Below, one piece after another: positions 1 through 49,724 of a DNA stretch of 49,724 nt. How positions within the stretch are numbered: the first letter of the stretch is position 1; each line of letters begins with the position of its first letter. The notes below the pieces were generated by a model. The model had not been told where the DNA came from. It was given only the letters and a program-made list of their open reading frames with translations, and made no database searches. Where the stretch lies: contig JAFCCJ010000002.1 of assembly GCA_017610305.1 (NCBI GenBank), positions 1-49,724 of the forward strand, read 5' to 3'. Source of the stretch: Candidatus Iainarchaeum sp. GTDB lineage: Archaea > Iainarchaeota > Iainarchaeia > Iainarchaeales > JAFCCJ01. The position numbers and the translations under genes are program-made.

Positions 1-188
1 TTGGTGGTAAGAACTCCTTTTGGAATCTTTACATCCCTCTTTCTTTTGATGTTCCTGTCAACAACTGCCGCAAGCTCAAAATCAATTCCTGTGCGTTTTT
101 TCAGAAATGCCCTTTTCTCAAGAAGGACTTTTGCGACCCCTGTCCCTACAGTTCCCAGGCCAATAAGGCCAACTTTGATTTTTTTCAT
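1..188 (-). CDS. hom: Homoserine dehydrogenase, N-terminal fragment (gene runs off the window's left edge)
   Basis: The reverse strand from ATG (complement of 186-188) translates to MKKIKVGLIGLGTVGTGVAKVLLEKRAFLKKRTGIDFELAAVVDRN... This is a typical homoserine dehydrogenase NAD-binding N-terminus (GLGTVG loop). It is not in the ORF track because it is short and partial. Confidence 0.6.
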   Translation of the reverse strand, partial: MKKIKVGLIGLGTVGTGVAKVLLEKRAFLKKRTGIDFELAAVVDRNIKRKRDVKIPKGVLTT

Positions 189-299
189 TTTAACCAAGCC
201 AATTGTCATGCAAACGTTTTTAATAAATAGGCAAGGCACCACTAAACCCGCAAAACAAGATTTAAAATAACTTTCCCGCTACATCTGAAAGGTGATTTA

Positions 300-614
300 A
301 TGTCAATGAAAATGATAGCTCCTATAGTAGGCGGTTTGATTGCGGCAGTCATTGGTGTTATAATTGTGATATTCGGAATTGTTGCGATTTTCTTCTTTGC
401 AATAATTGGTGCGCTTGTTGGCGCAGTAACCGGATTCATCCTTTCAATTACCCCTTTCTTGGGAGGGTTGGTTGTTGAAGGGTTTGCACAAGTGGGTGTT
501 GGGAATGCAAATCTCGCAGCAATTGGAGCAATGCTCGGGTTTATTGCAGGTTTCTTTAAATCAGTGGTAAAGCACGAGAAAAGTTCAGATGGAAAAGGGG
601 ACTGGGGCTGCTGA
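300..614 (+). CDS. Small Gly/Ala/Ile-rich integral membrane protein, function unknown
   Basis: 104-aa ORF that is almost entirely hydrophobic (about 3 TM segments). AGGTGA lies 6-11 nt upstream of the ATG. Confidence 0.6.
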   Translation: MSMKMIAPIVGGLIAAVIGVIIVIFGIVAIFFFAIIGALVGAVTGFILSITPFLGGLVVEGFAQVGVGNANLAAIGAMLGFIAGFFKSVVKHEKSSDGKGDWGC

Positions 615-639
615 AACGCCCTTTTATTCTTTCTTCAAT

Positions 640-1221
640 TCATTCAATAAGTTCTTTTTTGAGGATTATTTTATTTGTTAGTCCATAATTGTGTTTTTCT
701 ATTACGCCCTTATCCTCGAGTTTTTTTATTGCCCTATGAACCTGCACTTTGGTCAAACCTGATTCCTTTGCGAGTTGTGATTGGGTTAATTCATAATTGA
801 ATTTTTTCAGGGTTTCAATCAGGGCCTTTTCATCAGGGAGGAGCAGACTGTCCACAGTCTGTTTTTTTATGCTCTTTATTTCCTTCTCCCTTACTAAACT
901 CAAAATTGTTATTCCTGCTAACAATGCTATTATGCCGCTCCCCAAAAAGGTCAGCAAAAGAGGGGAAGTGATGAGTTGTATTGGGTCGAATGGAGGCCTC
1001 ATAAAGGGCATTCCGCGGGAACCATCTCCCTTCTGCAAATTGTTCAAATCCCCAATACCATTCTGAAGCGATTCATTATGAAGTCCCCCACCAGGCATCC
1101 AAATTGAAGCATAAATTAGAAATAAGCTCATAATAATTGCAAAGCCCCCATATAGGAAACATAAAATCATTACAGTAACATATCTCTTTTTCGCTTTAAA
1201 AATAGTTTCAGTTGGTTTCAT
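640..1221 (-). CDS. Membrane-anchored winged-helix (MarR/ArsR-like) transcriptional regulator
   Basis: 193 aa with two TM segments. The C-terminal wHTH reads LTQSQLAKESGLTKVQVHRAIKKLEDKGVIEK. It is divergent from the ABC operon. Confidence 0.65.
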   Translation of the reverse strand: MKPTETIFKAKKRYVTVMILCFLYGGFAIIMSLFLIYASIWMPGGGLHNESLQNGIGDLNNLQKGDGSRGMPFMRPPFDPIQLITSPLLLTFLGSGIIALLAGITILSLVREKEIKSIKKQTVDSLLLPDEKALIETLKKFNYELTQSQLAKESGLTKVQVHRAIKKLEDKGVIEKHNYGLTNKIILKKELIE

Positions 1222-1324
1222 GTTTCATCACGTTTCAATGACCATTATAAACAAAATACTATTGTTTCAAGTGGTTACAAGTAATACTATTAATTGTTGC
1301 GAAGTCATTTAATACTATGCAAAG

Positions 1325-2038
1325 GTGTTTCAATTGAAAAAAAGTGTTTTGGAACTAAGAGATATTTGGAAAATCTACAAAATGGGTTCTGTTGAGGTTC
1401 CGGCATTGAAAGGAGTAAACATGAATATTCGGGAAGGGGAATTTGTTGCTGTTGTTGGCTCATCAGGCTCGGGAAAATCCACTGCACTGAACATGATGGG
1501 GGCACTGGACGAACCAACCAAAGGAAATATTCTGCTTGATGGGATTGATATTACGCAGTTCCCTGAATCAAAACTTGCAAGGATAAGGGGGAGAAAGATA
1601 GGTTTTGTGTTCCAGGTTTTCAACCTTTACCCTACCTTAAGTATTTTTGAAAATATTGCGCTCCCTATGAGAATTCACGAATTTGATGGGAAAGAAATTA
1701 AGAGCAAGGTAATGGATTTGATATATAGGGTTGGTTTGGAGCACAGGGTCGGCCACATCCCTTCAGAACTTTCTGGGGGGGAAAGGCAGAGGGTGGCAAT
1801 TGCAAGGGCGCTTTCGGCATCACCCTCAATGGTTCTGGCAGATGAGCCAACAGGAAACCTTGACACCAAAACCGGCAAGGAAATAATGAAACTTTTCACG
1901 GACCTTCACAAAAAAGAGGGCAAAACAATTGTTGTTGTTACCCACGAGCAGGATATTGCGGAATATGCCGAAAGGGTCATTACATTAAAGGATGGAGAAA
2001 TTGTTTCAATGGAAAAAAATAAAACTGGAGGGATTTAA
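1325..2038 (+). CDS. ABC transporter ATP-binding protein, MacB/LolD (COG1136-like) type
   Basis: Walker A GSSGSGKST, Q-loop, signature LSGGERQRVAIARAL, Walker B MVLADEPTGNLD and H-loop VTHE. GTG start. Confidence 0.9.
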   Translation: MFQLKKSVLELRDIWKIYKMGSVEVPALKGVNMNIREGEFVAVVGSSGSGKSTALNMMGALDEPTKGNILLDGIDITQFPESKLARIRGRKIGFVFQVFNLYPTLSIFENIALPMRIHEFDGKEIKSKVMDLIYRVGLEHRVGHIPSELSGGERQRVAIARALSASPSMVLADEPTGNLDTKTGKEIMKLFTDLHKKEGKTIVVVTHEQDIAEYAERVITLKDGEIVSMEKNKTGGI

Positions 2039-3501
2039 TGAGTAAAAAAATAATTTCAACAATATGTCTAGTAATAATGGCATTAACTTTATTGCCAACA
2101 GTTAGCGCAGCAACAGATTATGGTTTCCTTACGGAAATCACTTCCACAAGTTTTCTGCCTTCAACAATTCATGCAGGGAATGTTGTGAGTCTGGCAATCG
2201 ATGTCAGAAACAGGGGAACGGTTATATCAATTAAAGACTTGACTGCCACCCTTGATATCGGAAATCAATTTGAGGCGGTAGAGTTAACCGACAAGATTGA
2301 ACTCATTGAATCAGAGGCAACAAAAACAATTGTGTTTAAATTCAGAGTTAGGGGGGATACTCTCCCCGGTTATTATCCGGCTTCCCTGACTTTAACCTAT
2401 TTACGGGATGGTGATGAGGTTGTTGAAAAACAGACGGTTACTGTCGCAGTTACAAAAACAGAAAAAAATATTGATGTGGTAATTGAGCCCAGGATAATAA
2501 ACCCTGGAAAGCAGACTGAATTAATTTTTACATTGGAAAATATTGGTGGAACGCCGATATCAAACATCTCCTTCTCATGGGAAGAGGAAGATGATTTAGT
2601 GCTTCCTTTAGGTTCTGACAATAAGAGATATATATCTCTCTTGGGAGCTAATGAATCAAAAGAGATTTCATATACTGTGGCAGCAGACCCCAATATCTCC
2701 CCTGGAATTTATCCCTTGGAGGTAAGCATGGTCTTCACAGATGTCAATGGGACTGAAACACAAACTTCGCGAGTGGGATTGCTGATTGGCGGCAAAACCG
2801 ATTTTGAGGTAAGTGCGGAGATTCTGGACAGTGGCCAGCTTTCATTAAGCATTGCAAACATCGGCTCAAACAATGCAGATGCTGTTGTTGTGAGGATTCC
2901 GCAACAGGCGGGGGTTAACATCAGCGGAAGCAATGTTGAGATTCTGGGGAATTTGAATAAGGGCGATTTCACCCTTGCAAATTTCAATATGGGGCAAACA
3001 AGAACCACTGAGAATACAAACCAGGGAATGGGTGTTAGGTTTCCGGGCAGCAGGATGGTTTCAACATCAAATGGGGAATCATCTGATGATAAGCTTCAGC
3101 CATCAAATAACGGCCTCACTTCCAGCAAACTCTTAATTGAAATAGATTACACCGACACAACAGGAGAAAGGCAAAGTGTTGAGAAAACTGTCCAGCTTAA
3201 TTCAGGTGCAGGCACATACGCGACAGGCGGAACTATTAATGGGGCACATGCCGAAGGGGCCGGCATTTTATCATTAGTTCCCTGGGTTTTGCTGGTGTTG
3301 ATTGTTGGGGCCGCGGTTGCATTCAACATTCTAAAGGTAAAAAGAGACTGGAAAAAGTTGGGTGTAGTTCTGGCAGGAATTGCGGCACTTTTTATTGTGG
3401 CGATTTTCCTGCTGCAATCAGATTTGTTTGTTGTTTTGATTGCGGCAGCTGCATCAATAGCCGGGCTTGCATGGTTTTTCCTTAAAACCAAGGACAAGTG
3501 A
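2038..3501 (+). CDS. Secreted S-layer/CARDB-like beta-sandwich repeat protein with C-terminal TM anchors (archaeal COG1361-like partner of MacB-type ABC systems)
   Basis: Signal peptide (LLPTVSAATDY). Repeated segments of about 100 aa read like CARDB/S-layer domains. The C-terminal region is hydrophobic. The start overlaps the upstream stop (TAATG). Confidence 0.6.
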   Translation: MSKKIISTICLVIMALTLLPTVSAATDYGFLTEITSTSFLPSTIHAGNVVSLAIDVRNRGTVISIKDLTATLDIGNQFEAVELTDKIELIESEATKTIVFKFRVRGDTLPGYYPASLTLTYLRDGDEVVEKQTVTVAVTKTEKNIDVVIEPRIINPGKQTELIFTLENIGGTPISNISFSWEEEDDLVLPLGSDNKRYISLLGANESKEISYTVAADPNISPGIYPLEVSMVFTDVNGTETQTSRVGLLIGGKTDFEVSAEILDSGQLSLSIANIGSNNADAVVVRIPQQAGVNISGSNVEILGNLNKGDFTLANFNMGQTRTTENTNQGMGVRFPGSRMVSTSNGESSDDKLQPSNNGLTSSKLLIEIDYTDTTGERQSVEKTVQLNSGAGTYATGGTINGAHAEGAGILSLVPWVLLVLIVGAAVAFNILKVKRDWKKLGVVLAGIAALFIVAIFLLQSDLFVVLIAAAASIAGLAWFFLKTKDK

Positions 3502-3507
3502 TAAAAA

Positions 3508-4737
3508 TTGAAACTAAAGGATTCCTTCCAGCTATCCCTAAACAATATTTTCCACAGGAAGTTGAGAGCATGGTTAACGCTGCTGGGCATAATCATAGGT
3601 GTTGCGGCAGTGGTTTCCATTGTTTCAATAGGGGAGGGGGCCTCCGCAAGCGTATCTGAAAATTTCTCCAGTTTTGGGGCAGACGTAATAACAATCACCC
3701 CTGGTTTCAGCAGCGCAGGCTCTTTTAGGGGTCCGGGAAGTGGGGGGCATGCCTCTTCTTTCAGCAATACTCCTGCAACTTCCACAGAAGAACCTGAACT
3801 CGGGAAACTGGATTTAGTTATAATTAAGGGCAATCCAAATGTGCAGCATACCAATGAAATTGTATCAGGGAGAGGTGATTTAGTTTTTCTGGCAGAACAA
3901 ATTACTGCCAGCATTCAGGGAGTTAACCCAACCACCTGGCCGGAAACTGATAACCTTGAACTTGAATCAGGAAGGCTGTTGGGTGCGAGCGATTCTTCGG
4001 TGGTGGTTATTGGAAATACAATTGCAAACGGGGTATTCAAGCAACCGATAACTGTTGGGAGGAGAATTACACTTGAGGATGTGCCATTTACTGTTGTCGG
4101 CATATTGGAGGAGGGAATAAGTGGTTCAACTGTCTTTATGCCATATAGGAGTGCATGGGATGTGACCGATGTGGAAAAAAATACATATTCCTCAATAAAG
4201 GCAAAAGTGAAGAATGAGGAAATTACTGAAGAAACTGTGGCAGAACTTACAGAGGCCTTAATGCTTTCCAGGAAGGTTACTGAAAGGGACCAGGATTTTA
4301 CTGTGAGTTCATTCCTAGCTTTGCAGGAACAGATAAATGAGGTTCTCGGAACATTGACCTTATTTTTGGCCGCAATTGCCGCAGTTTCCCTAATTGTTGG
4401 TGCTGTTGGAATTGCAAACAGCATGTTTACTTCAGTTCTGGAGAAAACCAAGGAGATAGGAATTATGAAGGCTTTGGGATCAACTGATGGGGAAATAATG
4501 GAACTTTTTGTGATTGAATCAGGGTTGTTTGGTTTTATTGGTGGGGGGCTTGGCGTAATTTTGGGGGTGGGCGGTTATCTTTTGCTGTCAATTTTTGTCG
4601 GATTAAATACGTTTGTGTCAATTGAACTAATGGCAATTGCAATGGTACTTTCAACAGTAATTGGCGTGGTTTCCGGTTTACTGCCTGCAAGGGCTGCATC
4701 GAAATTAAAGCCGATAGAAGCCCTGAGATATGAATAA
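3508..4737 (+). CDS. ABC transporter permease, FtsX/MacB family
   Basis: N-terminal TM, a large extracytoplasmic domain, then a C-terminal 3-TM FtsX-like module (KEIGIMKALGSTDGEI... PARAASKLKPIEALRYE). TTG start. Confidence 0.85.
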   Translation: MKLKDSFQLSLNNIFHRKLRAWLTLLGIIIGVAAVVSIVSIGEGASASVSENFSSFGADVITITPGFSSAGSFRGPGSGGHASSFSNTPATSTEEPELGKLDLVIIKGNPNVQHTNEIVSGRGDLVFLAEQITASIQGVNPTTWPETDNLELESGRLLGASDSSVVVIGNTIANGVFKQPITVGRRITLEDVPFTVVGILEEGISGSTVFMPYRSAWDVTDVEKNTYSSIKAKVKNEEITEETVAELTEALMLSRKVTERDQDFTVSSFLALQEQINEVLGTLTLFLAAIAAVSLIVGAVGIANSMFTSVLEKTKEIGIMKALGSTDGEIMELFVIESGLFGFIGGGLGVILGVGGYLLLSIFVGLNTFVSIELMAIAMVLSTVIGVVSGLLPARAASKLKPIEALRYE

Positions 4738-4759
4738 AGTCCGGTTTTCTTTCGCAGGA

Positions 4760-4775
4760 CAAGGTTTTAATATAA
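4760..4775 (+). promoter_or_regulatory. BRE/TATA-like 16-mer CAAGGTTTTAATATAA (copy 1)
   Basis: Identical 16-mer to 5297-5312. It lies in the 149-nt gap after the ABC permease gene. Confidence 0.4.
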
Positions 4776-4886
4776 ATATTCGCTGTAAAAACAAGTATGC
4801 CTAGCCCCTTTATATTCGAGTTATACAAAATCTTTGAAGTTTAGGAAAAGGAATGTATAAATAGCAGTTTAATATACATTTAGAAT

Positions 4887-5264
4887 ATGAAAACCAGATT
4901 CATGATTCTTGCCATTGCAGCCATGCTGGCGTTAACTGGCTGTATTGATGGGGACAGAATTGTTGGGGAAGTAGAACTTGAAGGTACAATTCTTTGCAAG
5001 AGCTGGGAAAAAACACATGAAAGTTATTGTGCACAAGGGAGTGATTACTTCACCCTGGACACTGGAGATGGGGAAAAAGTCCTGAAATTTTCAGAGAATT
5101 TGTATAATTATTGCAGTCAAAATGTCAGGATTTCAGCAAATGAATTGTTAAGGACTATTGAATGTCCTGAGGATTCTGTTTCCCAATGCGCAGTTCAGCC
5201 TGGGCAAGAAGGATTTGTATGCACTATTTACGATGTGCTTGAAATTTCCCCAGGAATTGGCTAA
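4887..5264 (+). CDS. Small secreted Cys-rich putative lipoprotein
   Basis: Signal peptide ending in the lipobox-like LALTGC. Six further cysteines. TATA-like TGTATAAATAG lies about 25-35 nt upstream. Confidence 0.6.
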   Translation: MKTRFMILAIAAMLALTGCIDGDRIVGEVELEGTILCKSWEKTHESYCAQGSDYFTLDTGDGEKVLKFSENLYNYCSQNVRISANELLRTIECPEDSVSQCAVQPGQEGFVCTIYDVLEISPGIG

Positions 5265-5296
5265 AAATACAGGAGGAATATTGTTTTTACATGGGG

Positions 5297-5312
5297 CAAG
5301 GTTTTAATATAA
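5297..5312 (+). promoter_or_regulatory. BRE/TATA-like 16-mer CAAGGTTTTAATATAA (copy 2), about 26 nt upstream of ATG 5338
   Basis: Exact repeat of 4760-4775. The spacing fits an archaeal promoter driving a leaderless or short-leader mRNA. Confidence 0.45.
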
Positions 5313-5337
5313 GTTTTTGCTAATTATAACGGTTAAA

Positions 5338-6873
5338 ATGTATGATGAAGGCAAAGATAAGTATGATTCTCCCAGTATGGGTGGGGATGATATTGAATTT
5401 GAGGATGAGAGCCCTTTAGGGCAGGCATCTGAGATTGGCGGACAGATTGCCGATAAGGCTGTTCCTCTACTTAAGAAATTCTGGCCCCTGATTCTTATTG
5501 CAATTATTGTTCTTGTTGTGGGGTTTTTCCTGTATTCATTCTTCATAGGCGATATGAGGAATGTCACTATTTCGGTGGTAGATACTGAAGGGGATGAGAT
5601 TTCAACAAGCATTGCTACAATAACTGATTCAGGCGGGAATTCTGTCGGGGAAATTAAGAACGGTAGCGGAACAATTTCACTAAGGCAGGGCAATACTTAC
5701 GATGCAGAAGCCGGTGCACCAACATACAAAACAGAGATCGGAAAATCATTCACTGTTTCAGGTAACGAAGACTGGGAAATTGCGCTGGAAAAAGACCTTG
5801 ATTTGGAACTGGAACTACAAGGAGCCGAACCAACAAGCTTTGCGACAGGCGAAACCAAAGTAATTCCGGTTACTGTAATTAACAACACATCGAGGGAGCA
5901 AAACATAAGGTTGGTTGTGGATGGGGCACTTGGCAAGGCCACCTCTTCGATAGAGCTTGTGCGCGAGAATAATGAAACTGTTACTGTGGTTCCTGTCGGG
6001 AGCCTTGATGCGGCAATTAATTTAACAATTGACTCAAAGGCAGATGCAGATGATGATATTGATGGCGCCATAAGGATTAAAGGCCTGGACAATTCAAATG
6101 CTAAGATAAAAATCAGTGGCGCGGAAATTATTGAGTTTGATAGCGGGGATTTTGACACGGATGCTAGGATTAATTTCTCGACTGTGGATGCTGGAACCAG
6201 AAATGTTGAAAAGGAATTCAAGATTGAAAATAAATCAAGAGATTTTACAATAACCGATATCTCCTTCAGCCTTAACATATCAAACGATATGACAAACAAC
6301 ACCAAGGAGGAAATAAGGAGCTGGTTTAGTTTCTCCCCGGAAAGCATTGAGCAATTGGCGCCCGGAACCGAAAGAACCGTTAAAGTTCTCCTCAATATTC
6401 CTGTGAAAGTGACCATTGCCGAAAATCAGGACACTGAATCGGTCGACGGGGAGCTAGTGGTGAATTCAGGAATTGGCACAAGGGCGCTGAACATAAACCT
6501 TAAAGTCAGGCCTGTGAGGGTTAATCTCGATCTAACAGGCCTTGATTCAAGCTATAAGATAAACAAGGTGGAGGGCAGTTATCCAACAAAAATTGACACT
6601 CTAATCGTGAACAACAAGAGTGAAGTTAGTGTTGAACTTATTAGCCTCATCCCTAATTGCGATGGCACATCCCACCAATGGATTGACTTATCAAGCGATG
6701 AATTTGATTTGGGTCCGGGAGACAAGAAGACTATCAAGATGATAATTGATGTGCCTCCGACAGAGGAAAATGACACAAAGTTATGTAACATAATAATGCA
6801 GTACTTTGATCCTGTAAGAACCGGAGTAAGGATTCCGGAAACACACGATTTCACTATAGAAATAGGCGGATAA
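5338..6873 (+). CDS. Type II membrane-anchored extracellular protein with repeated beta-sandwich (CARDB/adhesin-like) segments
   Basis: The ORF opens at 5317 (TTG), but the ATG at 5338 lies about 26 nt after a TATA-like motif. It has an acidic N-terminus, one TM segment (ILIAIIVLVVGFFLYSFFI), then about 440 aa rich in T/N/D/E/I with NxT/S sites. Confidence 0.6.
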   Translation: MYDEGKDKYDSPSMGGDDIEFEDESPLGQASEIGGQIADKAVPLLKKFWPLILIAIIVLVVGFFLYSFFIGDMRNVTISVVDTEGDEISTSIATITDSGGNSVGEIKNGSGTISLRQGNTYDAEAGAPTYKTEIGKSFTVSGNEDWEIALEKDLDLELELQGAEPTSFATGETKVIPVTVINNTSREQNIRLVVDGALGKATSSIELVRENNETVTVVPVGSLDAAINLTIDSKADADDDIDGAIRIKGLDNSNAKIKISGAEIIEFDSGDFDTDARINFSTVDAGTRNVEKEFKIENKSRDFTITDISFSLNISNDMTNNTKEEIRSWFSFSPESIEQLAPGTERTVKVLLNIPVKVTIAENQDTESVDGELVVNSGIGTRALNINLKVRPVRVNLDLTGLDSSYKINKVEGSYPTKIDTLIVNNKSEVSVELISLIPNCDGTSHQWIDLSSDEFDLGPGDKKTIKMIIDVPPTEENDTKLCNIIMQYFDPVRTGVRIPETHDFTIEIGG

Positions 6874-6877
6874 ACTT

Positions 6878-8542
6878 TCATTTCTGCTTTTCTTTTTTTA
6901 AAGTGCCCTTTGCATTTAGTTTAGCGGTTACTTTCTCCAAACGCGTCTGGGCTTCCAGGGACATTTTTTTGAATTCAACCTCGTTTAATCTTCTCTTGTA
7001 AAAATCAATCTCAATCTTTTTCAGCAACGCTTTCATGGTTGCTTGCTCTTCCTTTAATTCATCAATTGTTTCCGCCTTTTTCTTTCTTAAAACCATTACC
7101 CATATCATGAATGTGAAAAGGGCAAGAACCACAAACATTGCAATTATTATTAAAATCATGTCTATGCCTCCTCCTTCTCCTGTTTTCCCATTGGGGCCTG
7201 GACCGACTATTGTGCCCTCAGGAAGGATTTCCACAGAAACATAATCATTCTCGAGATTAAGGCCTTCAACCGCAAACTCCAGATCATGCCTTCCCTCCCC
7301 CAAAGAGAGCAGGTCAAACTCCGCAACATATGCGTCCTCCTCCGCATTCCACACAAATTCGACAGAGATATCATTCACTGTTCCGCTGTAACTGCCCCCC
7401 TCAAGCTTTCCATTTTCGTTGTAGTAGAAATTTACCTCAATCTCGTTTTCTAACTCATCCAGGGCCACCATATCCATTGGATACTGATTGTCCAAATGCA
7501 CCTTGTTTGAAACCTCAAGTTCAAGAATTTGATATACTGTAACATCCCTTCCTGAAACAGTGGCTGTTGCAAGGGCAATATATGTCATCTTTCCCCCTTC
7601 CTCCATTGAGGGGGTCTTTTCCACGCATTCATATGCCGCCTTTTCCCCTTCATCACTCACTTTCTGGCATTCCCTCCTGTTTTCCAAATCCCGGGTATCT
7701 GTAATCTGAACAGATTCATTCTCCACATCATCGCCCTTTTGCAGTTCTATCACAAAGGCATAATCCATATCGTGGAAAAGCCTTGTGTAGGAGGAAAGGC
7801 CCTTTGTTTTTACTCTCAGTGAATCGTGCTCCTTCTCAACCATTATGTCCTTTCTGATGCTGTTTGCCTCGTTGTTGAATTCGTCCCTGATATTATACAT
7901 CTCAAATTCCAGCCTGCCAAAGCCTTCCCGCAGGAACTGCTCATTCAGCTCAATCTTATAATTAAGTTCGGCAACAAGCGAGCCGTCCTCCTCTGTTAAA
8001 TTCAGCCTGCCGCTGTCCATCCCAATCCTGTACCCAGGGTCCACAAGATTCTCAAGGGGGACTTTTGAACCGTCGGGATAGGATACATCGATTCTTATCT
8101 TTTCTATTGTTGAACCAAGGTAGTAGGGTCCTGGGGGAATGAATTCTGCATCCGCCATAAGCTCAAGAGAGACAAAGTTGACCGGAATTTCCTCCTGGCT
8201 GTCAATCCCCATCCCTCCGATGTCTGCCCTTGCAAATACATTTATCCGCAATCCACTAATTTCCTGGCTTGTTTCTATTTGCCCTTCATAATTTCCAGCA
8301 TCATTCAGCGTAAGCTCAATGTCCATTACGCCGCCGCCTGTGCCCCAGCTGCCGACAACCATCTTGTGCTGCGCCCCTTCGGGAAAGGTTATTTCCACCT
8401 CAACTTCAATTGTATCCCCTTTCTCAAACCTTACGCCCCTTTCGGGCTTAATGAATTCTATCCCAATTTCGGAATCCTGGGCAAAGGCACAGCTGAGCAA
8501 TAAAAGCAGGCATAGCAGGGCTAGTATGTATTTGGGGTTCAT
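6878..8542 (-). CDS. Secreted surface protein with C-terminal TM anchor and cytoplasmic coiled-coil tail
   Basis: Signal peptide (LLLLSCAFAQD), an ectodomain of about 440 aa, a TM segment (ILIIIAMFVVLALFTFMIWVMVL), then a K/E-rich coiled-coil tail. Confidence 0.65.
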   Translation of the reverse strand: MNPKYILALLCLLLLLSCAFAQDSEIGIEFIKPERGVRFEKGDTIEVEVEITFPEGAQHKMVVGSWGTGGGVMDIELTLNDAGNYEGQIETSQEISGLRINVFARADIGGMGIDSQEEIPVNFVSLELMADAEFIPPGPYYLGSTIEKIRIDVSYPDGSKVPLENLVDPGYRIGMDSGRLNLTEEDGSLVAELNYKIELNEQFLREGFGRLEFEMYNIRDEFNNEANSIRKDIMVEKEHDSLRVKTKGLSSYTRLFHDMDYAFVIELQKGDDVENESVQITDTRDLENRRECQKVSDEGEKAAYECVEKTPSMEEGGKMTYIALATATVSGRDVTVYQILELEVSNKVHLDNQYPMDMVALDELENEIEVNFYYNENGKLEGGSYSGTVNDISVEFVWNAEEDAYVAEFDLLSLGEGRHDLEFAVEGLNLENDYVSVEILPEGTIVGPGPNGKTGEGGGIDMILIIIAMFVVLALFTFMIWVMVLRKKKAETIDELKEEQATMKALLKKIEIDFYKRRLNEVEFKKMSLEAQTRLEKVTAKLNAKGTLKKEKQK

Positions 8543-8628
8543 TAACGTAAAGAATAGCTTTTCTGATTTATATATTTTTGCAATATGAGTTAACTTCGCA
8601 TAATAACTGCTTAAGGCCTGATTACTGG

Positions 8629-9381
8629 CTAAATGTTTATTACCTTGTCAAAGCAAGAGGCAATAGCTGCTTTATGGGCGGTGTCCCCTTCGCCGGAATC
8701 AACTGCGATAAAGGCTACACAGAAATTATTCCTACCTCCTTGGGAAATTATAGAGTGAATAAACTTTTCAATGGTTTTTTGATCATGATAGGTAGAAAGT
8801 GCGGCAAGGGAATCTAGTATCACAAACAGATTTTTAGATTCGGCCTTTTCGATATTAATTGCAAACTCGCTCAGATTTTTAACATCAACTATTTGGCCCT
8901 GTTCATTTACCGTATTTGAATCTATGAAGGTAACGCCACTAACATCCCCGCCGGCCTCTCCCATCAATTCCTTAACCTTGCTACCAGACTTATTTACCGC
9001 AAAATAAAGTATTTTTTTCCCTTTTTTATGGGAATATTCAGTGAGGCCAAAGCTTGCTTTTGCATATGATTCAACAGTAGTCAGGAGTAAAATGCTGCAG
9101 GGGCTATCCAAATTTCCTAACTCCGTTTCAAGCCTTTCTAATGTTTCAGAATACACGGCAGATATTTTTTCCTTATCTTCGCCGATTTTTTCGGCAATGC
9201 TGACCAATTCATCAGCAACCGCGGCATGGCGCAGCTCATCCTCCGCAATCTTTTTAATCGGCCGGGAGATATCCTCACGAGTTATTTTCTCAAGATTTGC
9301 GAAGTAGAAATCATGTGCCTGATTTTCCATAGCGCTTATTTCCTTAAATCTATCCAATAATGTTTTCTTTGATTCCGACAC
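8629..9381 (-). CDS. Two-domain protein: N-terminal ferritin/rubrerythrin-like helical segment plus a C-terminal KaiC/RecA-fold-like domain with no recognisable Walker A
   Basis: The N-terminus reads MENQAHDFYF...EDELRHAAVADEL. The C-terminal pattern (ILLLT...ILYFAVN...FIDS...VILDSLAAL...) resembles degenerate KaiC-like modules. GTG start overlaps the upstream stop by 1 nt. Confidence 0.45.
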   Translation of the reverse strand: MSESKKTLLDRFKEISAMENQAHDFYFANLEKITREDISRPIKKIAEDELRHAAVADELVSIAEKIGEDKEKISAVYSETLERLETELGNLDSPCSILLLTTVESYAKASFGLTEYSHKKGKKILYFAVNKSGSKVKELMGEAGGDVSGVTFIDSNTVNEQGQIVDVKNLSEFAINIEKAESKNLFVILDSLAALSTYHDQKTIEKFIHSIISQGGRNNFCVAFIAVDSGEGDTAHKAAIASCFDKVINI

Positions 9382-9638
9382 TATTGCACCAGCTCCCTTG
9401 TCAATTTAGAAAATATTTTCTGGTGTTTCTGAGTTTCACTTAAAAGAAATTTAAGCCTTGATAGAATTTCTTCCTTGGTTCTTGGCTCAATATCGGAGTT
9501 CATAACTTGGTTAAGGGCGAGGGAGATGTTAATAGCTACATCGACCTCCTCAATTGCGATGGCATCTGTAAGAAATCTTAACAATTTATTGTTATCCATT
9601 ACAATAGAAACGATGTTAGTTTTTATAATTCTTTTCAA
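9381..9638 (-). CDS. Small helical protein, unknown function, co-operonic with 8629-9381
   Basis: 85-aa ORF whose stop overlaps the downstream start. Confidence 0.45.
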   Translation of the reverse strand: MKRIIKTNIVSIVMDNNKLLRFLTDAIAIEEVDVAINISLALNQVMNSDIEPRTKEEILSRLKFLLSETQKHQKIFSKLTRELVQ

Positions 9639-9717
9639 TTAGGATTGCGCTCATTGATAGGATATCTGTTAAAACAACGCATTTAGCCTTAAATATATCC
9701 TGTATTAAGAATTTCTT

Positions 9718-9966
9718 ATGTCTGAGGCTCTGAACGAGATTTTTCTTAAAATGGTCGAATTCCAGAAAAACCATATTTGGCCAATTCTATTTATGATGCG
9801 GATAATTACGGGTTTTTTCCTGTTTCATGCCCTTAGGCTTGAGGTTGACCCCACAATGGATTTTGCCCTCGAATCTAAGGATGATTTCCAACGCAAGAAA
9901 AGCCAGGGGCAAACCTGGATTGTGAATAAGATAAATTTTAATATTAGAAAGTACACAGATAACTAA
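9718..9966 (+). CDS. Hypothetical small protein with one hydrophobic segment
   Basis: 82-aa ORF. TTAAATATAT lies about 20-28 nt upstream of the ATG (leaderless geometry). Its stop is 1 nt before the next start. Confidence 0.4.
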   Translation: MSEALNEIFLKMVEFQKNHIWPILFMMRIITGFFLFHALRLEVDPTMDFALESKDDFQRKKSQGQTWIVNKINFNIRKYTDN

Positions 9967-9967
9967 T

Positions 9968-10450
9968 ATGTTTGGACTTGGGCCCGGGAAAATAGAAATT
10001 AAGGTTAATAAAACCGACTTCAAGCCAGGGGAAACCATTGAAGGGACCTTAACACTAATTGTAAAAAAGCAGGTTAAGGCAAGGGCAGTTAAGATTGCAC
10101 TTATCGGGGAACGGCGCTCGATGGTAAGTGGAGGAATCCAGATGGGAAGCGGGCCCTCAACAATGCATAACCGAAGCAAAACCTACAGGATTTGCAACAT
10201 AGTGCAGGAACTTGACGGGGAAAAGGAATACCCCGCAACACAGCTGCCCAATGTTTATCCATTTAAAATTAAGATTCCTGAGGATGTTATGGGAAAGGAA
10301 TATGGGAATGATGGTGCCGGACAGATTTTGGGCGCAATGCAGGCTTTCAAAAATTTTGGCTCAAGAACAATATGGTTCCTCCATGCAAAACTCGATGTCC
10401 CGATGGGAATGGACGTTAATAAAAATCTCAAGTTAAACATTACGAAATAG
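9968..10450 (+). CDS. Arrestin-N/Spo0M-like beta-sandwich protein
   Basis: The N-terminus KIEIKVNKTDFKPGETIEGTLTLIVKKQVKARAVKIALIGER is the pattern seen in SpoOM/arrestin-like domains. Confidence 0.5.
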   Translation: MFGLGPGKIEIKVNKTDFKPGETIEGTLTLIVKKQVKARAVKIALIGERRSMVSGGIQMGSGPSTMHNRSKTYRICNIVQELDGEKEYPATQLPNVYPFKIKIPEDVMGKEYGNDGAGQILGAMQAFKNFGSRTIWFLHAKLDVPMGMDVNKNLKLNITK

Positions 10451-10452
10451 AA

Positions 10453-10527
10453 AGCCTCGAGAGGGATTTGAACCCTCGACCCCCTGCTTACGAGGCAGGT
10501 GCTCTAGCCAGGCTGAGCTACCGAGGC
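10453..10527 (-). tRNA. tRNA-Thr (anticodon CGU), no intron, no encoded CCA
   Basis: The reverse complement is GCCTCGGTAGCTCAGCCTGGCTAGAGCACCTGCCTCGTAAGCAGGGGGTCGAGGGTTCAAATCCCTCTCGAGGCT. It folds as a cloverleaf with a 7-bp acceptor stem, anticodon stem CCTGC/GCAGG, loop CTCGTAA and T-loop TTCAAAT. Confidence 0.9.
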
Positions 10528-10566
10528 GCTGATAACTTAAAGAACTAGGATGTTAATTAAATTTCC

Positions 10567-11037
10567 CTAATGCCTATTTCTTCTTATTATAAGCCTAGAA
10601 TTTGCGCCAGGGAGTTTAGAGATTTTGAATTCCTTAATTGGGCTGCCCTCTTGGGTTTTTTTTGATGCCTTTAAAAGCAGTGAACGCACAGCGGTTGTGG
10701 CTACTCCAAAATCAACCTCCCAATGTTGTCTTTTTTTGGCTTCCTTTGCCAGCTCATGAACAAGATCCTGCCCATAACCTTTTCCCCTTTCATCTCCTTT
10801 CAAATAGACTCCGGCATAAACAAATTTCTGTCTCCCTTTATCTTCTCTGAAACCAATATATCCTATAACTTCATTATTCTTTATTATTGCTATAGACCCT
10901 CCTTTTTTTAGTTCAGCCATTGTTTTCGTTTGTTTTTCTCCGATCTCATTAGCCGCAAGACTTCGAAGATTAACCAACTGCGATAAATTGGATTCATTAA
11001 GATTTTCAGACAAATTGAATTCAATTTTCTCCGCCAT
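10567..11037 (-). CDS. GNAT-family N-acetyltransferase
   Basis: Acetyl-CoA-binding motif A is RGKGYGQDLVHELAKEAKK. Size is 156 aa. Confidence 0.6.
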   Translation of the reverse strand: MAEKIEFNLSENLNESNLSQLVNLRSLAANEIGEKQTKTMAELKKGGSIAIIKNNEVIGYIGFREDKGRQKFVYAGVYLKGDERGKGYGQDLVHELAKEAKKRQHWEVDFGVATTAVRSLLLKASKKTQEGSPIKEFKISKLPGANSRLIIRRNRH

Positions 11038-11058
11038 TATGATTCCTCAGCTGAAAAA

Positions 11059-12555
11059 TTAAATTTCCTTTATCGTCGTTTTTCCGAGATGGAGTTTCCA
11101 GAGGAGTTCTGGGAGTGTGTCTATTTTCACCCTTTTTTGTTCCATTGAGTTTCTCTCCCGCAGGGTTACTGTGCCGTCTTTCATTGTGTCATAATCAACT
11201 GTAATCACATAGGGAACACCAATCTCATCCACGCGGGCATACCTTTTCCCAATACTCCCCTTCTCATCATAATAAGAATCAAACTCATAGCTGTTCAGCA
11301 ATTGGTAGAGTTCCTCTGCCTTTTCCTTTATCCCGTCCTTTTTTACAAGCGGAAAAACCGCAACTAAATAGGGCGCAATCCTTGGATTTAAATCAAGGAA
11401 ACTCCTTTCCTCAGGCCCCCGCTTTTCCTTTTTGAATGCATTGTCAAGGAGAACATAAAAAGTTCGGTCAATTCCTGCCGAGATTTCAAAAACATGAGGC
11501 ATGAATTTCTTCCCGTTTTCTACAACGGAAAGGTCCTGTTTGCTTCCGGCAGAATGGCCTTTCAAATCATAATCGGTCCTGTAATTGTTTGCGATTAATT
11601 CAATCCAGCCCAAATCGGTTTCAATCTCAAAGTCCCAGGTTTCCTTTGCGTAAAAGGCCCTTTCATCATCATCCAATTCCCTGAACCTGATTTTTTCGGT
11701 TGGGATCCCGTATCTTTCATATAATTGCTGCACCCTTGCAAGGTAATATGCAACCAACTTTCCTGAGACGATTTTCTTTTTCACCGCATCACTGCATTTC
11801 ACTTTTGAAACTTTTCCGTCTTTCAGAAGCATGAGATTTAATTTGTAATCCTTAACATCATCAAACTTCTCAAAATCATTTATCTTATCAGGGTCGAAGA
11901 AGATTTCTATTTCCATCTGCCCAAGCTCACGTTCCCTCAGCAAAGTGTTTCTTGGGGCAATCTCATTCCTGAAAGAGGCACCGGCCTGCGCAATTCCCAG
12001 AGGCAGGGTTTGCCTTGAGGTCTTGTAAACCCGCGCGAAATCCAGGAAAATACTCTGGCAGGTTTCAGGACGCAGGTAGGATGTTAAATCACCAGTTGCA
12101 CCAATATTAACTTTCATCATCATATTGAATGTTTTTACCTTATCCAGTTGGTCAGATTTGCATTTCGGGCATTTCACATTGTGTTTTTTAATAAGTGAAT
12201 CCAGTTCAGGGGTTGACATGCTTTCAGGAACTATGCCCTTTGTGACATCGGCAATAATCTTATCGGCCCTGTTAAGGGATTTGCATTTATTGCACTGCAC
12301 AATAGGGTCATTGAAGCTGTCCAGATGGCCGGAAGCCTTAAACACCGCTTCAGGCAATATCTGGGCGCCGTAAATCTCAACAAAATGCTCCTTTTCCACC
12401 AATTCATTGCGCCAGAATTCAACAATCTTTCTCCTTATGGTTTCCCCATCAGGCCCGAAATCCCAGAATCCGGAAGGGGAATTGGGGTAAATCTCTGCCG
12501 CAGGATAGAACAGGCCCCGTCTTAGGGCGAGATTTATGATTTCTTCTTTCGGCAT
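11059..12555 (-). CDS. glyS: Glycine--tRNA ligase (archaeal/eukaryotic dimeric type)
   Basis: The N-terminus is RRGLFYPAAEIYPNSPSGFWDFGPDGETIRRKI. Class II motifs include FRNEIAPR, and there is a C-terminal anticodon-binding domain. Size is 498 aa. Confidence 0.9.
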   Translation of the reverse strand: MPKEEIINLALRRGLFYPAAEIYPNSPSGFWDFGPDGETIRRKIVEFWRNELVEKEHFVEIYGAQILPEAVFKASGHLDSFNDPIVQCNKCKSLNRADKIIADVTKGIVPESMSTPELDSLIKKHNVKCPKCKSDQLDKVKTFNMMMKVNIGATGDLTSYLRPETCQSIFLDFARVYKTSRQTLPLGIAQAGASFRNEIAPRNTLLRERELGQMEIEIFFDPDKINDFEKFDDVKDYKLNLMLLKDGKVSKVKCSDAVKKKIVSGKLVAYYLARVQQLYERYGIPTEKIRFRELDDDERAFYAKETWDFEIETDLGWIELIANNYRTDYDLKGHSAGSKQDLSVVENGKKFMPHVFEISAGIDRTFYVLLDNAFKKEKRGPEERSFLDLNPRIAPYLVAVFPLVKKDGIKEKAEELYQLLNSYEFDSYYDEKGSIGKRYARVDEIGVPYVITVDYDTMKDGTVTLRERNSMEQKRVKIDTLPELLWKLHLGKTTIKEI

Positions 12556-12625
12556 TTATGCACCTAATTAACTAGTTTTGATAGTATTTATAAACAATTC
12601 TTCGGTTAATAAATAACGTGATTTC

Positions 12626-13549
12626 ATGGACAAAATAGCCGCTTTAAGGAGAAAACTGATAAAATCCACCAAAGAGAAGGTTAAGGAGCATTATTCGGGC
12701 AAGGACGTCCATTTGATAAAATCCATCAATTTGATGGATGATTTGGACTCTGTTTTCAATTTACTGGCTGAACAGCTAATTGAGTGGTATGGGGTCCATT
12801 TCCCTGAATTGAATTCAGTTGCAAAGGACAATGAGCAATATTTGAAACTGGCATATGAACTCGGGGGCAGGAAGGAATTTACCGAGAAAAAAGTGGCAGA
12901 ATGGGTAAAGGGCAAGGATGATCTGAAAAGGATTGTTGAAGCCGCCAAGAAATCCAATGGTGCCGCGGTTGAGGATTCTGATTTGGGGGAAATTAAACTC
13001 CTTGCATTGAATGCGTTGAATTTGAAGGAAGAAAGAACTTATTTAGGGAAGTATATTGAGAAGGGGATGAATAAAGCACTCCCGAATTTTACAGCACTTG
13101 CAGGGCCATTTATCGGTGCAAGGCTTCTTGCAAAGGCAGGGTCCTCAAAAAAACTTGCATTTATGCCTGCCTCAACCATCCAGGTTTTGGGGGCTGAGAA
13201 GGCATTATTTTTGCATTTGAAAAAGGGCTCAAAAGGTCCAAAATATGGTTTCCTTTACTCCCACCCACTTGTAAAGCAGGTAAAGCCATGGAACAGGGGA
13301 AAGGTGGCAAGGAGTTTGGCCGCAAAACTTTCGATTGCGGTAAAAGGCGATTATTTTGGAAAGAAGAATATTTCTGATGGGCTGAAGAAGGATTTGGAGA
13401 AAAGGCTTAAGGATATTGAGAAAAATAACGGCCCTAAAAAATCCGGAAAACCAGATAAAAGGCCGGATAGGAAATTTAAACCCGGGCAAGATATGAAATT
13501 TAAGCCAAGGCCAAATAATAAATTTAGAAATAAACCAAAGAAGAGATAA
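12626..13549 (+). CDS. nop5: C/D box sRNP core protein Nop5 (Nop56/58 family), apparently lacking the N-terminal fibrillarin-binding domain, with a Lys-rich tail
   Basis: A NOSIC-type motif LIEWYGVHFPEL sits at residues 51-62. The Nop domain reads GARLLAKAGSSKKLAFMPASTIQVLGAEKALF...PKYGFLYSHP. It lies immediately upstream of fibrillarin. Confidence 0.85.
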   Translation: MDKIAALRRKLIKSTKEKVKEHYSGKDVHLIKSINLMDDLDSVFNLLAEQLIEWYGVHFPELNSVAKDNEQYLKLAYELGGRKEFTEKKVAEWVKGKDDLKRIVEAAKKSNGAAVEDSDLGEIKLLALNALNLKEERTYLGKYIEKGMNKALPNFTALAGPFIGARLLAKAGSSKKLAFMPASTIQVLGAEKALFLHLKKGSKGPKYGFLYSHPLVKQVKPWNRGKVARSLAAKLSIAVKGDYFGKKNISDGLKKDLEKRLKDIEKNNGPKKSGKPDKRPDRKFKPGQDMKFKPRPNNKFRNKPKKR

Positions 13550-13550
13550 A

Positions 13551-14222
13551 ATGTCCCAGCTTAAGGAAATTTTTCCAGGAGTTTACGAATTCGGAAAATT
13601 CATCCTCACTAAAAATCTTACTCCTGGGAAAAAGGTTTATGGCGAGGAACATATTTCTATCGAGGGAATTGAATACCGGGTTTGGGATCCCTTCAGGAGC
13701 AAGTTGGGTGCTGCCATAAAAAAAGGCCTTAGGGAAATGCCGATTAAGGAAGGAAGCATTGTCCTTTACTTGGGAGCTGCGGAAGGGACAACCATTTCAC
13801 ATGTTTCAGATATTGTGGGAAAAGAGGGTGTTGTTTTTGGCGTTGATATCAGCGCACGGGCCATGCAAAAATTCATTTACCTTTGCGAGGACAGGGAGAA
13901 CATTGTTCCGATACTGGCTGATGGGAATCTGCCACACAGCTACAAAGAGGCAATGAGCGGTTACAGACCTGATGTGATTTTCCAGGATGTTTCACAGAAA
14001 AACCAGGCCCAGATTTTCCTGAAAAACAGCAGAATGCACCTTAAGATGGATGGATGGGGAATGCTGACCGTTAAGGCGCGTTCAATAAGCGCACAGGGGA
14101 GTGCGAAAGATTTATATGCTGGAGAAACTAAACAATTAGAAAACGAATTTGATTTAAAAGAGGTAATTTCATTGGAACCATTTGAGAAGGAACATGCAAT
14201 GGCTGTTGGAAGGAGGAAATGA
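13551..14222 (+). CDS. flpA: Fibrillarin-like rRNA/tRNA 2'-O-methyltransferase
   Basis: YRVWDPFRSKLGAAI and SAM motif VLYLGAAEGTTISHVSDIV, plus ADG/DV motifs. Size is 223 aa. Confidence 0.9.
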   Translation: MSQLKEIFPGVYEFGKFILTKNLTPGKKVYGEEHISIEGIEYRVWDPFRSKLGAAIKKGLREMPIKEGSIVLYLGAAEGTTISHVSDIVGKEGVVFGVDISARAMQKFIYLCEDRENIVPILADGNLPHSYKEAMSGYRPDVIFQDVSQKNQAQIFLKNSRMHLKMDGWGMLTVKARSISAQGSAKDLYAGETKQLENEFDLKEVISLEPFEKEHAMAVGRRK

Positions 14223-14223
14223 C

Positions 14224-15063
14224 ATGAATGCAAAGGCATTCGCACCTGCACACCTTACCGGGTTTTTTAAGATTTATTCTGATGGCTCAACAGGGGCCGG
14301 AGTTAATTTGGATGAAGGGGTTACCACTAGAGTTACTGTTAGGGATGGTCGATGGACCAATATTTTCATTAATGGAAAGGTTGTTGAGGCCCCTGCTTCG
14401 CTACATGTGGTGAAAAGGTTCAAGAAGCATCTTCCTGAAAATGTTAAAATCAGCGTAAGGCACAAAAGCCCGCTTCCCTTTGGTTATGGCCTGGGCTTGA
14501 GCGGTGCCGCCGCATATTCACTTGCCCTTGCATTAAATGAGGCCCTTGAAATGGATTTGACTGAAAGGGTCTGCAGGATGATTGCGCATGAAGCCGAAAT
14601 TAAGGCAGAAACCGGTTTGGGGGATGTGATTGCACAGCAATATGCCGGTTTGCTTGTGGGGAAAAAACCCTACCCTTCCCAGTATGCAATGGAAATTCCG
14701 ATTAAGGAGAAATATGTTGTCCTTGGATTTTTTGATGAGCTTGATACTGCCAAAATAATCAAAAGTGATTCCTGGAAGAAGAAGATTAATGAAGTTGGGG
14801 GTAAATGCATGGAGGAATTTCTGGAAAAGAAAACAGCCGCCAATTTTATGCATTTAAGCAGGTTTTTCACCAACCAGGTTGGGCTGGCCAATGAAAAGGT
14901 GAGAGAAATGATGGATATTATGCCAAATACTGCACAGGCAATGCTTGGGCAGACTATTTTTACAATAACTGATGAGCCCAGGACAACAAGAAGGGAATTC
15001 TCAAGGTATACTTCCAGGGTCAGGGTCTGTGAGCTTGCTGAAGAGGGAGCCCATCTCCTATGA
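14224..15063 (+). CDS. Pantoate kinase (GHMP-kinase family, archaeal CoA pathway)
   Basis: The N-terminus is AFAPAHLTGFF. GHMP motif PFGYGLGLSGAAA. It overlaps the phosphopantothenate synthetase gene by 4 nt. The ATG at 14224 is preferred over the ORF-track start at 14182, which overlaps fibrillarin. Confidence 0.75.
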   Translation: MNAKAFAPAHLTGFFKIYSDGSTGAGVNLDEGVTTRVTVRDGRWTNIFINGKVVEAPASLHVVKRFKKHLPENVKISVRHKSPLPFGYGLGLSGAAAYSLALALNEALEMDLTERVCRMIAHEAEIKAETGLGDVIAQQYAGLLVGKKPYPSQYAMEIPIKEKYVVLGFFDELDTAKIIKSDSWKKKINEVGGKCMEEFLEKKTAANFMHLSRFFTNQVGLANEKVREMMDIMPNTAQAMLGQTIFTITDEPRTTRREFSRYTSRVRVCELAEEGAHLL

Positions 15064-15791
15064 AAATTCCCAAAAAACATCCCCGCTCTAAATCACTAAT
15101 TGAAAGGCATAAAATCGAGGAAGGGATGAAAAAGGGGATTGTAACCCCGACAGGAATGATTGCACAAGGTCGGGGAGAGGCATTTGATTATTTGCTTGGG
15201 GAGAGGACAATTGCCCCTGCACAAAAAGCAATTAAAGCAGCTGCTGCTCTGCTTCTGCTTGCAAAATTCCCTGTTATTTCTGTGAATGGAAATACAACTG
15301 TTTTATGCGGGAATGAAACTGTTGCACTTGCGAAATCACTTGGTTGTGAGATTGAGGTCAACCTTTTCTATCGTTCACAAAAAAGAGAAAAATTAATTGA
15401 GAAAGAGTTTCAAAGATCGGGTGTTGGGATTTTGGGAGTTAATCCAAAAAAGAAACTTAAGGGAATTTCTTCAAAAAGGGCAATGGTTGATGCAAAGGGT
15501 ATTTGGAAATCTGATTGTGTTCTTGTAATGCTTGAGGATGGGGACCGGACTGAAGTATTGAGAAAGAACGGGAAAAAGGTTGTTGCAATTGATTTAAACC
15601 CTTTAAGCAGGACCGCTAAAAAGGGGAATATTACGATTATTGATAATTGCACCCGCGCCGTTCCTTTGCTCACAAAAGAAATCAGGAAATTGAAAAAAAA
15701 GAATGATTCGGAATTGAGAAGGATTATTAAGGGGTTTAACAATAATAAAAACCTTAGGCAATGCGTGAATTGCATCAAGAAAGGTGTTTGA
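15060..15791 (+). CDS. 4-phosphopantoate--beta-alanine ligase (archaeal phosphopantothenate synthetase, COG1701-like)
   Basis: HPRSKSLIERHKI...GIVTPTGMIAQGRGEAFDYLLGE is characteristic of this family. ATGA overlap with pantoate kinase. Confidence 0.75.
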   Translation: MKIPKKHPRSKSLIERHKIEEGMKKGIVTPTGMIAQGRGEAFDYLLGERTIAPAQKAIKAAAALLLLAKFPVISVNGNTTVLCGNETVALAKSLGCEIEVNLFYRSQKREKLIEKEFQRSGVGILGVNPKKKLKGISSKRAMVDAKGIWKSDCVLVMLEDGDRTEVLRKNGKKVVAIDLNPLSRTAKKGNITIIDNCTRAVPLLTKEIRKLKKKNDSELRRIIKGFNNNKNLRQCVNCIKKGV

Positions 15792-15794
15792 TTA

Positions 15795-16349
15795 ATGAGT
15801 GAATTGAGAAGGCAATTGATCCATGTTGTTGCGGGGAGCACAGTTATTTGGTGTGTGCTTTTTTTGGGGAGAATTAATGCCCTGCTGCTTGCCTCACTTA
15901 TTTTTTTGCTTGGGCTGATAATTTCAATCCTGTTAAAGTGGGGCTATAAGATTCCGATTGCGTCAGATTTGGTGAAGGTTGCGGGAAGGGATAAGGAGAA
16001 GCAATTTCCCGCAATTGGTGCGCTTATGTTCTTCTCAGGGATTATTTTAACCATGGCCTTTTTCCAGGATATGGGGGTAATACTTGGTGCTTTGATTGTT
16101 GCCGTTTATGGTGATGGCGCTTCCACTTTAATTGGAAAAGCAATCGGCAGCATAAAAACCATCGGCGGCCTTACTCTGGAGGGAACTGTTGGGGGGATGA
16201 TTGTTTCCTATCTTTTATTGACGGGAATATTTAATTTAGTTCCGGCACTGGGGGCGGCAATCTTCGGAATGCTCTCAGAAATGCTCCCAATTGACGATAA
16301 TCTGAGCATACCAATTGTTACCGCAATTGTGCTTTCAATACTAATATAA
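15795..16349 (+). CDS. Polyprenol/dolichol-kinase-like membrane protein (cytidylyltransferase superfamily)
   Basis: 184 aa with about 5-6 TM segments. YGDGASTLIGKAIG resembles the CTP-site motif of dolichol/phytol kinases and CDS enzymes. Confidence 0.5.
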   Translation: MSELRRQLIHVVAGSTVIWCVLFLGRINALLLASLIFLLGLIISILLKWGYKIPIASDLVKVAGRDKEKQFPAIGALMFFSGIILTMAFFQDMGVILGALIVAVYGDGASTLIGKAIGSIKTIGGLTLEGTVGGMIVSYLLLTGIFNLVPALGAAIFGMLSEMLPIDDNLSIPIVTAIVLSILI

Positions 16350-16377
16350 GGTTTTGCGGGGAATTTTCTGTATTAAC

Positions 16378-16481
16378 GGACGGGTAGCCTAGTCTGGATA
16401 GGGCAACTGCCTCCTACCTTCTTTGTGATTAATGAGAAGGGTGTAAGCAGTAGGTCGGCGGTTCGAATCCGCCCCCGTCCG
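16378..16481 (+). tRNA. tRNA-Arg (anticodon CCU) with a 29-nt intron at the canonical 37/38 position (intron 16417-16445)
   Basis: Acceptor GGACGGG/CCCGTCC, D-arm GCCT..GGGC, anticodon stem ACTGC/GCAGT, loop CT-CCT-A|intron|A and T-arm GGCGG-TTCGAAT-CCGCC. The intron forms a CCTTCT/AGAAGG helix, and the BHB-like 3-nt bulges are TA|C and TA|A. Confidence 0.85.
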
Positions 16482-16482
16482 C

Positions 16483-16494
16483 TTTCTCTTTTTT
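16483..16494 (+). terminator. Oligo-T tract directly after tRNA-Arg (archaeal-type terminator signal)
   Basis: TTTCTCTTTTTT begins 2 nt after the discriminator base. Confidence 0.35.
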
Positions 16495-16581
16495 GACCAA
16501 AAACCACTAAATGGCAAACAGCGATTCCCTATCCGTACAATCAACGAAATCTATTTAAACTCTAAAGCTGTAAATTATTGC

Positions 16582-17283
16582 ATGGATCAATTGCAGACCA
16601 CTATTGCTGGCGAGATAGCCCTTTCCAAAGACCCCGGCGGGAGCATGAAAAAGTGGAGGGAGATTTTCGCAGTTAACCAGACTGAATTGGCAAAATATTT
16701 GAAGGTCAGCAGTTCGACCATTTCTGATTATGAGGGCGGGAGAAGGAGAAGCCCCGGAATTGGTGTTGTGAGAAGATTGGTTGAATCGCTTTTGGAGCTT
16801 GATAAGAAAAAGGGCGGAAAGATAAGGAAGCAATTGGAAAAAGATTTCAAGCCAAAAGAAGATGTGTTTGATATTCATGAGTTTGGGAAAGCGATGAATG
16901 GTAAAATTTTCGCGGAAAAGATTAGTGGCAAATGTGTTGCAAATCCGGGGAAATTAAAGGAGGCGACTATTTTTGGCTATTCAATAATTGATTCTTTGAA
17001 GGTGATTCTCGAGGTTCCGGTTCACGAGTATATGCAGATGTATGGGAAAACTCCGGAGAGAGCATTAATTTTCAAGCAGGTTGAGACAGGGAGAAGCCCA
17101 ATGATTGCGGTTAAGGTCGGGAGATTTTCCACCGACATGAAGCCATCAATTGTTGTTTTACATGGCCTTGACAAGGTAGACCCAATTGCGGTTAAGATTG
17201 CTGAGAGCGAGAAAATTCCACTGCTGTTAACCAATAAGACGATTAATGAGATACTTGATGCTTTGAGAAAGTATGAATCTTAA
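16582..17283 (+). CDS. XRE-family HTH transcriptional regulator with an uncharacterised C-terminal domain
   Basis: HTH_3-like segment WREIFAVNQTELAKYLKVSSSTISDYEGGRR. TATTTAAA lies about 25 nt upstream of the ATG. Confidence 0.6.
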   Translation: MDQLQTTIAGEIALSKDPGGSMKKWREIFAVNQTELAKYLKVSSSTISDYEGGRRRSPGIGVVRRLVESLLELDKKKGGKIRKQLEKDFKPKEDVFDIHEFGKAMNGKIFAEKISGKCVANPGKLKEATIFGYSIIDSLKVILEVPVHEYMQMYGKTPERALIFKQVETGRSPMIAVKVGRFSTDMKPSIVVLHGLDKVDPIAVKIAESEKIPLLLTNKTINEILDALRKYES

Positions 17284-17286
17284 AAT

Positions 17287-17991
17287 CTATTTAACCCTGA
17301 CACAATGGGTGTGCCTTATCTTTTCCTTTCCTGTCTTGTCCACGCCAATAAGGGTGTAGGAACTTACAACTTTTGTGTTGAATTTTTTCGCGATTTTTTC
17401 TGCCGCATTTTTTGCTGCCCTCTTGCTCCCAATCAGAAAATCGGCCCCTGTTTTTTGCGGGATTGCCTTAACCACTATCGCAAGGCCGTCACTCTTATGC
17501 CTCTCCCCCAGAATCTGCGCAAGCATTGCCTCAAATTCGTCGGCCTTTTCCTCTTTCATTTCCCCATCAAACCTCATCTGGATTATTGCCTCATAATAAT
17601 CCCCGCTCAGTTTGGCACAGTCCGCGCATTGGGTGTCCTTGAATTTTATTTTAATTTCCTTTTCAAGCCTTATTGGCTCGCCCCCTAATTCGCCGGAAAT
17701 AATTACTTTTGCATTTGTATGCTCCTCCTCAGGGTCAAGGATTACGGTGATTTTTTCATCGGTGATTTCCTTTATCTTGACTTTTTTACCGACCCATTCC
17801 TCAATATTCTCCACAGAATTTTCTTTCCAGACCCCTTTAAGATTGATTTTTTCGCACTTCACGCATCGCTCCAATTCTATTTCCTCATCTATTTGAACCA
17901 GGTCATGGTCCTTGAGGAAGCATTCCATGCAGAATCCCTTTACAAAGGGCCCCTTTTCAGAGCCACATTTGGGACAGAATCTGGTGTTCAT
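17287..17991 (-). CDS. NMD3-family protein (archaeal homologue of the 60S export/maturation factor)
   Basis: N-terminal zinc clusters FCPKCG...GFCMEC...CVKCEK, and a later CADC. Size is 234 aa. Confidence 0.7.
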   Translation of the reverse strand: MNTRFCPKCGSEKGPFVKGFCMECFLKDHDLVQIDEEIELERCVKCEKINLKGVWKENSVENIEEWVGKKVKIKEITDEKITVILDPEEEHTNAKVIISGELGGEPIRLEKEIKIKFKDTQCADCAKLSGDYYEAIIQMRFDGEMKEEKADEFEAMLAQILGERHKSDGLAIVVKAIPQKTGADFLIGSKRAAKNAAEKIAKKFNTKVVSSYTLIGVDKTGKEKIRHTHCVRVK

Positions 17992-18791
17992 TTCACCACT
18001 GCCTTTTTCTCATACTCGAGGTAAACAACGGGGTTGAGGACATAATGATAGGTTGCAATTGCCGCAACTATCAGCCTCATCGCAACAAAAAGCAAAAGAA
18101 ATCCTAAATTCTCCTGGAGGAAGGCAAGGGCGAAATTAATTATGGTAAAGAAGAATGGAATTAAGGCCGCCTTTGAAACCGTGCCAAGATTTCTGCGGCT
18201 TGATTTAAAGGAGTTTAAAATTGTTGAAATAATTCCCTCCTTTTCCAGCATTGCCACAGGATAAAGGAAGTAAAAAATAACTATTGTGGCAAATGTCAGC
18301 GCGCCGATAATCAGGAGAATTACCGATATAATAAGATAATTATTTGAAAGCAAGGCAAAATTAAATAAAACTGCCAACGGGCCCATAACCGCAATAAAAA
18401 CAGCCAAATCCAGCAAAGTAACTGATAGGAGAATATGGAAACGCCCGAATGATTTTTTTATTGCACCAGTAAAGGAAATTTTCCTCTTTGCAAAGTAATC
18501 GTCCACCATTGGGGGGTACATTCCGTTAATGAGTATGTCGAGAAGGAATGCGAAAACAAGCAGGATTATGTTAAGTGCCATCAGGATAAGGATTGACATC
18601 GCGGTTTCGGGTGAAATTGGCTTAAGGGCAATTCCTGTAATGTCAATTGAGTAGAGCTGCAGATAGAGTTGCGCAATTAGCAGCATAGACGCCCCATAAA
18701 CAACCGCAATCAGAATCTTTGGCAGGAACAGTTTCGGTTTTTTGAGGAGTAGTTTGAATGATTCTGCCAGGACGGTTATGAATCTGCTCAT
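17988..18791 (-). CDS. Polytopic membrane protein, unknown function
   Basis: 267 aa with about 6 TM segments. 4-nt overlaps with both neighbouring genes. Confidence 0.6.
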   Translation of the reverse strand: MSRFITVLAESFKLLLKKPKLFLPKILIAVVYGASMLLIAQLYLQLYSIDITGIALKPISPETAMSILILMALNIILLVFAFLLDILINGMYPPMVDDYFAKRKISFTGAIKKSFGRFHILLSVTLLDLAVFIAVMGPLAVLFNFALLSNNYLIISVILLIIGALTFATIVIFYFLYPVAMLEKEGIISTILNSFKSSRRNLGTVSKAALIPFFFTIINFALAFLQENLGFLLLFVAMRLIVAAIATYHYVLNPVVYLEYEKKAVVK

Positions 18792-20050
18792 AGTTCTATT
18801 TCCTCGCCTAATTTTGGTGCGGTTGCGTCAAATCCAAGTTCCTCAATCTCTTTCACAAAAATCTGTGAAATTTCCTCATCCCCGTGCACACAGAGCACCT
18901 TTTCAGGGGAGAGTTTTTTAATCGTGTCCAGCAGTTCGTCCTGTGATGCATGAGCCGAGAAATCATACTTCTCAAGTTCCATTTTGGGCGTGACCAAATT
19001 TCCCTTAATTGCAATTTTGCCTGTTTCGAGGAGGATTCTCCCCGGAGTTTCCTTCACCTGATAGCCTGTAAGCATAATTTTTGAATTCTTGTCCTTGTAA
19101 AGTTCAGGGAGATAGGCATAGACAGGCCCGCCCTGCAGCATTCCTGCAGTGGTGACAATAACACTTGGCTCTTTCAATGCCTTTTTCCTTACACCCATAT
19201 TCTTCACCCAGATAACCTTGTCTAGGGCCTTTTTCAAAAATCCCGGGTCCTTCTGGAATTTTGGGTATTTCAAATAGGTTCTGGCAACCTTTTGCCCCAT
19301 TCCATCAAAATAAATGTCGGCGCTGATATTGTACTCATGCAGAATGTCAATAATCTCCTGGCTTCTCCCAACAGCAAAGGCAGGGATTAGTGCATGACCC
19401 CCTGCATCAATTGTGTCCTGCACATGCTCGGCGAAAATCTTCTCAGATTCCCTCCTGTCAGGGTGGTTTCTATCCCCATAAGTTGACTCAATCATCAGAT
19501 AATCGACCTTTCCCAGTTTTAAATCGGCGCCCTCATGCAGCCTTGTCTCTTCCGCCTTAAAATCCCCGGTGTAAACCAGTGTTTTGTCCTTTAGAGTAAG
19601 TTTTGTTATTGCCGAACCAAGGATATGCCCTGCATCAAAGAATTCCATCGAGGAATTCTCAGTAAGGTCTATGTTCTTCCTGTAATTCATGCCAAAAGTG
19701 TGCTTCTCGGTCTTTTTTATCTCTTCCTCAGTGAAATTTGGCTCCAATCCCTCCAACCCCGCTATTTTTAGGGTGTCAAACCACAGAATTTTGGCCAGTT
19801 CAAGGGTTGGTGGGGTCATGTATGTAAGGCAGTTTGCGGTTGCAAATAAGTGTGGGAGGTTTCCTGAGTGGTCAAGGTGCGCATGGGAGACAATTGCCGC
19901 ATTTAAGTTAGTGTCCACTGGAAGGGGGTATTCAGGCTGGTGGGGCGTTAATTTTATCCCATTATCCAGCATTATCTTGTCCCCTGCATCGACGAGGAAG
20001 CAGCTTCTGCCCACTTCCCTTGCAGCACCCAAAAATTTAACTTTCACCAT
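18788..20050 (-). CDS. Metallo-beta-lactamase/beta-CASP ribonuclease (aCPSF2-like, no KH domains)
   Basis: MVKVKFLGAAREVGRSCFLV, HAHLDHSGNLP and beta-CASP motifs. Start is set at the internal ATG 20050, because a TATA-like CTTTAATATATAAACC lies about 30 nt upstream and the ORF-track N-terminal 40 aa look non-coding. Confidence 0.8.
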   Translation of the reverse strand: MVKVKFLGAAREVGRSCFLVDAGDKIMLDNGIKLTPHQPEYPLPVDTNLNAAIVSHAHLDHSGNLPHLFATANCLTYMTPPTLELAKILWFDTLKIAGLEGLEPNFTEEEIKKTEKHTFGMNYRKNIDLTENSSMEFFDAGHILGSAITKLTLKDKTLVYTGDFKAEETRLHEGADLKLGKVDYLMIESTYGDRNHPDRRESEKIFAEHVQDTIDAGGHALIPAFAVGRSQEIIDILHEYNISADIYFDGMGQKVARTYLKYPKFQKDPGFLKKALDKVIWVKNMGVRKKALKEPSVIVTTAGMLQGGPVYAYLPELYKDKNSKIMLTGYQVKETPGRILLETGKIAIKGNLVTPKMELEKYDFSAHASQDELLDTIKKLSPEKVLCVHGDEEISQIFVKEIEELGFDATAPKLGEEIEL

Positions 20051-20345
20051 AGGCTCACCAATTAATTCAAACCCAGAAGGTTTATATATTAAAGTAGTAT
20101 AAAATACCGACTGAAACCGCCAATCAACAAAAAATTGGCAAATTTTAGAACTGAAAAAATACTGCGACAAATTTTTTCATTTTTTCCGGGAAAGTTTTTT
20201 AAAGAGAATATTATTACATTAATTCTGCGTTAAGAAATTCGAAAAAATTGGATTCCCAATCTTTTTTTCAGTAATTTTATCAGACGCAACTTTTACTCCC
20301 AGCCATAAGGCCGGGAAATGTTTGCAGAATTCGGAGGTGGTTGTA

Positions 20346-20597
20346 ATGATGCAGCAGTTGAAACAGATAAAGAAAGTGATAGGGGATAAGGTTAGGCCTA
20401 AGGGAGGAAATGACCCGAAAAGTTTTGAATTTGTGGACTTTACTGATTACGGCAGGTTTATGATTGATAAAATCAGCCGATACAGCGGGGAAGTTGATGA
20501 TGCGATTGCGCGGGATTTGCAATCAGGGAAGATAAAGCTTGTGAGGGACAAATACGGGATGGAGAGGATTGTGGGGAATGGGAAAAGGAACAAATAG
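20346..20597 (+). CDS. Hypothetical small basic protein
   Basis: GGAGGTG lies 7 nt upstream of the ATGATG at 20346. 83 aa with no recognisable motif. Confidence 0.45.
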   Translation: MMQQLKQIKKVIGDKVRPKGGNDPKSFEFVDFTDYGRFMIDKISRYSGEVDDAIARDLQSGKIKLVRDKYGMERIVGNGKRNK

Positions 20598-20600
20598 TAA

Positions 20601-20726
20601 TTAACGACAAAGAAGGGCCCCGCCACCGAAGAAAACTACAGAGGATAAAACGCTAGTGGGGAGAAGGGCTATGCCTGTGAGGATGAAAATTTCGCCTATA
20701 ATTTTTACCGTGTCCCTGTCCATCAT
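20601..20726 (-). CDS. Possible 41-aa single-TM miniprotein (below the ORF-track cut-off)
   Basis: The reverse strand reads MMDRDTVKIIGEIFILTGIALLPTSVLSSVVFFGGGALLCR*. Its start is 1 nt downstream of the stop of the 20728-21492 gene. Confidence 0.3.
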   Translation of the reverse strand: MMDRDTVKIIGEIFILTGIALLPTSVLSSVVFFGGGALLCR

Positions 20727-20727
20727 T

Positions 20728-21492
20728 TTACCTGCCTCTGTTAATATTATGTAAAAACTTCTTTTTAATAGTTTTTATCTTCAGGTAAACGTCAATTGCA
20801 AAATCCCCTAATAGGCTGAATAAAATTGAGGCTACAACGATATCTGGTGCGGAAGCAATAGTTTTTGAGAAGAAAAGGTCAGGGGTTGCTATTAAGGAAT
20901 AGACTGAAACCGCAAAAAAGCCGAACAAAACACCGTAAAAAAGGTTTTTGGCTATTTCTTCCTTATAGTTGTTTAGTAGCCTTATGGAAAAAATTACCCC
21001 GAATGCGAAGAAAGCTGGCAGGGGGATGTATATTGAATCGAAAGAGGGGTAGACTGAAAACAAGGTTTGGACAATGAATATTGAAATTATGGCATAGCCT
21101 ATTGTTAATGCGAATAACCTTTCAAGGAATATTTTTACATTTTTCAGGATCCCTCCTTTAAAGTAGAAAAGACAGGTTTTTGAGAAGAAAATATTGCTAA
21201 ATCTTGAATCAAATATGCTAGTTATTTTGTATATAATATAACCAAATATGAACGAGGATAAAAACAACGCTACGAGCAGCAGAATATGAGGACTAACTTC
21301 CTTAAGAAAGGAATAGAAAAACACGTCCTCTTCAAGGAACTTTATTGTTAAATCAAGATAACGAAGAACTTCATTAATTAGAAACTCAGTGGGGATTGTT
21401 ATCAATATCAGCCCCAAAAGAATCGTAACAATAATAATAATCGGACGATACTTCGCAAACCCGTTTTTTTCATTCTTTGAATTAGTAACCAT
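20728..21492 (-). CDS. Polytopic membrane protein, unknown function
   Basis: 254 aa with about 7 hydrophobic segments, AT-rich. Confidence 0.55.
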   Translation of the reverse strand: MVTNSKNEKNGFAKYRPIIIIVTILLGLILITIPTEFLINEVLRYLDLTIKFLEEDVFFYSFLKEVSPHILLLVALFLSSFIFGYIIYKITSIFDSRFSNIFFSKTCLFYFKGGILKNVKIFLERLFALTIGYAIISIFIVQTLFSVYPSFDSIYIPLPAFFAFGVIFSIRLLNNYKEEIAKNLFYGVLFGFFAVSVYSLIATPDLFFSKTIASAPDIVVASILFSLLGDFAIDVYLKIKTIKKKFLHNINRGR

Positions 21493-21515
21493 TTCCCAAA
21501 ATAAGGCGCTTACTG

Positions 21516-21809
21516 CTATATAAAATTATCTCTAACTATACTCTCATTCAGAAGCCTCTTGGCATGTTTGGCGACATTTTTTCTGGCTTTTTCCGAAAGC
21601 ATCTCAACATCATTTTTAGTCAAAGTGCTTTTTTGAGCTAATCTTTCAGTTTCCTTGAAATCTTCCTCAAGATAAAGTTCAACAGATTCTTTCAGGTTTT
21701 TCAGCGCGCTTTTTTTGGTTCTTCCTTGGGAAGCGACTCCCAATTCAGGGCAATGGGAAACAAACCATTTTCCCTCTTTTGTTATAACTGCTGAAAATTT
21801 CATTTCCAT
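21516..21809 (-). CDS. HicB-like (UPF0150) antitoxin-fold protein with a C-terminal helical extension
   Basis: MEMKFSAVITKEGKWFVSHCPELGVASQGRTKKSALKNLKESVELYLEE is the classic HicB N-domain pattern. Internal start chosen. Confidence 0.6.
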   Translation of the reverse strand: MEMKFSAVITKEGKWFVSHCPELGVASQGRTKKSALKNLKESVELYLEEDFKETERLAQKSTLTKNDVEMLSEKARKNVAKHAKRLLNESIVRDNFI

Positions 21810-21855
21810 TATTTCACCTGATAAATCTATTGCTTTACCACTATAAAAACATATA

Positions 21856-22170
21856 CTAGCAATAACTTGCGGCAATTTCCAGTTCATTTTTTTCGTCCTC
21901 CTTCCCAATTAATTTCCCCATAACTCGCCATACGTCTTCCACAAAATAGGAATCATTTTCCTCTTTCACCAATTCCCTTTCCAGCAGGCTGGCGAGCGGG
22001 CGGTAAATTTCCGCGGAATCCATGCCTGCCCTGTGCGCAATTGAGAATAATTTCAGTTTCCCATTTTCTGTTAAGCATTTCAGGATTTTCGCTTCCTCAA
22101 TCGTGATTTCCCCCTCTTCCGCCAGCCTGAAAAGCGCAGCGCTAACGATGTTTAACCTAAATTCACTCAT
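21856..22170 (-). CDS. Small winged-helix-like protein, unknown function
   Basis: Taken from the internal ATG (MSEFRLNIV...). EEAKILKCLTENGKLKLFSIAHRAGMDSAEIYRPLASLLERELV looks like MarR/wHTH. Confidence 0.45.
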   Translation of the reverse strand: MSEFRLNIVSAALFRLAEEGEITIEEAKILKCLTENGKLKLFSIAHRAGMDSAEIYRPLASLLERELVKEENDSYFVEDVWRVMGKLIGKEDEKNELEIAASYC

Positions 22171-22301
22171 GAAATTTTCCCCCTCAAAATTAAATGGACG
22201 TGTCCCCCTGTGAAGGGGGACACTGGGCAGGCTCACCACTTGGCCAAATGGTCTAGATGTTCCGCCTGATAGTATCCTGTTCCGGGCATTAATATAGCTG
22301 C

Positions 22302-22370
22302 GGTTGATAAGAAATAAACCAAATGGTTGATTTTAACCCAAAAGCGAGAAATCAACCAAAAAGTTGATTT
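22302..22370. promoter_or_regulatory. Cluster of GTTGAT-type repeats, including a perfect 8-bp inverted repeat, upstream of the paralogue array
   Basis: GGTTGAT at 22302-22308, GGTTGATTTT at 22325-22334, and AAATCAAC (22349-22356) / GTTGATTT (22363-22370) separated by 6 nt. Confidence 0.4.
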
Positions 22371-22402
22371 TTAAAGGATTTTGGTCCTTCTGTATATATT
22401 CT

Positions 22403-23230
22403 ATGGTGGGGACCATAATACTGCCTAAAATAGGGCAGCCGAAAACTACGCGCGATGCGGTAATTTCCATTCTCTCACAGGAATGGCCACTTTCTGCAAA
22501 ACAGATTTATAACAAGCTCCAGAGGGAGAACGGGTTTGCTGTTTCTTATCAGGCTGTGCATAAAATTTTGAAGGATTTAGAGAACGAAAACATAATCTGC
22601 AGGAATAATTTGGCATATTCAATAAACCCTGAATGGGTTGAACGCGTCGGTAATTTCGCGAAAATGATGCAGGAAAGTTTCGCATCCTTTTCCAATGGTT
22701 CGGACAGCAACAATTTCTCCCTTGATTCCATTTACAATCTGGATAGTTTCATAGTTGAAATGGCTGAAAAGATAATGTCCCCTGAAAGGCAAACCTTGTG
22801 CATATACTGGTGCCATTTTTGGATTCCCCTCTTCCAGAAGGAAACCTATAAGAGACTGAAGCGCATGATTGAGGCCAGCAATTCCTATGGAATAAGCAAA
22901 TCATCAACCATTTTGGACCAATGGTGCGAAAAATTCTGGACCGGTAACAAGGTCAGGATGAAATGCGGAATTGACCTCGATTCACCTGATTTCATAATTT
23001 ACGGGGATTTTGTTATTCAGGTCTATTATCCTAAAGAGATTGTAAAGGAACTTGACAAAATCTATTCCTCCTGCAGCAAAATCTCGGATTTTGACATGAG
23101 CTCAATGTTCGAGAATGTGTTCGAAAAAAAGACCAAAATCCCAATTACCATAAACAGGAATCCTGAACTGGCGGAACAGTTGAGGGGGAAAATGCTGGGA
23201 TATTTTAAGGGTGGGAAGAATGGCAAGTAG
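22403..23230 (+). CDS. Paralogue 1: wHTH plus uncharacterised ~200-aa C-terminal domain
   Basis: wHTH ISILSQEWPLSAKQIYNKLQRENGFAVSYQAVHKILKDLENENII. The ATG at 22403 gives an N-terminus colinear with the other three copies. Confidence 0.7.
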   Translation: MVGTIILPKIGQPKTTRDAVISILSQEWPLSAKQIYNKLQRENGFAVSYQAVHKILKDLENENIICRNNLAYSINPEWVERVGNFAKMMQESFASFSNGSDSNNFSLDSIYNLDSFIVEMAEKIMSPERQTLCIYWCHFWIPLFQKETYKRLKRMIEASNSYGISKSSTILDQWCEKFWTGNKVRMKCGIDLDSPDFIIYGDFVIQVYYPKEIVKELDKIYSSCSKISDFDMSSMFENVFEKKTKIPITINRNPELAEQLRGKMLGYFKGGKNGK

Positions 23231-24083
23231 TTTGAGTTTGCTGAAGTTGAATGTGAATAATTCCTCCACACAGGAGAAGATAGTATCAATTCTCAGTGAA
23301 CGGTGGCCCCTTACAGCTAAGGAAATCTACAATACTTTAATCAGGGAGTTCGGGATGGAAGTTTCATACCAAGCAGTTCATAAAATATTAACTGATTTGG
23401 AAGAAAACCGAGTTATAGAAAAAAGCGCAAAAAACTATGAATTGAGTGACCAATGGATTAAGAGGGGAAAGGGGTTCTTTACCGAAATCGACAAGAGATA
23501 TTCCGATTCCTTCGGAAAATACGAAATAGACCCTAATTTTGAGGGCACAATTACACTTGAATTCAAAGATTACAGTTTATTTTGCGTAACAATAGCAAGA
23601 ATCATGGCGAGCAAGGCGCTTGTCGGAAACGGTCCAAATATCGTTATTACGCTTATGAAATATGGGTGGTGGCCATTTAAATTCAAATTCAAGGATTTGG
23701 AGTTGCTAGCAACAATGACGAAGAATAACCCAAAAGCTTATGCAATCCTCACTAACGATACTCCTTTTGGACGCTGGATACTAAAACAGTATGTAAGGGT
23801 TGGAGGAATAGCTGCCCCTATTGGGACTGAAATAGGTTTGAAAGAGGATATGCTAATTCAGGGGGATTCTATTGCAGAAATAAAATTTTCAGATGAGTCA
23901 TTGAAAATAATCAAAGAATCTTATGGTGAGCTACATGGATTGGACGATTTGTACAGGAAATTTGGCCTGAGAAAACAGCCACCCGAAATGCACGCAACAG
24001 TTAAAATAACAAAAAATCCGGCACTATCTGAATTGCTGAGGAAGCAGATAATTGATAGGTATTTTAAGGGGGTGATAAAATGA
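23220..24083 (+). CDS. Paralogue 2: wHTH plus uncharacterised C-terminal domain
   Basis: VSILSERWPLTAKEIYNTLIREFGMEVSYQAVHKILTDLEENRVIEK. Start is ATG 23220 (or GTG 23211) and overlaps the end of paralogue 1. Confidence 0.7.
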   Translation: MASSLSLLKLNVNNSSTQEKIVSILSERWPLTAKEIYNTLIREFGMEVSYQAVHKILTDLEENRVIEKSAKNYELSDQWIKRGKGFFTEIDKRYSDSFGKYEIDPNFEGTITLEFKDYSLFCVTIARIMASKALVGNGPNIVITLMKYGWWPFKFKFKDLELLATMTKNNPKAYAILTNDTPFGRWILKQYVRVGGIAAPIGTEIGLKEDMLIQGDSIAEIKFSDESLKIIKESYGELHGLDDLYRKFGLRKQPPEMHATVKITKNPALSELLRKQIIDRYFKGVIK

Positions 24084-24931
24084 CACTCAACATCACAATC
24101 CCACAACTGAATTCAAATTCCAAATCAACTAAAGATATGGTAATTTCGTTATTGAGCCAGAAATGGCCTTTGAATGCGATGGAGATTTACAACAGCGTGC
24201 AGAGGGAGTTTGGTGCGGGGGTTTCCTATCAGGCAGTGCACAAGATTTTGAATGAACTGCAGCAGGGAAAGATACTTGAAAAGAACGGGATGAGTTATCA
24301 GATAAGCAAGGGCTGGATAGAGCAGGTTAAGAAATTCGGCAGCGATTTGGATGAGAAATATACTAATGGGAAAACGATTGATTTTGAGAATTTTGAGAGC
24401 ATGCATATTACAATGGATAAATTCCTGGATTTCTGCAGGTTCATGATTTATGAGTTTTATATGAAGTTTCCAAACCCTGAGAAAAAGGATTGCATATGTT
24501 CGTGGGACCATGTTTATTCCCCAATAGGAATGAGTGAAAAAGACCACGAAATTCTGAGGGACTTGTTTTCCACAGCCCTGCACTATGCCCCCTGCCCAAA
24601 TAACACTTTTTTGGATAACTGGTTTGCGGAATACCTCAATGATTTGGGGAAAATATGCGTAAATGACGTTCAGTTCTCAGTCGGTAACGATACCTTTGTT
24701 CAGGGGGACTTTGTCATGGTGGCATATTTTAGTTCTGAATTCAAGAAAAATGTTGATGAGATTTATAAAAAGGTAAAATCCGTTGAGGAATTCAAGGTTT
24801 CAAACTATTTTGATATCATTAACAAAAAGGCTGAAATCAATATTTTGATTGTGAAAAACTCTTCTTTGGCTGGGCAGTTGAGGAAAGAGGGTAAAATGTT
24901 GTATGAATGCAAAGGGGAGGCTGGAAAATGA
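24080..24931 (+). CDS. Paralogue 3: wHTH plus uncharacterised C-terminal domain
   Basis: ISLLSQKWPLNAMEIYNSVQREFGAGVSYQAVHKILNELQQGKILEK. ATGA overlap with paralogue 2. Confidence 0.75.
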   Translation: MTLNITIPQLNSNSKSTKDMVISLLSQKWPLNAMEIYNSVQREFGAGVSYQAVHKILNELQQGKILEKNGMSYQISKGWIEQVKKFGSDLDEKYTNGKTIDFENFESMHITMDKFLDFCRFMIYEFYMKFPNPEKKDCICSWDHVYSPIGMSEKDHEILRDLFSTALHYAPCPNNTFLDNWFAEYLNDLGKICVNDVQFSVGNDTFVQGDFVMVAYFSSEFKKNVDEIYKKVKSVEEFKVSNYFDIINKKAEINILIVKNSSLAGQLRKEGKMLYECKGEAGK

Positions 24932-25761
24932 CCATAAACATAACTATGCCAGAATTGAATTCAACATCGACAAAGGACAAAGTAATTTCAATCCTTTCAA
25001 GGAAATGGCCAATGAGCACCAAGGAGATTTATAATGCGCTGCAACGGGAGTACGGCGTTGAAATATCTTATCAGGCAGTCCATAAGATAATAAGCCAGCT
25101 TCAAAATGACGACGTGATGATTAAGAATGGCAGAGACTTGGAGATAAGCAGGGAATGGATTTCTAAAGTGAAGAAGTTTAGCAATTCCCTAGATTCTAAA
25201 TATTCCAATGGGGAAATTGATTACGAAAATTTCAATGGTTCGCTTCATCTCAAATTAAACAATTTTGTTGAGCTGGGGAGATTCCTCATAAATGACTATT
25301 TCACAAAATTCCCGAATGAGGATAATAAAGATTGCGTGTGCTTCTGGAAGCACCATTATCCGGCCACCGGCGTTAGTGATACTGAGCATGAGAACATGAA
25401 AAAGATATTTGCGGAGCATGTCCATTACGGGATATCTAAATGCGACAATTTTTTAGACGTGTATTTTGGCAATTATTTGACGGGATTGGGCAAGAGAAAT
25501 ATCTCTGGCGCGGAGTTCAGTACCGGAATTGATACTTTCATAATGGGGGACTTTATCTGCCAGGTTTATTTCGAGCCTGGCTTTTACAAGGAAGTTGAGA
25601 AACTATATGAAAATACGCAATCGCAGGATGGCATGGACTTTTCCAAGCTTCTGGAACTGACCTCAAAAAAGACCGAGATTAATGTTTTGATTACTAAAAA
25701 TGCCTCTTTGGCAGATATGATGAGGGGGGAGGCGAAAGGAATATTTGAAAAATCCAAATAA
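24928..25761 (+). CDS. Paralogue 4: wHTH plus uncharacterised C-terminal domain
   Basis: ISILSRKWPMSTKEIYNALQREYGVEISYQAVHKIISQLQNDDVMIK. ATGA overlap with paralogue 3 when started at MTINITMPELN. Confidence 0.75.
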   Translation: MTINITMPELNSTSTKDKVISILSRKWPMSTKEIYNALQREYGVEISYQAVHKIISQLQNDDVMIKNGRDLEISREWISKVKKFSNSLDSKYSNGEIDYENFNGSLHLKLNNFVELGRFLINDYFTKFPNEDNKDCVCFWKHHYPATGVSDTEHENMKKIFAEHVHYGISKCDNFLDVYFGNYLTGLGKRNISGAEFSTGIDTFIMGDFICQVYFEPGFYKEVEKLYENTQSQDGMDFSKLLELTSKKTEINVLITKNASLADMMRGEAKGIFEKSK

Positions 25762-25762
25762 A

Positions 25763-26341
25763 TCATTTTTCAAAAAATGATGCAATCTCGAATTTTTCAA
25801 TCGCTACATACGCAATATCAAATGCCATAAACGCAAAAAAGAAAATCCATCCGAAATAGTTGAATAAAGCGAATAGAAAAACTGCCAATTTCATCGCGAA
25901 ACGGTATTGGAAAAAATAATTGGCTACTTTGTTTATTTTTTTGTTCTTTTCAACAAAATCATGCCCTATTTCATCAGATATTGCTGCCAGGGAGATTACT
26001 ATTAATGGAATCCATAAAAATTGTACAAATTCACTGAAAAACAAAATCACTAAAATAGTCAGCAAACCTATTTGATGGCCAATGTTATTGATTTTTCCTT
26101 TTAGAACAGCTGCGATTAGTATTGCGGCTAAAATAGAAGCTGCTGCGGGGCTTGATGCCATAGAGATTGCCCATAGAATTCCGACAAGGGGAGCTAAGAC
26201 TATAGCAACCCATTCTTTCGAAATCTTCTTATCAAAGATATCGTCGATTAATTTCACGCCAACACCAAACAGAATAAAGGAAATAATAAAATATATTGCA
26301 AGAATATGCTCTTCTGAAAAAATAAGATCTTCTAACAACAA
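25763..26341 (-). CDS. Six-TM membrane protein with two Asp-rich loop motifs (DDIFD, DEIGHD), function unknown
   Basis: 192 aa and last gene of the minus-strand cluster. Its stop is 1 nt from the convergent stop of paralogue 4. Confidence 0.6.
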   Translation of the reverse strand: MLLEDLIFSEEHILAIYFIISFILFGVGVKLIDDIFDKKISKEWVAIVLAPLVGILWAISMASSPAAASILAAILIAAVLKGKINNIGHQIGLLTILVILFFSEFVQFLWIPLIVISLAAISDEIGHDFVEKNKKINKVANYFFQYRFAMKLAVFLFALFNYFGWIFFFAFMAFDIAYVAIEKFEIASFFEK

Positions 26342-26377
26342 AAATAATCACCCGGATAATTTCTCTAAAATAAAAAC

Positions 26378-27457
26378 TCAATCAATAAAATTTTTGATTT
26401 CTCCATTTTTAATTCTATGATAATACTCTTTTCTCTTTGCAGGGTTTGAAAATGTTTTAGCTTTTAATAATCTTTCTTTTATTTCACTAATTAGCGGTCC
26501 ACATAAATTTTTATAATGCCCTAATGGATTATCAAAATCAGTTTTTATTGCTTTAGATAATAAATCTCCACTTCTAAGTGCAAAACTGATACCTTCTCCG
26601 CTACTTGAGCTTATAAGACCAGCTGCCTCCCCAACCAAAATTACATTCTTTTTTCCAAATTCAATTTCTTTTAAAGACCTAGGCCTAGCCCCAACAGCCG
26701 CTTCTCTTCGAATAAAAGTCTTATCAATATTTATTTTGGTTTTTCTTTTGAATTTTTCTTTGAATAAATTCATTTTTTCTTTTGAATTTTCATAGCAAAT
26801 CGATGTTGCTAATAACATTTCTTCATCTTTTGGGATGACCCACGAATAAAAATCTGTAATTTCTTTGTCATAAATAAAGTAAATATCATTAATTTTATCT
26901 GATTTTTTAACTATATCCTGTATTACTAAATATCGCCTTATCGGAACAGAAGATATTTTTCTTCTTATCGTTGAAGCTCCACCATCAGCACCAATTAAAT
27001 AATTACATTTAACTACTTTAGTCTTATCCCCATTTCGCAGAACGACATATATAATATTTTTAATAGAATCATAATCAATTAGAGTTGTACTAGGTAGAAG
27101 GTCAGCACTATTTGGAACTAGTGAAAGAAGCCAGTGATCAAATTCCCTTCTTTTAATATTTAAAAAATCTCTATTTAATCTTAACTCCAGATTATTGTCC
27201 CAGTCATCAATAACAAATTGCGGTCTTTCTGGTTTTGAAAAAACTTTTGATGGAATATCTAAATTTCTAAGAAACTGCAGTGTTCTTTCAACAAGAATTC
27301 CGCCACAAGGTTTTTCTCGGGGGAAATTATCTCTATCTATTATTAAAGTACTATATTTATTTGAAATATTTTTTCCTAGAATACATCCTGCGGGCCCCGC
27401 CCCTACAATAATCACATCATAACTTTCTTGAATCGAATCAAAATCTATATGGGTCAT
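26378..27457 (-). CDS. FAD-dependent geranylgeranyl-reductase-family oxidoreductase
   Basis: YDVIIVGAGPAGCILGKNIS...LIIDRDNFPREKPCGGIL (dinucleotide fold plus the PCGG motif typical of GGR/BchP/ChlP), then later GEAAGLISSSSGEGI. Confidence 0.75.
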   Translation of the reverse strand: MTHIDFDSIQESYDVIIVGAGPAGCILGKNISNKYSTLIIDRDNFPREKPCGGILVERTLQFLRNLDIPSKVFSKPERPQFVIDDWDNNLELRLNRDFLNIKRREFDHWLLSLVPNSADLLPSTTLIDYDSIKNIIYVVLRNGDKTKVVKCNYLIGADGGASTIRRKISSVPIRRYLVIQDIVKKSDKINDIYFIYDKEITDFYSWVIPKDEEMLLATSICYENSKEKMNLFKEKFKRKTKINIDKTFIRREAAVGARPRSLKEIEFGKKNVILVGEAAGLISSSSGEGISFALRSGDLLSKAIKTDFDNPLGHYKNLCGPLISEIKERLLKAKTFSNPAKRKEYYHRIKNGEIKNFID

Positions 27458-27495
27458 AGTACATCACCAATTAAATATTTCAACCGATAAAAATA

Positions 27496-28083
27496 TCATT
27501 TCAAATCTGTTTCCCACTTTGCCCATAATTCACTTTTTATCTTGGCAATTTTTTTCGGGTTAGCATAAATGAATTCACAATATGGATCCCCCTGAGCAAT
27601 ACAATGGGTCTCAATGGCTTCATTGGGTTGATTAAATAAGACATTAAATGACCCAGCATATAATCCTGCAGTTATGATGTCAACAGGGAATTTACTTGCC
27701 CCATACATGTGCACATACCTCATTGCAACCGGGGAATTATCAAATCTAGTGATTACTTTTTTTTCTTCCATGCTAAATTTGGTTATACTTGCTTTACCAT
27801 AGCCTGCCAAAGTAACTATCTCCGTATATAGTTTTGCCAATTCTCTACCGGCAGATCTTGTATTTCTTCTCAATTCTTTCGAATATTCCTCCGTTCCTTT
27901 TTTCGCATTTTTATAAATTAGATCGTGAGCTTTAGAGTAACCAAAATCATCTATTAAGTTATGAATAAGCGAGACCGAATAATCTGCGGGATTCAAAATA
28001 ACTGGAATATTATATATATTAATTTTGCCCTCTTCCAATTTTAAGGCATTGGACATTAACAGTTTTGCAGCAAATCTAAACAT
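27496..28083 (-). CDS. V4R (4-vinyl reductase) domain protein
   Basis: C-terminal hallmark ETHCIAQGDPYCEFIY. It is colinear over its full length with the second V4R protein at 32601-33164. It overlaps the UbiA gene's 3' end by 28 nt; an alternative start at 28056 would form a TAATG junction. Confidence 0.65.
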   Translation of the reverse strand: MFRFAAKLLMSNALKLEEGKINIYNIPVILNPADYSVSLIHNLIDDFGYSKAHDLIYKNAKKGTEEYSKELRRNTRSAGRELAKLYTEIVTLAGYGKASITKFSMEEKKVITRFDNSPVAMRYVHMYGASKFPVDIITAGLYAGSFNVLFNQPNEAIETHCIAQGDPYCEFIYANPKKIAKIKSELWAKWETDLK

Positions 28084-28949
28084 TTTATACTCACCTCATA
28101 TAAATAGGCAAATAAAATTAAGAATTCTATTAATGCCAAGGACATTGTCAACCATTTGAAAAAAGAAAACGCATTTTTTGAAGTTATCTCTTTGTAAAAT
28201 TTTTTAAAACAATATAAAAGAGGGATTAATACGATGAATAATATTGCATAAATAAAGGATATCTTGCCATTCAAAATTAAAAATAATAACGACAGAAACG
28301 AAATAAAATAAAGTAAGACTGCTGCAAAAAAGGATTTCTTTAATCCCAATATAACAACTAACGTTTTTGAATTCATTTCTAAATCAGCTTCATAATCTTC
28401 GAAATTTTTTGAAAATAATGCAGCTAAACCAAATAAAAATATAATTAAAAATTGCGGCCAAGGTATTAATTCAAAACTGTTATATACTCCCCAACCAATA
28501 ATTAATGGAAAAAGAGTATAAGTAATAGCAATAATAAAATCAGAAACTATGGGGAATCGTTTAAGTGTGGGAGGTACAGAATAAAAAATTGAAAATAGGG
28601 TCATTATAATAAAAAAAACAAAGTATTCGAATCTAAAAAAAGAATAAATAATCAAATTAGAAACTAAAAAAAGAACCGCTGAATAAATAAATGCTTTTCC
28701 CGTAGAAATTTTCCCTGAAGGTATTGGTCGATAAGATTTACTAATTCTATCTGATTCTACATCAAAAATAGCATTTAGAGTGTTAAAGCCGCCAATAAAA
28801 GCAAAAAAAGCAAAAAAGCCAATTATTATATAAAAGGTAGGAAAGAATTCAGACCCCATAACTAAACCAACAGTATACGCCAAAAAAATCATAACTACGG
28901 TTATGGGGTAAGGTAATTCTAGATAAGGTCTAATTTTATCCATTAGCAT
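28056..28949 (-). CDS. UbiA-superfamily membrane prenyltransferase (DGGGP-synthase-like; substrate not assignable by eye)
   Basis: First Asp-rich motif is NAIFDVESDRISKSYRPIPSGKIS. Second motif is FEDYEADLEMNSKTLVVILG. About 8-9 TM segments, 297 aa. Confidence 0.8.
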   Translation of the reverse strand: MLMDKIRPYLELPYPITVVMIFLAYTVGLVMGSEFFPTFYIIIGFFAFFAFIGGFNTLNAIFDVESDRISKSYRPIPSGKISTGKAFIYSAVLFLVSNLIIYSFFRFEYFVFFIIMTLFSIFYSVPPTLKRFPIVSDFIIAITYTLFPLIIGWGVYNSFELIPWPQFLIIFLFGLAALFSKNFEDYEADLEMNSKTLVVILGLKKSFFAAVLLYFISFLSLLFLILNGKISFIYAILFIVLIPLLYCFKKFYKEITSKNAFSFFKWLTMSLALIEFLILFAYLYEVSIKCLDLLQNC

Positions 28950-28967
28950 TAAAACGCCCCTAAAAAA

Positions 28968-29732
28968 TTAAATCTTATATTCTTCTTCTTTGATTAGATG
29001 TATGCCGTTTGAACCAATTTCGTAAAGTATAGATTTTTTTTCATGCGAAGTATATCTCATTTTTCGGATAATCATACTCCTATTTTCAACACTTCCAACT
29101 CCCAAATAATAAAGGGCAATAACACCATCACAAATAAATTCTGAAATATTGTCTGCCGAAAGAAAATTGCTCTTTTCAGGAAGTTCAGTAGTGAGCATAA
29201 CTGTCGCATCAAATAATCGGATTTTGTTCATTAAATGGTATAAGAGGGATTTTGCAACAACCTTTTCAGTTCGGGGGATTGGGGAAACTGATTCAGCAAC
29301 CTGCACCATCGAGAATGCTGTGTCCTCGCGCATTCCGGAAACTAAAAGGGAATCTGTGAATGTGGTCAGGGAATCAAGAACAATTCTTTTCGGGGTGAAT
29401 GCGGTGTATAAATCGTAAATTTTTTCGAGGGCGTTATCTGACTGGACAACATCAAAATATTCTATTTTGAGGAGGTTTTTCTGCTCCAAACCCTCAATAT
29501 CCCAGCCAAAATTGGTGCCAGCCTTAATCAGTTCCTTTCGCTTCTGCTCTGTTGAAATGTACAAACCTTTCTCGCCGAAGAGTTTTGCGCCATTAATCAG
29601 GTACTGCATGCATAGTGTGCTTTTACCAGTTCCAGCCCCGCCTGAAACAAGGACAACGTTGTTTTTCGGGATTCCCCCCTCAAGGGCCTTATCCAAACCC
29701 GGGATTCCAGTTTTTACCTTTTCAACTGCCAT
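28968..29732 (-). CDS. Single-domain KaiC/RadA-like (RecA-superfamily, COG0467-like) ATPase
   Basis: GIPGLDKALEGGIPKNNVVLVSGGAGTGKSTLCMQY (Walker A), Walker B-like IVLDSLT, 254 aa. Confidence 0.8.
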   Translation of the reverse strand: MAVEKVKTGIPGLDKALEGGIPKNNVVLVSGGAGTGKSTLCMQYLINGAKLFGEKGLYISTEQKRKELIKAGTNFGWDIEGLEQKNLLKIEYFDVVQSDNALEKIYDLYTAFTPKRIVLDSLTTFTDSLLVSGMREDTAFSMVQVAESVSPIPRTEKVVAKSLLYHLMNKIRLFDATVMLTTELPEKSNFLSADNISEFICDGVIALYYLGVGSVENRSMIIRKMRYTSHEKKSILYEIGSNGIHLIKEEEYKI

Positions 29733-29842
29733 AGTATCCTTACTATAAAGGCACTCACTGGTATAAAAAGCTTTCTCGGGGCGTTTAGGGCGTTAAAGAA
29801 AAGGATAATAAACTCATTGAACTTAATTTAAAAGGTGAGAAA

Positions 29843-30217
29843 ATGGTTGAATTTGGGCCGCATTTGATGATCGATGGTTATGGTTGCGATAGGGCGAAGC
29901 TGGATGATGAGGCATTGGTTAGGGGGATTCTGGAGGAATTGCCTTCTGAATTGGGGATGAAGATTTTAGGTGAGCCTGTTGTGGAAAAATATGGAGGCAA
30001 TGGGGGCCATGACCCTGGAGGAATAAGTGGTTTTGTGATAATTACTGACAGCCATATCTCAATCCATACAGTTCCCAAGAAGGGGTTTGTTTCTGTTGAT
30101 GTTTACTCCTGCAAGGAATTTGATGTTGAGAGGGCGAAGGAATATTTTAAGGATAAGTTTGGGATTGGGAAAATGGAAGTTAATTTAGTGAACCGGGGAA
30201 CGCATTACGGGGAATAG
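29843..30217 (+). CDS. speH: Pyruvoyl-dependent S-adenosylmethionine decarboxylase proenzyme family (SpeH-like)
   Basis: FGPHLMIDGYGCD and the self-processing region ITDSHISIHTVPKKGFVSVDVYSC. GGTGA lies upstream of the ATG. The processing site reads D-S rather than the usual E-S, so substrate is uncertain. Confidence 0.7.
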   Translation: MVEFGPHLMIDGYGCDRAKLDDEALVRGILEELPSELGMKILGEPVVEKYGGNGGHDPGGISGFVIITDSHISIHTVPKKGFVSVDVYSCKEFDVERAKEYFKDKFGIGKMEVNLVNRGTHYGE

Positions 30218-30219
30218 AG

Positions 30220-30906
30220 ATGGAAATAGCTGTTAAAAGCCTGCTTGAGGGGGCAAAAGAGGCAGAAGGTACTGCCGTAATAATTGATGTTTTTAGGGTA
30301 GGGTCAACCATCAATTATCTTTTTGAGAAAGGTGTGAGTAGGATTTTTGTTGTTAGGGATGATGAAGAGGCGTTCAGGCTGAAGGAGGAAAAGGGCTGTT
30401 TTCTTATTGGCGAAAAGGACGGAATTAAAATCAGGGGGTTTGATTTAGACAATTCCCCGCACGATGTATTGAATTCTGAATTGGGGGAAAAGGAAATTGC
30501 GCTTAAATCAAGCAATGGCAGTGAAGGGATTGTAAACTGCAAAAATGCCGATGAAATTCTTACCGCAAGCTTTACCAACGCCAAGGCGACGGCAGAATAT
30601 CTTCAGGAGAAAAATCCAGGGATTGTAAGTTTGGTGGCTATGGGCAGGTTAAAGCTGAATGAGAAGAGGGATGAGGATGAGATGTGCGCAGAATATATTA
30701 AGGCACTGCTACAGGGGGAGGAAATGGATTTTGGGGAAATTAGGGAGCATCTCAAAAAATGCAAGAGCAGCAGGAGATTTCTGGATCCTGAAATAAAGCC
30801 GTGGATCGCGGAGGATTTCCACCTTGCAATGGAACTGGACAGGCATAATTTTGCGGTTAGGGTGAAACGGGGCATGCCTTTTGAGCTGGAGAAAGTGGAA
30901 TTATAG
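30220..30906 (+). CDS. comB: 2-phosphosulfolactate phosphatase (ComB) family protein
   Basis: AVIIDVFRVGSTI is a ComB-type N-terminal motif. Size (228 aa) fits. Confidence 0.6.
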   Translation: MEIAVKSLLEGAKEAEGTAVIIDVFRVGSTINYLFEKGVSRIFVVRDDEEAFRLKEEKGCFLIGEKDGIKIRGFDLDNSPHDVLNSELGEKEIALKSSNGSEGIVNCKNADEILTASFTNAKATAEYLQEKNPGIVSLVAMGRLKLNEKRDEDEMCAEYIKALLQGEEMDFGEIREHLKKCKSSRRFLDPEIKPWIAEDFHLAMELDRHNFAVRVKRGMPFELEKVEL

Positions 30907-30932
30907 CAGACTAAGTCTTTTAATCATTTCAA

Positions 30933-32600
30933 ATGGAATATTATAGGGATTATTTGAGAAAGGATATTGAGATTGCTGATTCTGTTAAACTTAAGCCAAT
31001 TGATGCAATTGCAAAAAGGCTGGGTGTTGGGAAAAAGTATTTGAGGCATTACGGGAAGCATATTGCGAAGATTGATGCTAAGTTGCTTAAGAGATTGGGA
31101 AAGAAAGAAGGGAAACTTATTCTTGTTACCGCAATTACCCCGACCAAGGCAGGGGAAGGAAAAACAACCGTAAGCATTGGGCTTACGCAGGCGATGAATA
31201 AAATCAGGAAGGAGACAACTGTTTGCTTAAGGGAACCTTCACTTGGGCCGGTTTTCGGGATTAAGGGCGGGGCTGCCGGGGGCGGATTTTCGCAGGTCCT
31301 TCCAATGGAGGATATCAATTTGCATTTTACAGGGGACATCCATGCAATGGGGGCTGCAAACAATTTGTGCTCTGCCGTTATTGACAATCATATCTTTCAG
31401 GGGAATAAACTGGGAATTGATACAAAGAGGGTTTTGTGGAGAAGATGTGTGGATATGAATGACCGGGCATTGAGGGATATCAGGATTAATGCAAAAGAAG
31501 GGAGCAGGGATGAGAGTTATGTGATAACTGTTGCATCTGAAGTAATGGCGATTCTTTGCTTAAGCCAGGATTTGATGGAACTAAAGAAAAGATTGGGAAA
31601 GGTGGTTGTTGCATTTAATAAAAAAAGCAAGCCTGTTACAATTAGGGATTTAGGGATTGATGGGGCAATGACAATGCTTCTAAAAGATGCCATTAATCCA
31701 AATCTGGTACAGACAATTGAGGGAACCCCTGCAATAATCCATGGCGGACCTTTTGCAAATATTGCGCATGGCTGCAGTTCTATAATTGCGACGAAAATTT
31801 CTCTCGGGCTTTCGGATTATACTGTTACTGAAGCCGGTTTTGGGAGTGATTTGGGTGCAGAGAAGTTTTTGAATATTAAGTGCAGGCAGGGGAAATTGAG
31901 GCCTAATGCGGTTGTACTTGTGGCCACTATCCGTGCATTGAGAAGGCATGGCGGAGATGTTAATTATAAAAGAGTGAATGTTAGAGCTGTTGAAGCAGGG
32001 TTGGAGAATCTGGGGGCGCATATTGAGAATATTGGGAAATTTGGTTTGCCTGTTGTTGTTGCAATTAATGAGTTTGCGGGGGATTCTGCGGATGAAATTA
32101 AGATGGTGAAAGACTATTGCAAAGAACTGGGAGTTAAGGCAATTCCTGCTAAAATCTTCACTCAGGGGGGCAGGGGCGGAATTAAACTTGCAAAGGAAGT
32201 TGTGGAATTGTGCAAGAGGGAAACGCAATTTAGATTCCTTTATGGGCTGAATAAATCAATTAAGGACAAAATTTGGATAATTGCAAAGGAGATTTATGGT
32301 GCTGACGGGGTTAAGTATTCTAAAGATGCTGAAAGGAATATTCGCAATTTGAAAAGGGCAGGTTTTGGGAAACTGGCAATCTGCATGAGCAAAACCCCGT
32401 TGAGTTTGAGTGATGACAAAAAAAGGCCGGGGCGGCCGAGAGGATTTAAGGTTAAAATTGATGAAGTTAGGGTGAGTGCAGGTGCGGGGTTTTTGGTTGT
32501 ATATGCTGGGAAGATGAATCCAATGCCAGGATTGTCGAAAAAGCCTGCTGCACTTGGAATGGATGTTAATGGAAACGGGAAAATAACCGGGCTGTTTTGA
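30933..32600 (+). CDS. fhs: Formate--tetrahydrofolate ligase
   Basis: TPTKAGEGKTTVSIGL, GPVFGIKGGAAGGG, and colinear over the whole 555 aa. Confidence 0.9.
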   Translation: MEYYRDYLRKDIEIADSVKLKPIDAIAKRLGVGKKYLRHYGKHIAKIDAKLLKRLGKKEGKLILVTAITPTKAGEGKTTVSIGLTQAMNKIRKETTVCLREPSLGPVFGIKGGAAGGGFSQVLPMEDINLHFTGDIHAMGAANNLCSAVIDNHIFQGNKLGIDTKRVLWRRCVDMNDRALRDIRINAKEGSRDESYVITVASEVMAILCLSQDLMELKKRLGKVVVAFNKKSKPVTIRDLGIDGAMTMLLKDAINPNLVQTIEGTPAIIHGGPFANIAHGCSSIIATKISLGLSDYTVTEAGFGSDLGAEKFLNIKCRQGKLRPNAVVLVATIRALRRHGGDVNYKRVNVRAVEAGLENLGAHIENIGKFGLPVVVAINEFAGDSADEIKMVKDYCKELGVKAIPAKIFTQGGRGGIKLAKEVVELCKRETQFRFLYGLNKSIKDKIWIIAKEIYGADGVKYSKDAERNIRNLKRAGFGKLAICMSKTPLSLSDDKKRPGRPRGFKVKIDEVRVSAGAGFLVVYAGKMNPMPGLSKKPAALGMDVNGNGKITGLF

Positions 32601-33164
32601 TTATTCAACCTTCAACTGCCGCCGGGGGTTCTTTTTGTTGAAATCAAAGTCATGGACCTCTTTTATTATGAATTCGCATTCCTTTTCGTTCATTGCGGCG
32701 CATTTTGTTTCAAGGCAGTCGAGGTCGGTTTTCAGTAAATTGGAGAAAATGCCAGCGAAAATCCCGCGCAGGAAATGGTCAACAGGCTCCTTTGACTTTC
32801 CATGGAGGGCGGTTGCCATTGGGGAACTGGAAACCACAATAATTGCGCGTTTTTTCTCGGGGCTGAAATCAATTATCTTTATCCCGCCCCATCCGGAAGC
32901 GGAAAAGAAATTTCGCATAAATGTTAATGCCCTGTCTCCCTGCATTCCAAAATCAAGGTTAAACTGCTTTGAAAGGTTTTTTCGCATTGAGTCCTTTACA
33001 GAATAATAAAGGTTGATGTTGGTTTCCTTGTCCCCTTTTGCGACAATTCCAATAAGAAGTTCTGTTGGGACAATCACAAAGGGGAGGTTCAGGAGATAGA
33101 AATTGTTGTGCTTGTACTTTAATCCATTTGTAAAAATAAACTTGTCAAAAAAGCTGTTAAGCAT
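32601..33164 (-). CDS. V4R domain protein (second copy)
   Basis: C-terminal ETKCAAMNEKECEFIIK. The N-terminus aligns with the 27496-28083 product. Confidence 0.6.
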   Translation of the reverse strand: MLNSFFDKFIFTNGLKYKHNNFYLLNLPFVIVPTELLIGIVAKGDKETNINLYYSVKDSMRKNLSKQFNLDFGMQGDRALTFMRNFFSASGWGGIKIIDFSPEKKRAIIVVSSSPMATALHGKSKEPVDHFLRGIFAGIFSNLLKTDLDCLETKCAAMNEKECEFIIKEVHDFDFNKKNPRRQLKVE

Positions 33165-33165
33165 T

Positions 33166-33465
33166 TTAGTCCCCCTTTAGAATTGAATGGATGGTGCGGT
33201 ATTTTTCAACTTCCAGCGGCCACACAATTATTGTGTTACCGGCCTTTTTGGAAACCAGAATTTCTTTTCGGATTAGTTTTTTTAGGTAGTAGGAATATTT
33301 GGTTGATGCCTTGCGCTGTGCCTTGCGTGTTGATATGTCATCGTTCAAATGCTCAGCTATTTCGAGGGCGGAAGTTGGCCAGTTTTCCTTAACAATTACA
33401 AGAATTTCGTTCTCTATTTTTGAGGAAAGGAAAACTTTTTCTGTCATGACCGAAGTTCTGTGCAT
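33166..33465 (-). CDS. Stand-alone wHTH protein of the same subfamily as the four-paralogue array
   Basis: ILVIVKENWPTSALEIAEHL...YSYYLKKLIRKEILV parallels ISILSxxWPLSAxEIYxxL...SYQAVHKIL. Its stop is 1 nt from the V4R start. Confidence 0.55.
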   Translation of the reverse strand: MHRTSVMTEKVFLSSKIENEILVIVKENWPTSALEIAEHLNDDISTRKAQRKASTKYSYYLKKLIRKEILVSKKAGNTIIVWPLEVEKYRTIHSILKGD

Positions 33466-33516
33466 GAAATGTACAATAAACGAGGTTATATATAAATCTG
33501 ATTGAAATAGGCTGGC

Positions 33517-34533
33517 ATGCCAGAATTAAGCTATTTTGGCAGTTATGCGTTAATTTTTAATAAATCAGCCCCCCTATATAGGTGGATGGACAACACATTT
33601 AGCTTTGACCTGCACACCCACCTAAACGAGAAGAAGTTTAAGGCAGATGCATACTGGAAAAGGGTTCTGGAAATTGGTTTGGACGGAACAGCAATTACTG
33701 AGCATGCCGATTTCAGGCCGAAGGAGGCATATGAGGAATTGCTGGCCAAAAAGCCCAAAGGAGTGCTGCTTATTCCGGGAATTGAGATAAATTCTGACAA
33801 GGGGCATATACTCGCCTACTCACATTCCCCGGAAATTTATGAGATTGATGAATTCATGCAAAAGGATGTTCCCCTTGAGGATGTGATAAATCTGGGAAAA
33901 GAGAACAATGTCATGATTTGCATTTCCCACCCGATGGGATTTTCAAAGGACAGCCTGGGGTTCTTTTTCAATGTTAAGGAAGTTGAGGACCTGATAATTG
34001 AGAACAAACTGGGGGTTGAGGTTTACAATGGAATGATAGGGCACCTTAGCAATTTTATTTATGATTCCGCCTGGATAAGAAAGCCGAGGAACTTCCTTGC
34101 GTTTCTCGAGAAGAATATTATATCGAGGAAAATCCGATTGAGTAAAATCGGGAGCAAACTTGGCGAGAAACTAGATAATAAAAGTCTTGAGGTTGTGAAC
34201 AGGTGCGCCTCGGCAATTGAGCTGGGGAATATCGCGGAATTTGTTGTTGCTGGAAGTGATGCCCATTCCGCCGACAGGATTGGCTCAGGCATGATAAAAA
34301 TCAGGCATAGGGACATGGAACTTGATGAGAAGGAACTTCTCAGTAGCCTGAAAAATAAGCAAAATATTGTGTGGAGCGGGCCTTTGGTCAGGGAAACCTC
34401 CCCAGGAGTGTTTGAGAAGATTGAGGACCCCCTTAAAAAGGTGGAGATTGTGCAGGGCCTGCGATATGCGACAACAAAGGTGATTAAGGAAAAGAATCCG
34501 TTGAAAAGACTTAGAAGAAAAAGGAAGGAATGA
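33517..34533 (+). CDS. PHP-domain metal-dependent phosphoesterase
   Basis: FDLHTHLNE, AITEHADF, GHILAY, SHP and GSDAHS motifs. The true start may be the ATG at 33586. Confidence 0.65.
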   Translation: MPELSYFGSYALIFNKSAPLYRWMDNTFSFDLHTHLNEKKFKADAYWKRVLEIGLDGTAITEHADFRPKEAYEELLAKKPKGVLLIPGIEINSDKGHILAYSHSPEIYEIDEFMQKDVPLEDVINLGKENNVMICISHPMGFSKDSLGFFFNVKEVEDLIIENKLGVEVYNGMIGHLSNFIYDSAWIRKPRNFLAFLEKNIISRKIRLSKIGSKLGEKLDNKSLEVVNRCASAIELGNIAEFVVAGSDAHSADRIGSGMIKIRHRDMELDEKELLSSLKNKQNIVWSGPLVRETSPGVFEKIEDPLKKVEIVQGLRYATTKVIKEKNPLKRLRRKRKE

Positions 34534-34534
34534 A

Positions 34535-35137
34535 TTATCCGACAAATTCCAAAAGTTCCCTTACTGAAAGCATTTTCAGGTTGTGCTTTTCTGCTATTTC
34601 TTTCAGCTGTGGGAGCCTTGCCATCTCGCCATTTTCCTGAAGGATTTCTATAATTGCCGCCGCCGGTTTTAGCCCCGCCAGTTTTACCATTTCCAATGAG
34701 GCCTCTGTATGGCCTGGCCTTTCCTTTATCCCGCCATTTCTTGCGACAAGTGGGAAGATATGGCCTGGCTGCATGAAATCATTTTCAGTTGCGGACTCAT
34801 CTGCGAGGAGTTTTATTGTTTTGCTCCTGTCTGACGTGGATACCCCTGTGGAGGTTCCTTCCAAAGCATCTATTGGCTGGGTAAAGGGGGTTCCAAAACG
34901 CGAATTCTTTTTTTCGAGGAGGGTTAAGCCCAGGGCAGATACCCTTGTTTCAGGAATTGAAACACATAAAATCCCTCTCCCATAGCGAAGCATGAAATTT
35001 ACCCTTTCCTCAGTTGCGAATTCTGCCGCAATTACAAAATCCCCCTCATTCTCCCTTTTCTCATCATCTAAAAGAATGATTATTTCCCCGTTTTTGAGGG
35101 CAGATATTGCCCCATTAACCGCATCATTTTCAGGCAT
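34535..35137 (-). CDS. ribB: 3,4-dihydroxy-2-butanone-4-phosphate synthase
   Basis: LLDDEKRENEGDFVIAAE, GTSTGVSTSDRS, PGHIFPL and GHTEASLEMVKLAGLKP are colinear with RibB. Confidence 0.9.
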   Translation of the reverse strand: MPENDAVNGAISALKNGEIIILLDDEKRENEGDFVIAAEFATEERVNFMLRYGRGILCVSIPETRVSALGLTLLEKKNSRFGTPFTQPIDALEGTSTGVSTSDRSKTIKLLADESATENDFMQPGHIFPLVARNGGIKERPGHTEASLEMVKLAGLKPAAAIIEILQENGEMARLPQLKEIAEKHNLKMLSVRELLEFVG

Positions 35138-35173
35138 TTTATAGTTGGGACTGCAAATGAATTTAAAGCAATA

Positions 35174-35596
35174 ATGCCTAAATCCATAATGAACTATTCA
35201 GTTTACCCATATACCCTGGTTTCGGCAATTCCAAAGGATGCCGATTCCATCCATTTGGTGAGGCCTATTCCTGCCAAAAAGTTGAGGGCAATACTGAAAA
35301 AAACAGGGAGCAGGGAAATTACAATTTCAGAATCCTGCGTTCGCAGGCTTAGCGGAAAGGAGAGAAAGGTCATTGAGGAGGCTGGGGCAGAATTGAAATT
35401 AAGGCCGAGGAGGGGAAGGGCTGTTGAATTGCCGCTTTCGAAAATCAGTGAGATTGTTGAACTGCATAGGGACGAAAGGTCATACCGGGAAATAGAGAAA
35501 CTCGCAAGGGTTCCGAAAAGCACGGCCCATTACCTTATTAAATACTCAAACAGAAACAAGCTAAAGCAGGGGAAGAAAACCGTTAACCTGGATTAG
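35174..35596 (+). CDS. Hypothetical basic protein with a C-terminal resolvase-type HTH
   Basis: SYREIEKLARVPKSTAHYLIKY. 140 aa. Confidence 0.5.
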   Translation: MPKSIMNYSVYPYTLVSAIPKDADSIHLVRPIPAKKLRAILKKTGSREITISESCVRRLSGKERKVIEEAGAELKLRPRRGRAVELPLSKISEIVELHRDERSYREIEKLARVPKSTAHYLIKYSNRNKLKQGKKTVNLD

Positions 35597-36108
35597 GAAA
35601 GTGCTTCAACTATTTTTTTTCCGAAATCGTGTGATGCTGCAGGACCGCGGGCGGTGATTATTTTCCCGTCAACAATTACAGGCTCGTCAATGTAGGTTGC
35701 CCCCTTCCCCTCAATTGTTCTGTGCTCTGTCCCGAAAACAGTTGCCCTCTTCCCCTTAAGAATTCCCGCATTTGCAAGAATGCTTGGGGCAATGCAGATT
35801 GCGGCAACAATCTTTTTCTTTTCGAAGAATTCTCTCGCTAATCTTAGGGCTGTTGAGTTGTCGAAGTAAACTGTTGCGCCCCCTCCCCCGACAAAAACAA
35901 TTGCGTCAAAATCCTTTGCCTGAATTTCACCTATTGTGAGGTCTGGTTTTACGGTTCCCCCTAATTTCCCTGTTGCAGTTCCTTTTGTGAGGCTTGCCAC
36001 CTTTGTTTTAATCCCTGCATTGTCCAGTTCTTCCTTGGCTTCAAAGAGTTCCTCATCCCTGAATGCTTCCTGGGCCACCACAAATACTGCCTTTTTCATT
36101 TCATTCAC
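35593..36108 (-). CDS. DJ-1/PfpI-family protein (intracellular protease/deglycase type)
   Basis: DAIVFVGGGG and the nucleophile elbow AAICIAPSILANAG. 171 aa. Confidence 0.8.
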   Translation of the reverse strand: MNEMKKAVFVVAQEAFRDEELFEAKEELDNAGIKTKVASLTKGTATGKLGGTVKPDLTIGEIQAKDFDAIVFVGGGGATVYFDNSTALRLAREFFEKKKIVAAICIAPSILANAGILKGKRATVFGTEHRTIEGKGATYIDEPVIVDGKIITARGPAASHDFGKKIVEALS

Positions 36109-36214
36109 CCTATTATTATTTCTGGGGAGATGTTAATTTAAAATTGAGGTTTGGGGTAGGCTAACGAAAAACAAAGCTTAATTAAGGCTTGGAAACATTA
36201 TAGGATTGGTTAAA

Positions 36215-36532
36215 ATGGGCCTGTTTGAGGAAACCAAGATGAATTTCTTCCGGAAGGGAGCTATGGACAAGGTTAAGTGGATGGAAAATCTTAATAGGAC
36301 CATTCTCCCCAACCAATTGAAAAGGATTCAGCAGAATGATAAACGGGTGTTGCAGGAACTTGTTTTGCCGAAATGGGTTAAATGGGACCTCATATATGAC
36401 TGGGCAAATTCAAGGAAGGTTCCTGAAGGCAGGATGTGCATCCTGTGCAACGACCACAATGAGAATGGAATCGATTTCAAGGAAAAATACATCTGCGAGC
36501 AGTGCTTTTTTAAATTGAAGAATTTGGAATAG
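36215..36532 (+). CDS. Hypothetical protein with a C-terminal CxxC...CxxC zinc ribbon
   Basis: CILCNDHNENGIDFKEKYICEQC. The ATG at 36215 is preferred over the TTG at 36206. Confidence 0.45.
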   Translation: MGLFEETKMNFFRKGAMDKVKWMENLNRTILPNQLKRIQQNDKRVLQELVLPKWVKWDLIYDWANSRKVPEGRMCILCNDHNENGIDFKEKYICEQCFFKLKNLE

Positions 36533-36562
36533 GCTTAAATACTTCTTCTAGTTATTCTAATT

Positions 36563-37324
36563 ATGGGTCGGAGAAGTGGCGGAGGGAGGAGTCCGCAAGA
36601 CCGAAAAGGCGAAGGCAGTTTTCGAAGTAGATGGTGGAAAAAAACCAGAACGACAGATATGCGTGATAAGGACAGGGATACTATTGATGGGAAAAAGGGG
36701 GAACTTGGTGTGCAGATTAGTCGCCCTCGAGGTAATTTACTAACTAACTACTTTTTCCCTCCCAATTCGATGGCTTACTTTGATGAAGCCGGGTGGAGAA
36801 AACACTTTGGCGAAATTTTGAAATTTACCCATTCAAAGGATTTAAGTACCAACTTTGTTTTTATTAAGGCCAGACATGGTTTAGACGTTGGCGGAAAAAG
36901 GAAAACAAAAATAAAGGAGGATTATAGCTTATTTTTAGACCTCGTAAATCATGAACTTATAATGCATTCTGAGATTTTGGCAACCTGCAGGAGCAGGGGA
37001 ATGAATAATGAGGAAACCAGAAAAAAGATGGAGGAATTTGGGATTATTAAAAGAGAGGCGTCTGCCCGATTACGTGAAATGCGGCACTCTTTTGAAGATT
37101 ATGACCTTTTGGTAAAGCATGGAGATCCGGATATGTTTGACCATTTGGATTTGCAGGGGAAATCTACGGGACCGCAAAAATCCCAATATCATTCCGAATA
37201 TCGGGACTGGAGAATAAAGGTTGCAACAGCAGAAACAAACGGCCAATTTGATTTGGCAAAGGATATGGTAGATGAATTTGAGAAAAGGTTGGAAGAAGAA
37301 GGGGGAAAGGGCAAAAAGAAGTAA
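36563..37324 (+). CDS. Hypothetical protein with an RG-rich N-terminus and an acidic/basic helical C-terminus
   Basis: 253-aa ORF. CTTAAATAC lies about 21-29 nt upstream of the ATG. No family recognised. Confidence 0.5.
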   Translation: MGRRSGGGRSPQDRKGEGSFRSRWWKKTRTTDMRDKDRDTIDGKKGELGVQISRPRGNLLTNYFFPPNSMAYFDEAGWRKHFGEILKFTHSKDLSTNFVFIKARHGLDVGGKRKTKIKEDYSLFLDLVNHELIMHSEILATCRSRGMNNEETRKKMEEFGIIKREASARLREMRHSFEDYDLLVKHGDPDMFDHLDLQGKSTGPQKSQYHSEYRDWRIKVATAETNGQFDLAKDMVDEFEKRLEEEGGKGKKK

Positions 37325-37393
37325 CTTCTACATAACCGAATGTTTAAATACTCCGGAACCTATAATATTTACTAGTTATTAGGATGATCCCAA

Positions 37394-37750
37394 ATGTTCG
37401 ACTTTATGCCTCCTCCAAGTGAGGAGTTCAGGAAGAAGCTCTTAGAGGAAGAGCTGAAATTGCGTTCTAAGCAGCCCCAGCACTGGGCTAAGAGCAAATA
37501 CAGAAAATATGCAAAGCTCTTTAAGCCAGCGGAAGAGCCTGAAAAGGAGAAAAAAGCGGTGAAAAAGAAGGCTGTTAAGAAGAAAAAGCCTGTTAAGAAG
37601 GCGAAAAAGGCAGTGAAGAAAAAAATTGTGAAAAAGAAGGCAAAAGTGAAAAAGAAGGCTGTTAAGAAGAAGGCAAAAAAAGCAAAGAAACCGGCAAAAC
37701 GCGGTGCGAAAAAGAAAACTGTTAGGAAGAAAACGAAGAAAAAGAAGTAA
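37394..37750 (+). CDS. Lysine-rich, histone-H1-tail-like / AlgP-like basic repeat protein
   Basis: The C-terminal 65 aa carry eight x-V-[KR]-K-[KA] units (AVKKK, PVKKA, IVKKK, TVRKK...). TTTAAATAC lies upstream. Confidence 0.6.
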   Translation: MFDFMPPPSEEFRKKLLEEELKLRSKQPQHWAKSKYRKYAKLFKPAEEPEKEKKAVKKKAVKKKKPVKKAKKAVKKKIVKKKAKVKKKAVKKKAKKAKKPAKRGAKKKTVRKKTKKKK

Positions 37751-38764
37751 TTAAGTGTATTCCTTTATCCCTGAACTTTTACCGTACTTTTTCTCGAGGA
37801 ATTTATTGGCTAATTCCACGCATTTATCCAAAATCGGGGAAACATCCTCCCCCTCACCATTATAGCCTGCCGCCCCTGCATGGCCCCCGCCTGAGCCACC
37901 CATTTCCTCCCCTAAAGGGATGAAAACATCTTTTGCGAGGTCAAAGCCAGTTGCCTTTACAAACTGGTTATTTGCCCTTCCGCTTATGAGGATTTTTCCA
38001 TTGGTGGAGTCCCCCGCAAATGCGATGTCTGAACCCAATCTAACAAGGGAGGTTGCCGCAGAGGCCTCAAATGCGCCGACATCTGTTGAAACTATCAGAT
38101 GCTCAAAGGACTTGAAAATTTTGCACCTTCTTGCGGCCTTCAATTGCGCAATCTTTTCGGATATATCTGTCTCAATCCTGAAAAGGGAAACTATATCTGA
38201 ATAACTCTTCCCTGAAAGTTCTAACACTTCTGCCATTATTTTAAATGTGGAATGATCCGCCACCAAAAAACCGGCGGAATCTGTTATCACGCCTGCAGCA
38301 ATGCAGGAGGCAATTTCAGGGGTAATTCCTAACTTCATCTTTTTGAACAGTTTGTAAAGCAGTTCGGTTGTTGAAATGGCATCCTCATCAATTAAGCTTA
38401 GTTCCTTTATCGTGAGTTTTTCCCCTGAATCGGTGTGGTGGTCAATCAAAAGAATTGGATTTTTGAATTTCTTTACCCCATTGCGCATGGAGCCCAGCAT
38501 TTCAACAGAGTTAAGGTCAAGGAGAATAAGTGCATCAAATTCCTTGGGATTTGGGTTAATCTCATATGGAATTTTTAGCATTTCAGCCATTTGTTTTGAG
38601 TTGAGATTCAGATGCTCAGGAATTCCAATAGTTATATTGGAATTTTTATGAAAGGCGAAGTAAAGTGCCCCTGCACTCCCCACGGCATCAACATCTGCAC
38701 CTATATGGGTCAGAATAAGAACCTTCTTTCCAAGTATGGATGAAAGAAAGGATTCTGGGTTCAC
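37751..38764 (-). CDS. DHH/DHHA1 phosphoesterase (NrnA/RecJ-like nanoRNase/pAp phosphatase type)
   Basis: HIGADVDAVGSA, LIDHHT and GGGHAGAAG motifs. 337 aa. Confidence 0.8.
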   Translation of the reverse strand: MNPESFLSSILGKKVLILTHIGADVDAVGSAGALYFAFHKNSNITIGIPEHLNLNSKQMAEMLKIPYEINPNPKEFDALILLDLNSVEMLGSMRNGVKKFKNPILLIDHHTDSGEKLTIKELSLIDEDAISTTELLYKLFKKMKLGITPEIASCIAAGVITDSAGFLVADHSTFKIMAEVLELSGKSYSDIVSLFRIETDISEKIAQLKAARRCKIFKSFEHLIVSTDVGAFEASAATSLVRLGSDIAFAGDSTNGKILISGRANNQFVKATGFDLAKDVFIPLGEEMGGSGGGHAGAAGYNGEGEDVSPILDKCVELANKFLEKKYGKSSGIKEYT

Positions 38765-39154
38765 TCAAAAATCACTTTTGGCTGCTTTCTTTGAGCCTTC
38801 GTTTGATGGTTTCTGCGCGGACTCAATGGTCTGTTTTAACTTGTTGAGTTTATCCACAAAGGCATCTTCCTGCTTTTGCAGGGTCTTCACCTTTAAGTCA
38901 GCGGTTTCCTTTTGCGCCTCAATCTCCTTCTTCACTTCCGATGTGTCTGAAAGGATGAGGATATTTCCAACTGCCTTATAGACCTTTTTTTCCTTTGTCT
39001 TTGCCAGCTCATCAAGTGCAGCCTTCAGCGAATTTGCATGGAATGAGAGCTGCTGTTTCTGGTTTCCTACAACCATCATCTGCCCTCTTGTCCTCTCAAA
39101 TTCACTCATCGCACTTTGTAATTCATCTGTCATTGCTAATTCCTCCTGATTCAA
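38765..39154 (-). CDS. pfdB: Prefoldin beta subunit
   Basis: Two coiled-coil arms flank a beta hairpin (KVYKAVGNILILSD), in the conserved position after Pcc1. The start could be the ATG at 39133. Confidence 0.8.
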   Translation of the reverse strand: MNQEELAMTDELQSAMSEFERTRGQMMVVGNQKQQLSFHANSLKAALDELAKTKEKKVYKAVGNILILSDTSEVKKEIEAQKETADLKVKTLQKQEDAFVDKLNKLKQTIESAQKPSNEGSKKAAKSDF

Positions 39155-39389
39155 TCAATTTATCAACCAAAATAACCAATCGCATAAAGACATTGAATGA
39201 TGCCTTAAGCGCTGTTTTGTCTTTCGCATTCACTTTTAAGCTGAGAATGTTTTTATTAATATTCATCGAACTTTCTGAGCGCTTTTCAAATCCCTGCCTC
39301 ATCTCAGGCCTTATCGCATTTGCGGTAATTTCCGCAGACTGCGATGAGGGATAATCAAGCGCAATTTCCAATGAATAACCGTAACTCAA
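39123..39389 (-). CDS. pcc1: KEOPS complex subunit Pcc1
   Basis: LEIALDYPSSQSAEITANAIRPE...LSLKVNAKDKTALKASFNVFMRLV is the Pcc1/CTAG pattern. 88 aa. Confidence 0.75.
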   Translation of the reverse strand: MSYGYSLEIALDYPSSQSAEITANAIRPEMRQGFEKRSESSMNINKNILSLKVNAKDKTALKASFNVFMRLVILVDKLIESGGISNDR

Positions 39390-39393
39390 AAAA

Positions 39394-39531
39394 TTACCTT
39401 GCTTTGACTTCCCTTGTTATCGGGTCTCTGGCCTTAAAAAGGACCTTTGAGGCGCATGCAGGGCATCTTATAACGCCCCCCTTAGGTATCTCATCAAAAG
39501 TGTCCCCACAGTTGAAACATGTATATGGCAT
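39394..39531 (-). CDS. rpoP: DNA-directed RNA polymerase subunit P (Rpo12)
   Basis: Not in the ORF track (45 aa). The reverse strand gives MPYTCFNCGDTFDEIPKGGVIRCPACASKVLFKARDPITREVKAR*. It has a CxxC...CxxC zinc ribbon and sits in the conserved slot next to L37Ae. Confidence 0.85.
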   Translation of the reverse strand: MPYTCFNCGDTFDEIPKGGVIRCPACASKVLFKARDPITREVKAR

Positions 39532-39535
39532 GATA

Positions 39536-40054
39536 TCACTCCTTTTTCTTTTTGGGCTCTTTCTTAACTTTCTTCTCTTTTGCGCCCTTCTTTTCCGCCT
39601 TTTCTTCCTTATCTTCCTTCTTCACCGCTTTCTTTTTGGTGGGTTTTTCCTTCGCAGGCTTTTCTGAAGCCTTTTCCTTCTTTGCCTTTTTCTCTTCTTC
39701 AAGCTCTTTTATGGCCTCTTCTTTTATTTCGTCCTTTATTGAGCGCTGCCCCATAGCCTCTTCCTTTGCCTCAACAAGCTCGGTTTCCATAGGCGTAAAT
39801 GATTTTTGGGTAACCATTTTCTTTATTATAGAGCCGGTCGTTGTTTGCGGAAGATAGGCGCCTCCTGCGAATTTTGCGCCGCACTTTTTGCAGACAAATA
39901 TTCCTGTGCTTTTCCTTTTCACCTTTTTAAAATGGCAAAATGGGCAGGTTTGCGGTTTAAGCTGCCTGTCCTCTACCTTGAGCAACCTCTTCCTTATTCC
40001 TACTCCGTATCTTGAGCCGAAACGGCCTGCACTTCTTACCTTGTCTGTCGCCAT
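39536..40054 (-). CDS. rpl37ae: Ribosomal protein L37Ae (eL43) with an ~80-aa Lys/Glu-rich C-terminal extension
   Basis: GRFGSRYGVGIRKR and zinc ribbon CPFC...CKKCGAKFAGGAY in residues 1-90. Residues about 91-172 are a low-complexity K/E tail. Confidence 0.85.
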   Translation of the reverse strand: MATDKVRSAGRFGSRYGVGIRKRLLKVEDRQLKPQTCPFCHFKKVKRKSTGIFVCKKCGAKFAGGAYLPQTTTGSIIKKMVTQKSFTPMETELVEAKEEAMGQRSIKDEIKEEAIKELEEEKKAKKEKASEKPAKEKPTKKKAVKKEDKEEKAEKKGAKEKKVKKEPKKKKE

Positions 40055-40059
40055 TTATA

Positions 40060-40848
40060 TCACTTAAACAATTTTCTTATGTTTTTAGAGTTTTTGAATG
40101 CTGTATCAATCGCGGTTGAAATCTCTTCTCCGGTAAAGGAACCTGGGCCACCCTTCTGGAAGGCACACATATAGTCATCCTCTGTTGTGGAAACCGAGAA
40201 CCTTGCATCCATTGCATTTTCCTCATCAATTGATGGGTCTGCAATAACCGTTGAACCGATTTTTGCAAATGTGTTAAGAACAGGCTTTCTCTTAATTTTT
40301 AGCTTGCCCTCATACTCCCCATGAATAATTTTGTTGTCCTCAATTTTAGGAATTCTTGCCTCAAGGAGTGCCGACATTGCGGCGATTGAGCACGCATCAA
40401 AGAGATTTCCAGCATGATTTATTGTGTAGCCGTCAATAAACGCGACCAACACTTTCTCCCCTTCCACAAGGCATAAATCCTTGAAATCCAAGGTTTTACT
40501 TTCCCTGATGCCCCTGTCCACAACTCTTGAGAGTTCAATTGCTGCTTCCCTTGGGGGGCCTGTCTCAAAATAGCGCGATGCTAAAGGCAGGAGTTCAACC
40601 CCGACTGAAATTGACCCCTTATCGGGTGAATCAGGATATGGCTCGCCGACAATCATTTTCACGCCTGACATTACATCTGTATCTCCAAGTCTTACCCTGG
40701 CAGACCCATCGGCATTGTCACTAATATTGTTCTCAATTGTTATTTTCCTGTATTCATCCATCTTTCTTCCGTCAAGCCTTCTGCCTGCCTTTATTTCGGC
40801 GGCAACTTTATTGCTTTTCAGTTCTGATAAAATATCTATAGATGTCAC
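40060..40848 (-). CDS. rrp42: Exosome complex component Rrp42
   Basis: RNase PH-like fold (RLDGRKMDEYRKI). GTGA overlap with rrp41. Conserved operon position. Confidence 0.85.
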   Translation of the reverse strand: MTSIDILSELKSNKVAAEIKAGRRLDGRKMDEYRKITIENNISDNADGSARVRLGDTDVMSGVKMIVGEPYPDSPDKGSISVGVELLPLASRYFETGPPREAAIELSRVVDRGIRESKTLDFKDLCLVEGEKVLVAFIDGYTINHAGNLFDACSIAAMSALLEARIPKIEDNKIIHGEYEGKLKIKRKPVLNTFAKIGSTVIADPSIDEENAMDARFSVSTTEDDYMCAFQKGGPGSFTGEEISTAIDTAFKNSKNIRKLFK

Positions 40849-41594
40849 TTTGCCACCTCCTTTACCTTGACGTTCTCATATTTTTTCTTGAGTGCCTCTT
40901 TCTGGACCTCGTAGACCTTCTTGCTTGCCTCAATGCCCATCTTTAACGCCTTGTCCCACTCCTTCCTTGTGAGCAGGCCGTCCATCTGGAGCAAAACCAG
41001 TTCTTCAGAATTTGGCAGTATTGCGAGGGGAATATCTACTGCATCATCAGCATCTTCCTCATCTTTATTAAGGTCGACGAGCAAATGCCCATCAGCTTTT
41101 CCTACTCCGACTCCTGCAACCAGATCCTTCATTGGAATGCCTGCATCTGCGAGGGCAACAGCTGCTGCAACTAATCCTGCAACCCTTGTTCCTGCATTGG
41201 AGTCTATTATTTCAATATCAATATCTATTTCTGTTCCGGGAAACCTCTCAACAAAAATTGCTTTCTCGAGTGCCTCTCCTGAAACTTTTGAAATTTCTAT
41301 CTCCCTTCTCGCCGGCCTTGGATTCTTCCTGTCCGGAACTGAAAAGGTCGCCATGCGATAATTACATTTTATTACTGCCTTATATGGATTTTGCGTGTGC
41401 TTGGGCAAACACTCTTTAGGCCCGTAAACACTTACAATAACCTTATTCTGGCCCCACTCTAAGGACGCAGAACCATCTGCATTGGGAATGACTCCTGCCT
41501 CAATCTTCAAAGGCCTTATGTCATTAACCCCTCTTCCGTCAATTCTCTTTCCTTTCTTATCCACTAAAACTTTTGTCTCATTCTTCTTAGCCAA
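40845..41594 (-). CDS. rrp41: Exosome complex exonuclease Rrp41 (RNase PH-type catalytic subunit)
   Basis: RIDGRGVNDIRPLKIEAGV...ADGSA...GTRVAGL motifs. TTG start overlaps the end of rrp4. Confidence 0.85.
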   Translation of the reverse strand: MAKKNETKVLVDKKGKRIDGRGVNDIRPLKIEAGVIPNADGSASLEWGQNKVIVSVYGPKECLPKHTQNPYKAVIKCNYRMATFSVPDRKNPRPARREIEISKVSGEALEKAIFVERFPGTEIDIDIEIIDSNAGTRVAGLVAAAVALADAGIPMKDLVAGVGVGKADGHLLVDLNKDEEDADDAVDIPLAILPNSEELVLLQMDGLLTRKEWDKALKMGIEASKKVYEVQKEALKKKYENVKVKEVAK

Positions 41595-42309
41595 TCAAAT
41601 CACCTTTTTCATCCTCAATCATTTCATCTTTTTTATCAACATTTTTATCTTCCATTTTCGGCGCCTTCTCCTCTTTAGCCTTCGGGGCATTAACTTTCTT
41701 GCCCGCCTTCTTGGAAAGGAATTCCTCCATCTTATTGGTGAGGTTAGCCGTATGGGCCTCACTCTCTATCTTATTTATGGACTCAATAAGCAGCGGGATG
41801 TTTCCTCCCTTGGCCCATATCCAGCCATTCCTGCCCACAATTATCGATGAACCGGTTCCGTCCTTTAGCACATTGAGCATTGAGCCCTCTCGCCCTATAA
41901 TTCTCGGGACTTTTACAGGGGACACTGTAATAATCTCCCCGTCATAAAGTACCCTTATGTTTTCAATGTCCACTTCCCTTCTTTCATCTATGTCCCTTAT
42001 CTTTGCGGAAAGTATTGAGCCAACTTTTAGCCTATCCCTAATCTCTTTCTTTGAAAGATATGTCGGATAAAGGGTGTTTATGCCAACATCATATCCTGAG
42101 AATTTTTCCCCTGAAACAACACCCACAATCAAATCATTTCTCATTGGAATATAACTTCCCTCCAATGGAACAACCGAGGCATATTCCCCCTCGTCATTTG
42201 CAAGGCCAATTACCTCTGAATAAATCTTTCCTTCCCTCACGAATACGTGAGAGCCTGTCTTCTTTCTTTTGTCAGTTATCAGTTCCCCTGGAACCACAAT
42301 CCTTTTCAT
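41587..42309 (-). CDS. rrp4: Exosome RNA-binding subunit Rrp4 (S1 plus KH) with a K/E-rich tail
   Basis: The N-terminus is IVVPGELI. An S1 segment is followed by a KH GxxG-like IIGREGSMLNVL. The last ~40 aa are low complexity. Confidence 0.85.
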   Translation of the reverse strand: MKRIVVPGELITDKRKKTGSHVFVREGKIYSEVIGLANDEGEYASVVPLEGSYIPMRNDLIVGVVSGEKFSGYDVGINTLYPTYLSKKEIRDRLKVGSILSAKIRDIDERREVDIENIRVLYDGEIITVSPVKVPRIIGREGSMLNVLKDGTGSSIIVGRNGWIWAKGGNIPLLIESINKIESEAHTANLTNKMEEFLSKKAGKKVNAPKAKEEKAPKMEDKNVDKKDEMIEDEKGDLIG

Positions 42310-42310
42310 C

Positions 42311-43006
42311 TCATTCCTCCATTATCTTTGATTCTATGTCTCCATGCGTTATCGCATTAATCTCATTAAATAAATCCTGCTTCATTCCTGCAGGAATTTC
42401 AATCACCGCAATAAGGGAGCCGTCCTTTTGCCACTCCTCTTTTTGCAGCTTGTATTTGTGCAAGGCATGCCCCACCTTTCCTGCGTGAATGGCGGGAACC
42501 TTAATTGCAATCTTCAACTGCTCAAGGGAAATCGGAATTAATTTCCTCAATTCCTTCATAACCTCAGGGATCTGCTCTTTAACTGATTTACTAAAATCAA
42601 TCTGCACCTTTGCCTCCTCAATCGCATTTTCAATTCTCTGTGGCGGGTGCGGAGTTTTTGTCTGGGGATTCACAGCATTCCTCGCAATGAAAGAAATAAG
42701 TTCCTTCCTCTTCTTTTCCAGCATATCCCTTCTTTGCACGGTTGTTAACTGAACCTCCCCTTCGAGAATAATTTTTTTTGCGATTGCATTGATTTCCTCA
42801 GTTCCAAAAACCTCCTTTACCGTTTCCTCAGACTTCTCATCGCCTTTATTCGCGTCCTTGAAAACGGTGTCAATAACCAATAAATCATTAAAATTCACGT
42901 CTCTTCCCTCTTTCAAATCCATGGCCAAATCTGGGTCGACCAGCATCTCAAATTTTTCGCCTTTAGTTTCAAAGCGGGCTATGACCGCATCTTCCATTTT
43001 TACCAT
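42311..43006 (-). CDS. sdo1: Ribosome maturation protein SBDS/Sdo1
   Basis: AVIARFETKGEKFEMLVDPDLA...VFKDANKGDEKSEE is the FYSH-domain pattern. 231 aa. Confidence 0.85.
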   Translation of the reverse strand: MVKMEDAVIARFETKGEKFEMLVDPDLAMDLKEGRDVNFNDLLVIDTVFKDANKGDEKSEETVKEVFGTEEINAIAKKIILEGEVQLTTVQRRDMLEKKRKELISFIARNAVNPQTKTPHPPQRIENAIEEAKVQIDFSKSVKEQIPEVMKELRKLIPISLEQLKIAIKVPAIHAGKVGHALHKYKLQKEEWQKDGSLIAVIEIPAGMKQDLFNEINAITHGDIESKIMEE

Positions 43007-43035
43007 TTAAAAAACCCCTCCCGGGGGCGATTTTT

Positions 43036-43755
43036 TCATTTCCCTAAATAAGACTTCAATTTTTCAGCAGAAATTTTCTTGAACTTTCTGCCAGCGTCTA
43101 TAAATGCAAACTCCATTCGGTTGTAATCAAGGGTTTCCTTTTCATCAAGGCCTGCCTTCAGTGCCTTCAGCGCAAGTGCAACAGCGGAGTCAAGGGTCAT
43201 TCCTTCCTTGTATTGCTTTTCCATTAATTCCATTGCCTTGCCCCTGTTCTTGCCGATTGCGGTGGCGTTATATTCTGCCATTGCCCCGCTTGGCTCGGTC
43301 TCAAACAGCCTTGCTCCTGTGTCATCAACACCCCCGATAATAAAACTTATTCCAAAAGGCCTCATGCCTCCGTATTGGGTGAACACCTGCTTAACATTTG
43401 AAACTTCCTTGACCAATGTTTCAATTTGTATTGCTTCCTCATAATACATGATATTTTCCTGTGCCTTGTTTCTTGCAATTCCAATAAGCCTTCTTGCATC
43501 CCCAACTAACCCTGCGGAAACTGCGGCAACATGGTCATCAATTTTGAACAATTTTTCAATTGATTCAGGCAAAAGTAATTTGCTTGGAACCTTTTTATCC
43601 GCCCCAAAAAGAACTCCGTCAGCATACCTTATGCCAACACCCAATGTGCCCTGGCCAACGATTTTTGCGGCATACTCCACCTGGTAGAGTCTCCCGTCTG
43701 GGCTGAACATGGTTGCAACCCTATCGTAATTCGCGCTCTGAGAAACAGGATACAT
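43036..43755 (-). CDS. psmA: Proteasome subunit alpha
   Basis: YDRVATMFSPDGRLYQVEYA hallmark. 239 aa. Confidence 0.92.
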   Translation of the reverse strand: MYPVSQSANYDRVATMFSPDGRLYQVEYAAKIVGQGTLGVGIRYADGVLFGADKKVPSKLLLPESIEKLFKIDDHVAAVSAGLVGDARRLIGIARNKAQENIMYYEEAIQIETLVKEVSNVKQVFTQYGGMRPFGISFIIGGVDDTGARLFETEPSGAMAEYNATAIGKNRGKAMELMEKQYKEGMTLDSAVALALKALKAGLDEKETLDYNRMEFAFIDAGRKFKKISAEKLKSYLGK

Positions 43756-43829
43756 AAAATTCCACTCGTTTTTCTCCGTTTATACTAAATATGCTATCGT
43801 AAGGTATATAAAGCTTGTTTTAACGGAAT

Positions 43830-44171
43830 TTATTTCGCCCTTAGTTTCTTCAAAGAGCCGGAAACCAGAGTTATTTTAGGGTTTACTGACATGGAGCTAA
43901 CTTTTTTCAGGAAAAGAAGCCCTGCTTTTACCTCTTCAGTGGTTTCATTTGCACATCGAATAATTCCTTTTCCTTTTTTGAATTCAATCATCCAGATTTT
44001 CTGCCTTGCTACTCCCACTTCACCATAGAGTTTCAGGAAATTCTCCCAAACCGCTTTGGATATCTCATTCTCGCTTAATTTCTCCCCGCCAATGAGTTCG
44101 AATGAAATATACCTCTTTTTTCCCCTCATTGTGGGGGGGATTGGCTTAATGCTCTTTTTCACGTTTTTCAT
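43830..44171 (-). CDS. rnp2: RNase P protein component 2 (Pop5/Rnp2)
   Basis: RGKKRYISFELIG...AVWENFLKLYGEVG pattern. Conserved position. Confidence 0.75.
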   Translation of the reverse strand: MKNVKKSIKPIPPTMRGKKRYISFELIGGEKLSENEISKAVWENFLKLYGEVGVARQKIWMIEFKKGKGIIRCANETTEEVKAGLLFLKKVSSMSVNPKITLVSGSLKKLRAK

Positions 44172-44701
44172 TTCAATTCCCCTAAATCTTTATCTACATC
44201 CAACTTATTAAAAATCTCATTCTCCAGTTTCTGGGCCGGAGAATAGGAATTTTCGATAATTTCCGCCAGTTCCTTGCTGATATGGCCATAGGTTTCACGC
44301 AGATAAACAAATCTCTCATCAAGGGAAACAATCTGGTCGTGATTCACACGCTTATCGGCATACCAAACGATTTTGTCCTCCCAAGTGTTCAGTTCCCCTT
44401 CCTGCAGAATATTTCCCAAACCATGCTTACTGACAACTTCCGCCACTTTGGGAAATCCCTTCTCGCGAAGAATCCTCTCACTCTCTTTTCCATGTTTCAT
44501 TCCTGAGGGCTCTATTACCTTATCAATATCATGCAGGATTGTGGCAGTATCCACCAGAGCCAAATCAATTTTTTCGCCTTTTTCCTTGAGCTTTTCAGCG
44601 AGGTAATTTGCCACCTTATTTACCGCCATTGAATGGTCGATTATATTTTGCGGGAGGAAAGATTTCATAATTTCCAGCGCCTCCTCATGTGACGGGATCA
44701 T
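44168..44701 (-). CDS. HD/HDIG-domain metal-dependent phosphohydrolase
   Basis: H...HDIDK motif (DHSMAVNKVANYL...TATILHDIDK). 4-nt overlaps with both RNase P subunit genes. Confidence 0.7.
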   Translation of the reverse strand: MIPSHEEALEIMKSFLPQNIIDHSMAVNKVANYLAEKLKEKGEKIDLALVDTATILHDIDKVIEPSGMKHGKESERILREKGFPKVAEVVSKHGLGNILQEGELNTWEDKIVWYADKRVNHDQIVSLDERFVYLRETYGHISKELAEIIENSYSPAQKLENEIFNKLDVDKDLGELK

Positions 44702-45339
44702 TTTACCACCCTAAAGCCAGGGGTGCTTTTTCTTTCGAACAGATTCTTTTCAGCATTTGCAATCGCATCATTTGCCTCCTTTTCAGAAAAGCCCAGCACA
44801 ATCGCAAGCGCGGAAAGGTCATCCACAGAACGGATTTCATCCTCCCCCTTTGCCCCGCTGAAAAGGCAAAAATTCACCTTAAATTTCTTCAGCATTTTAA
44901 CAACAAGAAAATAATTCTTCCAGAAAAGCGCGGCATTCCTTCCCCCCACATTCAGAAAATCCGAAAACAAAAATCCAAAACAAACCTTGTTGTCAGTTAA
45001 GGTTCTTGCAACCGCAGTATCGAAGGAAAGTTTTGCGGAATCAACCGCATTAATCAAAAGGTCCACTTCCTTGTGCGAGGCGGCAAATTTATTCATTTCA
45101 GGGGTTCCGCCCATAACAGCAACCAAGTCTAATTTTGATTTCATTTTGCGGAGCTGCTTCATGTCCCTCTTGCGCAAAATAAAACAGCTTCGGATTGGAA
45201 ATTTTGCTTTCCTGATTTTTTTGTTCAGTTCCCCCAGTTCCTTTTCAGAATCGGTGGCAACAATAACTGAATCATTTCCCAGAAGTTTTGAGTATTTCTC
45301 AATTTCCTCGAGCTCGGAAAACTGGACTAAATCAAGCAT
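44698..45339 (-). CDS. rnp3: RNase P protein component 3 (Rpp30/Rnp3)
   Basis: 213 aa. The pattern resembles a PHP-like TIM barrel (DLVAVMGGT...VDLLINA...VCFGFLFSDFL). It directly follows L15e, as in other archaea. Confidence 0.7.
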   Translation of the reverse strand: MLDLVQFSELEEIEKYSKLLGNDSVIVATDSEKELGELNKKIRKAKFPIRSCFILRKRDMKQLRKMKSKLDLVAVMGGTPEMNKFAASHKEVDLLINAVDSAKLSFDTAVARTLTDNKVCFGFLFSDFLNVGGRNAALFWKNYFLVVKMLKKFKVNFCLFSGAKGEDEIRSVDDLSALAIVLGFSEKEANDAIANAEKNLFERKSTPGFRVVK

Positions 45340-45381
45340 TTCAATCAGTAAAAAATAGGTTAATGGAAGTTAAAAATTGAT

Positions 45382-45999
45382 TTACTTGGCCTTTCTTCCC
45401 TTTGCCCGGACACTTGGCCTTGACTTTTCAGAGCCTCTACCTTTCTTGTGCTGGCCCCTGGCCTTCTTTCCTGCTGAAGTTTTTCCCCTTTCTGCCCTTC
45501 CCTTATGCTTCCTGTCAGTCATCCAGCCCAAATCTCTGTCAGAGATTATTGATGGGGACGAAGTATCAACCAAAATAACCTCATAATATTTCTTCTGGCC
45601 GTCCTCGCCAACAAAATAGGAATTCAGAACCTCACAATTTGGGAATTTTTTGCCTGCCCTTCTTTCAGCAATTGCCTTAATGCTGGTTCTTCGCGTAAGC
45701 TTATTCACACCCATTCTCTTAGGCCTTCTTCCCCTTGTAGGCCTTCTGTGCAAACCAGACCCTTTTCTAATCCTCACTCTTGCAACAACAATGCCTTGCT
45801 TTGCCTTGTAACCTAATTTCCTTGCACGGGCAATATTTGTGGGCTTTTCCACCTTAACAATAGCCAATGGCTCTTTCCTGAATTCAATAAGCCTGTCCCG
45901 GTAAATGCTTTTGTATGCATAGTCAGGACTCTTATCGCCCTTGTATTCCTTCTGGAATGTTTCAGTTACTGCCTTAGATAGACCCATAAAATCACTCAA
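45382..45999 (-). CDS. rpl15e: Ribosomal protein L15e
   Basis: YRDRLIEFRKEP...ARKLGYKAKQGIVVARVRIRKG...RRPKRMG is colinear with eL15. Confidence 0.9.
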   Translation of the reverse strand: MSDFMGLSKAVTETFQKEYKGDKSPDYAYKSIYRDRLIEFRKEPLAIVKVEKPTNIARARKLGYKAKQGIVVARVRIRKGSGLHRRPTRGRRPKRMGVNKLTRRTSIKAIAERRAGKKFPNCEVLNSYFVGEDGQKKYYEVILVDTSSPSIISDRDLGWMTDRKHKGRAERGKTSAGKKARGQHKKGRGSEKSRPSVRAKGRKAK

Positions 46000-46070
46000 A
46001 AAGAGAGAATTTGTATTAATAATCTTTGAAAGGTAAGTAATTTAAAGCTTTCAATTTCCCTGCCAGGAAC

Positions 46071-48356
46071 TTAAGGGGTGAATTCCAGGATTCCTTCATT
46101 TGTGGTGGATTGGGCGATTATGGAATTTGTGTCTTGTGTGAGGTTTTCGATGAGGATTGAATAGGAAACTGATGGTGAGAGGGCAGCTATGACATTCGTG
46201 AGGGAAGTGTCTGAATCATACTGGTACTGTAATTTTTCCGCAGCACAGACATTTATTGTTCCAAAGGAAATGGTGCAGGCCTGGAAATCGACAACCACCG
46301 GAATGCTAACCGAAAAGATCTTCCTCGCATAGGCTATTTCCCCTTCACTTGCCCAGATCCAGAGTGCTGTGCTGTCGACAGGGAAACCAGTGATTCCGAT
46401 ATTCCATGGAGATACGCCATAGGCACCATAATCAATTGCGTCCTCCCAGGCGGAATCATCAAATGCAGTTGTTTCCCATCCTGTTTCAAGTGTTGCAGAT
46501 GTTTTCCAGCTGTTGTCAGATAATATTTTGTTTCCGCAGTAATCCGCATCCATAATTATTCCTTTCGCCCCTCCCTCAGAATTGTCCCCCATCACTGCAA
46601 GTACATTTTCCCCGCTTTGCAGTTCTGCCGAATAAGTTTCCGCATCAGCCCAGGCGCGGTAGCTGTGGTCTTCCCCAATCAAGGTTCCGTTTAAGTATAA
46701 ATCATATTCGTCATCAGAACCTATTGTTATGTTTAGGGCGTTGCAGGAAACTAAACAAACTGGCTCCAGAGCGCATTCATCATCATCGCAATCGGCCGAG
46801 CCATCACAATCGTCATCTATTCCATTATCGCAGATTTCCTGTTCCGGGACGCATGCCGTGCAGCTTCCGTCAGCCTCACAAGTATCAGCTGCACCAAGGC
46901 AATCACAGGTTGCACAGTCATCAATTAATGTTCCTTCAGAGCAGAAAACGGGCTGGGTGGGGGAGCATTGGCCATATTCTGTGCCATCATCGCAAGTTGG
47001 CACAATGCAGGCAGGGTCAGACTCGCAATCTTCAGTATCGGCGCAATCGGTCAATCCATCACAGTCATCATCCAATGTGCTGTCGCAGATTTCTTCTTCA
47101 GGGAAAACTGTTTGTGTGCATTCCCCCCAAACTCCCCCTGAGCAGGTTTGCTCCCCTGTTGCGCAGATTCCGAGTTCCCCTGTTGCGCAAGGGCGGGGGG
47201 CTCCCTCAGTACAGGGAGGTGCGGCACCAAATGAAATCTCATATCCTATTTCGTTCATAACCCCGTCAGCATCAACTACGTAAAGGTAGGCGGCATCTCC
47301 CTCAAAAAATGGGCTCTGCTTCGCAGTAAATGTTATTCTTCCATCAGACCATGTTTCCGGCACTTGAATTCCACACTTGGCGCTACTTTCATAAGTACCT
47401 TTATCACATATCCCAATCCTTGCCCAGGAGTTGTCGAGGTAAAAATTATCAAAATGCTGTATGGCCTCGCAGGTTACTGCAGTATGGTCGAGGTTGGTGC
47501 AAGCCTCTCCAATATAAACCCTGTCCCAGTAATGCTGTGTTGCCCTTGTAACAATATTATGTAAATCTATTATCTTAACCATTGGCACATCACTGCCCAA
47601 AGCACGGCTGTGCCATGCCTCAATAGAACCATCACCAACACCATTGCCTGATTGATGTGCCTGAAGCCTTACCTGGACCCATTCTTCTTGGGGATAGCTT
47701 CCAAAAGAATAAGTTTCTGTACGACTGCCAGTGTTATGCTGATAGTACGAACCAACACTATCAGGAGTCTGACCCCAGTTATACTGGGCAAATTTCATGG
47801 CCTCAACATCATAGCTTTCAAGCCTCCATAATTTTATCTGGTGCCTTTCGTAATCTGTTCCTAGGTCAAATCTCACCCAGAAAGTGATAAACAAATCCTC
47901 CAAGATAATGTCAGTGGTTCCCCATTTTAGGTAAGCCTCTCTTTGGAAATTTGTATAGTAATCATCCATGTTATTCTCAGAGCAGGTTGTGCTTCCAGGA
48001 AGGTTGATTAAGGGGTCAGTAGTATAGGTTAAATTATCTGCTTGGAAGGCATGTGCCCACATATCCGGATAGGTTAATGAATAGGCTGTGGGAACATCGC
48101 TAGTCAGGGCATGCCTGGAAGGGGTGATTAATGACCCATGTACAGGCACCTCTCCAGTAAAATTATCTATTTCAAAATCATCGAAAAACAATGGGTGCGC
48201 CCCCCTTGGGCCATTCTTAACACCAAACCCAGTTCCTGAGATTGAAACACTATCCCCATATGAAAATGTGGGATCCACGGAATCGATTTGAGGAATTGCA
48301 CAAACGGAGATGGATAGTAAAATTAAGAAAATTACGGGGAAAATTATTATTTTCAT
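46071..48356 (-). CDS. Large secreted multidomain protein: IPT/TIG-like N-domain, lectin/lyase-like jelly-roll, Cys/Asp-rich CDxxxDDDCDG repeats, C-terminal galactose-binding-like domain
   Basis: Signal peptide (LLLSISVCAIPQ). SISGTGFG. Two copies of EICD[SN]x[LI]DDDCDGxxDCxD. The C-terminus has the FDDSAWEDA motif seen in glycosidase carbohydrate-binding modules. Confidence 0.65.
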   Translation of the reverse strand: MKIIIFPVIFLILLSISVCAIPQIDSVDPTFSYGDSVSISGTGFGVKNGPRGAHPLFFDDFEIDNFTGEVPVHGSLITPSRHALTSDVPTAYSLTYPDMWAHAFQADNLTYTTDPLINLPGSTTCSENNMDDYYTNFQREAYLKWGTTDIILEDLFITFWVRFDLGTDYERHQIKLWRLESYDVEAMKFAQYNWGQTPDSVGSYYQHNTGSRTETYSFGSYPQEEWVQVRLQAHQSGNGVGDGSIEAWHSRALGSDVPMVKIIDLHNIVTRATQHYWDRVYIGEACTNLDHTAVTCEAIQHFDNFYLDNSWARIGICDKGTYESSAKCGIQVPETWSDGRITFTAKQSPFFEGDAAYLYVVDADGVMNEIGYEISFGAAPPCTEGAPRPCATGELGICATGEQTCSGGVWGECTQTVFPEEEICDSTLDDDCDGLTDCADTEDCESDPACIVPTCDDGTEYGQCSPTQPVFCSEGTLIDDCATCDCLGAADTCEADGSCTACVPEQEICDNGIDDDCDGSADCDDDECALEPVCLVSCNALNITIGSDDEYDLYLNGTLIGEDHSYRAWADAETYSAELQSGENVLAVMGDNSEGGAKGIIMDADYCGNKILSDNSWKTSATLETGWETTAFDDSAWEDAIDYGAYGVSPWNIGITGFPVDSTALWIWASEGEIAYARKIFSVSIPVVVDFQACTISFGTINVCAAEKLQYQYDSDTSLTNVIAALSPSVSYSILIENLTQDTNSIIAQSTTNEGILEFTP

Positions 48357-48409
48357 TGCTCAGAATAAGGGCGAAGGAGAATTTAATTCTATTGTCGGGA
48401 GTATAAAAT

Positions 48410-49336
48410 ATGGCAAAATGCGACAAATGCCCGGAGGAATCTAAAATTTCAATTCCCTATGGCCCGCACAAATTCTGCAGGGGGCACTTTCTTGAGTTTT
48501 TTGAGAGAAGGGTGAGGAAAACCATCCGCATGAATAAACTTGTGAAAGGTAGGGAAAGGATTGCGATTGGGGTTAGTGGGGGCAAGGATTCCCTTGTGAC
48601 GCTGCATATTCTCCATAAAATTTTCGGGAAAATTCATCCAATCCACGCAATTATGATTGATGAGGGAATTAAGGGTTACAGGGACAAGGCGCTTAAGTTT
48701 GCGAAACAGGGCTGTGAGGAATTGGGTGTGGAATACACAGTTGTTTCCATGAAGGAGGAGATTGGCTTTTCCATGACAGAGGTTATGAAAAAGATTTCAA
48801 AGGATAAAAAATTGGGAAAAAGCTGTTCCTATTGCGGGGTTTTCCGGAGGATGCTGCTGAACAAAACCGCGCTGGAATTAAAGGCGAAAAAGATTGCCAC
48901 AGGGCATAATCTGGATGATGAGGTGCAGAGCATTTTGATGAATTTTTTTGATAATGATTGGGTGAGGATGTCGAGGCTGGGGCCGATTGCTGGAATTAAG
49001 GGATTCAAGAAATTTGTACCAAGGATTAAGCCTCTTTACGAAACTCCAGAAACCGAAGTTCTTGCATATGCTTCTTTTAACGGGATTGAGCATTTTTCAG
49101 AGGAGTGCTGCCCTTTCAGCTGGCAGGCAAAAAGGACCCATTTCAGGGAAATGGTTGATAATATGGAAAGGGAGATGCCTGGGACGAAATACAAAATTCT
49201 CGCCTCTTTCAGGGAAATAAAGCCTAAATTGAAATCCTTTAAGGGCGGGGAAAAGCCAAATAGCTGTAAATGGTGCAATTCCCCTGCTTCAGGGGAAATC
49301 TGCCAAAGCTGCAAGCAGTTGGAAAGGATTAAATAG
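48410..49336 (+). CDS. tRNA 2-thiolation PP-loop ATPase (TtuA/NcsA/Ctu1 family)
   Basis: N-terminal CDKC...C..H zinc site, PP-loop GVSGGKDS, central CSYCG and C-terminal CKWC...CQSC. Confidence 0.8.
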   Translation: MAKCDKCPEESKISIPYGPHKFCRGHFLEFFERRVRKTIRMNKLVKGRERIAIGVSGGKDSLVTLHILHKIFGKIHPIHAIMIDEGIKGYRDKALKFAKQGCEELGVEYTVVSMKEEIGFSMTEVMKKISKDKKLGKSCSYCGVFRRMLLNKTALELKAKKIATGHNLDDEVQSILMNFFDNDWVRMSRLGPIAGIKGFKKFVPRIKPLYETPETEVLAYASFNGIEHFSEECCPFSWQAKRTHFREMVDNMEREMPGTKYKILASFREIKPKLKSFKGGEKPNSCKWCNSPASGEICQSCKQLERIK

Positions 49337-49368
49337 TAACAGGGGTTCGTGGAAGCCTAGCGTAAATC

Positions 49369-49388
49369 CTTTTTAAACCTTTTTAAAC
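49369..49388 (+). promoter_or_regulatory. Tandem 10-nt direct repeat CTTTTTAAAC x2, TATA-box-like, upstream of tRNA-Val
   Basis: Exact repeat at 49369-49378 and 49379-49388. The second TTTTAAA is 21-27 nt upstream of the tRNA 5' end. Confidence 0.4.
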
Positions 49389-49407
49389 GCAAGTTTTATT
49401 TGTTAGT

Positions 49408-49513
49408 GGGCCTGTGGTCTAGTGGTTATGACATCACGTTGACAAGTCTATAAGAAGTAATTTTTATTGACGCAGATTCGTGGGGATCGGCGGTTCGATT
49501 CCGCCCAGGCCCA
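49408..49513 (+). tRNA. tRNA-Val (anticodon GAC) with a 33-nt intron at 37/38 (intron 49445-49477)
   Basis: GGGCCTGTGGTCTAGTGGTTATGAC is a typical archaeal tRNA-Val 5' half. Anticodon stem TCACG/CGTGG, loop TT-GAC-A|intron|T, T-arm GGCGG-TTCGATT-CCGCC and discriminator A. The BHB-like fold is described in the findings. Confidence 0.8.
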
Positions 49514-49723
49514 TTAACTCTTTTTTTGAGTAGATTGCTTTTTCTTTTTCACTTTCTTTTCTTCGCCCTTCTTTTCCAGTTTTGCGGCGGGGGCCTTTTC
49601 AATCATTATGCCCATTTCTTCCGCAAACTTCTTTTCAAAGGCGGTGAGTTCCGCCATCTTTGCATTTATTTTCTTTATATGCTCGGTGATTGCCCTGTCC
49701 CTTGCTTCCATTCGCTCAGTCAT
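49514..49723 (-). CDS. Small coiled-coil protein with a Lys-rich tail, unknown function
   Basis: 69-aa ORF whose ATG is at the last bases of the window. Its stop abuts the tRNA-Val 3' end. Confidence 0.4.
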   Translation of the reverse strand: MTERMEARDRAITEHIKKINAKMAELTAFEKKFAEEMGIMIEKAPAAKLEKKGEEKKVKKKKQSTQKKS

Positions 49724-49724
49724 G

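What the first reader, a model, noticed from the sequence alone, without database searches (positions are those of the whole stretch)
22403..25761. Four tandem, translationally coupled paralogues of an unrecognised wHTH plus ~200-aa domain family
Four consecutive same-strand genes of about 275-290 aa share one architecture.
- **N-terminus:** a short I-T-I-P-x-L-N-like leader, then a winged helix with a near-invariant core: [IV]S[IL]LSxxWP[LM][ST]Ax[EQ]IYN...[VI]SYQAVHKI[LI]..L.
- **C-terminus:** about 200 aa with conserved islands that I cannot assign to any characterised ligand-binding family. The islands are FPNxxxKDC[IV]CxWxHxY in copies 3/4, LCIYWCHFW in copy 1, GDF[VI]xx[AV]Y[FY], and a terminal [IV]xI[TV]KN[PSA]xL[AS]xxLR.
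- **Coupling:** junctions are ATGA overlaps at 24080-24083 and 24928-24931, and an 11-nt overlap at 23220-23230, implying co-translation and possibly hetero-oligomers.
- **Context:** the copies are strongly diverged (an old expansion, not a recent duplication). The array sits between a repeat-rich upstream region and a convergent AT-rich prenyl-lipid-type cluster.
Basis: partly seen in the sequence, partly recalled or inferred. Interest (0 to 1): 0.72.

Follow-up and report, generated by a model that had tools for sequence, protein, structure and literature searches.

The report
DPANN regulator gene array with operator
Four back-to-back genes encode related DNA-binding regulators of a large, unnamed family found only in tiny DPANN archaea; they share one DNA-reading head, carry a sensor-like domain folded like that of TrmB-family regulators, and sit behind a conserved palindromic DNA site that they probably bind to control themselves.

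Summary
Four overlapping, same-strand genes (22403-25761) are 25-46% identical paralogues with no Pfam or NCBIfam family.

What they are:
- An unannotated family seen only in DPANN archaea, with 2,333 clusters at 50% identity.
- It usually occurs in tandem arrays of 2-8 genes, built from three old subfamilies. The window's order is C-B-A-A.
- The N-terminus is a Fur/BlaI-like winged helix. Its recognition helix, SYQAVHK, is 97-99% invariant at Y, Q, H and K.
- The C-terminal domain (AlphaFold pLDDT 92) has a phospholipase-D-like fold without the HKD motif. The closest solved structure is TrmBL2, but profile comparison finds no sequence homology.

New findings:
- A 16-bp palindrome, TCAACY-N4-RGTTGA (22352-22367, with a weaker copy at 22315-22330), abuts the TATA box of the first gene.
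- The same site lies upstream of array-head genes across DPANN: 33 of 100 head genes against 1 of 68 inner genes, p about 1e-34.
- A KaiC-like ATPase gene lies within 10 kb in 21 of 34 well-flanked loci, often paired with a V4R gene.

Best reading: an autoregulated, leaderless operon of one-component regulators that share one operator and differ in their sensor domains. It is a new variant of a known kind (TrmB-like architecture), and moderately interesting.

The parts
22315..22330 (.). Upstream operator-like palindrome TAAACCAAATGGTTGA, one mismatch to TCAACY-N4-RGTTGA, on the side of the divergent 127-aa wHTH gene.
   Evidence: In the close relative L003 this copy stays with the 127-aa gene after a 5.7-kb insertion.
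22352..22367 (.). Perfect 16-bp palindrome TCAACCAAAAAGTTGA, the predicted operator of the array, at the BRE position.
   Evidence: The same motif lies upstream of array-head family genes in many DPANN loci. It occurs 44 times in 1.18 Mb against 1.3 expected.
22368..22377 (+). TATA-like box TTTTTAAAGG directly after the palindrome, about 31 nt before the g1 ATG. This geometry fits a leaderless transcript.
   Evidence: Sequence. The same palindrome-then-TATA arrangement recurs in other loci. BRE and TATA positions are taken from PMC4158304. No transcript data; inferred.
22403..23230 (+). g1, 275 aa, subfamily C: wHTH, linker helix and PLD-like domain. First gene of the operon.
   Evidence: It is 88% identical to L003 copy 1.
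23220..24083 (+). g2, 287 aa, subfamily B. It overlaps g1 by 11 nt, with an SD-like GGGTGGG at 23209-23215.
   Evidence: It is 90% identical to L003 copy 2.
24080..24931 (+). g3, 283 aa, subfamily A. ATGA overlap with g2, with an SD-like GGGGGTGA at 24068-24075. This is the protein that was modelled.
   Evidence: It has no orthologue in L003.
24928..25761 (+). g4, 277 aa, subfamily A. ATGA overlap with g3, with an SD-like GGGGAGG at 24914-24920.
   Evidence: Against L003 copy 3 the wHTH windows are 73-97% identical but the C-terminal domain only about 50%.
25762..25781 (.). AT-rich inverted repeat with T-runs on both strands at the 1-nt convergent junction. Possibly a bidirectional terminator.
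   Evidence: Sequence. Inference only.
28968..29732 (-). Single-domain KaiC-like ATPase with Walker A and Walker B motifs intact. It is the gene most consistently linked to the family.
   Evidence: Homologues lie within 10 kb in 21 of 34 well-flanked loci, and within 200 bp of a family gene in 16 loci.
27496..28083 (-). V4R-domain protein, a recurrent partner of the KaiC-like gene.
   Evidence: The family's wHTH is fused to V4R in L027 and L059.
25763..26341 (-). 192-aa membrane protein of unknown function. It recurs next to the KaiC-like gene.
   Evidence: Homologues in 17 other loci. Gene maps.
26378..27457 (-). Geranylgeranyl-reductase-family FAD protein, a looser neighbour.
   Evidence: Homologues in 7 other loci.
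28056..28949 (-). UbiA-family prenyltransferase, a looser neighbour.
   Evidence: Homologues in 11 other loci.
21856..22239 (-). Divergent 127-aa TrmB/MarR-type wHTH gene that shares the operator-bearing intergenic region.
   Evidence: Pfam TrmB PF01978, E 3.5e-6. Homologues near arrays in 5 other loci.

Best explanation
The four genes form one operon. It probably starts with a leaderless transcript just before g1, and the three downstream genes are translated through Shine-Dalgarno sites buried in the overlapping upstream gene ends.

They encode paralogous one-component transcription regulators of an unnamed family found only in DPANN archaea. Each protein has three parts:
- a Fur/BlaI-like winged helix whose recognition helix (SYQAVHK) is almost invariant in all paralogues and all lineages;
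- a helix placed where the TrmB coiled-coil dimerisation helix lies;
- an alpha/beta domain with the phospholipase-D-like fold used as effector domain by TrmB-family regulators, lacking the HKD catalytic motif.

I propose the following mechanism.
1. They bind, as homo- or heterodimers, the palindrome TCAACY-N4-RGTTGA.
2. That site occupies the BRE position directly upstream of the operon's TATA box, so they control their own promoter. The most likely mode is repression by blocking TFB/TBP.
3. They also control other promoters that carry the same site.
4. The PLD-like domain is the sensing and pairing module. Paralogues with the same DNA-reading head and different C-terminal domains would bring several signals to one operator.
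5. The array belongs to a conserved neighbourhood with a KaiC-like ATPase and V4R/FIST sensor proteins, which may feed into it.

**Shown:** the gene structure, family size and distribution, fold, motif conservation and position, and neighbourhood statistics.
**Inferred:** DNA binding to this motif, repression, ligand sensing, heteromers and the KaiC link.
For: **Gene structure.**
- Overlaps and SD-like runs are confirmed.

**Family size and distribution.**
- 2,333 representatives at E<=1e-3 and 557 at E<=1e-30.
- 75 genome loci, nearly all labelled as DPANN lineages or unclassified archaeal MAGs.
- Arrays of 2-8 genes are common.
- Three subfamilies recur within arrays.

**Winged helix.**
- Y50, Q51, H54 and K55 are 97-99% conserved in 150 members.

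**Fold.**
- The full-length model has pLDDT 82 and the C-domain model 91.8.
- Foldseek's top hit is TrmBL2: E 1e-8 full length, 1e-4 for the domain, TM 0.47.
- The top 17 domain hits all have the PLD fold, including Nuc at TM 0.50/0.58.
- TrmBL2 itself matches Pfam TrmB, Regulator_TrmB and, weakly, PLDc_2.

**Operator.**
- AACY-N4-RGTT lies within -130..+10 of 33/100 array-head genes against 1/68 inner genes. Background is 1.5% per 140 bp, binomial p 1e-34.
- A position-weight scan gives about 25% of heads against 1% of random windows.
- TCAAC-N6-GTTGA occurs 44 times against 1.3 expected.
- The geometry is fixed: palindrome, then TATA, then about 25-30 nt to the ATG.
- In a blind metagenome scan for the motif, 7 of 125 sites lay 24-67 nt upstream of a family gene, and 17 of 120 loci held a family gene.

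**Sensor role.**
- The same wHTH is fused to V4R or FIST in place of the PLD-like domain.

**Pairing.**
- Proteins exist with one wHTH and 2-3 PLD-like domains. In the three printed (P0013, P0014, P0016) the C-terminal extra domain carries the subfamily-C-like W.H.W.P motif, by eye.

**KaiC link.**
- 21/34 loci within 10 kb, 19 of them within 5 kb, and 16 loci with the genes immediately adjacent.
Against: - No binding, expression or ligand data exist.
- Only a quarter to a third of array heads carry a recognisable site. The 8-gene array in L001 has only degenerate versions.
- Most motif sites found blindly in metagenomes are not next to a family gene. Some are likely chance hits in unrelated organisms, so another factor could own the motif.
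- In the window the motif occurs only in the g1 / 127-aa-gene intergenic region. It does not occur before the KaiC/V4R/UbiA/GGR genes.
- The divergent 127-aa wHTH protein is an alternative binder.
- The conserved polar residues of the C-domain (H144, D179, D204, D210, K/R259, N260) are the same in all three subfamilies. That fits one common ligand or activity better than diversified sensing.
- TM-scores to PLD-fold structures are moderate (0.45-0.58).
Confidence: 0.6

Rival explanations
1. TrmBL2-like chromatin protein. The paralogues would co-assemble into hetero-oligomers that coat DNA with little sequence preference and shape the nucleoid or silence genes globally, as TrmBL2 does in Thermococcales.
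For: - TrmBL2 is the best structural match over the full length, and its size and architecture are the same.
- The recognition helix is invariant in all paralogues.
- Arrays would give high dosage.
- Coupled translation suits stoichiometric complexes.
Against: - A specific palindrome is conserved at a fixed position in the family's own promoters. That is typical of a site-specific regulator.
- There is no sequence homology to TrmBL2.
- The wHTH is of a different type, Fur/BlaI-like.
Confidence: 0.1
2. Dedicated regulators of the neighbouring prenyl-lipid genes. The PLD-like domain would sense a phospholipid or polyprenyl-phosphate intermediate and the array would tune membrane-lipid synthesis or remodelling.
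For: - GGR and UbiA genes recur near arrays, in 7 and 11 other loci.
- PLD-fold domains bind phosphodiester lipids: MITD1, phosphatidylserine synthase and PLD3/4 are among the hits.
- One member carries a weak polyprenyl-synthetase-like extension, E 3e-4, below the cut-off.
Against: - There is no operator before the lipid genes in the window.
- The lipid genes lie on a low-GC segment that is replaced in the close relative L003, while g1 and g2 stay 88-90% identical.
- The KaiC link is much stronger than the GGR or UbiA link.
- Other motif sites precede tRNA synthetases, NUDIX, ABC ATPase, methyltransferase and glycosyltransferase genes.
Confidence: 0.12
3. The palindrome belongs to another factor, for example the divergent 127-aa TrmB-type wHTH protein or a general DPANN promoter factor. 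The four paralogues would have different, unknown targets or partners.
For: - Most blind motif hits are not next to family genes.
- A composite element with a third half-site precedes diverse housekeeping genes.
- The 127-aa gene shares the intergenic region and recurs in 5 other loci.
Against: - The motif accompanies array heads in many loci that lack the 127-aa gene.
- It is absent from inner genes.
- An invariant recognition helix across phyla matches an invariant operator.
Confidence: 0.13
4. A DNA-tethered PLD-type enzyme or defence module. The C-terminal domain would be a divergent active phosphodiesterase or nuclease, and the variable arrays would reflect an arms race.
For: - Nuclease members of the PLD fold are among the hits: Nuc, Zucchini and PLD3/4.
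- His, Lys/Arg, Asn and Asp residues are conserved in all subfamilies.
- The C-domain of g4 diverges fast compared with L003.
- Toxin-antitoxin and Fic genes lie nearby in L003.
Against: - The HKD motif is absent in 150 of 150 members.
- There are no PADLOC hits.
- The family is absent from the phage, plasmid and viral-contig collections.
- Its steady association with housekeeping-type neighbours speaks against a defence island.
Confidence: 0.05

Closest known systems
TrmBL2 / TrmB family of archaeal regulators (Pfam PF01978 + PF11495)
   Same: - The architecture and size match: an N-terminal winged helix, a helix where the TrmB dimerisation coiled coil lies, and a PLD-fold C-terminal domain, about 265-290 aa as in TrmBL2, which lacks the sugar-binding barrel.
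- TrmBL2 is the best Foldseek match.
- TrmB also uses palindromic operators at the BRE/TATA box (PMC4158304).
   Different: - No sequence relationship is detectable. Pfam TrmB hits 2 of 150 members and Regulator_TrmB none. hhalign probability is below 1% against TrmBL2 and against a 26-sequence TrmBL2-family profile.
- The recognition helix and operator differ (SYQAVHK; TCAACY-N4-RGTTGA).
- The family is confined to DPANN, forms translationally coupled arrays of 2-8 genes, and is linked to KaiC/V4R rather than to sugar transporters.
Other archaeal wHTH + PLD-like regulators (FilR1 middle domain PF08350, TbsP PF19138, DUF7436)
   Same: These C-terminal domains are sequence relatives of the TrmBL2 domain, so they are presumably the same kind of module attached to a DNA-binding head.
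   Different: No member of the present family hits any of these models.
Phospholipase D superfamily (Nuc, Zucchini, PLD3/4, PPK C-domains, MITD1 C-domain)
   Same: - The fold of the C-terminal domain matches at TM 0.45-0.58.
- PLD domains work in pairs, and this family has natural proteins with 2-3 tandem copies.
   Different: - There is no HxK(x)4D motif in any of 150 members.
- There is no Pfam PLDc hit.
- The domain is attached to a DNA-binding head.
Fur / BlaI-MecI / PadR-type winged helices
   Same: These are the weak best Pfam matches for residues 15-75: FUR in 21 of 150 members, Penicillinase_R in 11. PadR, BlaI and Fur structures appear among the Foldseek hits.
   Different: All hits are below the curated cut-offs. 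The metal-binding or sensor domains of those families are absent.
KaiC-like ATPase signalling modules of archaea (Makarova, Galperin & Koonin 2017, mBio 8:e01959-17; cited in PMC5847659; not readable here)
   Same: A single-domain KaiC-like ATPase sits next to putative input (V4R, FIST) and output (wHTH) proteins.
   Different: Whether this particular wHTH family was noted there could not be checked, because the paper is not held. No interaction has been shown.

Membership tests
TrmB family | N-terminal TrmB-type wHTH (Pfam PF01978) | tested here: not met
   None of the four window proteins hits it at E<=1. Only 2 of 150 family members do. TrmBL2 scores 5e-21.
TrmB family | C-terminal Regulator_TrmB domain (PF11495), or detectable profile homology to TrmBL2 | tested here: not met
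   No PF11495 hit in 150 members. hhalign of A3 against TrmBL2 gives probability 0.2%, and against the TrmBL2-family alignment A5 0.4%.
TrmB family | Architecture and fold: wHTH, then a helix at the coiled-coil position, then a PLD-fold effector domain | tested here: met
   AF2 models. Foldseek top hit TrmBL2: E 1e-8 full length, 1e-4 and TM 0.47 for the domain.
TrmB family | Sugar-binding C-terminal subdomain (G320/E326 in TrmB) | tested here: not met
   The proteins end after the PLD-like domain at 275-287 aa, as TrmBL2 does (table in PMC4158304).
TrmB family | Binds a palindromic operator at or near BRE/TATA | not testable with these tools
   A conserved palindrome at the BRE position is shown. 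Binding is inferred.
Phospholipase D superfamily | PLD fold | tested here: met
   The top 17 Foldseek hits of the C-domain model all have the PLD fold, TM 0.37-0.58.
Phospholipase D superfamily | HKD catalytic motif HxK(x)4D | tested here: not met
   0 of 150 members.
One-component transcription regulators | DNA-binding domain and a putative sensor domain in one polypeptide, usually autoregulated | tested here: inconclusive
   The two-domain architecture is shown. The same wHTH is fused to the known sensor domains V4R and FIST. A conserved site sits in the family's own promoter. Ligand and binding are untested.
KaiC-centred signalling module | Conserved neighbourhood with a KaiC-like ATPase | tested here: met
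   21 of 34 loci with at least 5 kb on both flanks, 19 of them within 5 kb and only 2 at 5-10 kb. 16 loci have the genes adjacent.
KaiC-centred signalling module | Physical or functional interaction with the ATPase | not testable with these tools
   No multimer prediction or experiment was available.
Anti-phage defence systems (PADLOC) | Match to a known defence protein model | tested here: not met
   No hit except one weak winged-helix match, E 0.005.

The most novel reading that the evidence does not exclude
This family is the main global transcription-regulator system of DPANN archaea.
- Hetero-oligomers of paralogues carry an identical DNA-reading head but different PLD-like (or V4R/FIST) sensor modules.
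- They converge on one shared operator, TCAACY-N4-RGTTGA, sometimes with a third half-site, placed on the BRE of many promoters.
- Those promoters include the family's own and those of housekeeping genes.
- The assembly integrates several signals and is wired to a KaiC-like ATPase.
- Array length and fast turnover of the distal sensor domains would then set how many signals each lineage can read.
Probability: 0.22. Interest if true: 0.8.

Novelty: new variant of a known kind. Interest (0 to 1): 0.6.

Why it matters
Very little is known about gene regulation in DPANN archaea, which are mostly uncultured, have tiny genomes and hold much 'dark matter'.

This work turns a block of hypothetical genes into a defined, testable system with five parts:
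- a family signature;
- a predicted fold;
- a predicted 16-bp operator with fixed promoter geometry;
- a set of candidate target genes;
- a recurrent partner, the KaiC-like ATPase with V4R/FIST sensors.

If the prediction holds, the motif would allow regulon reconstruction across hundreds of DPANN genomes. The family would also be an example of many sensor domains sharing one DNA-reading head. Finally, it shows that the wHTH plus PLD-fold design of TrmB regulators either recurs or persists beyond detectable sequence similarity.

Tried and rejected
- **Curated libraries.** Pfam, NCBIfam and PADLOC scans of the four proteins and of 150 family members gave no C-terminal domain hit.
- **PDB sequence and profile searches.** Nothing found.
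- **Profile-profile comparison with TrmBL2.** Comparison with TrmBL2, and with a TrmBL2-family alignment built for the purpose, was negative. I do not file the family under TrmB.
- **CxCxWxH as a metal site.** Rejected: the Cys pair occurs in few members. Only the His is well conserved, at 80%.
- **Recent duplication.** Rejected: the copies fall in three old clades.
- **L003 copy 3 as a g3/g4 chimera.** I first read the blastn result this way. Windowed protein identity shows it is the g4 orthologue, with a conserved head and a diverged C-domain.
- **Mobile or viral origin.** No relatives in the phage, plasmid or IMG/VR collections.
- **Source names.** None beyond 'hypothetical protein'.
- **Makarova et al. 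2017 KaiC paper.** It could not be read.
- **3D mapping of conserved residues.** Model coordinates are not exposed, so the conserved residues could not be mapped in three dimensions.
- **Genome scan with the 150-sequence alignment.** It failed because no stretch was conserved enough. The 15-sequence alignment worked.

Full report
**1. Observation**

The window holds four consecutive + strand ORFs of 275-287 aa. Homologue alignments fix the starts and ends:

| Gene | Coordinates |
|---|---|
| g1 | 22403-23230 |
| g2 | 23220-24083 |
| g3 | 24080-24931 |
| g4 | 24928-25761 |

- The junctions are an 11-nt overlap and two ATGA overlaps.
- Each internal start has a GGTG/GGAGG run 4-8 nt upstream. 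g1 has none.
- Identity to g1 is 25-33%. g3 and g4 are 46% identical.
- No Pfam or NCBIfam model reaches its cut-off. There are only weak winged-helix hits (FUR, MCM_C, HTH_12) at residues 15-75.

**2. The family**

- A word-seeded search with g3 found only 11 relatives, two of them labelled hypothetical proteins of Candidatus Diapherotrites.
- An exhaustive HMM search with a 15-sequence profile found 2,333 cluster representatives at E<=1e-3 and 557 at E<=1e-30.
- A scan of species-representative genomes returned 75 loci. Nearly all are labelled as DPANN lineages (Iainarchaeum/Diapherotrites, Micrarchaeota, Aenigmatarchaeota, Nanoarchaeota, Woesearchaeota) or as unclassified archaeal MAGs. A few bins carry other labels.
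- No source gives a functional name.
- Nothing was found in the phage, plasmid or viral-contig collections.
- The closest relative of the window is L003/L021, a Candidatus Iainarchaeum MAG with about 87% nucleotide identity in shared genes.

**3. Arrays are the rule**

An HMM survey of all ORFs in the loci shows tandem same-strand arrays:
- eight copies plus a wHTH-only gene in L001;
- six in L017;
- five in L009, L013, L015 and L016;
- many arrays of two to four.

About 35 loci hold a single copy.

Clustering gives three large clades. A contains g3 and g4, B contains g2 and C contains g1.
- The window reads C-B-A-A and L003 reads C-B-A.
- L015 reads A-C-B-B-A, and L001 reads A-D-D-A-B-D-B-C.
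- Single-copy loci are most often clade C.

The expansion is therefore ancient and structured.

**4. Structure**

- The AlphaFold2 model of g3 has pLDDT 82.
- It shows a winged helix at residues 17-75, a long helix at 77-94, a disordered linker, and an alpha/beta domain at 107-282.
- Modelled alone, the C-domain reaches pLDDT 91.8 and pTM 0.86.
- For the full model, the four best Foldseek hits against the PDB are TrmBL2 (5bpd/5bpi, E 1e-8, aligned over the whole length).
- For the C-domain, the 17 best hits all have the phospholipase-D fold. They are TrmBL2 (TM 0.47), MITD1, polyphosphate kinase, Nuc (TM 0.50/0.58), Zucchini, PLD3/4, phosphatidylserine synthase and vaccinia F13.
- I checked that TrmBL2 itself matches Pfam TrmB, Regulator_TrmB and, weakly, PLDc_2, FilR1_middle, TbsP_N and DUF7436.

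At the sequence level there is no link:
- no C-domain Pfam hit in 150 members;
- no PDB profile hit;
- hhalign probability below 1% against TrmBL2 and against a 26-sequence TrmBL2-family profile;
- the HKD motif absent in 150 of 150 members.

Conserved C-domain residues are H144, Y169, T176, D179, D204, G209-D210, K/R259, N260 and R/K268. They are shared by all three clades. The CxC pair is not conserved.

**5. The DNA-reading head and its probable operator**

- L25, P30-L31, Y50-Q51-A52, H54-K55 and W79 are 91-99% conserved in 150 members. All paralogues therefore carry essentially the same recognition helix.
- Upstream of g1 lie two copies of a palindrome. TCAACCAAAAAGTTGA at 22352-22367 is perfect. 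TAAACCAAATGGTTGA at 22315-22330 has one mismatch.
- The perfect copy is followed at once by TTTTTAAAGG. The g1 ATG lies about 31 nt after the centre of that box. This is the geometry of a leaderless archaeal promoter with the palindrome on the BRE (positions from PMC4158304).

The same palindrome recurs in front of array-head family genes in many loci:
- AACY-N4-RGTT occurs within -130..+10 of 33/100 head genes but 1/68 inner genes. Background is 1.5%, p 1e-34.
- A weight-matrix scan gives about 25% of heads against 1% of random windows.
- The strict form occurs 44 times in 1.18 Mb against 1.3 expected. The best of 29 same-composition control palindromes occurs 7 times.

As a reverse test, I scanned metagenome contigs for the extended motif alone.
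- 7 of 125 sites sit 24-67 nt upstream of a family gene, and 17 of 120 loci contain one.
- Family clusters are about one in a million of all cluster representatives.

Other sites, often with a third half-site TCAACC 4-6 nt away, precede unrelated genes. These include MetRS, a class-II aminoacyl-tRNA synthetase, NUDIX, an ABC ATPase, an FtsJ-like methyltransferase and a GT9 glycosyltransferase.

In the window there are no further good sites.

**6. Neighbourhood**

Convergent with the array lie five genes:
- a 192-aa membrane protein;
- a geranylgeranyl-reductase-family protein;
- a V4R protein;
- a UbiA prenyltransferase;
- a single-domain KaiC-like ATPase with intact Walker motifs.

Among 34 loci with at least 5 kb on both flanks:
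- 21 have a close homologue of this KaiC-like gene within 10 kb;
- 19 of those are within 5 kb and only 2 at 5-10 kb;
- 14 have a V4R gene.

In 16 loci the ATPase gene directly adjoins a family gene. Gene maps show a recurring KaiC-V4R or KaiC-membrane-protein pair. GGR, UbiA and runs of roughly 400-450-aa genes are looser companions, and the one such gene that was scanned (in L003) is a FIST protein.

**7. Architectural variants**

The signature wHTH also occurs in other combinations:
- fused to V4R (L027 and L059, both directly upstream of the KaiC-like gene);
- fused to FIST_N/FIST_C (L035);
- followed by the PLD-like domain plus a HAD hydrolase (Pfam-confirmed in L055; L071 and L073 look similar but were not scanned);
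- alone.

Several proteins carry one wHTH and two or three PLD-like domains. In the three printed, the C-terminal extra domain looks clade-C-like by eye. These fusions support two ideas:
- the C-terminal position is a swappable sensor slot;
- PLD-like domains of different clades pair, as PLD domains generally do.

**8. Evolution in the window**

- Against L003, g1 is 88% identical and g2 is 90% identical.
- g4's winged helix is 73-97% identical in sliding windows, but its C-domain only about 50%. g3 has no counterpart.
- Identity between the two genomes resumes inside the KaiC-like gene, near 29119.
- The segment between is low in GC and differs in gene content.
- I infer a replaced segment whose left breakpoint lies at the domain boundary of g4.
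- L003 also carries a 5.7-kb insert between the two palindromes, with Fic and RHH-PIN genes.

**9. Interpretation**

The best-supported reading is an autoregulated operon of paralogous one-component regulators that share one operator and differ in their C-terminal modules. Its design resembles TrmB/TrmBL2, but it is not a demonstrable member of that family.

- Repression is favoured because the site sits on the BRE, as for TrmB at malE. Activation cannot be excluded.
- Binding, ligand, heteromer formation and the KaiC connection are all inferences.
- The rivals are a chromatin protein, a lipid-pathway regulator, a palindrome owned by another factor, and a tethered PLD enzyme or defence module. 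They are weighed in their own section.

**10. Verdict**

The feature is real. The family is undescribed in the libraries available here. Its kind (winged helix plus PLD-fold regulator) is known. Three aspects appear to be new:
- the confinement to DPANN archaea and the array organisation;
- the invariant head with a conserved operator;
- the KaiC/V4R linkage.

Noticed in passing
window 16378-16481 (+) and 49408-49513 (+): Rfam calls two tRNAs of 104-106 nt that ARAGORN missed. They are probably intron-containing archaeal tRNAs. ARAGORN found only tRNA-Thr at 10453-10527.
   Followed up: no
window about 24250-29119: This is a low-GC segment (27-33% at 26-29 kb, against about 42% elsewhere). It holds the membrane-protein, GGR, V4R and UbiA genes and is not conserved in the 87%-identical relative L003, which has FIST and other genes there. 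It looks like a replaced segment, with breakpoints in g4 (at the domain boundary) and in the KaiC-like gene.
   Followed up: partly
L003 574-6268, against window 22335-22348: The relative carries a 5.7-kb insert (Fic, RHH plus PIN, many small ORFs) exactly between the two operator palindromes, which are 37 bp apart in the window.
   Followed up: partly
L001 15253 and 15658; L043 6452; about 30 metagenome sites, e.g. L175 5534/9506/11479 and L148 166/2892: A composite element recurs: the palindrome, then 4-6 nt, then a third half-site TCAACC(G/A)(A/C)AGG, about 55-70 nt before start codons of diverse genes. It may be a wider DPANN promoter element or a three-half-site operator.
   Followed up: partly
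L027 10822-11709; L059 3715-4623; L035 318-1853; L055 10007-11620; proteins P0013, P0014, P0016: Domain-swap variants of the family exist: wHTH+V4R, wHTH+FIST, wHTH+PLD-like+HAD, and one wHTH with 2-3 PLD-like domains.
   Followed up: yes
window 25762-25781: An AT-rich inverted repeat with T-runs on both strands sits at the 1-nt gap between the convergent stop codons of g4 and the membrane-protein gene. It may be a shared terminator.
   Followed up: no
window 21516-21908 (-) and 21856-22239 (-): Directly upstream and divergent from the array lie a DUF7387 protein and a 127-aa TrmB/MarR-type winged-helix protein. The latter recurs near arrays in 5 other loci and shares the operator-bearing intergenic region.
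   Followed up: partly
window about 32601-33164 (-): A second V4R-like gene in the window, detected as a phmmer match to the first.
   Followed up: no
L028, L063, L018, L075, L012 (between family genes and the membrane-protein/KaiC pair): Runs of three to five genes of about 390-450 aa recur. Their counterpart in L003 is a FIST-domain protein, so these may be arrays of FIST sensors.
   Followed up: no

Follow-up and report, generated by a model that had tools for sequence, protein, structure and literature searches.

An exchangeable UbiA-V4R-flavoprotein cassette within a conserved, putatively regulatory KaiC/TrmB-like frame in Candidatus Iainarchaeum

The window analysed here is a stretch of 49,724 nucleotides from contig JAFCCJ010000002.1 of Candidatus Iainarchaeum sp. 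According to the ORF calls, its minus strand carries, in 5' to 3' order, genes for a KaiC-like ATPase, a UbiA-superfamily prenyltransferase, a V4R protein, a flavoprotein and a membrane protein (Memb). KaiC and UbiA are separated by 18 nt, UbiA and V4R overlap by 28 nt, and gaps of 38 and 36 nt precede the flavoprotein and membrane genes, respectively. The stop codon of the last gene (25763-25765, minus strand) converges with that of the regulator gene par4 (25759-25761, plus strand), with 1 nt between them. The five genes, their motifs, the spacings and this 1-nt gap, all listed in the original prediction, were reproduced from the sequence. The accompanying statement that there is no room for separate terminators needs qualification: both strands have T-runs at the junction, which also contains a short inverted repeat rich in A and T (25763-25770 / 25773-25780), so that the two 3' ends may lie within a common terminator region.

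The first gene of the operon (28968..29732, minus strand) encodes a single-domain KaiC-like ATPase of the RecA superfamily (254 aa; 181.5 bits against Pfam PF06745) with the Walker A motif GGAGTGKST; among 11 aligned KaiCs, the residues G31, G34, G36, K37, D120 of Walker B, E183 and R226 are invariant. A predicted archaeal BRE/TATA promoter, GAAAGCTTTTTATAC (29762..29776, minus strand), precedes the KaiC start codon (ATG) by about 33 nt, and the upstream element GAAAG(G/C)TTTTTATA is invariant in the alignment of the window with the related loci L001, L002 and L093.

The UbiA gene (28056..28949, minus strand) encodes a membrane prenyltransferase of 297 aa (PF01040, 121.9 bits), in which both Asp motifs, N59xxxD63xxxD67 and D185xxxD189, are invariant in the alignment. 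Its top match in NCBIfam is PRK12884 (120 bits, cut-off 269). The models of DGGGP synthase yield 72 bits (cut-offs 296 and 353), which leaves the protein outside the canonical members of that family, in line with the original prediction, and those of ChlG/BchG yield 66-68 bits, far below their cut-offs. Likewise, a profile search of the PDB gives 79.8 bits for MjDGGGPS and 72.7 bits for chlorophyll synthase. UbiA thus scores about equally, and low, with DGGGP synthase and with chlorophyll synthase, and the NCBIfam and PDB comparisons leave its acceptor unconstrained. Among 5.8 billion proteins only three close relatives were found for UbiA and only four for V4R. Two more distant UbiAs have no V4R/KaiC-type neighbours at their loci.

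The V4R gene of the cluster (27496..28083, minus strand) encodes a stand-alone protein of 195 aa, with a weakly XylR_N-like N-terminus and a V4R domain whose match to PF02830 is marginal (31.5 bits, cut-off 31); NCBIfam provides no match at E <= 0.01, BchJ included. The protein also weakly matches the phenol-sensor domain of MopR/PoxR, and this match spans the motif E158-x-H160-C161...C169 seen in the alignment. Hydrophobic-ligand binding has been ascribed to the V4R domain (PMC2253512), and of the related folds PoxR binds phenol and TRAPPC3 binds palmitate (PMC10933270). A second V4R gene, V4R2 (32601..33164, minus strand; PF02830, 51 bits), is probably the resident partner of KaiC: in the window the two are separated by AdoMet_dc, ComB and FTHFS, whereas in L095 the gene immediately preceding KaiC is the V4R2 orthologue (52% identity), and L002 has one 7 kb away from its cluster (47%). 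In our trees, which are rough neighbour-joining trees without support values, the V4R proteins form two classes, one found beside prenyltransferases and the other beside KaiC.

The flavoprotein (359 aa; 26378..27457, minus strand; FAD_binding_3 in Pfam, 60 bits) contains the motifs GAGPAG, PREKPC51GG, Y204-x-W206-x-x-P209-K210 and GEAAG, of which PRxKPC, YxWxxPK and GxAAG are invariant in the alignment. Its NCBIfam matches are PRK11445 (231 bits, cut-off 303), GG-red-SF (147.1 bits, cut-off 158.8), BchP-ChlP (128.8 bits, far below the cut-off) and DGGGPL reductase (49.6 bits, cut-off 580). It thus belongs to the GGR superfamily, nearer to BchP/ChlP than to the archaeal lipid reductases, and it falls outside the canonical archaeal lipid GGRs, again in line with the original prediction. 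By this measure, none of the enzymes of the cluster reaches the curated score of any named family. Memb (192 aa; 25763..26341, minus strand) is a small polytopic protein with a DxxxD motif (DDIFD; D33, D37) and a DExGxD motif (DEIGHD; D123, E124, D128). It matches no Pfam family, its own, uncharacterised family comprises 305 representative clusters at E <= 1e-3, and Foldseek retrieved nothing from the PDB with its AF2 model (pLDDT 80). The Asp motifs are present as originally described, but in the model they fall at the ends of helices and not within long loops.

Convergent with the operon, four tandem paralogues of TrmB-like regulators occupy 22364..25761 of the plus strand: par1 (22364-23230, with the probable real start at ATG 22403), par2 (23211-24083), par3 (24080-24931) and par4 (24907-25761). 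The AF2 model of a paralogue (pLDDT 74) matches TrmBL2 (5bpd, E 1.4e-10), with a PLD-like C-terminal fold. The four genes are collinear, one to one, with four genes of L093, a TrmBL2-like gene also flanks the distant type D locus L018, and homologues flank the cluster in every sufficiently long locus, so that the paralogues, formerly regarded as mere neighbours, must be considered a part of the system. Divergently from par1, a gene for a small wHTH protein (21856..22239, minus strand; Pfam TrmB HTH, 27.2 bits; TrmB/MarR-type) has weak homologues at the equivalent position in L001 and L094. Upstream of par1 we find a putative promoter/operator element (22289..22368, plus strand), composed of a TATA-like TTAATATA and then repeated GGTTGAT/ATCAACC half-sites. 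The 18-mer ATCAACCAAATGGTTGAT occurs at two positions of the window, with three matches counting both strands (0.17 expected), and is found exactly in L001 (three times) and L007 (once); the element can be aligned in L093 and L094.

The order KaiC-UbiA-V4R-flavoprotein recurs in at least five other contigs (L001, L002/3/9, L004, L005/6 and L007), many of the related loci being short metagenomic contigs that include near-duplicates (L002/3/9, L005/6, L010/11/12 and L013/14). Across the same-order loci the identity to the window amounts to 35-65% for UbiA, 57-73% for V4R and 52-71% for KaiC. Since the DNA of the independent contigs is at most 70% identical to that of the window, the arrangement is more than chance. 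In distant loci from JGI metagenomes (types B, C and D; 31-35% identity of V4R) the genes are rearranged: UbiA and V4R may come in either order, but they are always neighbours, overlapping or with 0-14 nt between them, and KaiC is no more than 2 kb away. Thus, V4R directly adjoins UbiA (at most 14 nt, or overlapping) in every locus of types A-D, and V4R and KaiC are co-conserved with UbiA and the flavoprotein, as the original prediction required. In all loci of type A, UbiA is the gene immediately following KaiC, which makes a specific functional coupling of the two possible, and in 600 kb of V4R-centred loci all KaiC ORFs (17/17) are found within 2 kb of a V4R gene.

Other relatives reveal that the locus is divided into a resident frame, consisting of KaiC, Memb, the four paralogues and V4R2, and an exchangeable three-gene cassette, UbiA-V4R-flavoprotein, inserted in this conserved, presumably regulatory context. 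In L093, KaiC (73% identity to the window), Memb (56%) and the four collinear paralogues (39-61%) are retained, and the place between KaiC and Memb is taken by a cis-prenyltransferase, a V4R protein of 24% identity, a 192-aa protein and a radical SAM enzyme. L094/95 presents the order V4R2-like, KaiC (61% identical in L095), Memb, a 122-aa protein, two GGR-like flavoproteins with FIST, and then the paralogues. In L092 the DNA is 81.7% identical over par3-par4-Memb, the identity stops near the 5' end of Memb and a different UbiA follows. The flavoenzyme itself is replaceable by other enzymes for isoprenoid-type substrates, with a divergent GGR-like protein in L002 and an Amino_oxidase (CrtI/PPO-like) protein in type D. 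The same division is visible in the composition: GC3 is 0.17-0.30 in UbiA (0.215), V4R and the flavoprotein (0.17), versus 0.40-0.51 in KaiC (0.40, as in the flanks) and the paralogues, and L001 exhibits the same split. By composition and by evolution, KaiC is resident together with the four convergent paralogues and V4R2. A bias in codon usage or expression, instead of transfer, could account for the low GC3 of the cassette genes; the cassettes of the window and L001 are only 65-73% identical, hence one recent acquisition cannot explain both. The proposal of a module that prenylates and then saturates agrees with the co-conservation of the enzymes, V4R and KaiC, but not with a self-contained five-gene unit: KaiC belongs to the frame, and Memb, although present within related systems in L004, L092, L093 and L094/95, is missing from L001, L002 and L007 and stands alone in the syntenic relative L089, which has no cluster.

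We propose that the locus encodes a cassette that prenylates a hydrophobic acceptor and then reduces the chain, and that this cassette is transcribed along with a signalling frame of the KaiC/V4R/TrmB-like type; we estimate the probability of this reading, whose chemistry is predicted, at roughly 55%. Prenylation followed by action on the chain, with V4R as the ligand binder, is the most economical interpretation of UbiA-V4R-flavoprotein. UbiA would transfer a polyprenyl group from polyprenyl diphosphate onto an acceptor of hydrophobic and perhaps aromatic nature; the soluble V4R protein, probably co-translated with UbiA given that their genes overlap or abut, would bind the acceptor or the product; and the GGR-type flavoenzyme would then reduce double bonds of the prenyl chain. 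The cassette, located between KaiC and the membrane gene, would be transcribed together with KaiC from the BRE/TATA promoter of the latter, within a frame that also includes Memb, V4R2, the four TrmB-like factors, which may regulate the operon, and the wHTH protein with the conserved palindromic operator-like element. As relatives keep the frame but hold other isoprenoid-type enzyme sets, KaiC presumably acts, together with the V4R proteins as sensors of ligands, as a general-purpose switch or sensor hub powered by ATP, rather than as the catalytic partner of UbiA.

The enzymes could instead serve a known pathway. It is highly improbable that the locus represents ordinary core ether-lipid synthesis, with UbiA as the DGGGP synthase, the flavoprotein as the lipid saturase and the remaining genes as chance neighbours: DGGGP synthase is among the top-scoring named families, the GGR motifs are present and a polyprenyl synthase is encoded 5 kb away in L002, but both scores (72 vs 296/353; 49.6 vs 580) are far under the cut-offs, V4R and KaiC accompany UbiA in four gene arrangements, the syntenic L089 lacks the enzyme genes, the cassette looks foreign in composition, and this UbiA family is extremely rare, whereas DGGGP synthase is, to our knowledge, universal in archaea. 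Rather unlikely, too, is a tetrapyrrole-tail module, in which V4R would hold a macrocycle resembling (bacterio)chlorophyllide or haem, UbiA would esterify or prenylate it and the flavoprotein would reduce the tail. It finds a parallel in the bchE-J-G-orf428-bchP-idi operon of purple bacteria. ChlG/BchG models score as high as DGGGP synthase with UbiA of the window and reach about 100-107 bits in types B-D, chlorophyll synthase is matched in the PDB, and the flavoprotein prefers BchP-ChlP to the archaeal lipid reductases; nonetheless, all these family scores remain far below the cut-offs, and the V4R protein does not match BchJ. The type D flavoprotein passes proto_IX_ox (101.9 vs cut-off 97.85), although another model fits it better, and haem enzymes of the NirJ/AhbD type are the nearest matches, with low scores, to the radical SAM enzyme in L093; yet neither Mg-chelatase nor other (B)Chl/haem genes were found in the scanned subset of window ORFs or in the related loci, and the alternative cassettes (cis-prenyltransferase; two GGRs with FIST) suggest general isoprenoid chemistry. 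Meng et al. (2009; cited in PMC3930316 and PMC11193907) reported that a UbiA protein from an archaeon can act as a BChl a synthase. The samples, on the other hand, look like dark sediment habitats, going by the contig names only.

The variability of the cassette admits two further explanations. A polymorphic signalling or kin-recognition locus, in which the cassette would make a strain-specific prenylated signal, V4R2/KaiC would sense it and the TrmB-like array would read it out, is possible but unlikely. Genomes that share 82% DNA identity can keep the frame and still differ in their enzymes and in the V4R of the cassette, the regulators are many and the enzymes few, the operator-like element is conserved, and the two V4R classes could correspond to the prenyltransferase and KaiC sides; against this, the support is architectural, neither an exporter nor a receptor nor a precursor peptide was identified, and we know of no archaeal precedent. 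Hypervariability of the same chromosomal site, together with the low GC of the locus and with neighbours of toxin-antitoxin type (a HicB/DUF7387-like gene at 21516-21908 of the window, AbiEii in L002, NTP_transf_2 in L095 and a XerA-like recombinase near L015), would also fit an island for conflict or defence, whose KaiC-controlled enzymes would remodel the isoprenoids of the membrane in response to viruses or stress. We regard this as very unlikely, as the enzymes are of biosynthetic types, no gene has a meaningful PADLOC match, and the genes included neither a nuclease nor an effector of abortive infection nor a known sensor.

The preferred prenylate-and-reduce reading thus concerns a rare but conserved operon, in which UbiA-V4R-flavoprotein can be swapped among relatives for other isoprenoid-type sets or for nothing. 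With respect to its domains, the cassette resembles BchJ-BchG-BchP, which constitute the same trio and provide a fair analogy, although the proteins of the cluster are not members of those families. With respect to its architecture, and to the signalling interpretation in particular, the ComQXPA pherotype locus of Bacillus comes closest, as it combines a conserved frame with a hypervariable isoprenyl transferase and equally hypervariable partners of that enzyme.

The five minus-strand open reading frames of the original prediction were all recovered at their positions by ORF listing and Pfam: a KaiC-like ATPase (28968-29732; PF06745), a UbiA prenyltransferase (28056-28949; PF01040), a V4R protein (27496-28083; PF02830), a GGR-like flavoprotein (26378-27457) with a FAD-binding domain according to Pfam, and Memb, a 192-aa Asp-motif membrane protein (25763-26341) that belongs to no Pfam family. 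The tight packing also stands, with intergenic gaps from KaiC to Memb of 18, -28, 38 and 36 nt (the negative value being an overlap), and with the stop codon of Memb 1 nt from the convergent stop of par4, the last of four tandem TrmB-like regulator paralogues (par1-par4, plus strand, 22364-25761). What has to be abandoned is the idea that the five genes form a single self-contained module, since Memb is missing in the related loci L001, L002 and L007 (it is present in L004), and relatives of the operon swap enzymes. The GC3 of the UbiA, V4R and flavoprotein genes is 0.215, 0.30 and 0.17, respectively, compared to 0.40 for KaiC, 0.40-0.51 for par1-4 and 0.41-0.53 for the flanking genes; the fall within one operon is abrupt (0.17-0.30 over 26378-28949 versus 0.40-0.51 over 28968-29732 and 22364-25761). 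The same split is repeated in L001 (6902-9479), whose host has a different GC content, and likewise in the enzyme genes of L094. The cassettes of the window and of L001 are only 65-73% identical, yet both exhibit the fall, which either repeated acquisition or a persistent bias could explain.

The enzyme swaps in loci with Memb homologues and the GC3 split therefore point to two layers. We read KaiC, Memb, the paralogue array, a small wHTH gene and a second V4R gene (V4R2, 32601-33164) as the resident frame, and UbiA-V4R-flavoprotein as a cassette inserted between KaiC and Memb. In the related locus L093, the frame is represented by KaiC (73% identical to the window), Memb (56%) and, in collinear order with par4-par1, four convergent paralogues (61, 51, 49 and 39% identity), while the insert from KaiC to Memb comprises a cis-prenyltransferase, a V4R protein (24% identical), a 192-aa protein and a radical SAM enzyme. 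The order in L094/95 is a V4R2-like gene, KaiC (61%), Memb (45%), a 122-aa protein, two GGR-like flavoproteins, a FIST-domain protein and the paralogues, ending with the same beta-CASP gene as in the window. Contig L092 shares 81.7% DNA identity with the window over par3-par4-Memb; the identity ends ~96 nt inside the 5' end of Memb, and a different, divergent UbiA follows. In the 275-kb contig L089, syntenic on both sides, the site holds only Memb and an arginine decarboxylase, and UbiA is missing there. In L095 an orthologue of V4R2 immediately precedes KaiC, and L002 has one near the cluster; the window copy is separated from KaiC by genes for AdoMet_dc, ComB and formate-THF ligase. Elsewhere another GGR-like protein or a CrtI/PPO-like oxidoreductase takes the place of the flavoenzyme, and some other cassettes use a cis-type prenyltransferase, so the common denominator of the cassettes is isoprenoid chemistry.

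The family is very rare. A word-indexed search of 5.8 billion proteins revealed four close relatives of the V4R protein and at least three of UbiA, for which scoring was limited to the 8000 top candidates by shared words. A scan of GTDB genomes with the UbiA alignment added one further instance, L007 (an "uncultured archaeon" MAG), and one distant bacterial UbiA. The order KaiC-UbiA-V4R-flavoprotein (type A) is kept in every readable contig, i.e. L001, L002 (of which L003 and L009 are copies), L004, the short L005/6, and L007, so that the gene neighbourhood seen in the window is indeed conserved in other genomes; in the closest of these loci, L001, the DNA identity to the window is 70%. A metagenome scan with the V4R alignment yielded 80 loci, in which the V4Rs nearest to the query (31-35% identity) adjoin UbiA and KaiC genes in three other arrangements: KaiC-V4R-UbiA (type B; L010, L012, L015), UbiA-V4R followed by convergent GGR and KaiC (type C; L013, L014), and Amino_oxidase flavoprotein-V4R-UbiA followed by convergent KaiC (type D; L017, L018). 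In all types UbiA and V4R are direct neighbours, 0-14 nt apart or overlapping; more distant V4R genes have KaiC alone as a partner. All 17 KaiC ORFs in 600 kb of V4R loci lie within 2 kb of a V4R gene, and two distant control UbiAs have no V4R or KaiC neighbours. A 428-aa neighbour in L013 was considered as a type 2 IDI and rejected, the match being weak and C-terminal (58.6 bits versus 281). In L015, a XerA-like tyrosine recombinase (4868-6070) is found ~2 kb from the type B cluster, with an ORF resembling a CheR-FtsZ/tubulin fusion (3226-4716) beside it.

The UbiA protein is a clear member of its superfamily (121.9 bits versus the PF01040 threshold of 34.2), and its Asp motifs NxxxDxxxD (N59/D63/D67) and DxxxD (D185/D189) are invariant in the homologue alignment A1. 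Among NCBIfam models PRK12884, an archaeal family labelled only "prenyltransferase", fits it best (120 bits, cut-off 269), and it falls far below the DGGGP synthase models PRK12882 and PRK12883 (71.9 bits versus 296 and 71.8 versus 353) as well as the ChlG/BchG models TIGR01476 (66.4 versus 212.3) and PRK07566 (67.7 versus 313). Among PDB sequences the family profile matches best the M. jannaschii DGGGPS (79.8 bits), with chlorophyll synthase at 72.7 bits. The UbiAs of types B-D behave similarly, with ~110-123 bits for PRK12884 and ChlG and DGGGPS close behind (72-107 bits on DGGGP synthase models). The second motif reads KDFEDxxxD in most KaiC/V4R-linked UbiAs and KNFEDxxxD in the window copy, and the linked UbiAs stand apart from the one named DGGGPS that served as the reference in a rough neighbour-joining tree.

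In the flavoprotein the GGR-type motifs PRxKPC51GG, YxWxxPK and GxAAG are all invariant, and the score for the GG-red-SF model TIGR02032 (cut-off 158.8) is 147.1 bits, compared to 153.3 and 187.4 for its counterparts in L004 and L013. Of the curated families, the uncharacterised PRK11445 comes nearest (231 bits, cut-off 303); the BchP/ChlP model TIGR02023 gives 128.8 bits versus 343.3, the archaeal digeranylgeranylglycerophospholipid reductase NF041080 49.6 versus 580, and the TaGGR structure 3oz2 only 25 bits. Flavin halogenases were the top PDB sequence matches, but these are confined to the FAD-binding N-terminus, and the GGR-type PCGG Cys stands in place of the Lys that flavin halogenases carry at this point; identity as a halogenase was therefore rejected. 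The fourth gene of L002 encodes a far more divergent GGR-like flavoprotein of equal length. The flavoprotein gene of L007 (1935-2978) has an in-frame stop just upstream, no standard start before the FAD-binding motif and a degenerate form of that motif (VVGFGSAAAS); a pseudogene, an error in sequencing and an unusual start could each account for this.

These scores bear on the two pathways to which the cluster was originally likened. Core lipid synthesis, with a canonical DGGGPS, a canonical GGR and chance neighbours, was put forward as the scenario that would make the cluster ordinary; it fails because the curated thresholds for DGGGPS and for the archaeal lipid reductase are not reached, and we regard it as very unlikely. 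A module for attaching and reducing a tetrapyrrole tail, like BchJ/G/P, draws support from the ChlG-level scores of UbiA, the BchP-like flavoprotein, a type D match at the PPO threshold and the radical SAM enzyme of L093, which is NirJ/AhbD-like. However, these hints are weak, and both family membership and pathway context are missing, which makes this explanation unlikely. Two other alternatives read the locus as a whole. A polymorphic signalling locus, suggested by the architecture, is conceivable, if doubtful. A defence or conflict island, suggested by architecture and neighbours, appears quite improbable, and a PADLOC-DB scan returned weak P-loop or HTH matches only and no known anti-phage system.

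In the mechanism that we favour, UbiA, with both Asp motifs intact, would attach a polyprenyl group to an acceptor that is hydrophobic, this acceptor or the product would be bound by the cassette V4R, and the GGR-type flavoenzyme would reduce the prenyl chain; the overlapping or abutting V4R and UbiA genes suggest translational coupling. KaiC would act as an ATP-dependent switch together with V4R-type sensors and TrmB-like factors. Such a generic role is more likely than that of a catalytic helper of UbiA, because KaiC is first in the operon, has intact motifs and is conserved independently of the enzymes. A bolder and rather unlikely reading, with a probability of about 0.2, is an archaeal "plug-in" locus, in which the V4R2/KaiC/Memb/TrmB-like frame hosts interchangeable isoprenoid cassettes, each with a matched V4R, and the product would be a strain-specific prenylated signal or specialised lipid sensed by the frame.

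The V4R protein exceeds the PF02830 gathering threshold marginally (31.5 bits versus 31.0), and its residues H160, C161 and C169 are invariant. It matches no NCBIfam family, BchJ included, at E <= 0.01 and is therefore not BchJ-like; there is a weak match to the MopR/PoxR phenol-sensor domain that includes the E-x-HC...C motif. The V4R fold is known to bind hydrophobic ligands (PMC2253512), and related folds bind phenol in PoxR and palmitate in TRAPPC3 (PMC10933270). In a rough tree, the prenyltransferase-adjacent V4Rs split from KaiC-adjacent ones such as V4R2, which fits two possible roles, in synthesis and in sensing. Further V4R genes lie between a PaaK-like adenylating enzyme and a methyltransferase (L016, 3-2561) and in the company of genes for a FIST-domain protein and for a GGR-like flavoprotein (L020, 132-2394; L094, 3554-4825).

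The KaiC-like ATPase scores 181.5 bits on PF06745 (threshold 26.6), with intact Walker A and B, which, along with an Arg, are invariant among homologues. It is not a circadian KaiC (TIGR02655, two tandem domains), having one domain, 254 aa and 87.3 bits versus 546. A predicted BRE/TATA sequence of the KaiC gene, GAAAGNTTTTTATA, is invariant in four loci and precedes the KaiC ATG by ~33 nt (region 29762-29795 in the window). Just upstream of it lies a direct repeat, CGCCCTAAACGCCC, common to the window and L093.

A model derived from par1-4 of the window (pLDDT 74) matches TrmBL2 (5bpd) with a Foldseek E of 1.4e-10, and the C-terminal domain matches Nuc/Zucchini PLD folds, the catalytic H-x-K motif not being conserved. 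The TrmB assignment holds at the fold level only, and no TrmB Pfam or NCBIfam match was found for the three copies scanned (par1, par2 and par4). The paralogues have the wHTH, long helix and PLD-like C-terminal domain in common with TrmB/TrmBL2, at ~10% identity; unlike that family, their homologues form tandem arrays of 1-5 copies tied to the KaiC/cassette system. A TrmBL2-like gene lies beside the type D locus L018. Upstream of par1, a conserved non-coding element (22289-22368) consists of a TATA-like TTAATATA followed by repeated GGTTGAT/ATCAACC half-sites. The 18-mer ATCAACCAAATGGTTGAT has three matches at two positions in the window versus 0.17 expected. Exact copies are present in L001 (three) and L007, where the flanking proteins are no more than 25-40% identical, and the 18-mer can also be aligned in L093 and L094. 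Because the TTG listed as the start of par1 (22364) overlaps the element, the real start is probably ATG 22403. Between the beta-CASP gene and par1-4 (20728-22239) are a 254-aa ORF for which no family was found (20728-21492; GC3 0.38), a HicB/DUF7387-like ORF (21516-21908; GC3 0.31) and the small TrmB/MarR-type wHTH gene (21856-22239), whose GC3 of 0.53 is not lowered; the 556 bp at 20171-20727 contain no ORF of at least 110 aa.

The Memb family comprises 305 representative clusters, with K30, D33, D37, K83, D85, D123, E124, R147, D175 and Y178 near-invariant. No Pfam match was obtained among 83 relatives, and the Memb model (pLDDT 80) has no structural neighbour in the PDB. CarS, CDP-alcohol transferase and small terpene-cyclase were rejected as identities: their signature motifs do not fit, and no scan (Pfam, NCBIfam, 83 relatives) returned them. 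One of the 83 relatives (alignment A4) is fused to an AdoMet decarboxylase domain, Memb adjoins the pyruvoyl arginine decarboxylase in L089, and an AdoMet_dc gene (29843-30217) flanks the window operon; these are hints of a link of the family to pyruvoyl decarboxylases or polyamines.

The window is a piece of archaeal chromosome, with genes that include Nop5, ProRS, a beta-CASP nuclease and tRNAs; Pfam scans of the flanking genes returned generic archaeal housekeeping genes and nothing else, and an Rfam scan three tRNAs only. The tRNA genes at 16378-16481 (104 nt) and 49408-49513 (106 nt) match the full 71-position model and, given these lengths, presumably contain introns.

To our knowledge, archaeal KaiC-like ATPases and stand-alone V4Rs are abundant, yet inputs or outputs are known for hardly any. 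The locus connects both to predicted enzymes for transferring a prenyl group and reducing its chain, and to DNA-binding proteins whose putative operator can be recognised, and thus constitutes a testable system. It also cautions that archaeal UbiA/GGR pairs should not be automatically read as core lipid genes. If the cassette-in-frame model is true, archaea have a way to trade small isoprenoid pathways at one fixed site under regulation. If the "plug-in" reading is right as well, the locus would be to archaea what polymorphic pheromone loci such as ComQXPA are elsewhere, and a KaiC-like "hub" ATPase would for the first time have a concrete pair of input and output. The components are members of known superfamilies, and their linkage and layout are apparently new: none of the papers in the searchable literature treats V4R together with UbiA, or KaiC together with "hydrocarbon binding protein", nor did we find the KaiC-V4R-UbiA linkage, the TrmB-like arrays or the frame/cassette layout, though the 2017 KaiC-hub work may list KaiC-V4R.

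Among the closest known systems is bchJ-bchG-bchP, an order known from the photosynthesis clusters of purple bacteria. It links the same three superfamilies, for prenylation followed by chain reduction with a carrier-like V4R, and the flavoprotein scores higher on BchP/ChlP than on archaeal lipid GGR models. Nonetheless, the operon reaches no family cut-off, its V4R is not of the BchJ kind, the pigment context is missing and the host is archaeal; moreover, KaiC, Memb and the TrmB-like regulators have no counterpart in the bch genes. With archaeal DGGGPS and lipid reductase the operon has in common the UbiA fold with both Asp motifs and the GGR-type motifs; unlike the core ether-lipid genes, its enzymes are rare rather than universal, missing in a syntenic relative, and linked to V4R and KaiC. 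By description, its UbiA can also be likened to archaeal BchG-like enzymes, which are archaeal and placed between DGGGPS and (B)Chl synthases: a UbiA from an MCG/Bathyarchaeota fosmid is reported to act as a BChl a synthase (Meng et al. 2009, as cited in PMC3930316 and PMC11193907), and a Heimdallarchaeia "BCS" clade falls between DGGGPS and BchG (PMC11193907). The accounts of these enzymes available to us report no KaiC or V4R context. Finally, KaiC-like ATPases have been described as hubs of archaeal signal transduction (Makarova, Galperin and Koonin 2017, as summarized in PMC5847659), and the operon resembles that concept in placing a single-domain KaiC-like ATPase beside sensor-type V4R and wHTH genes.
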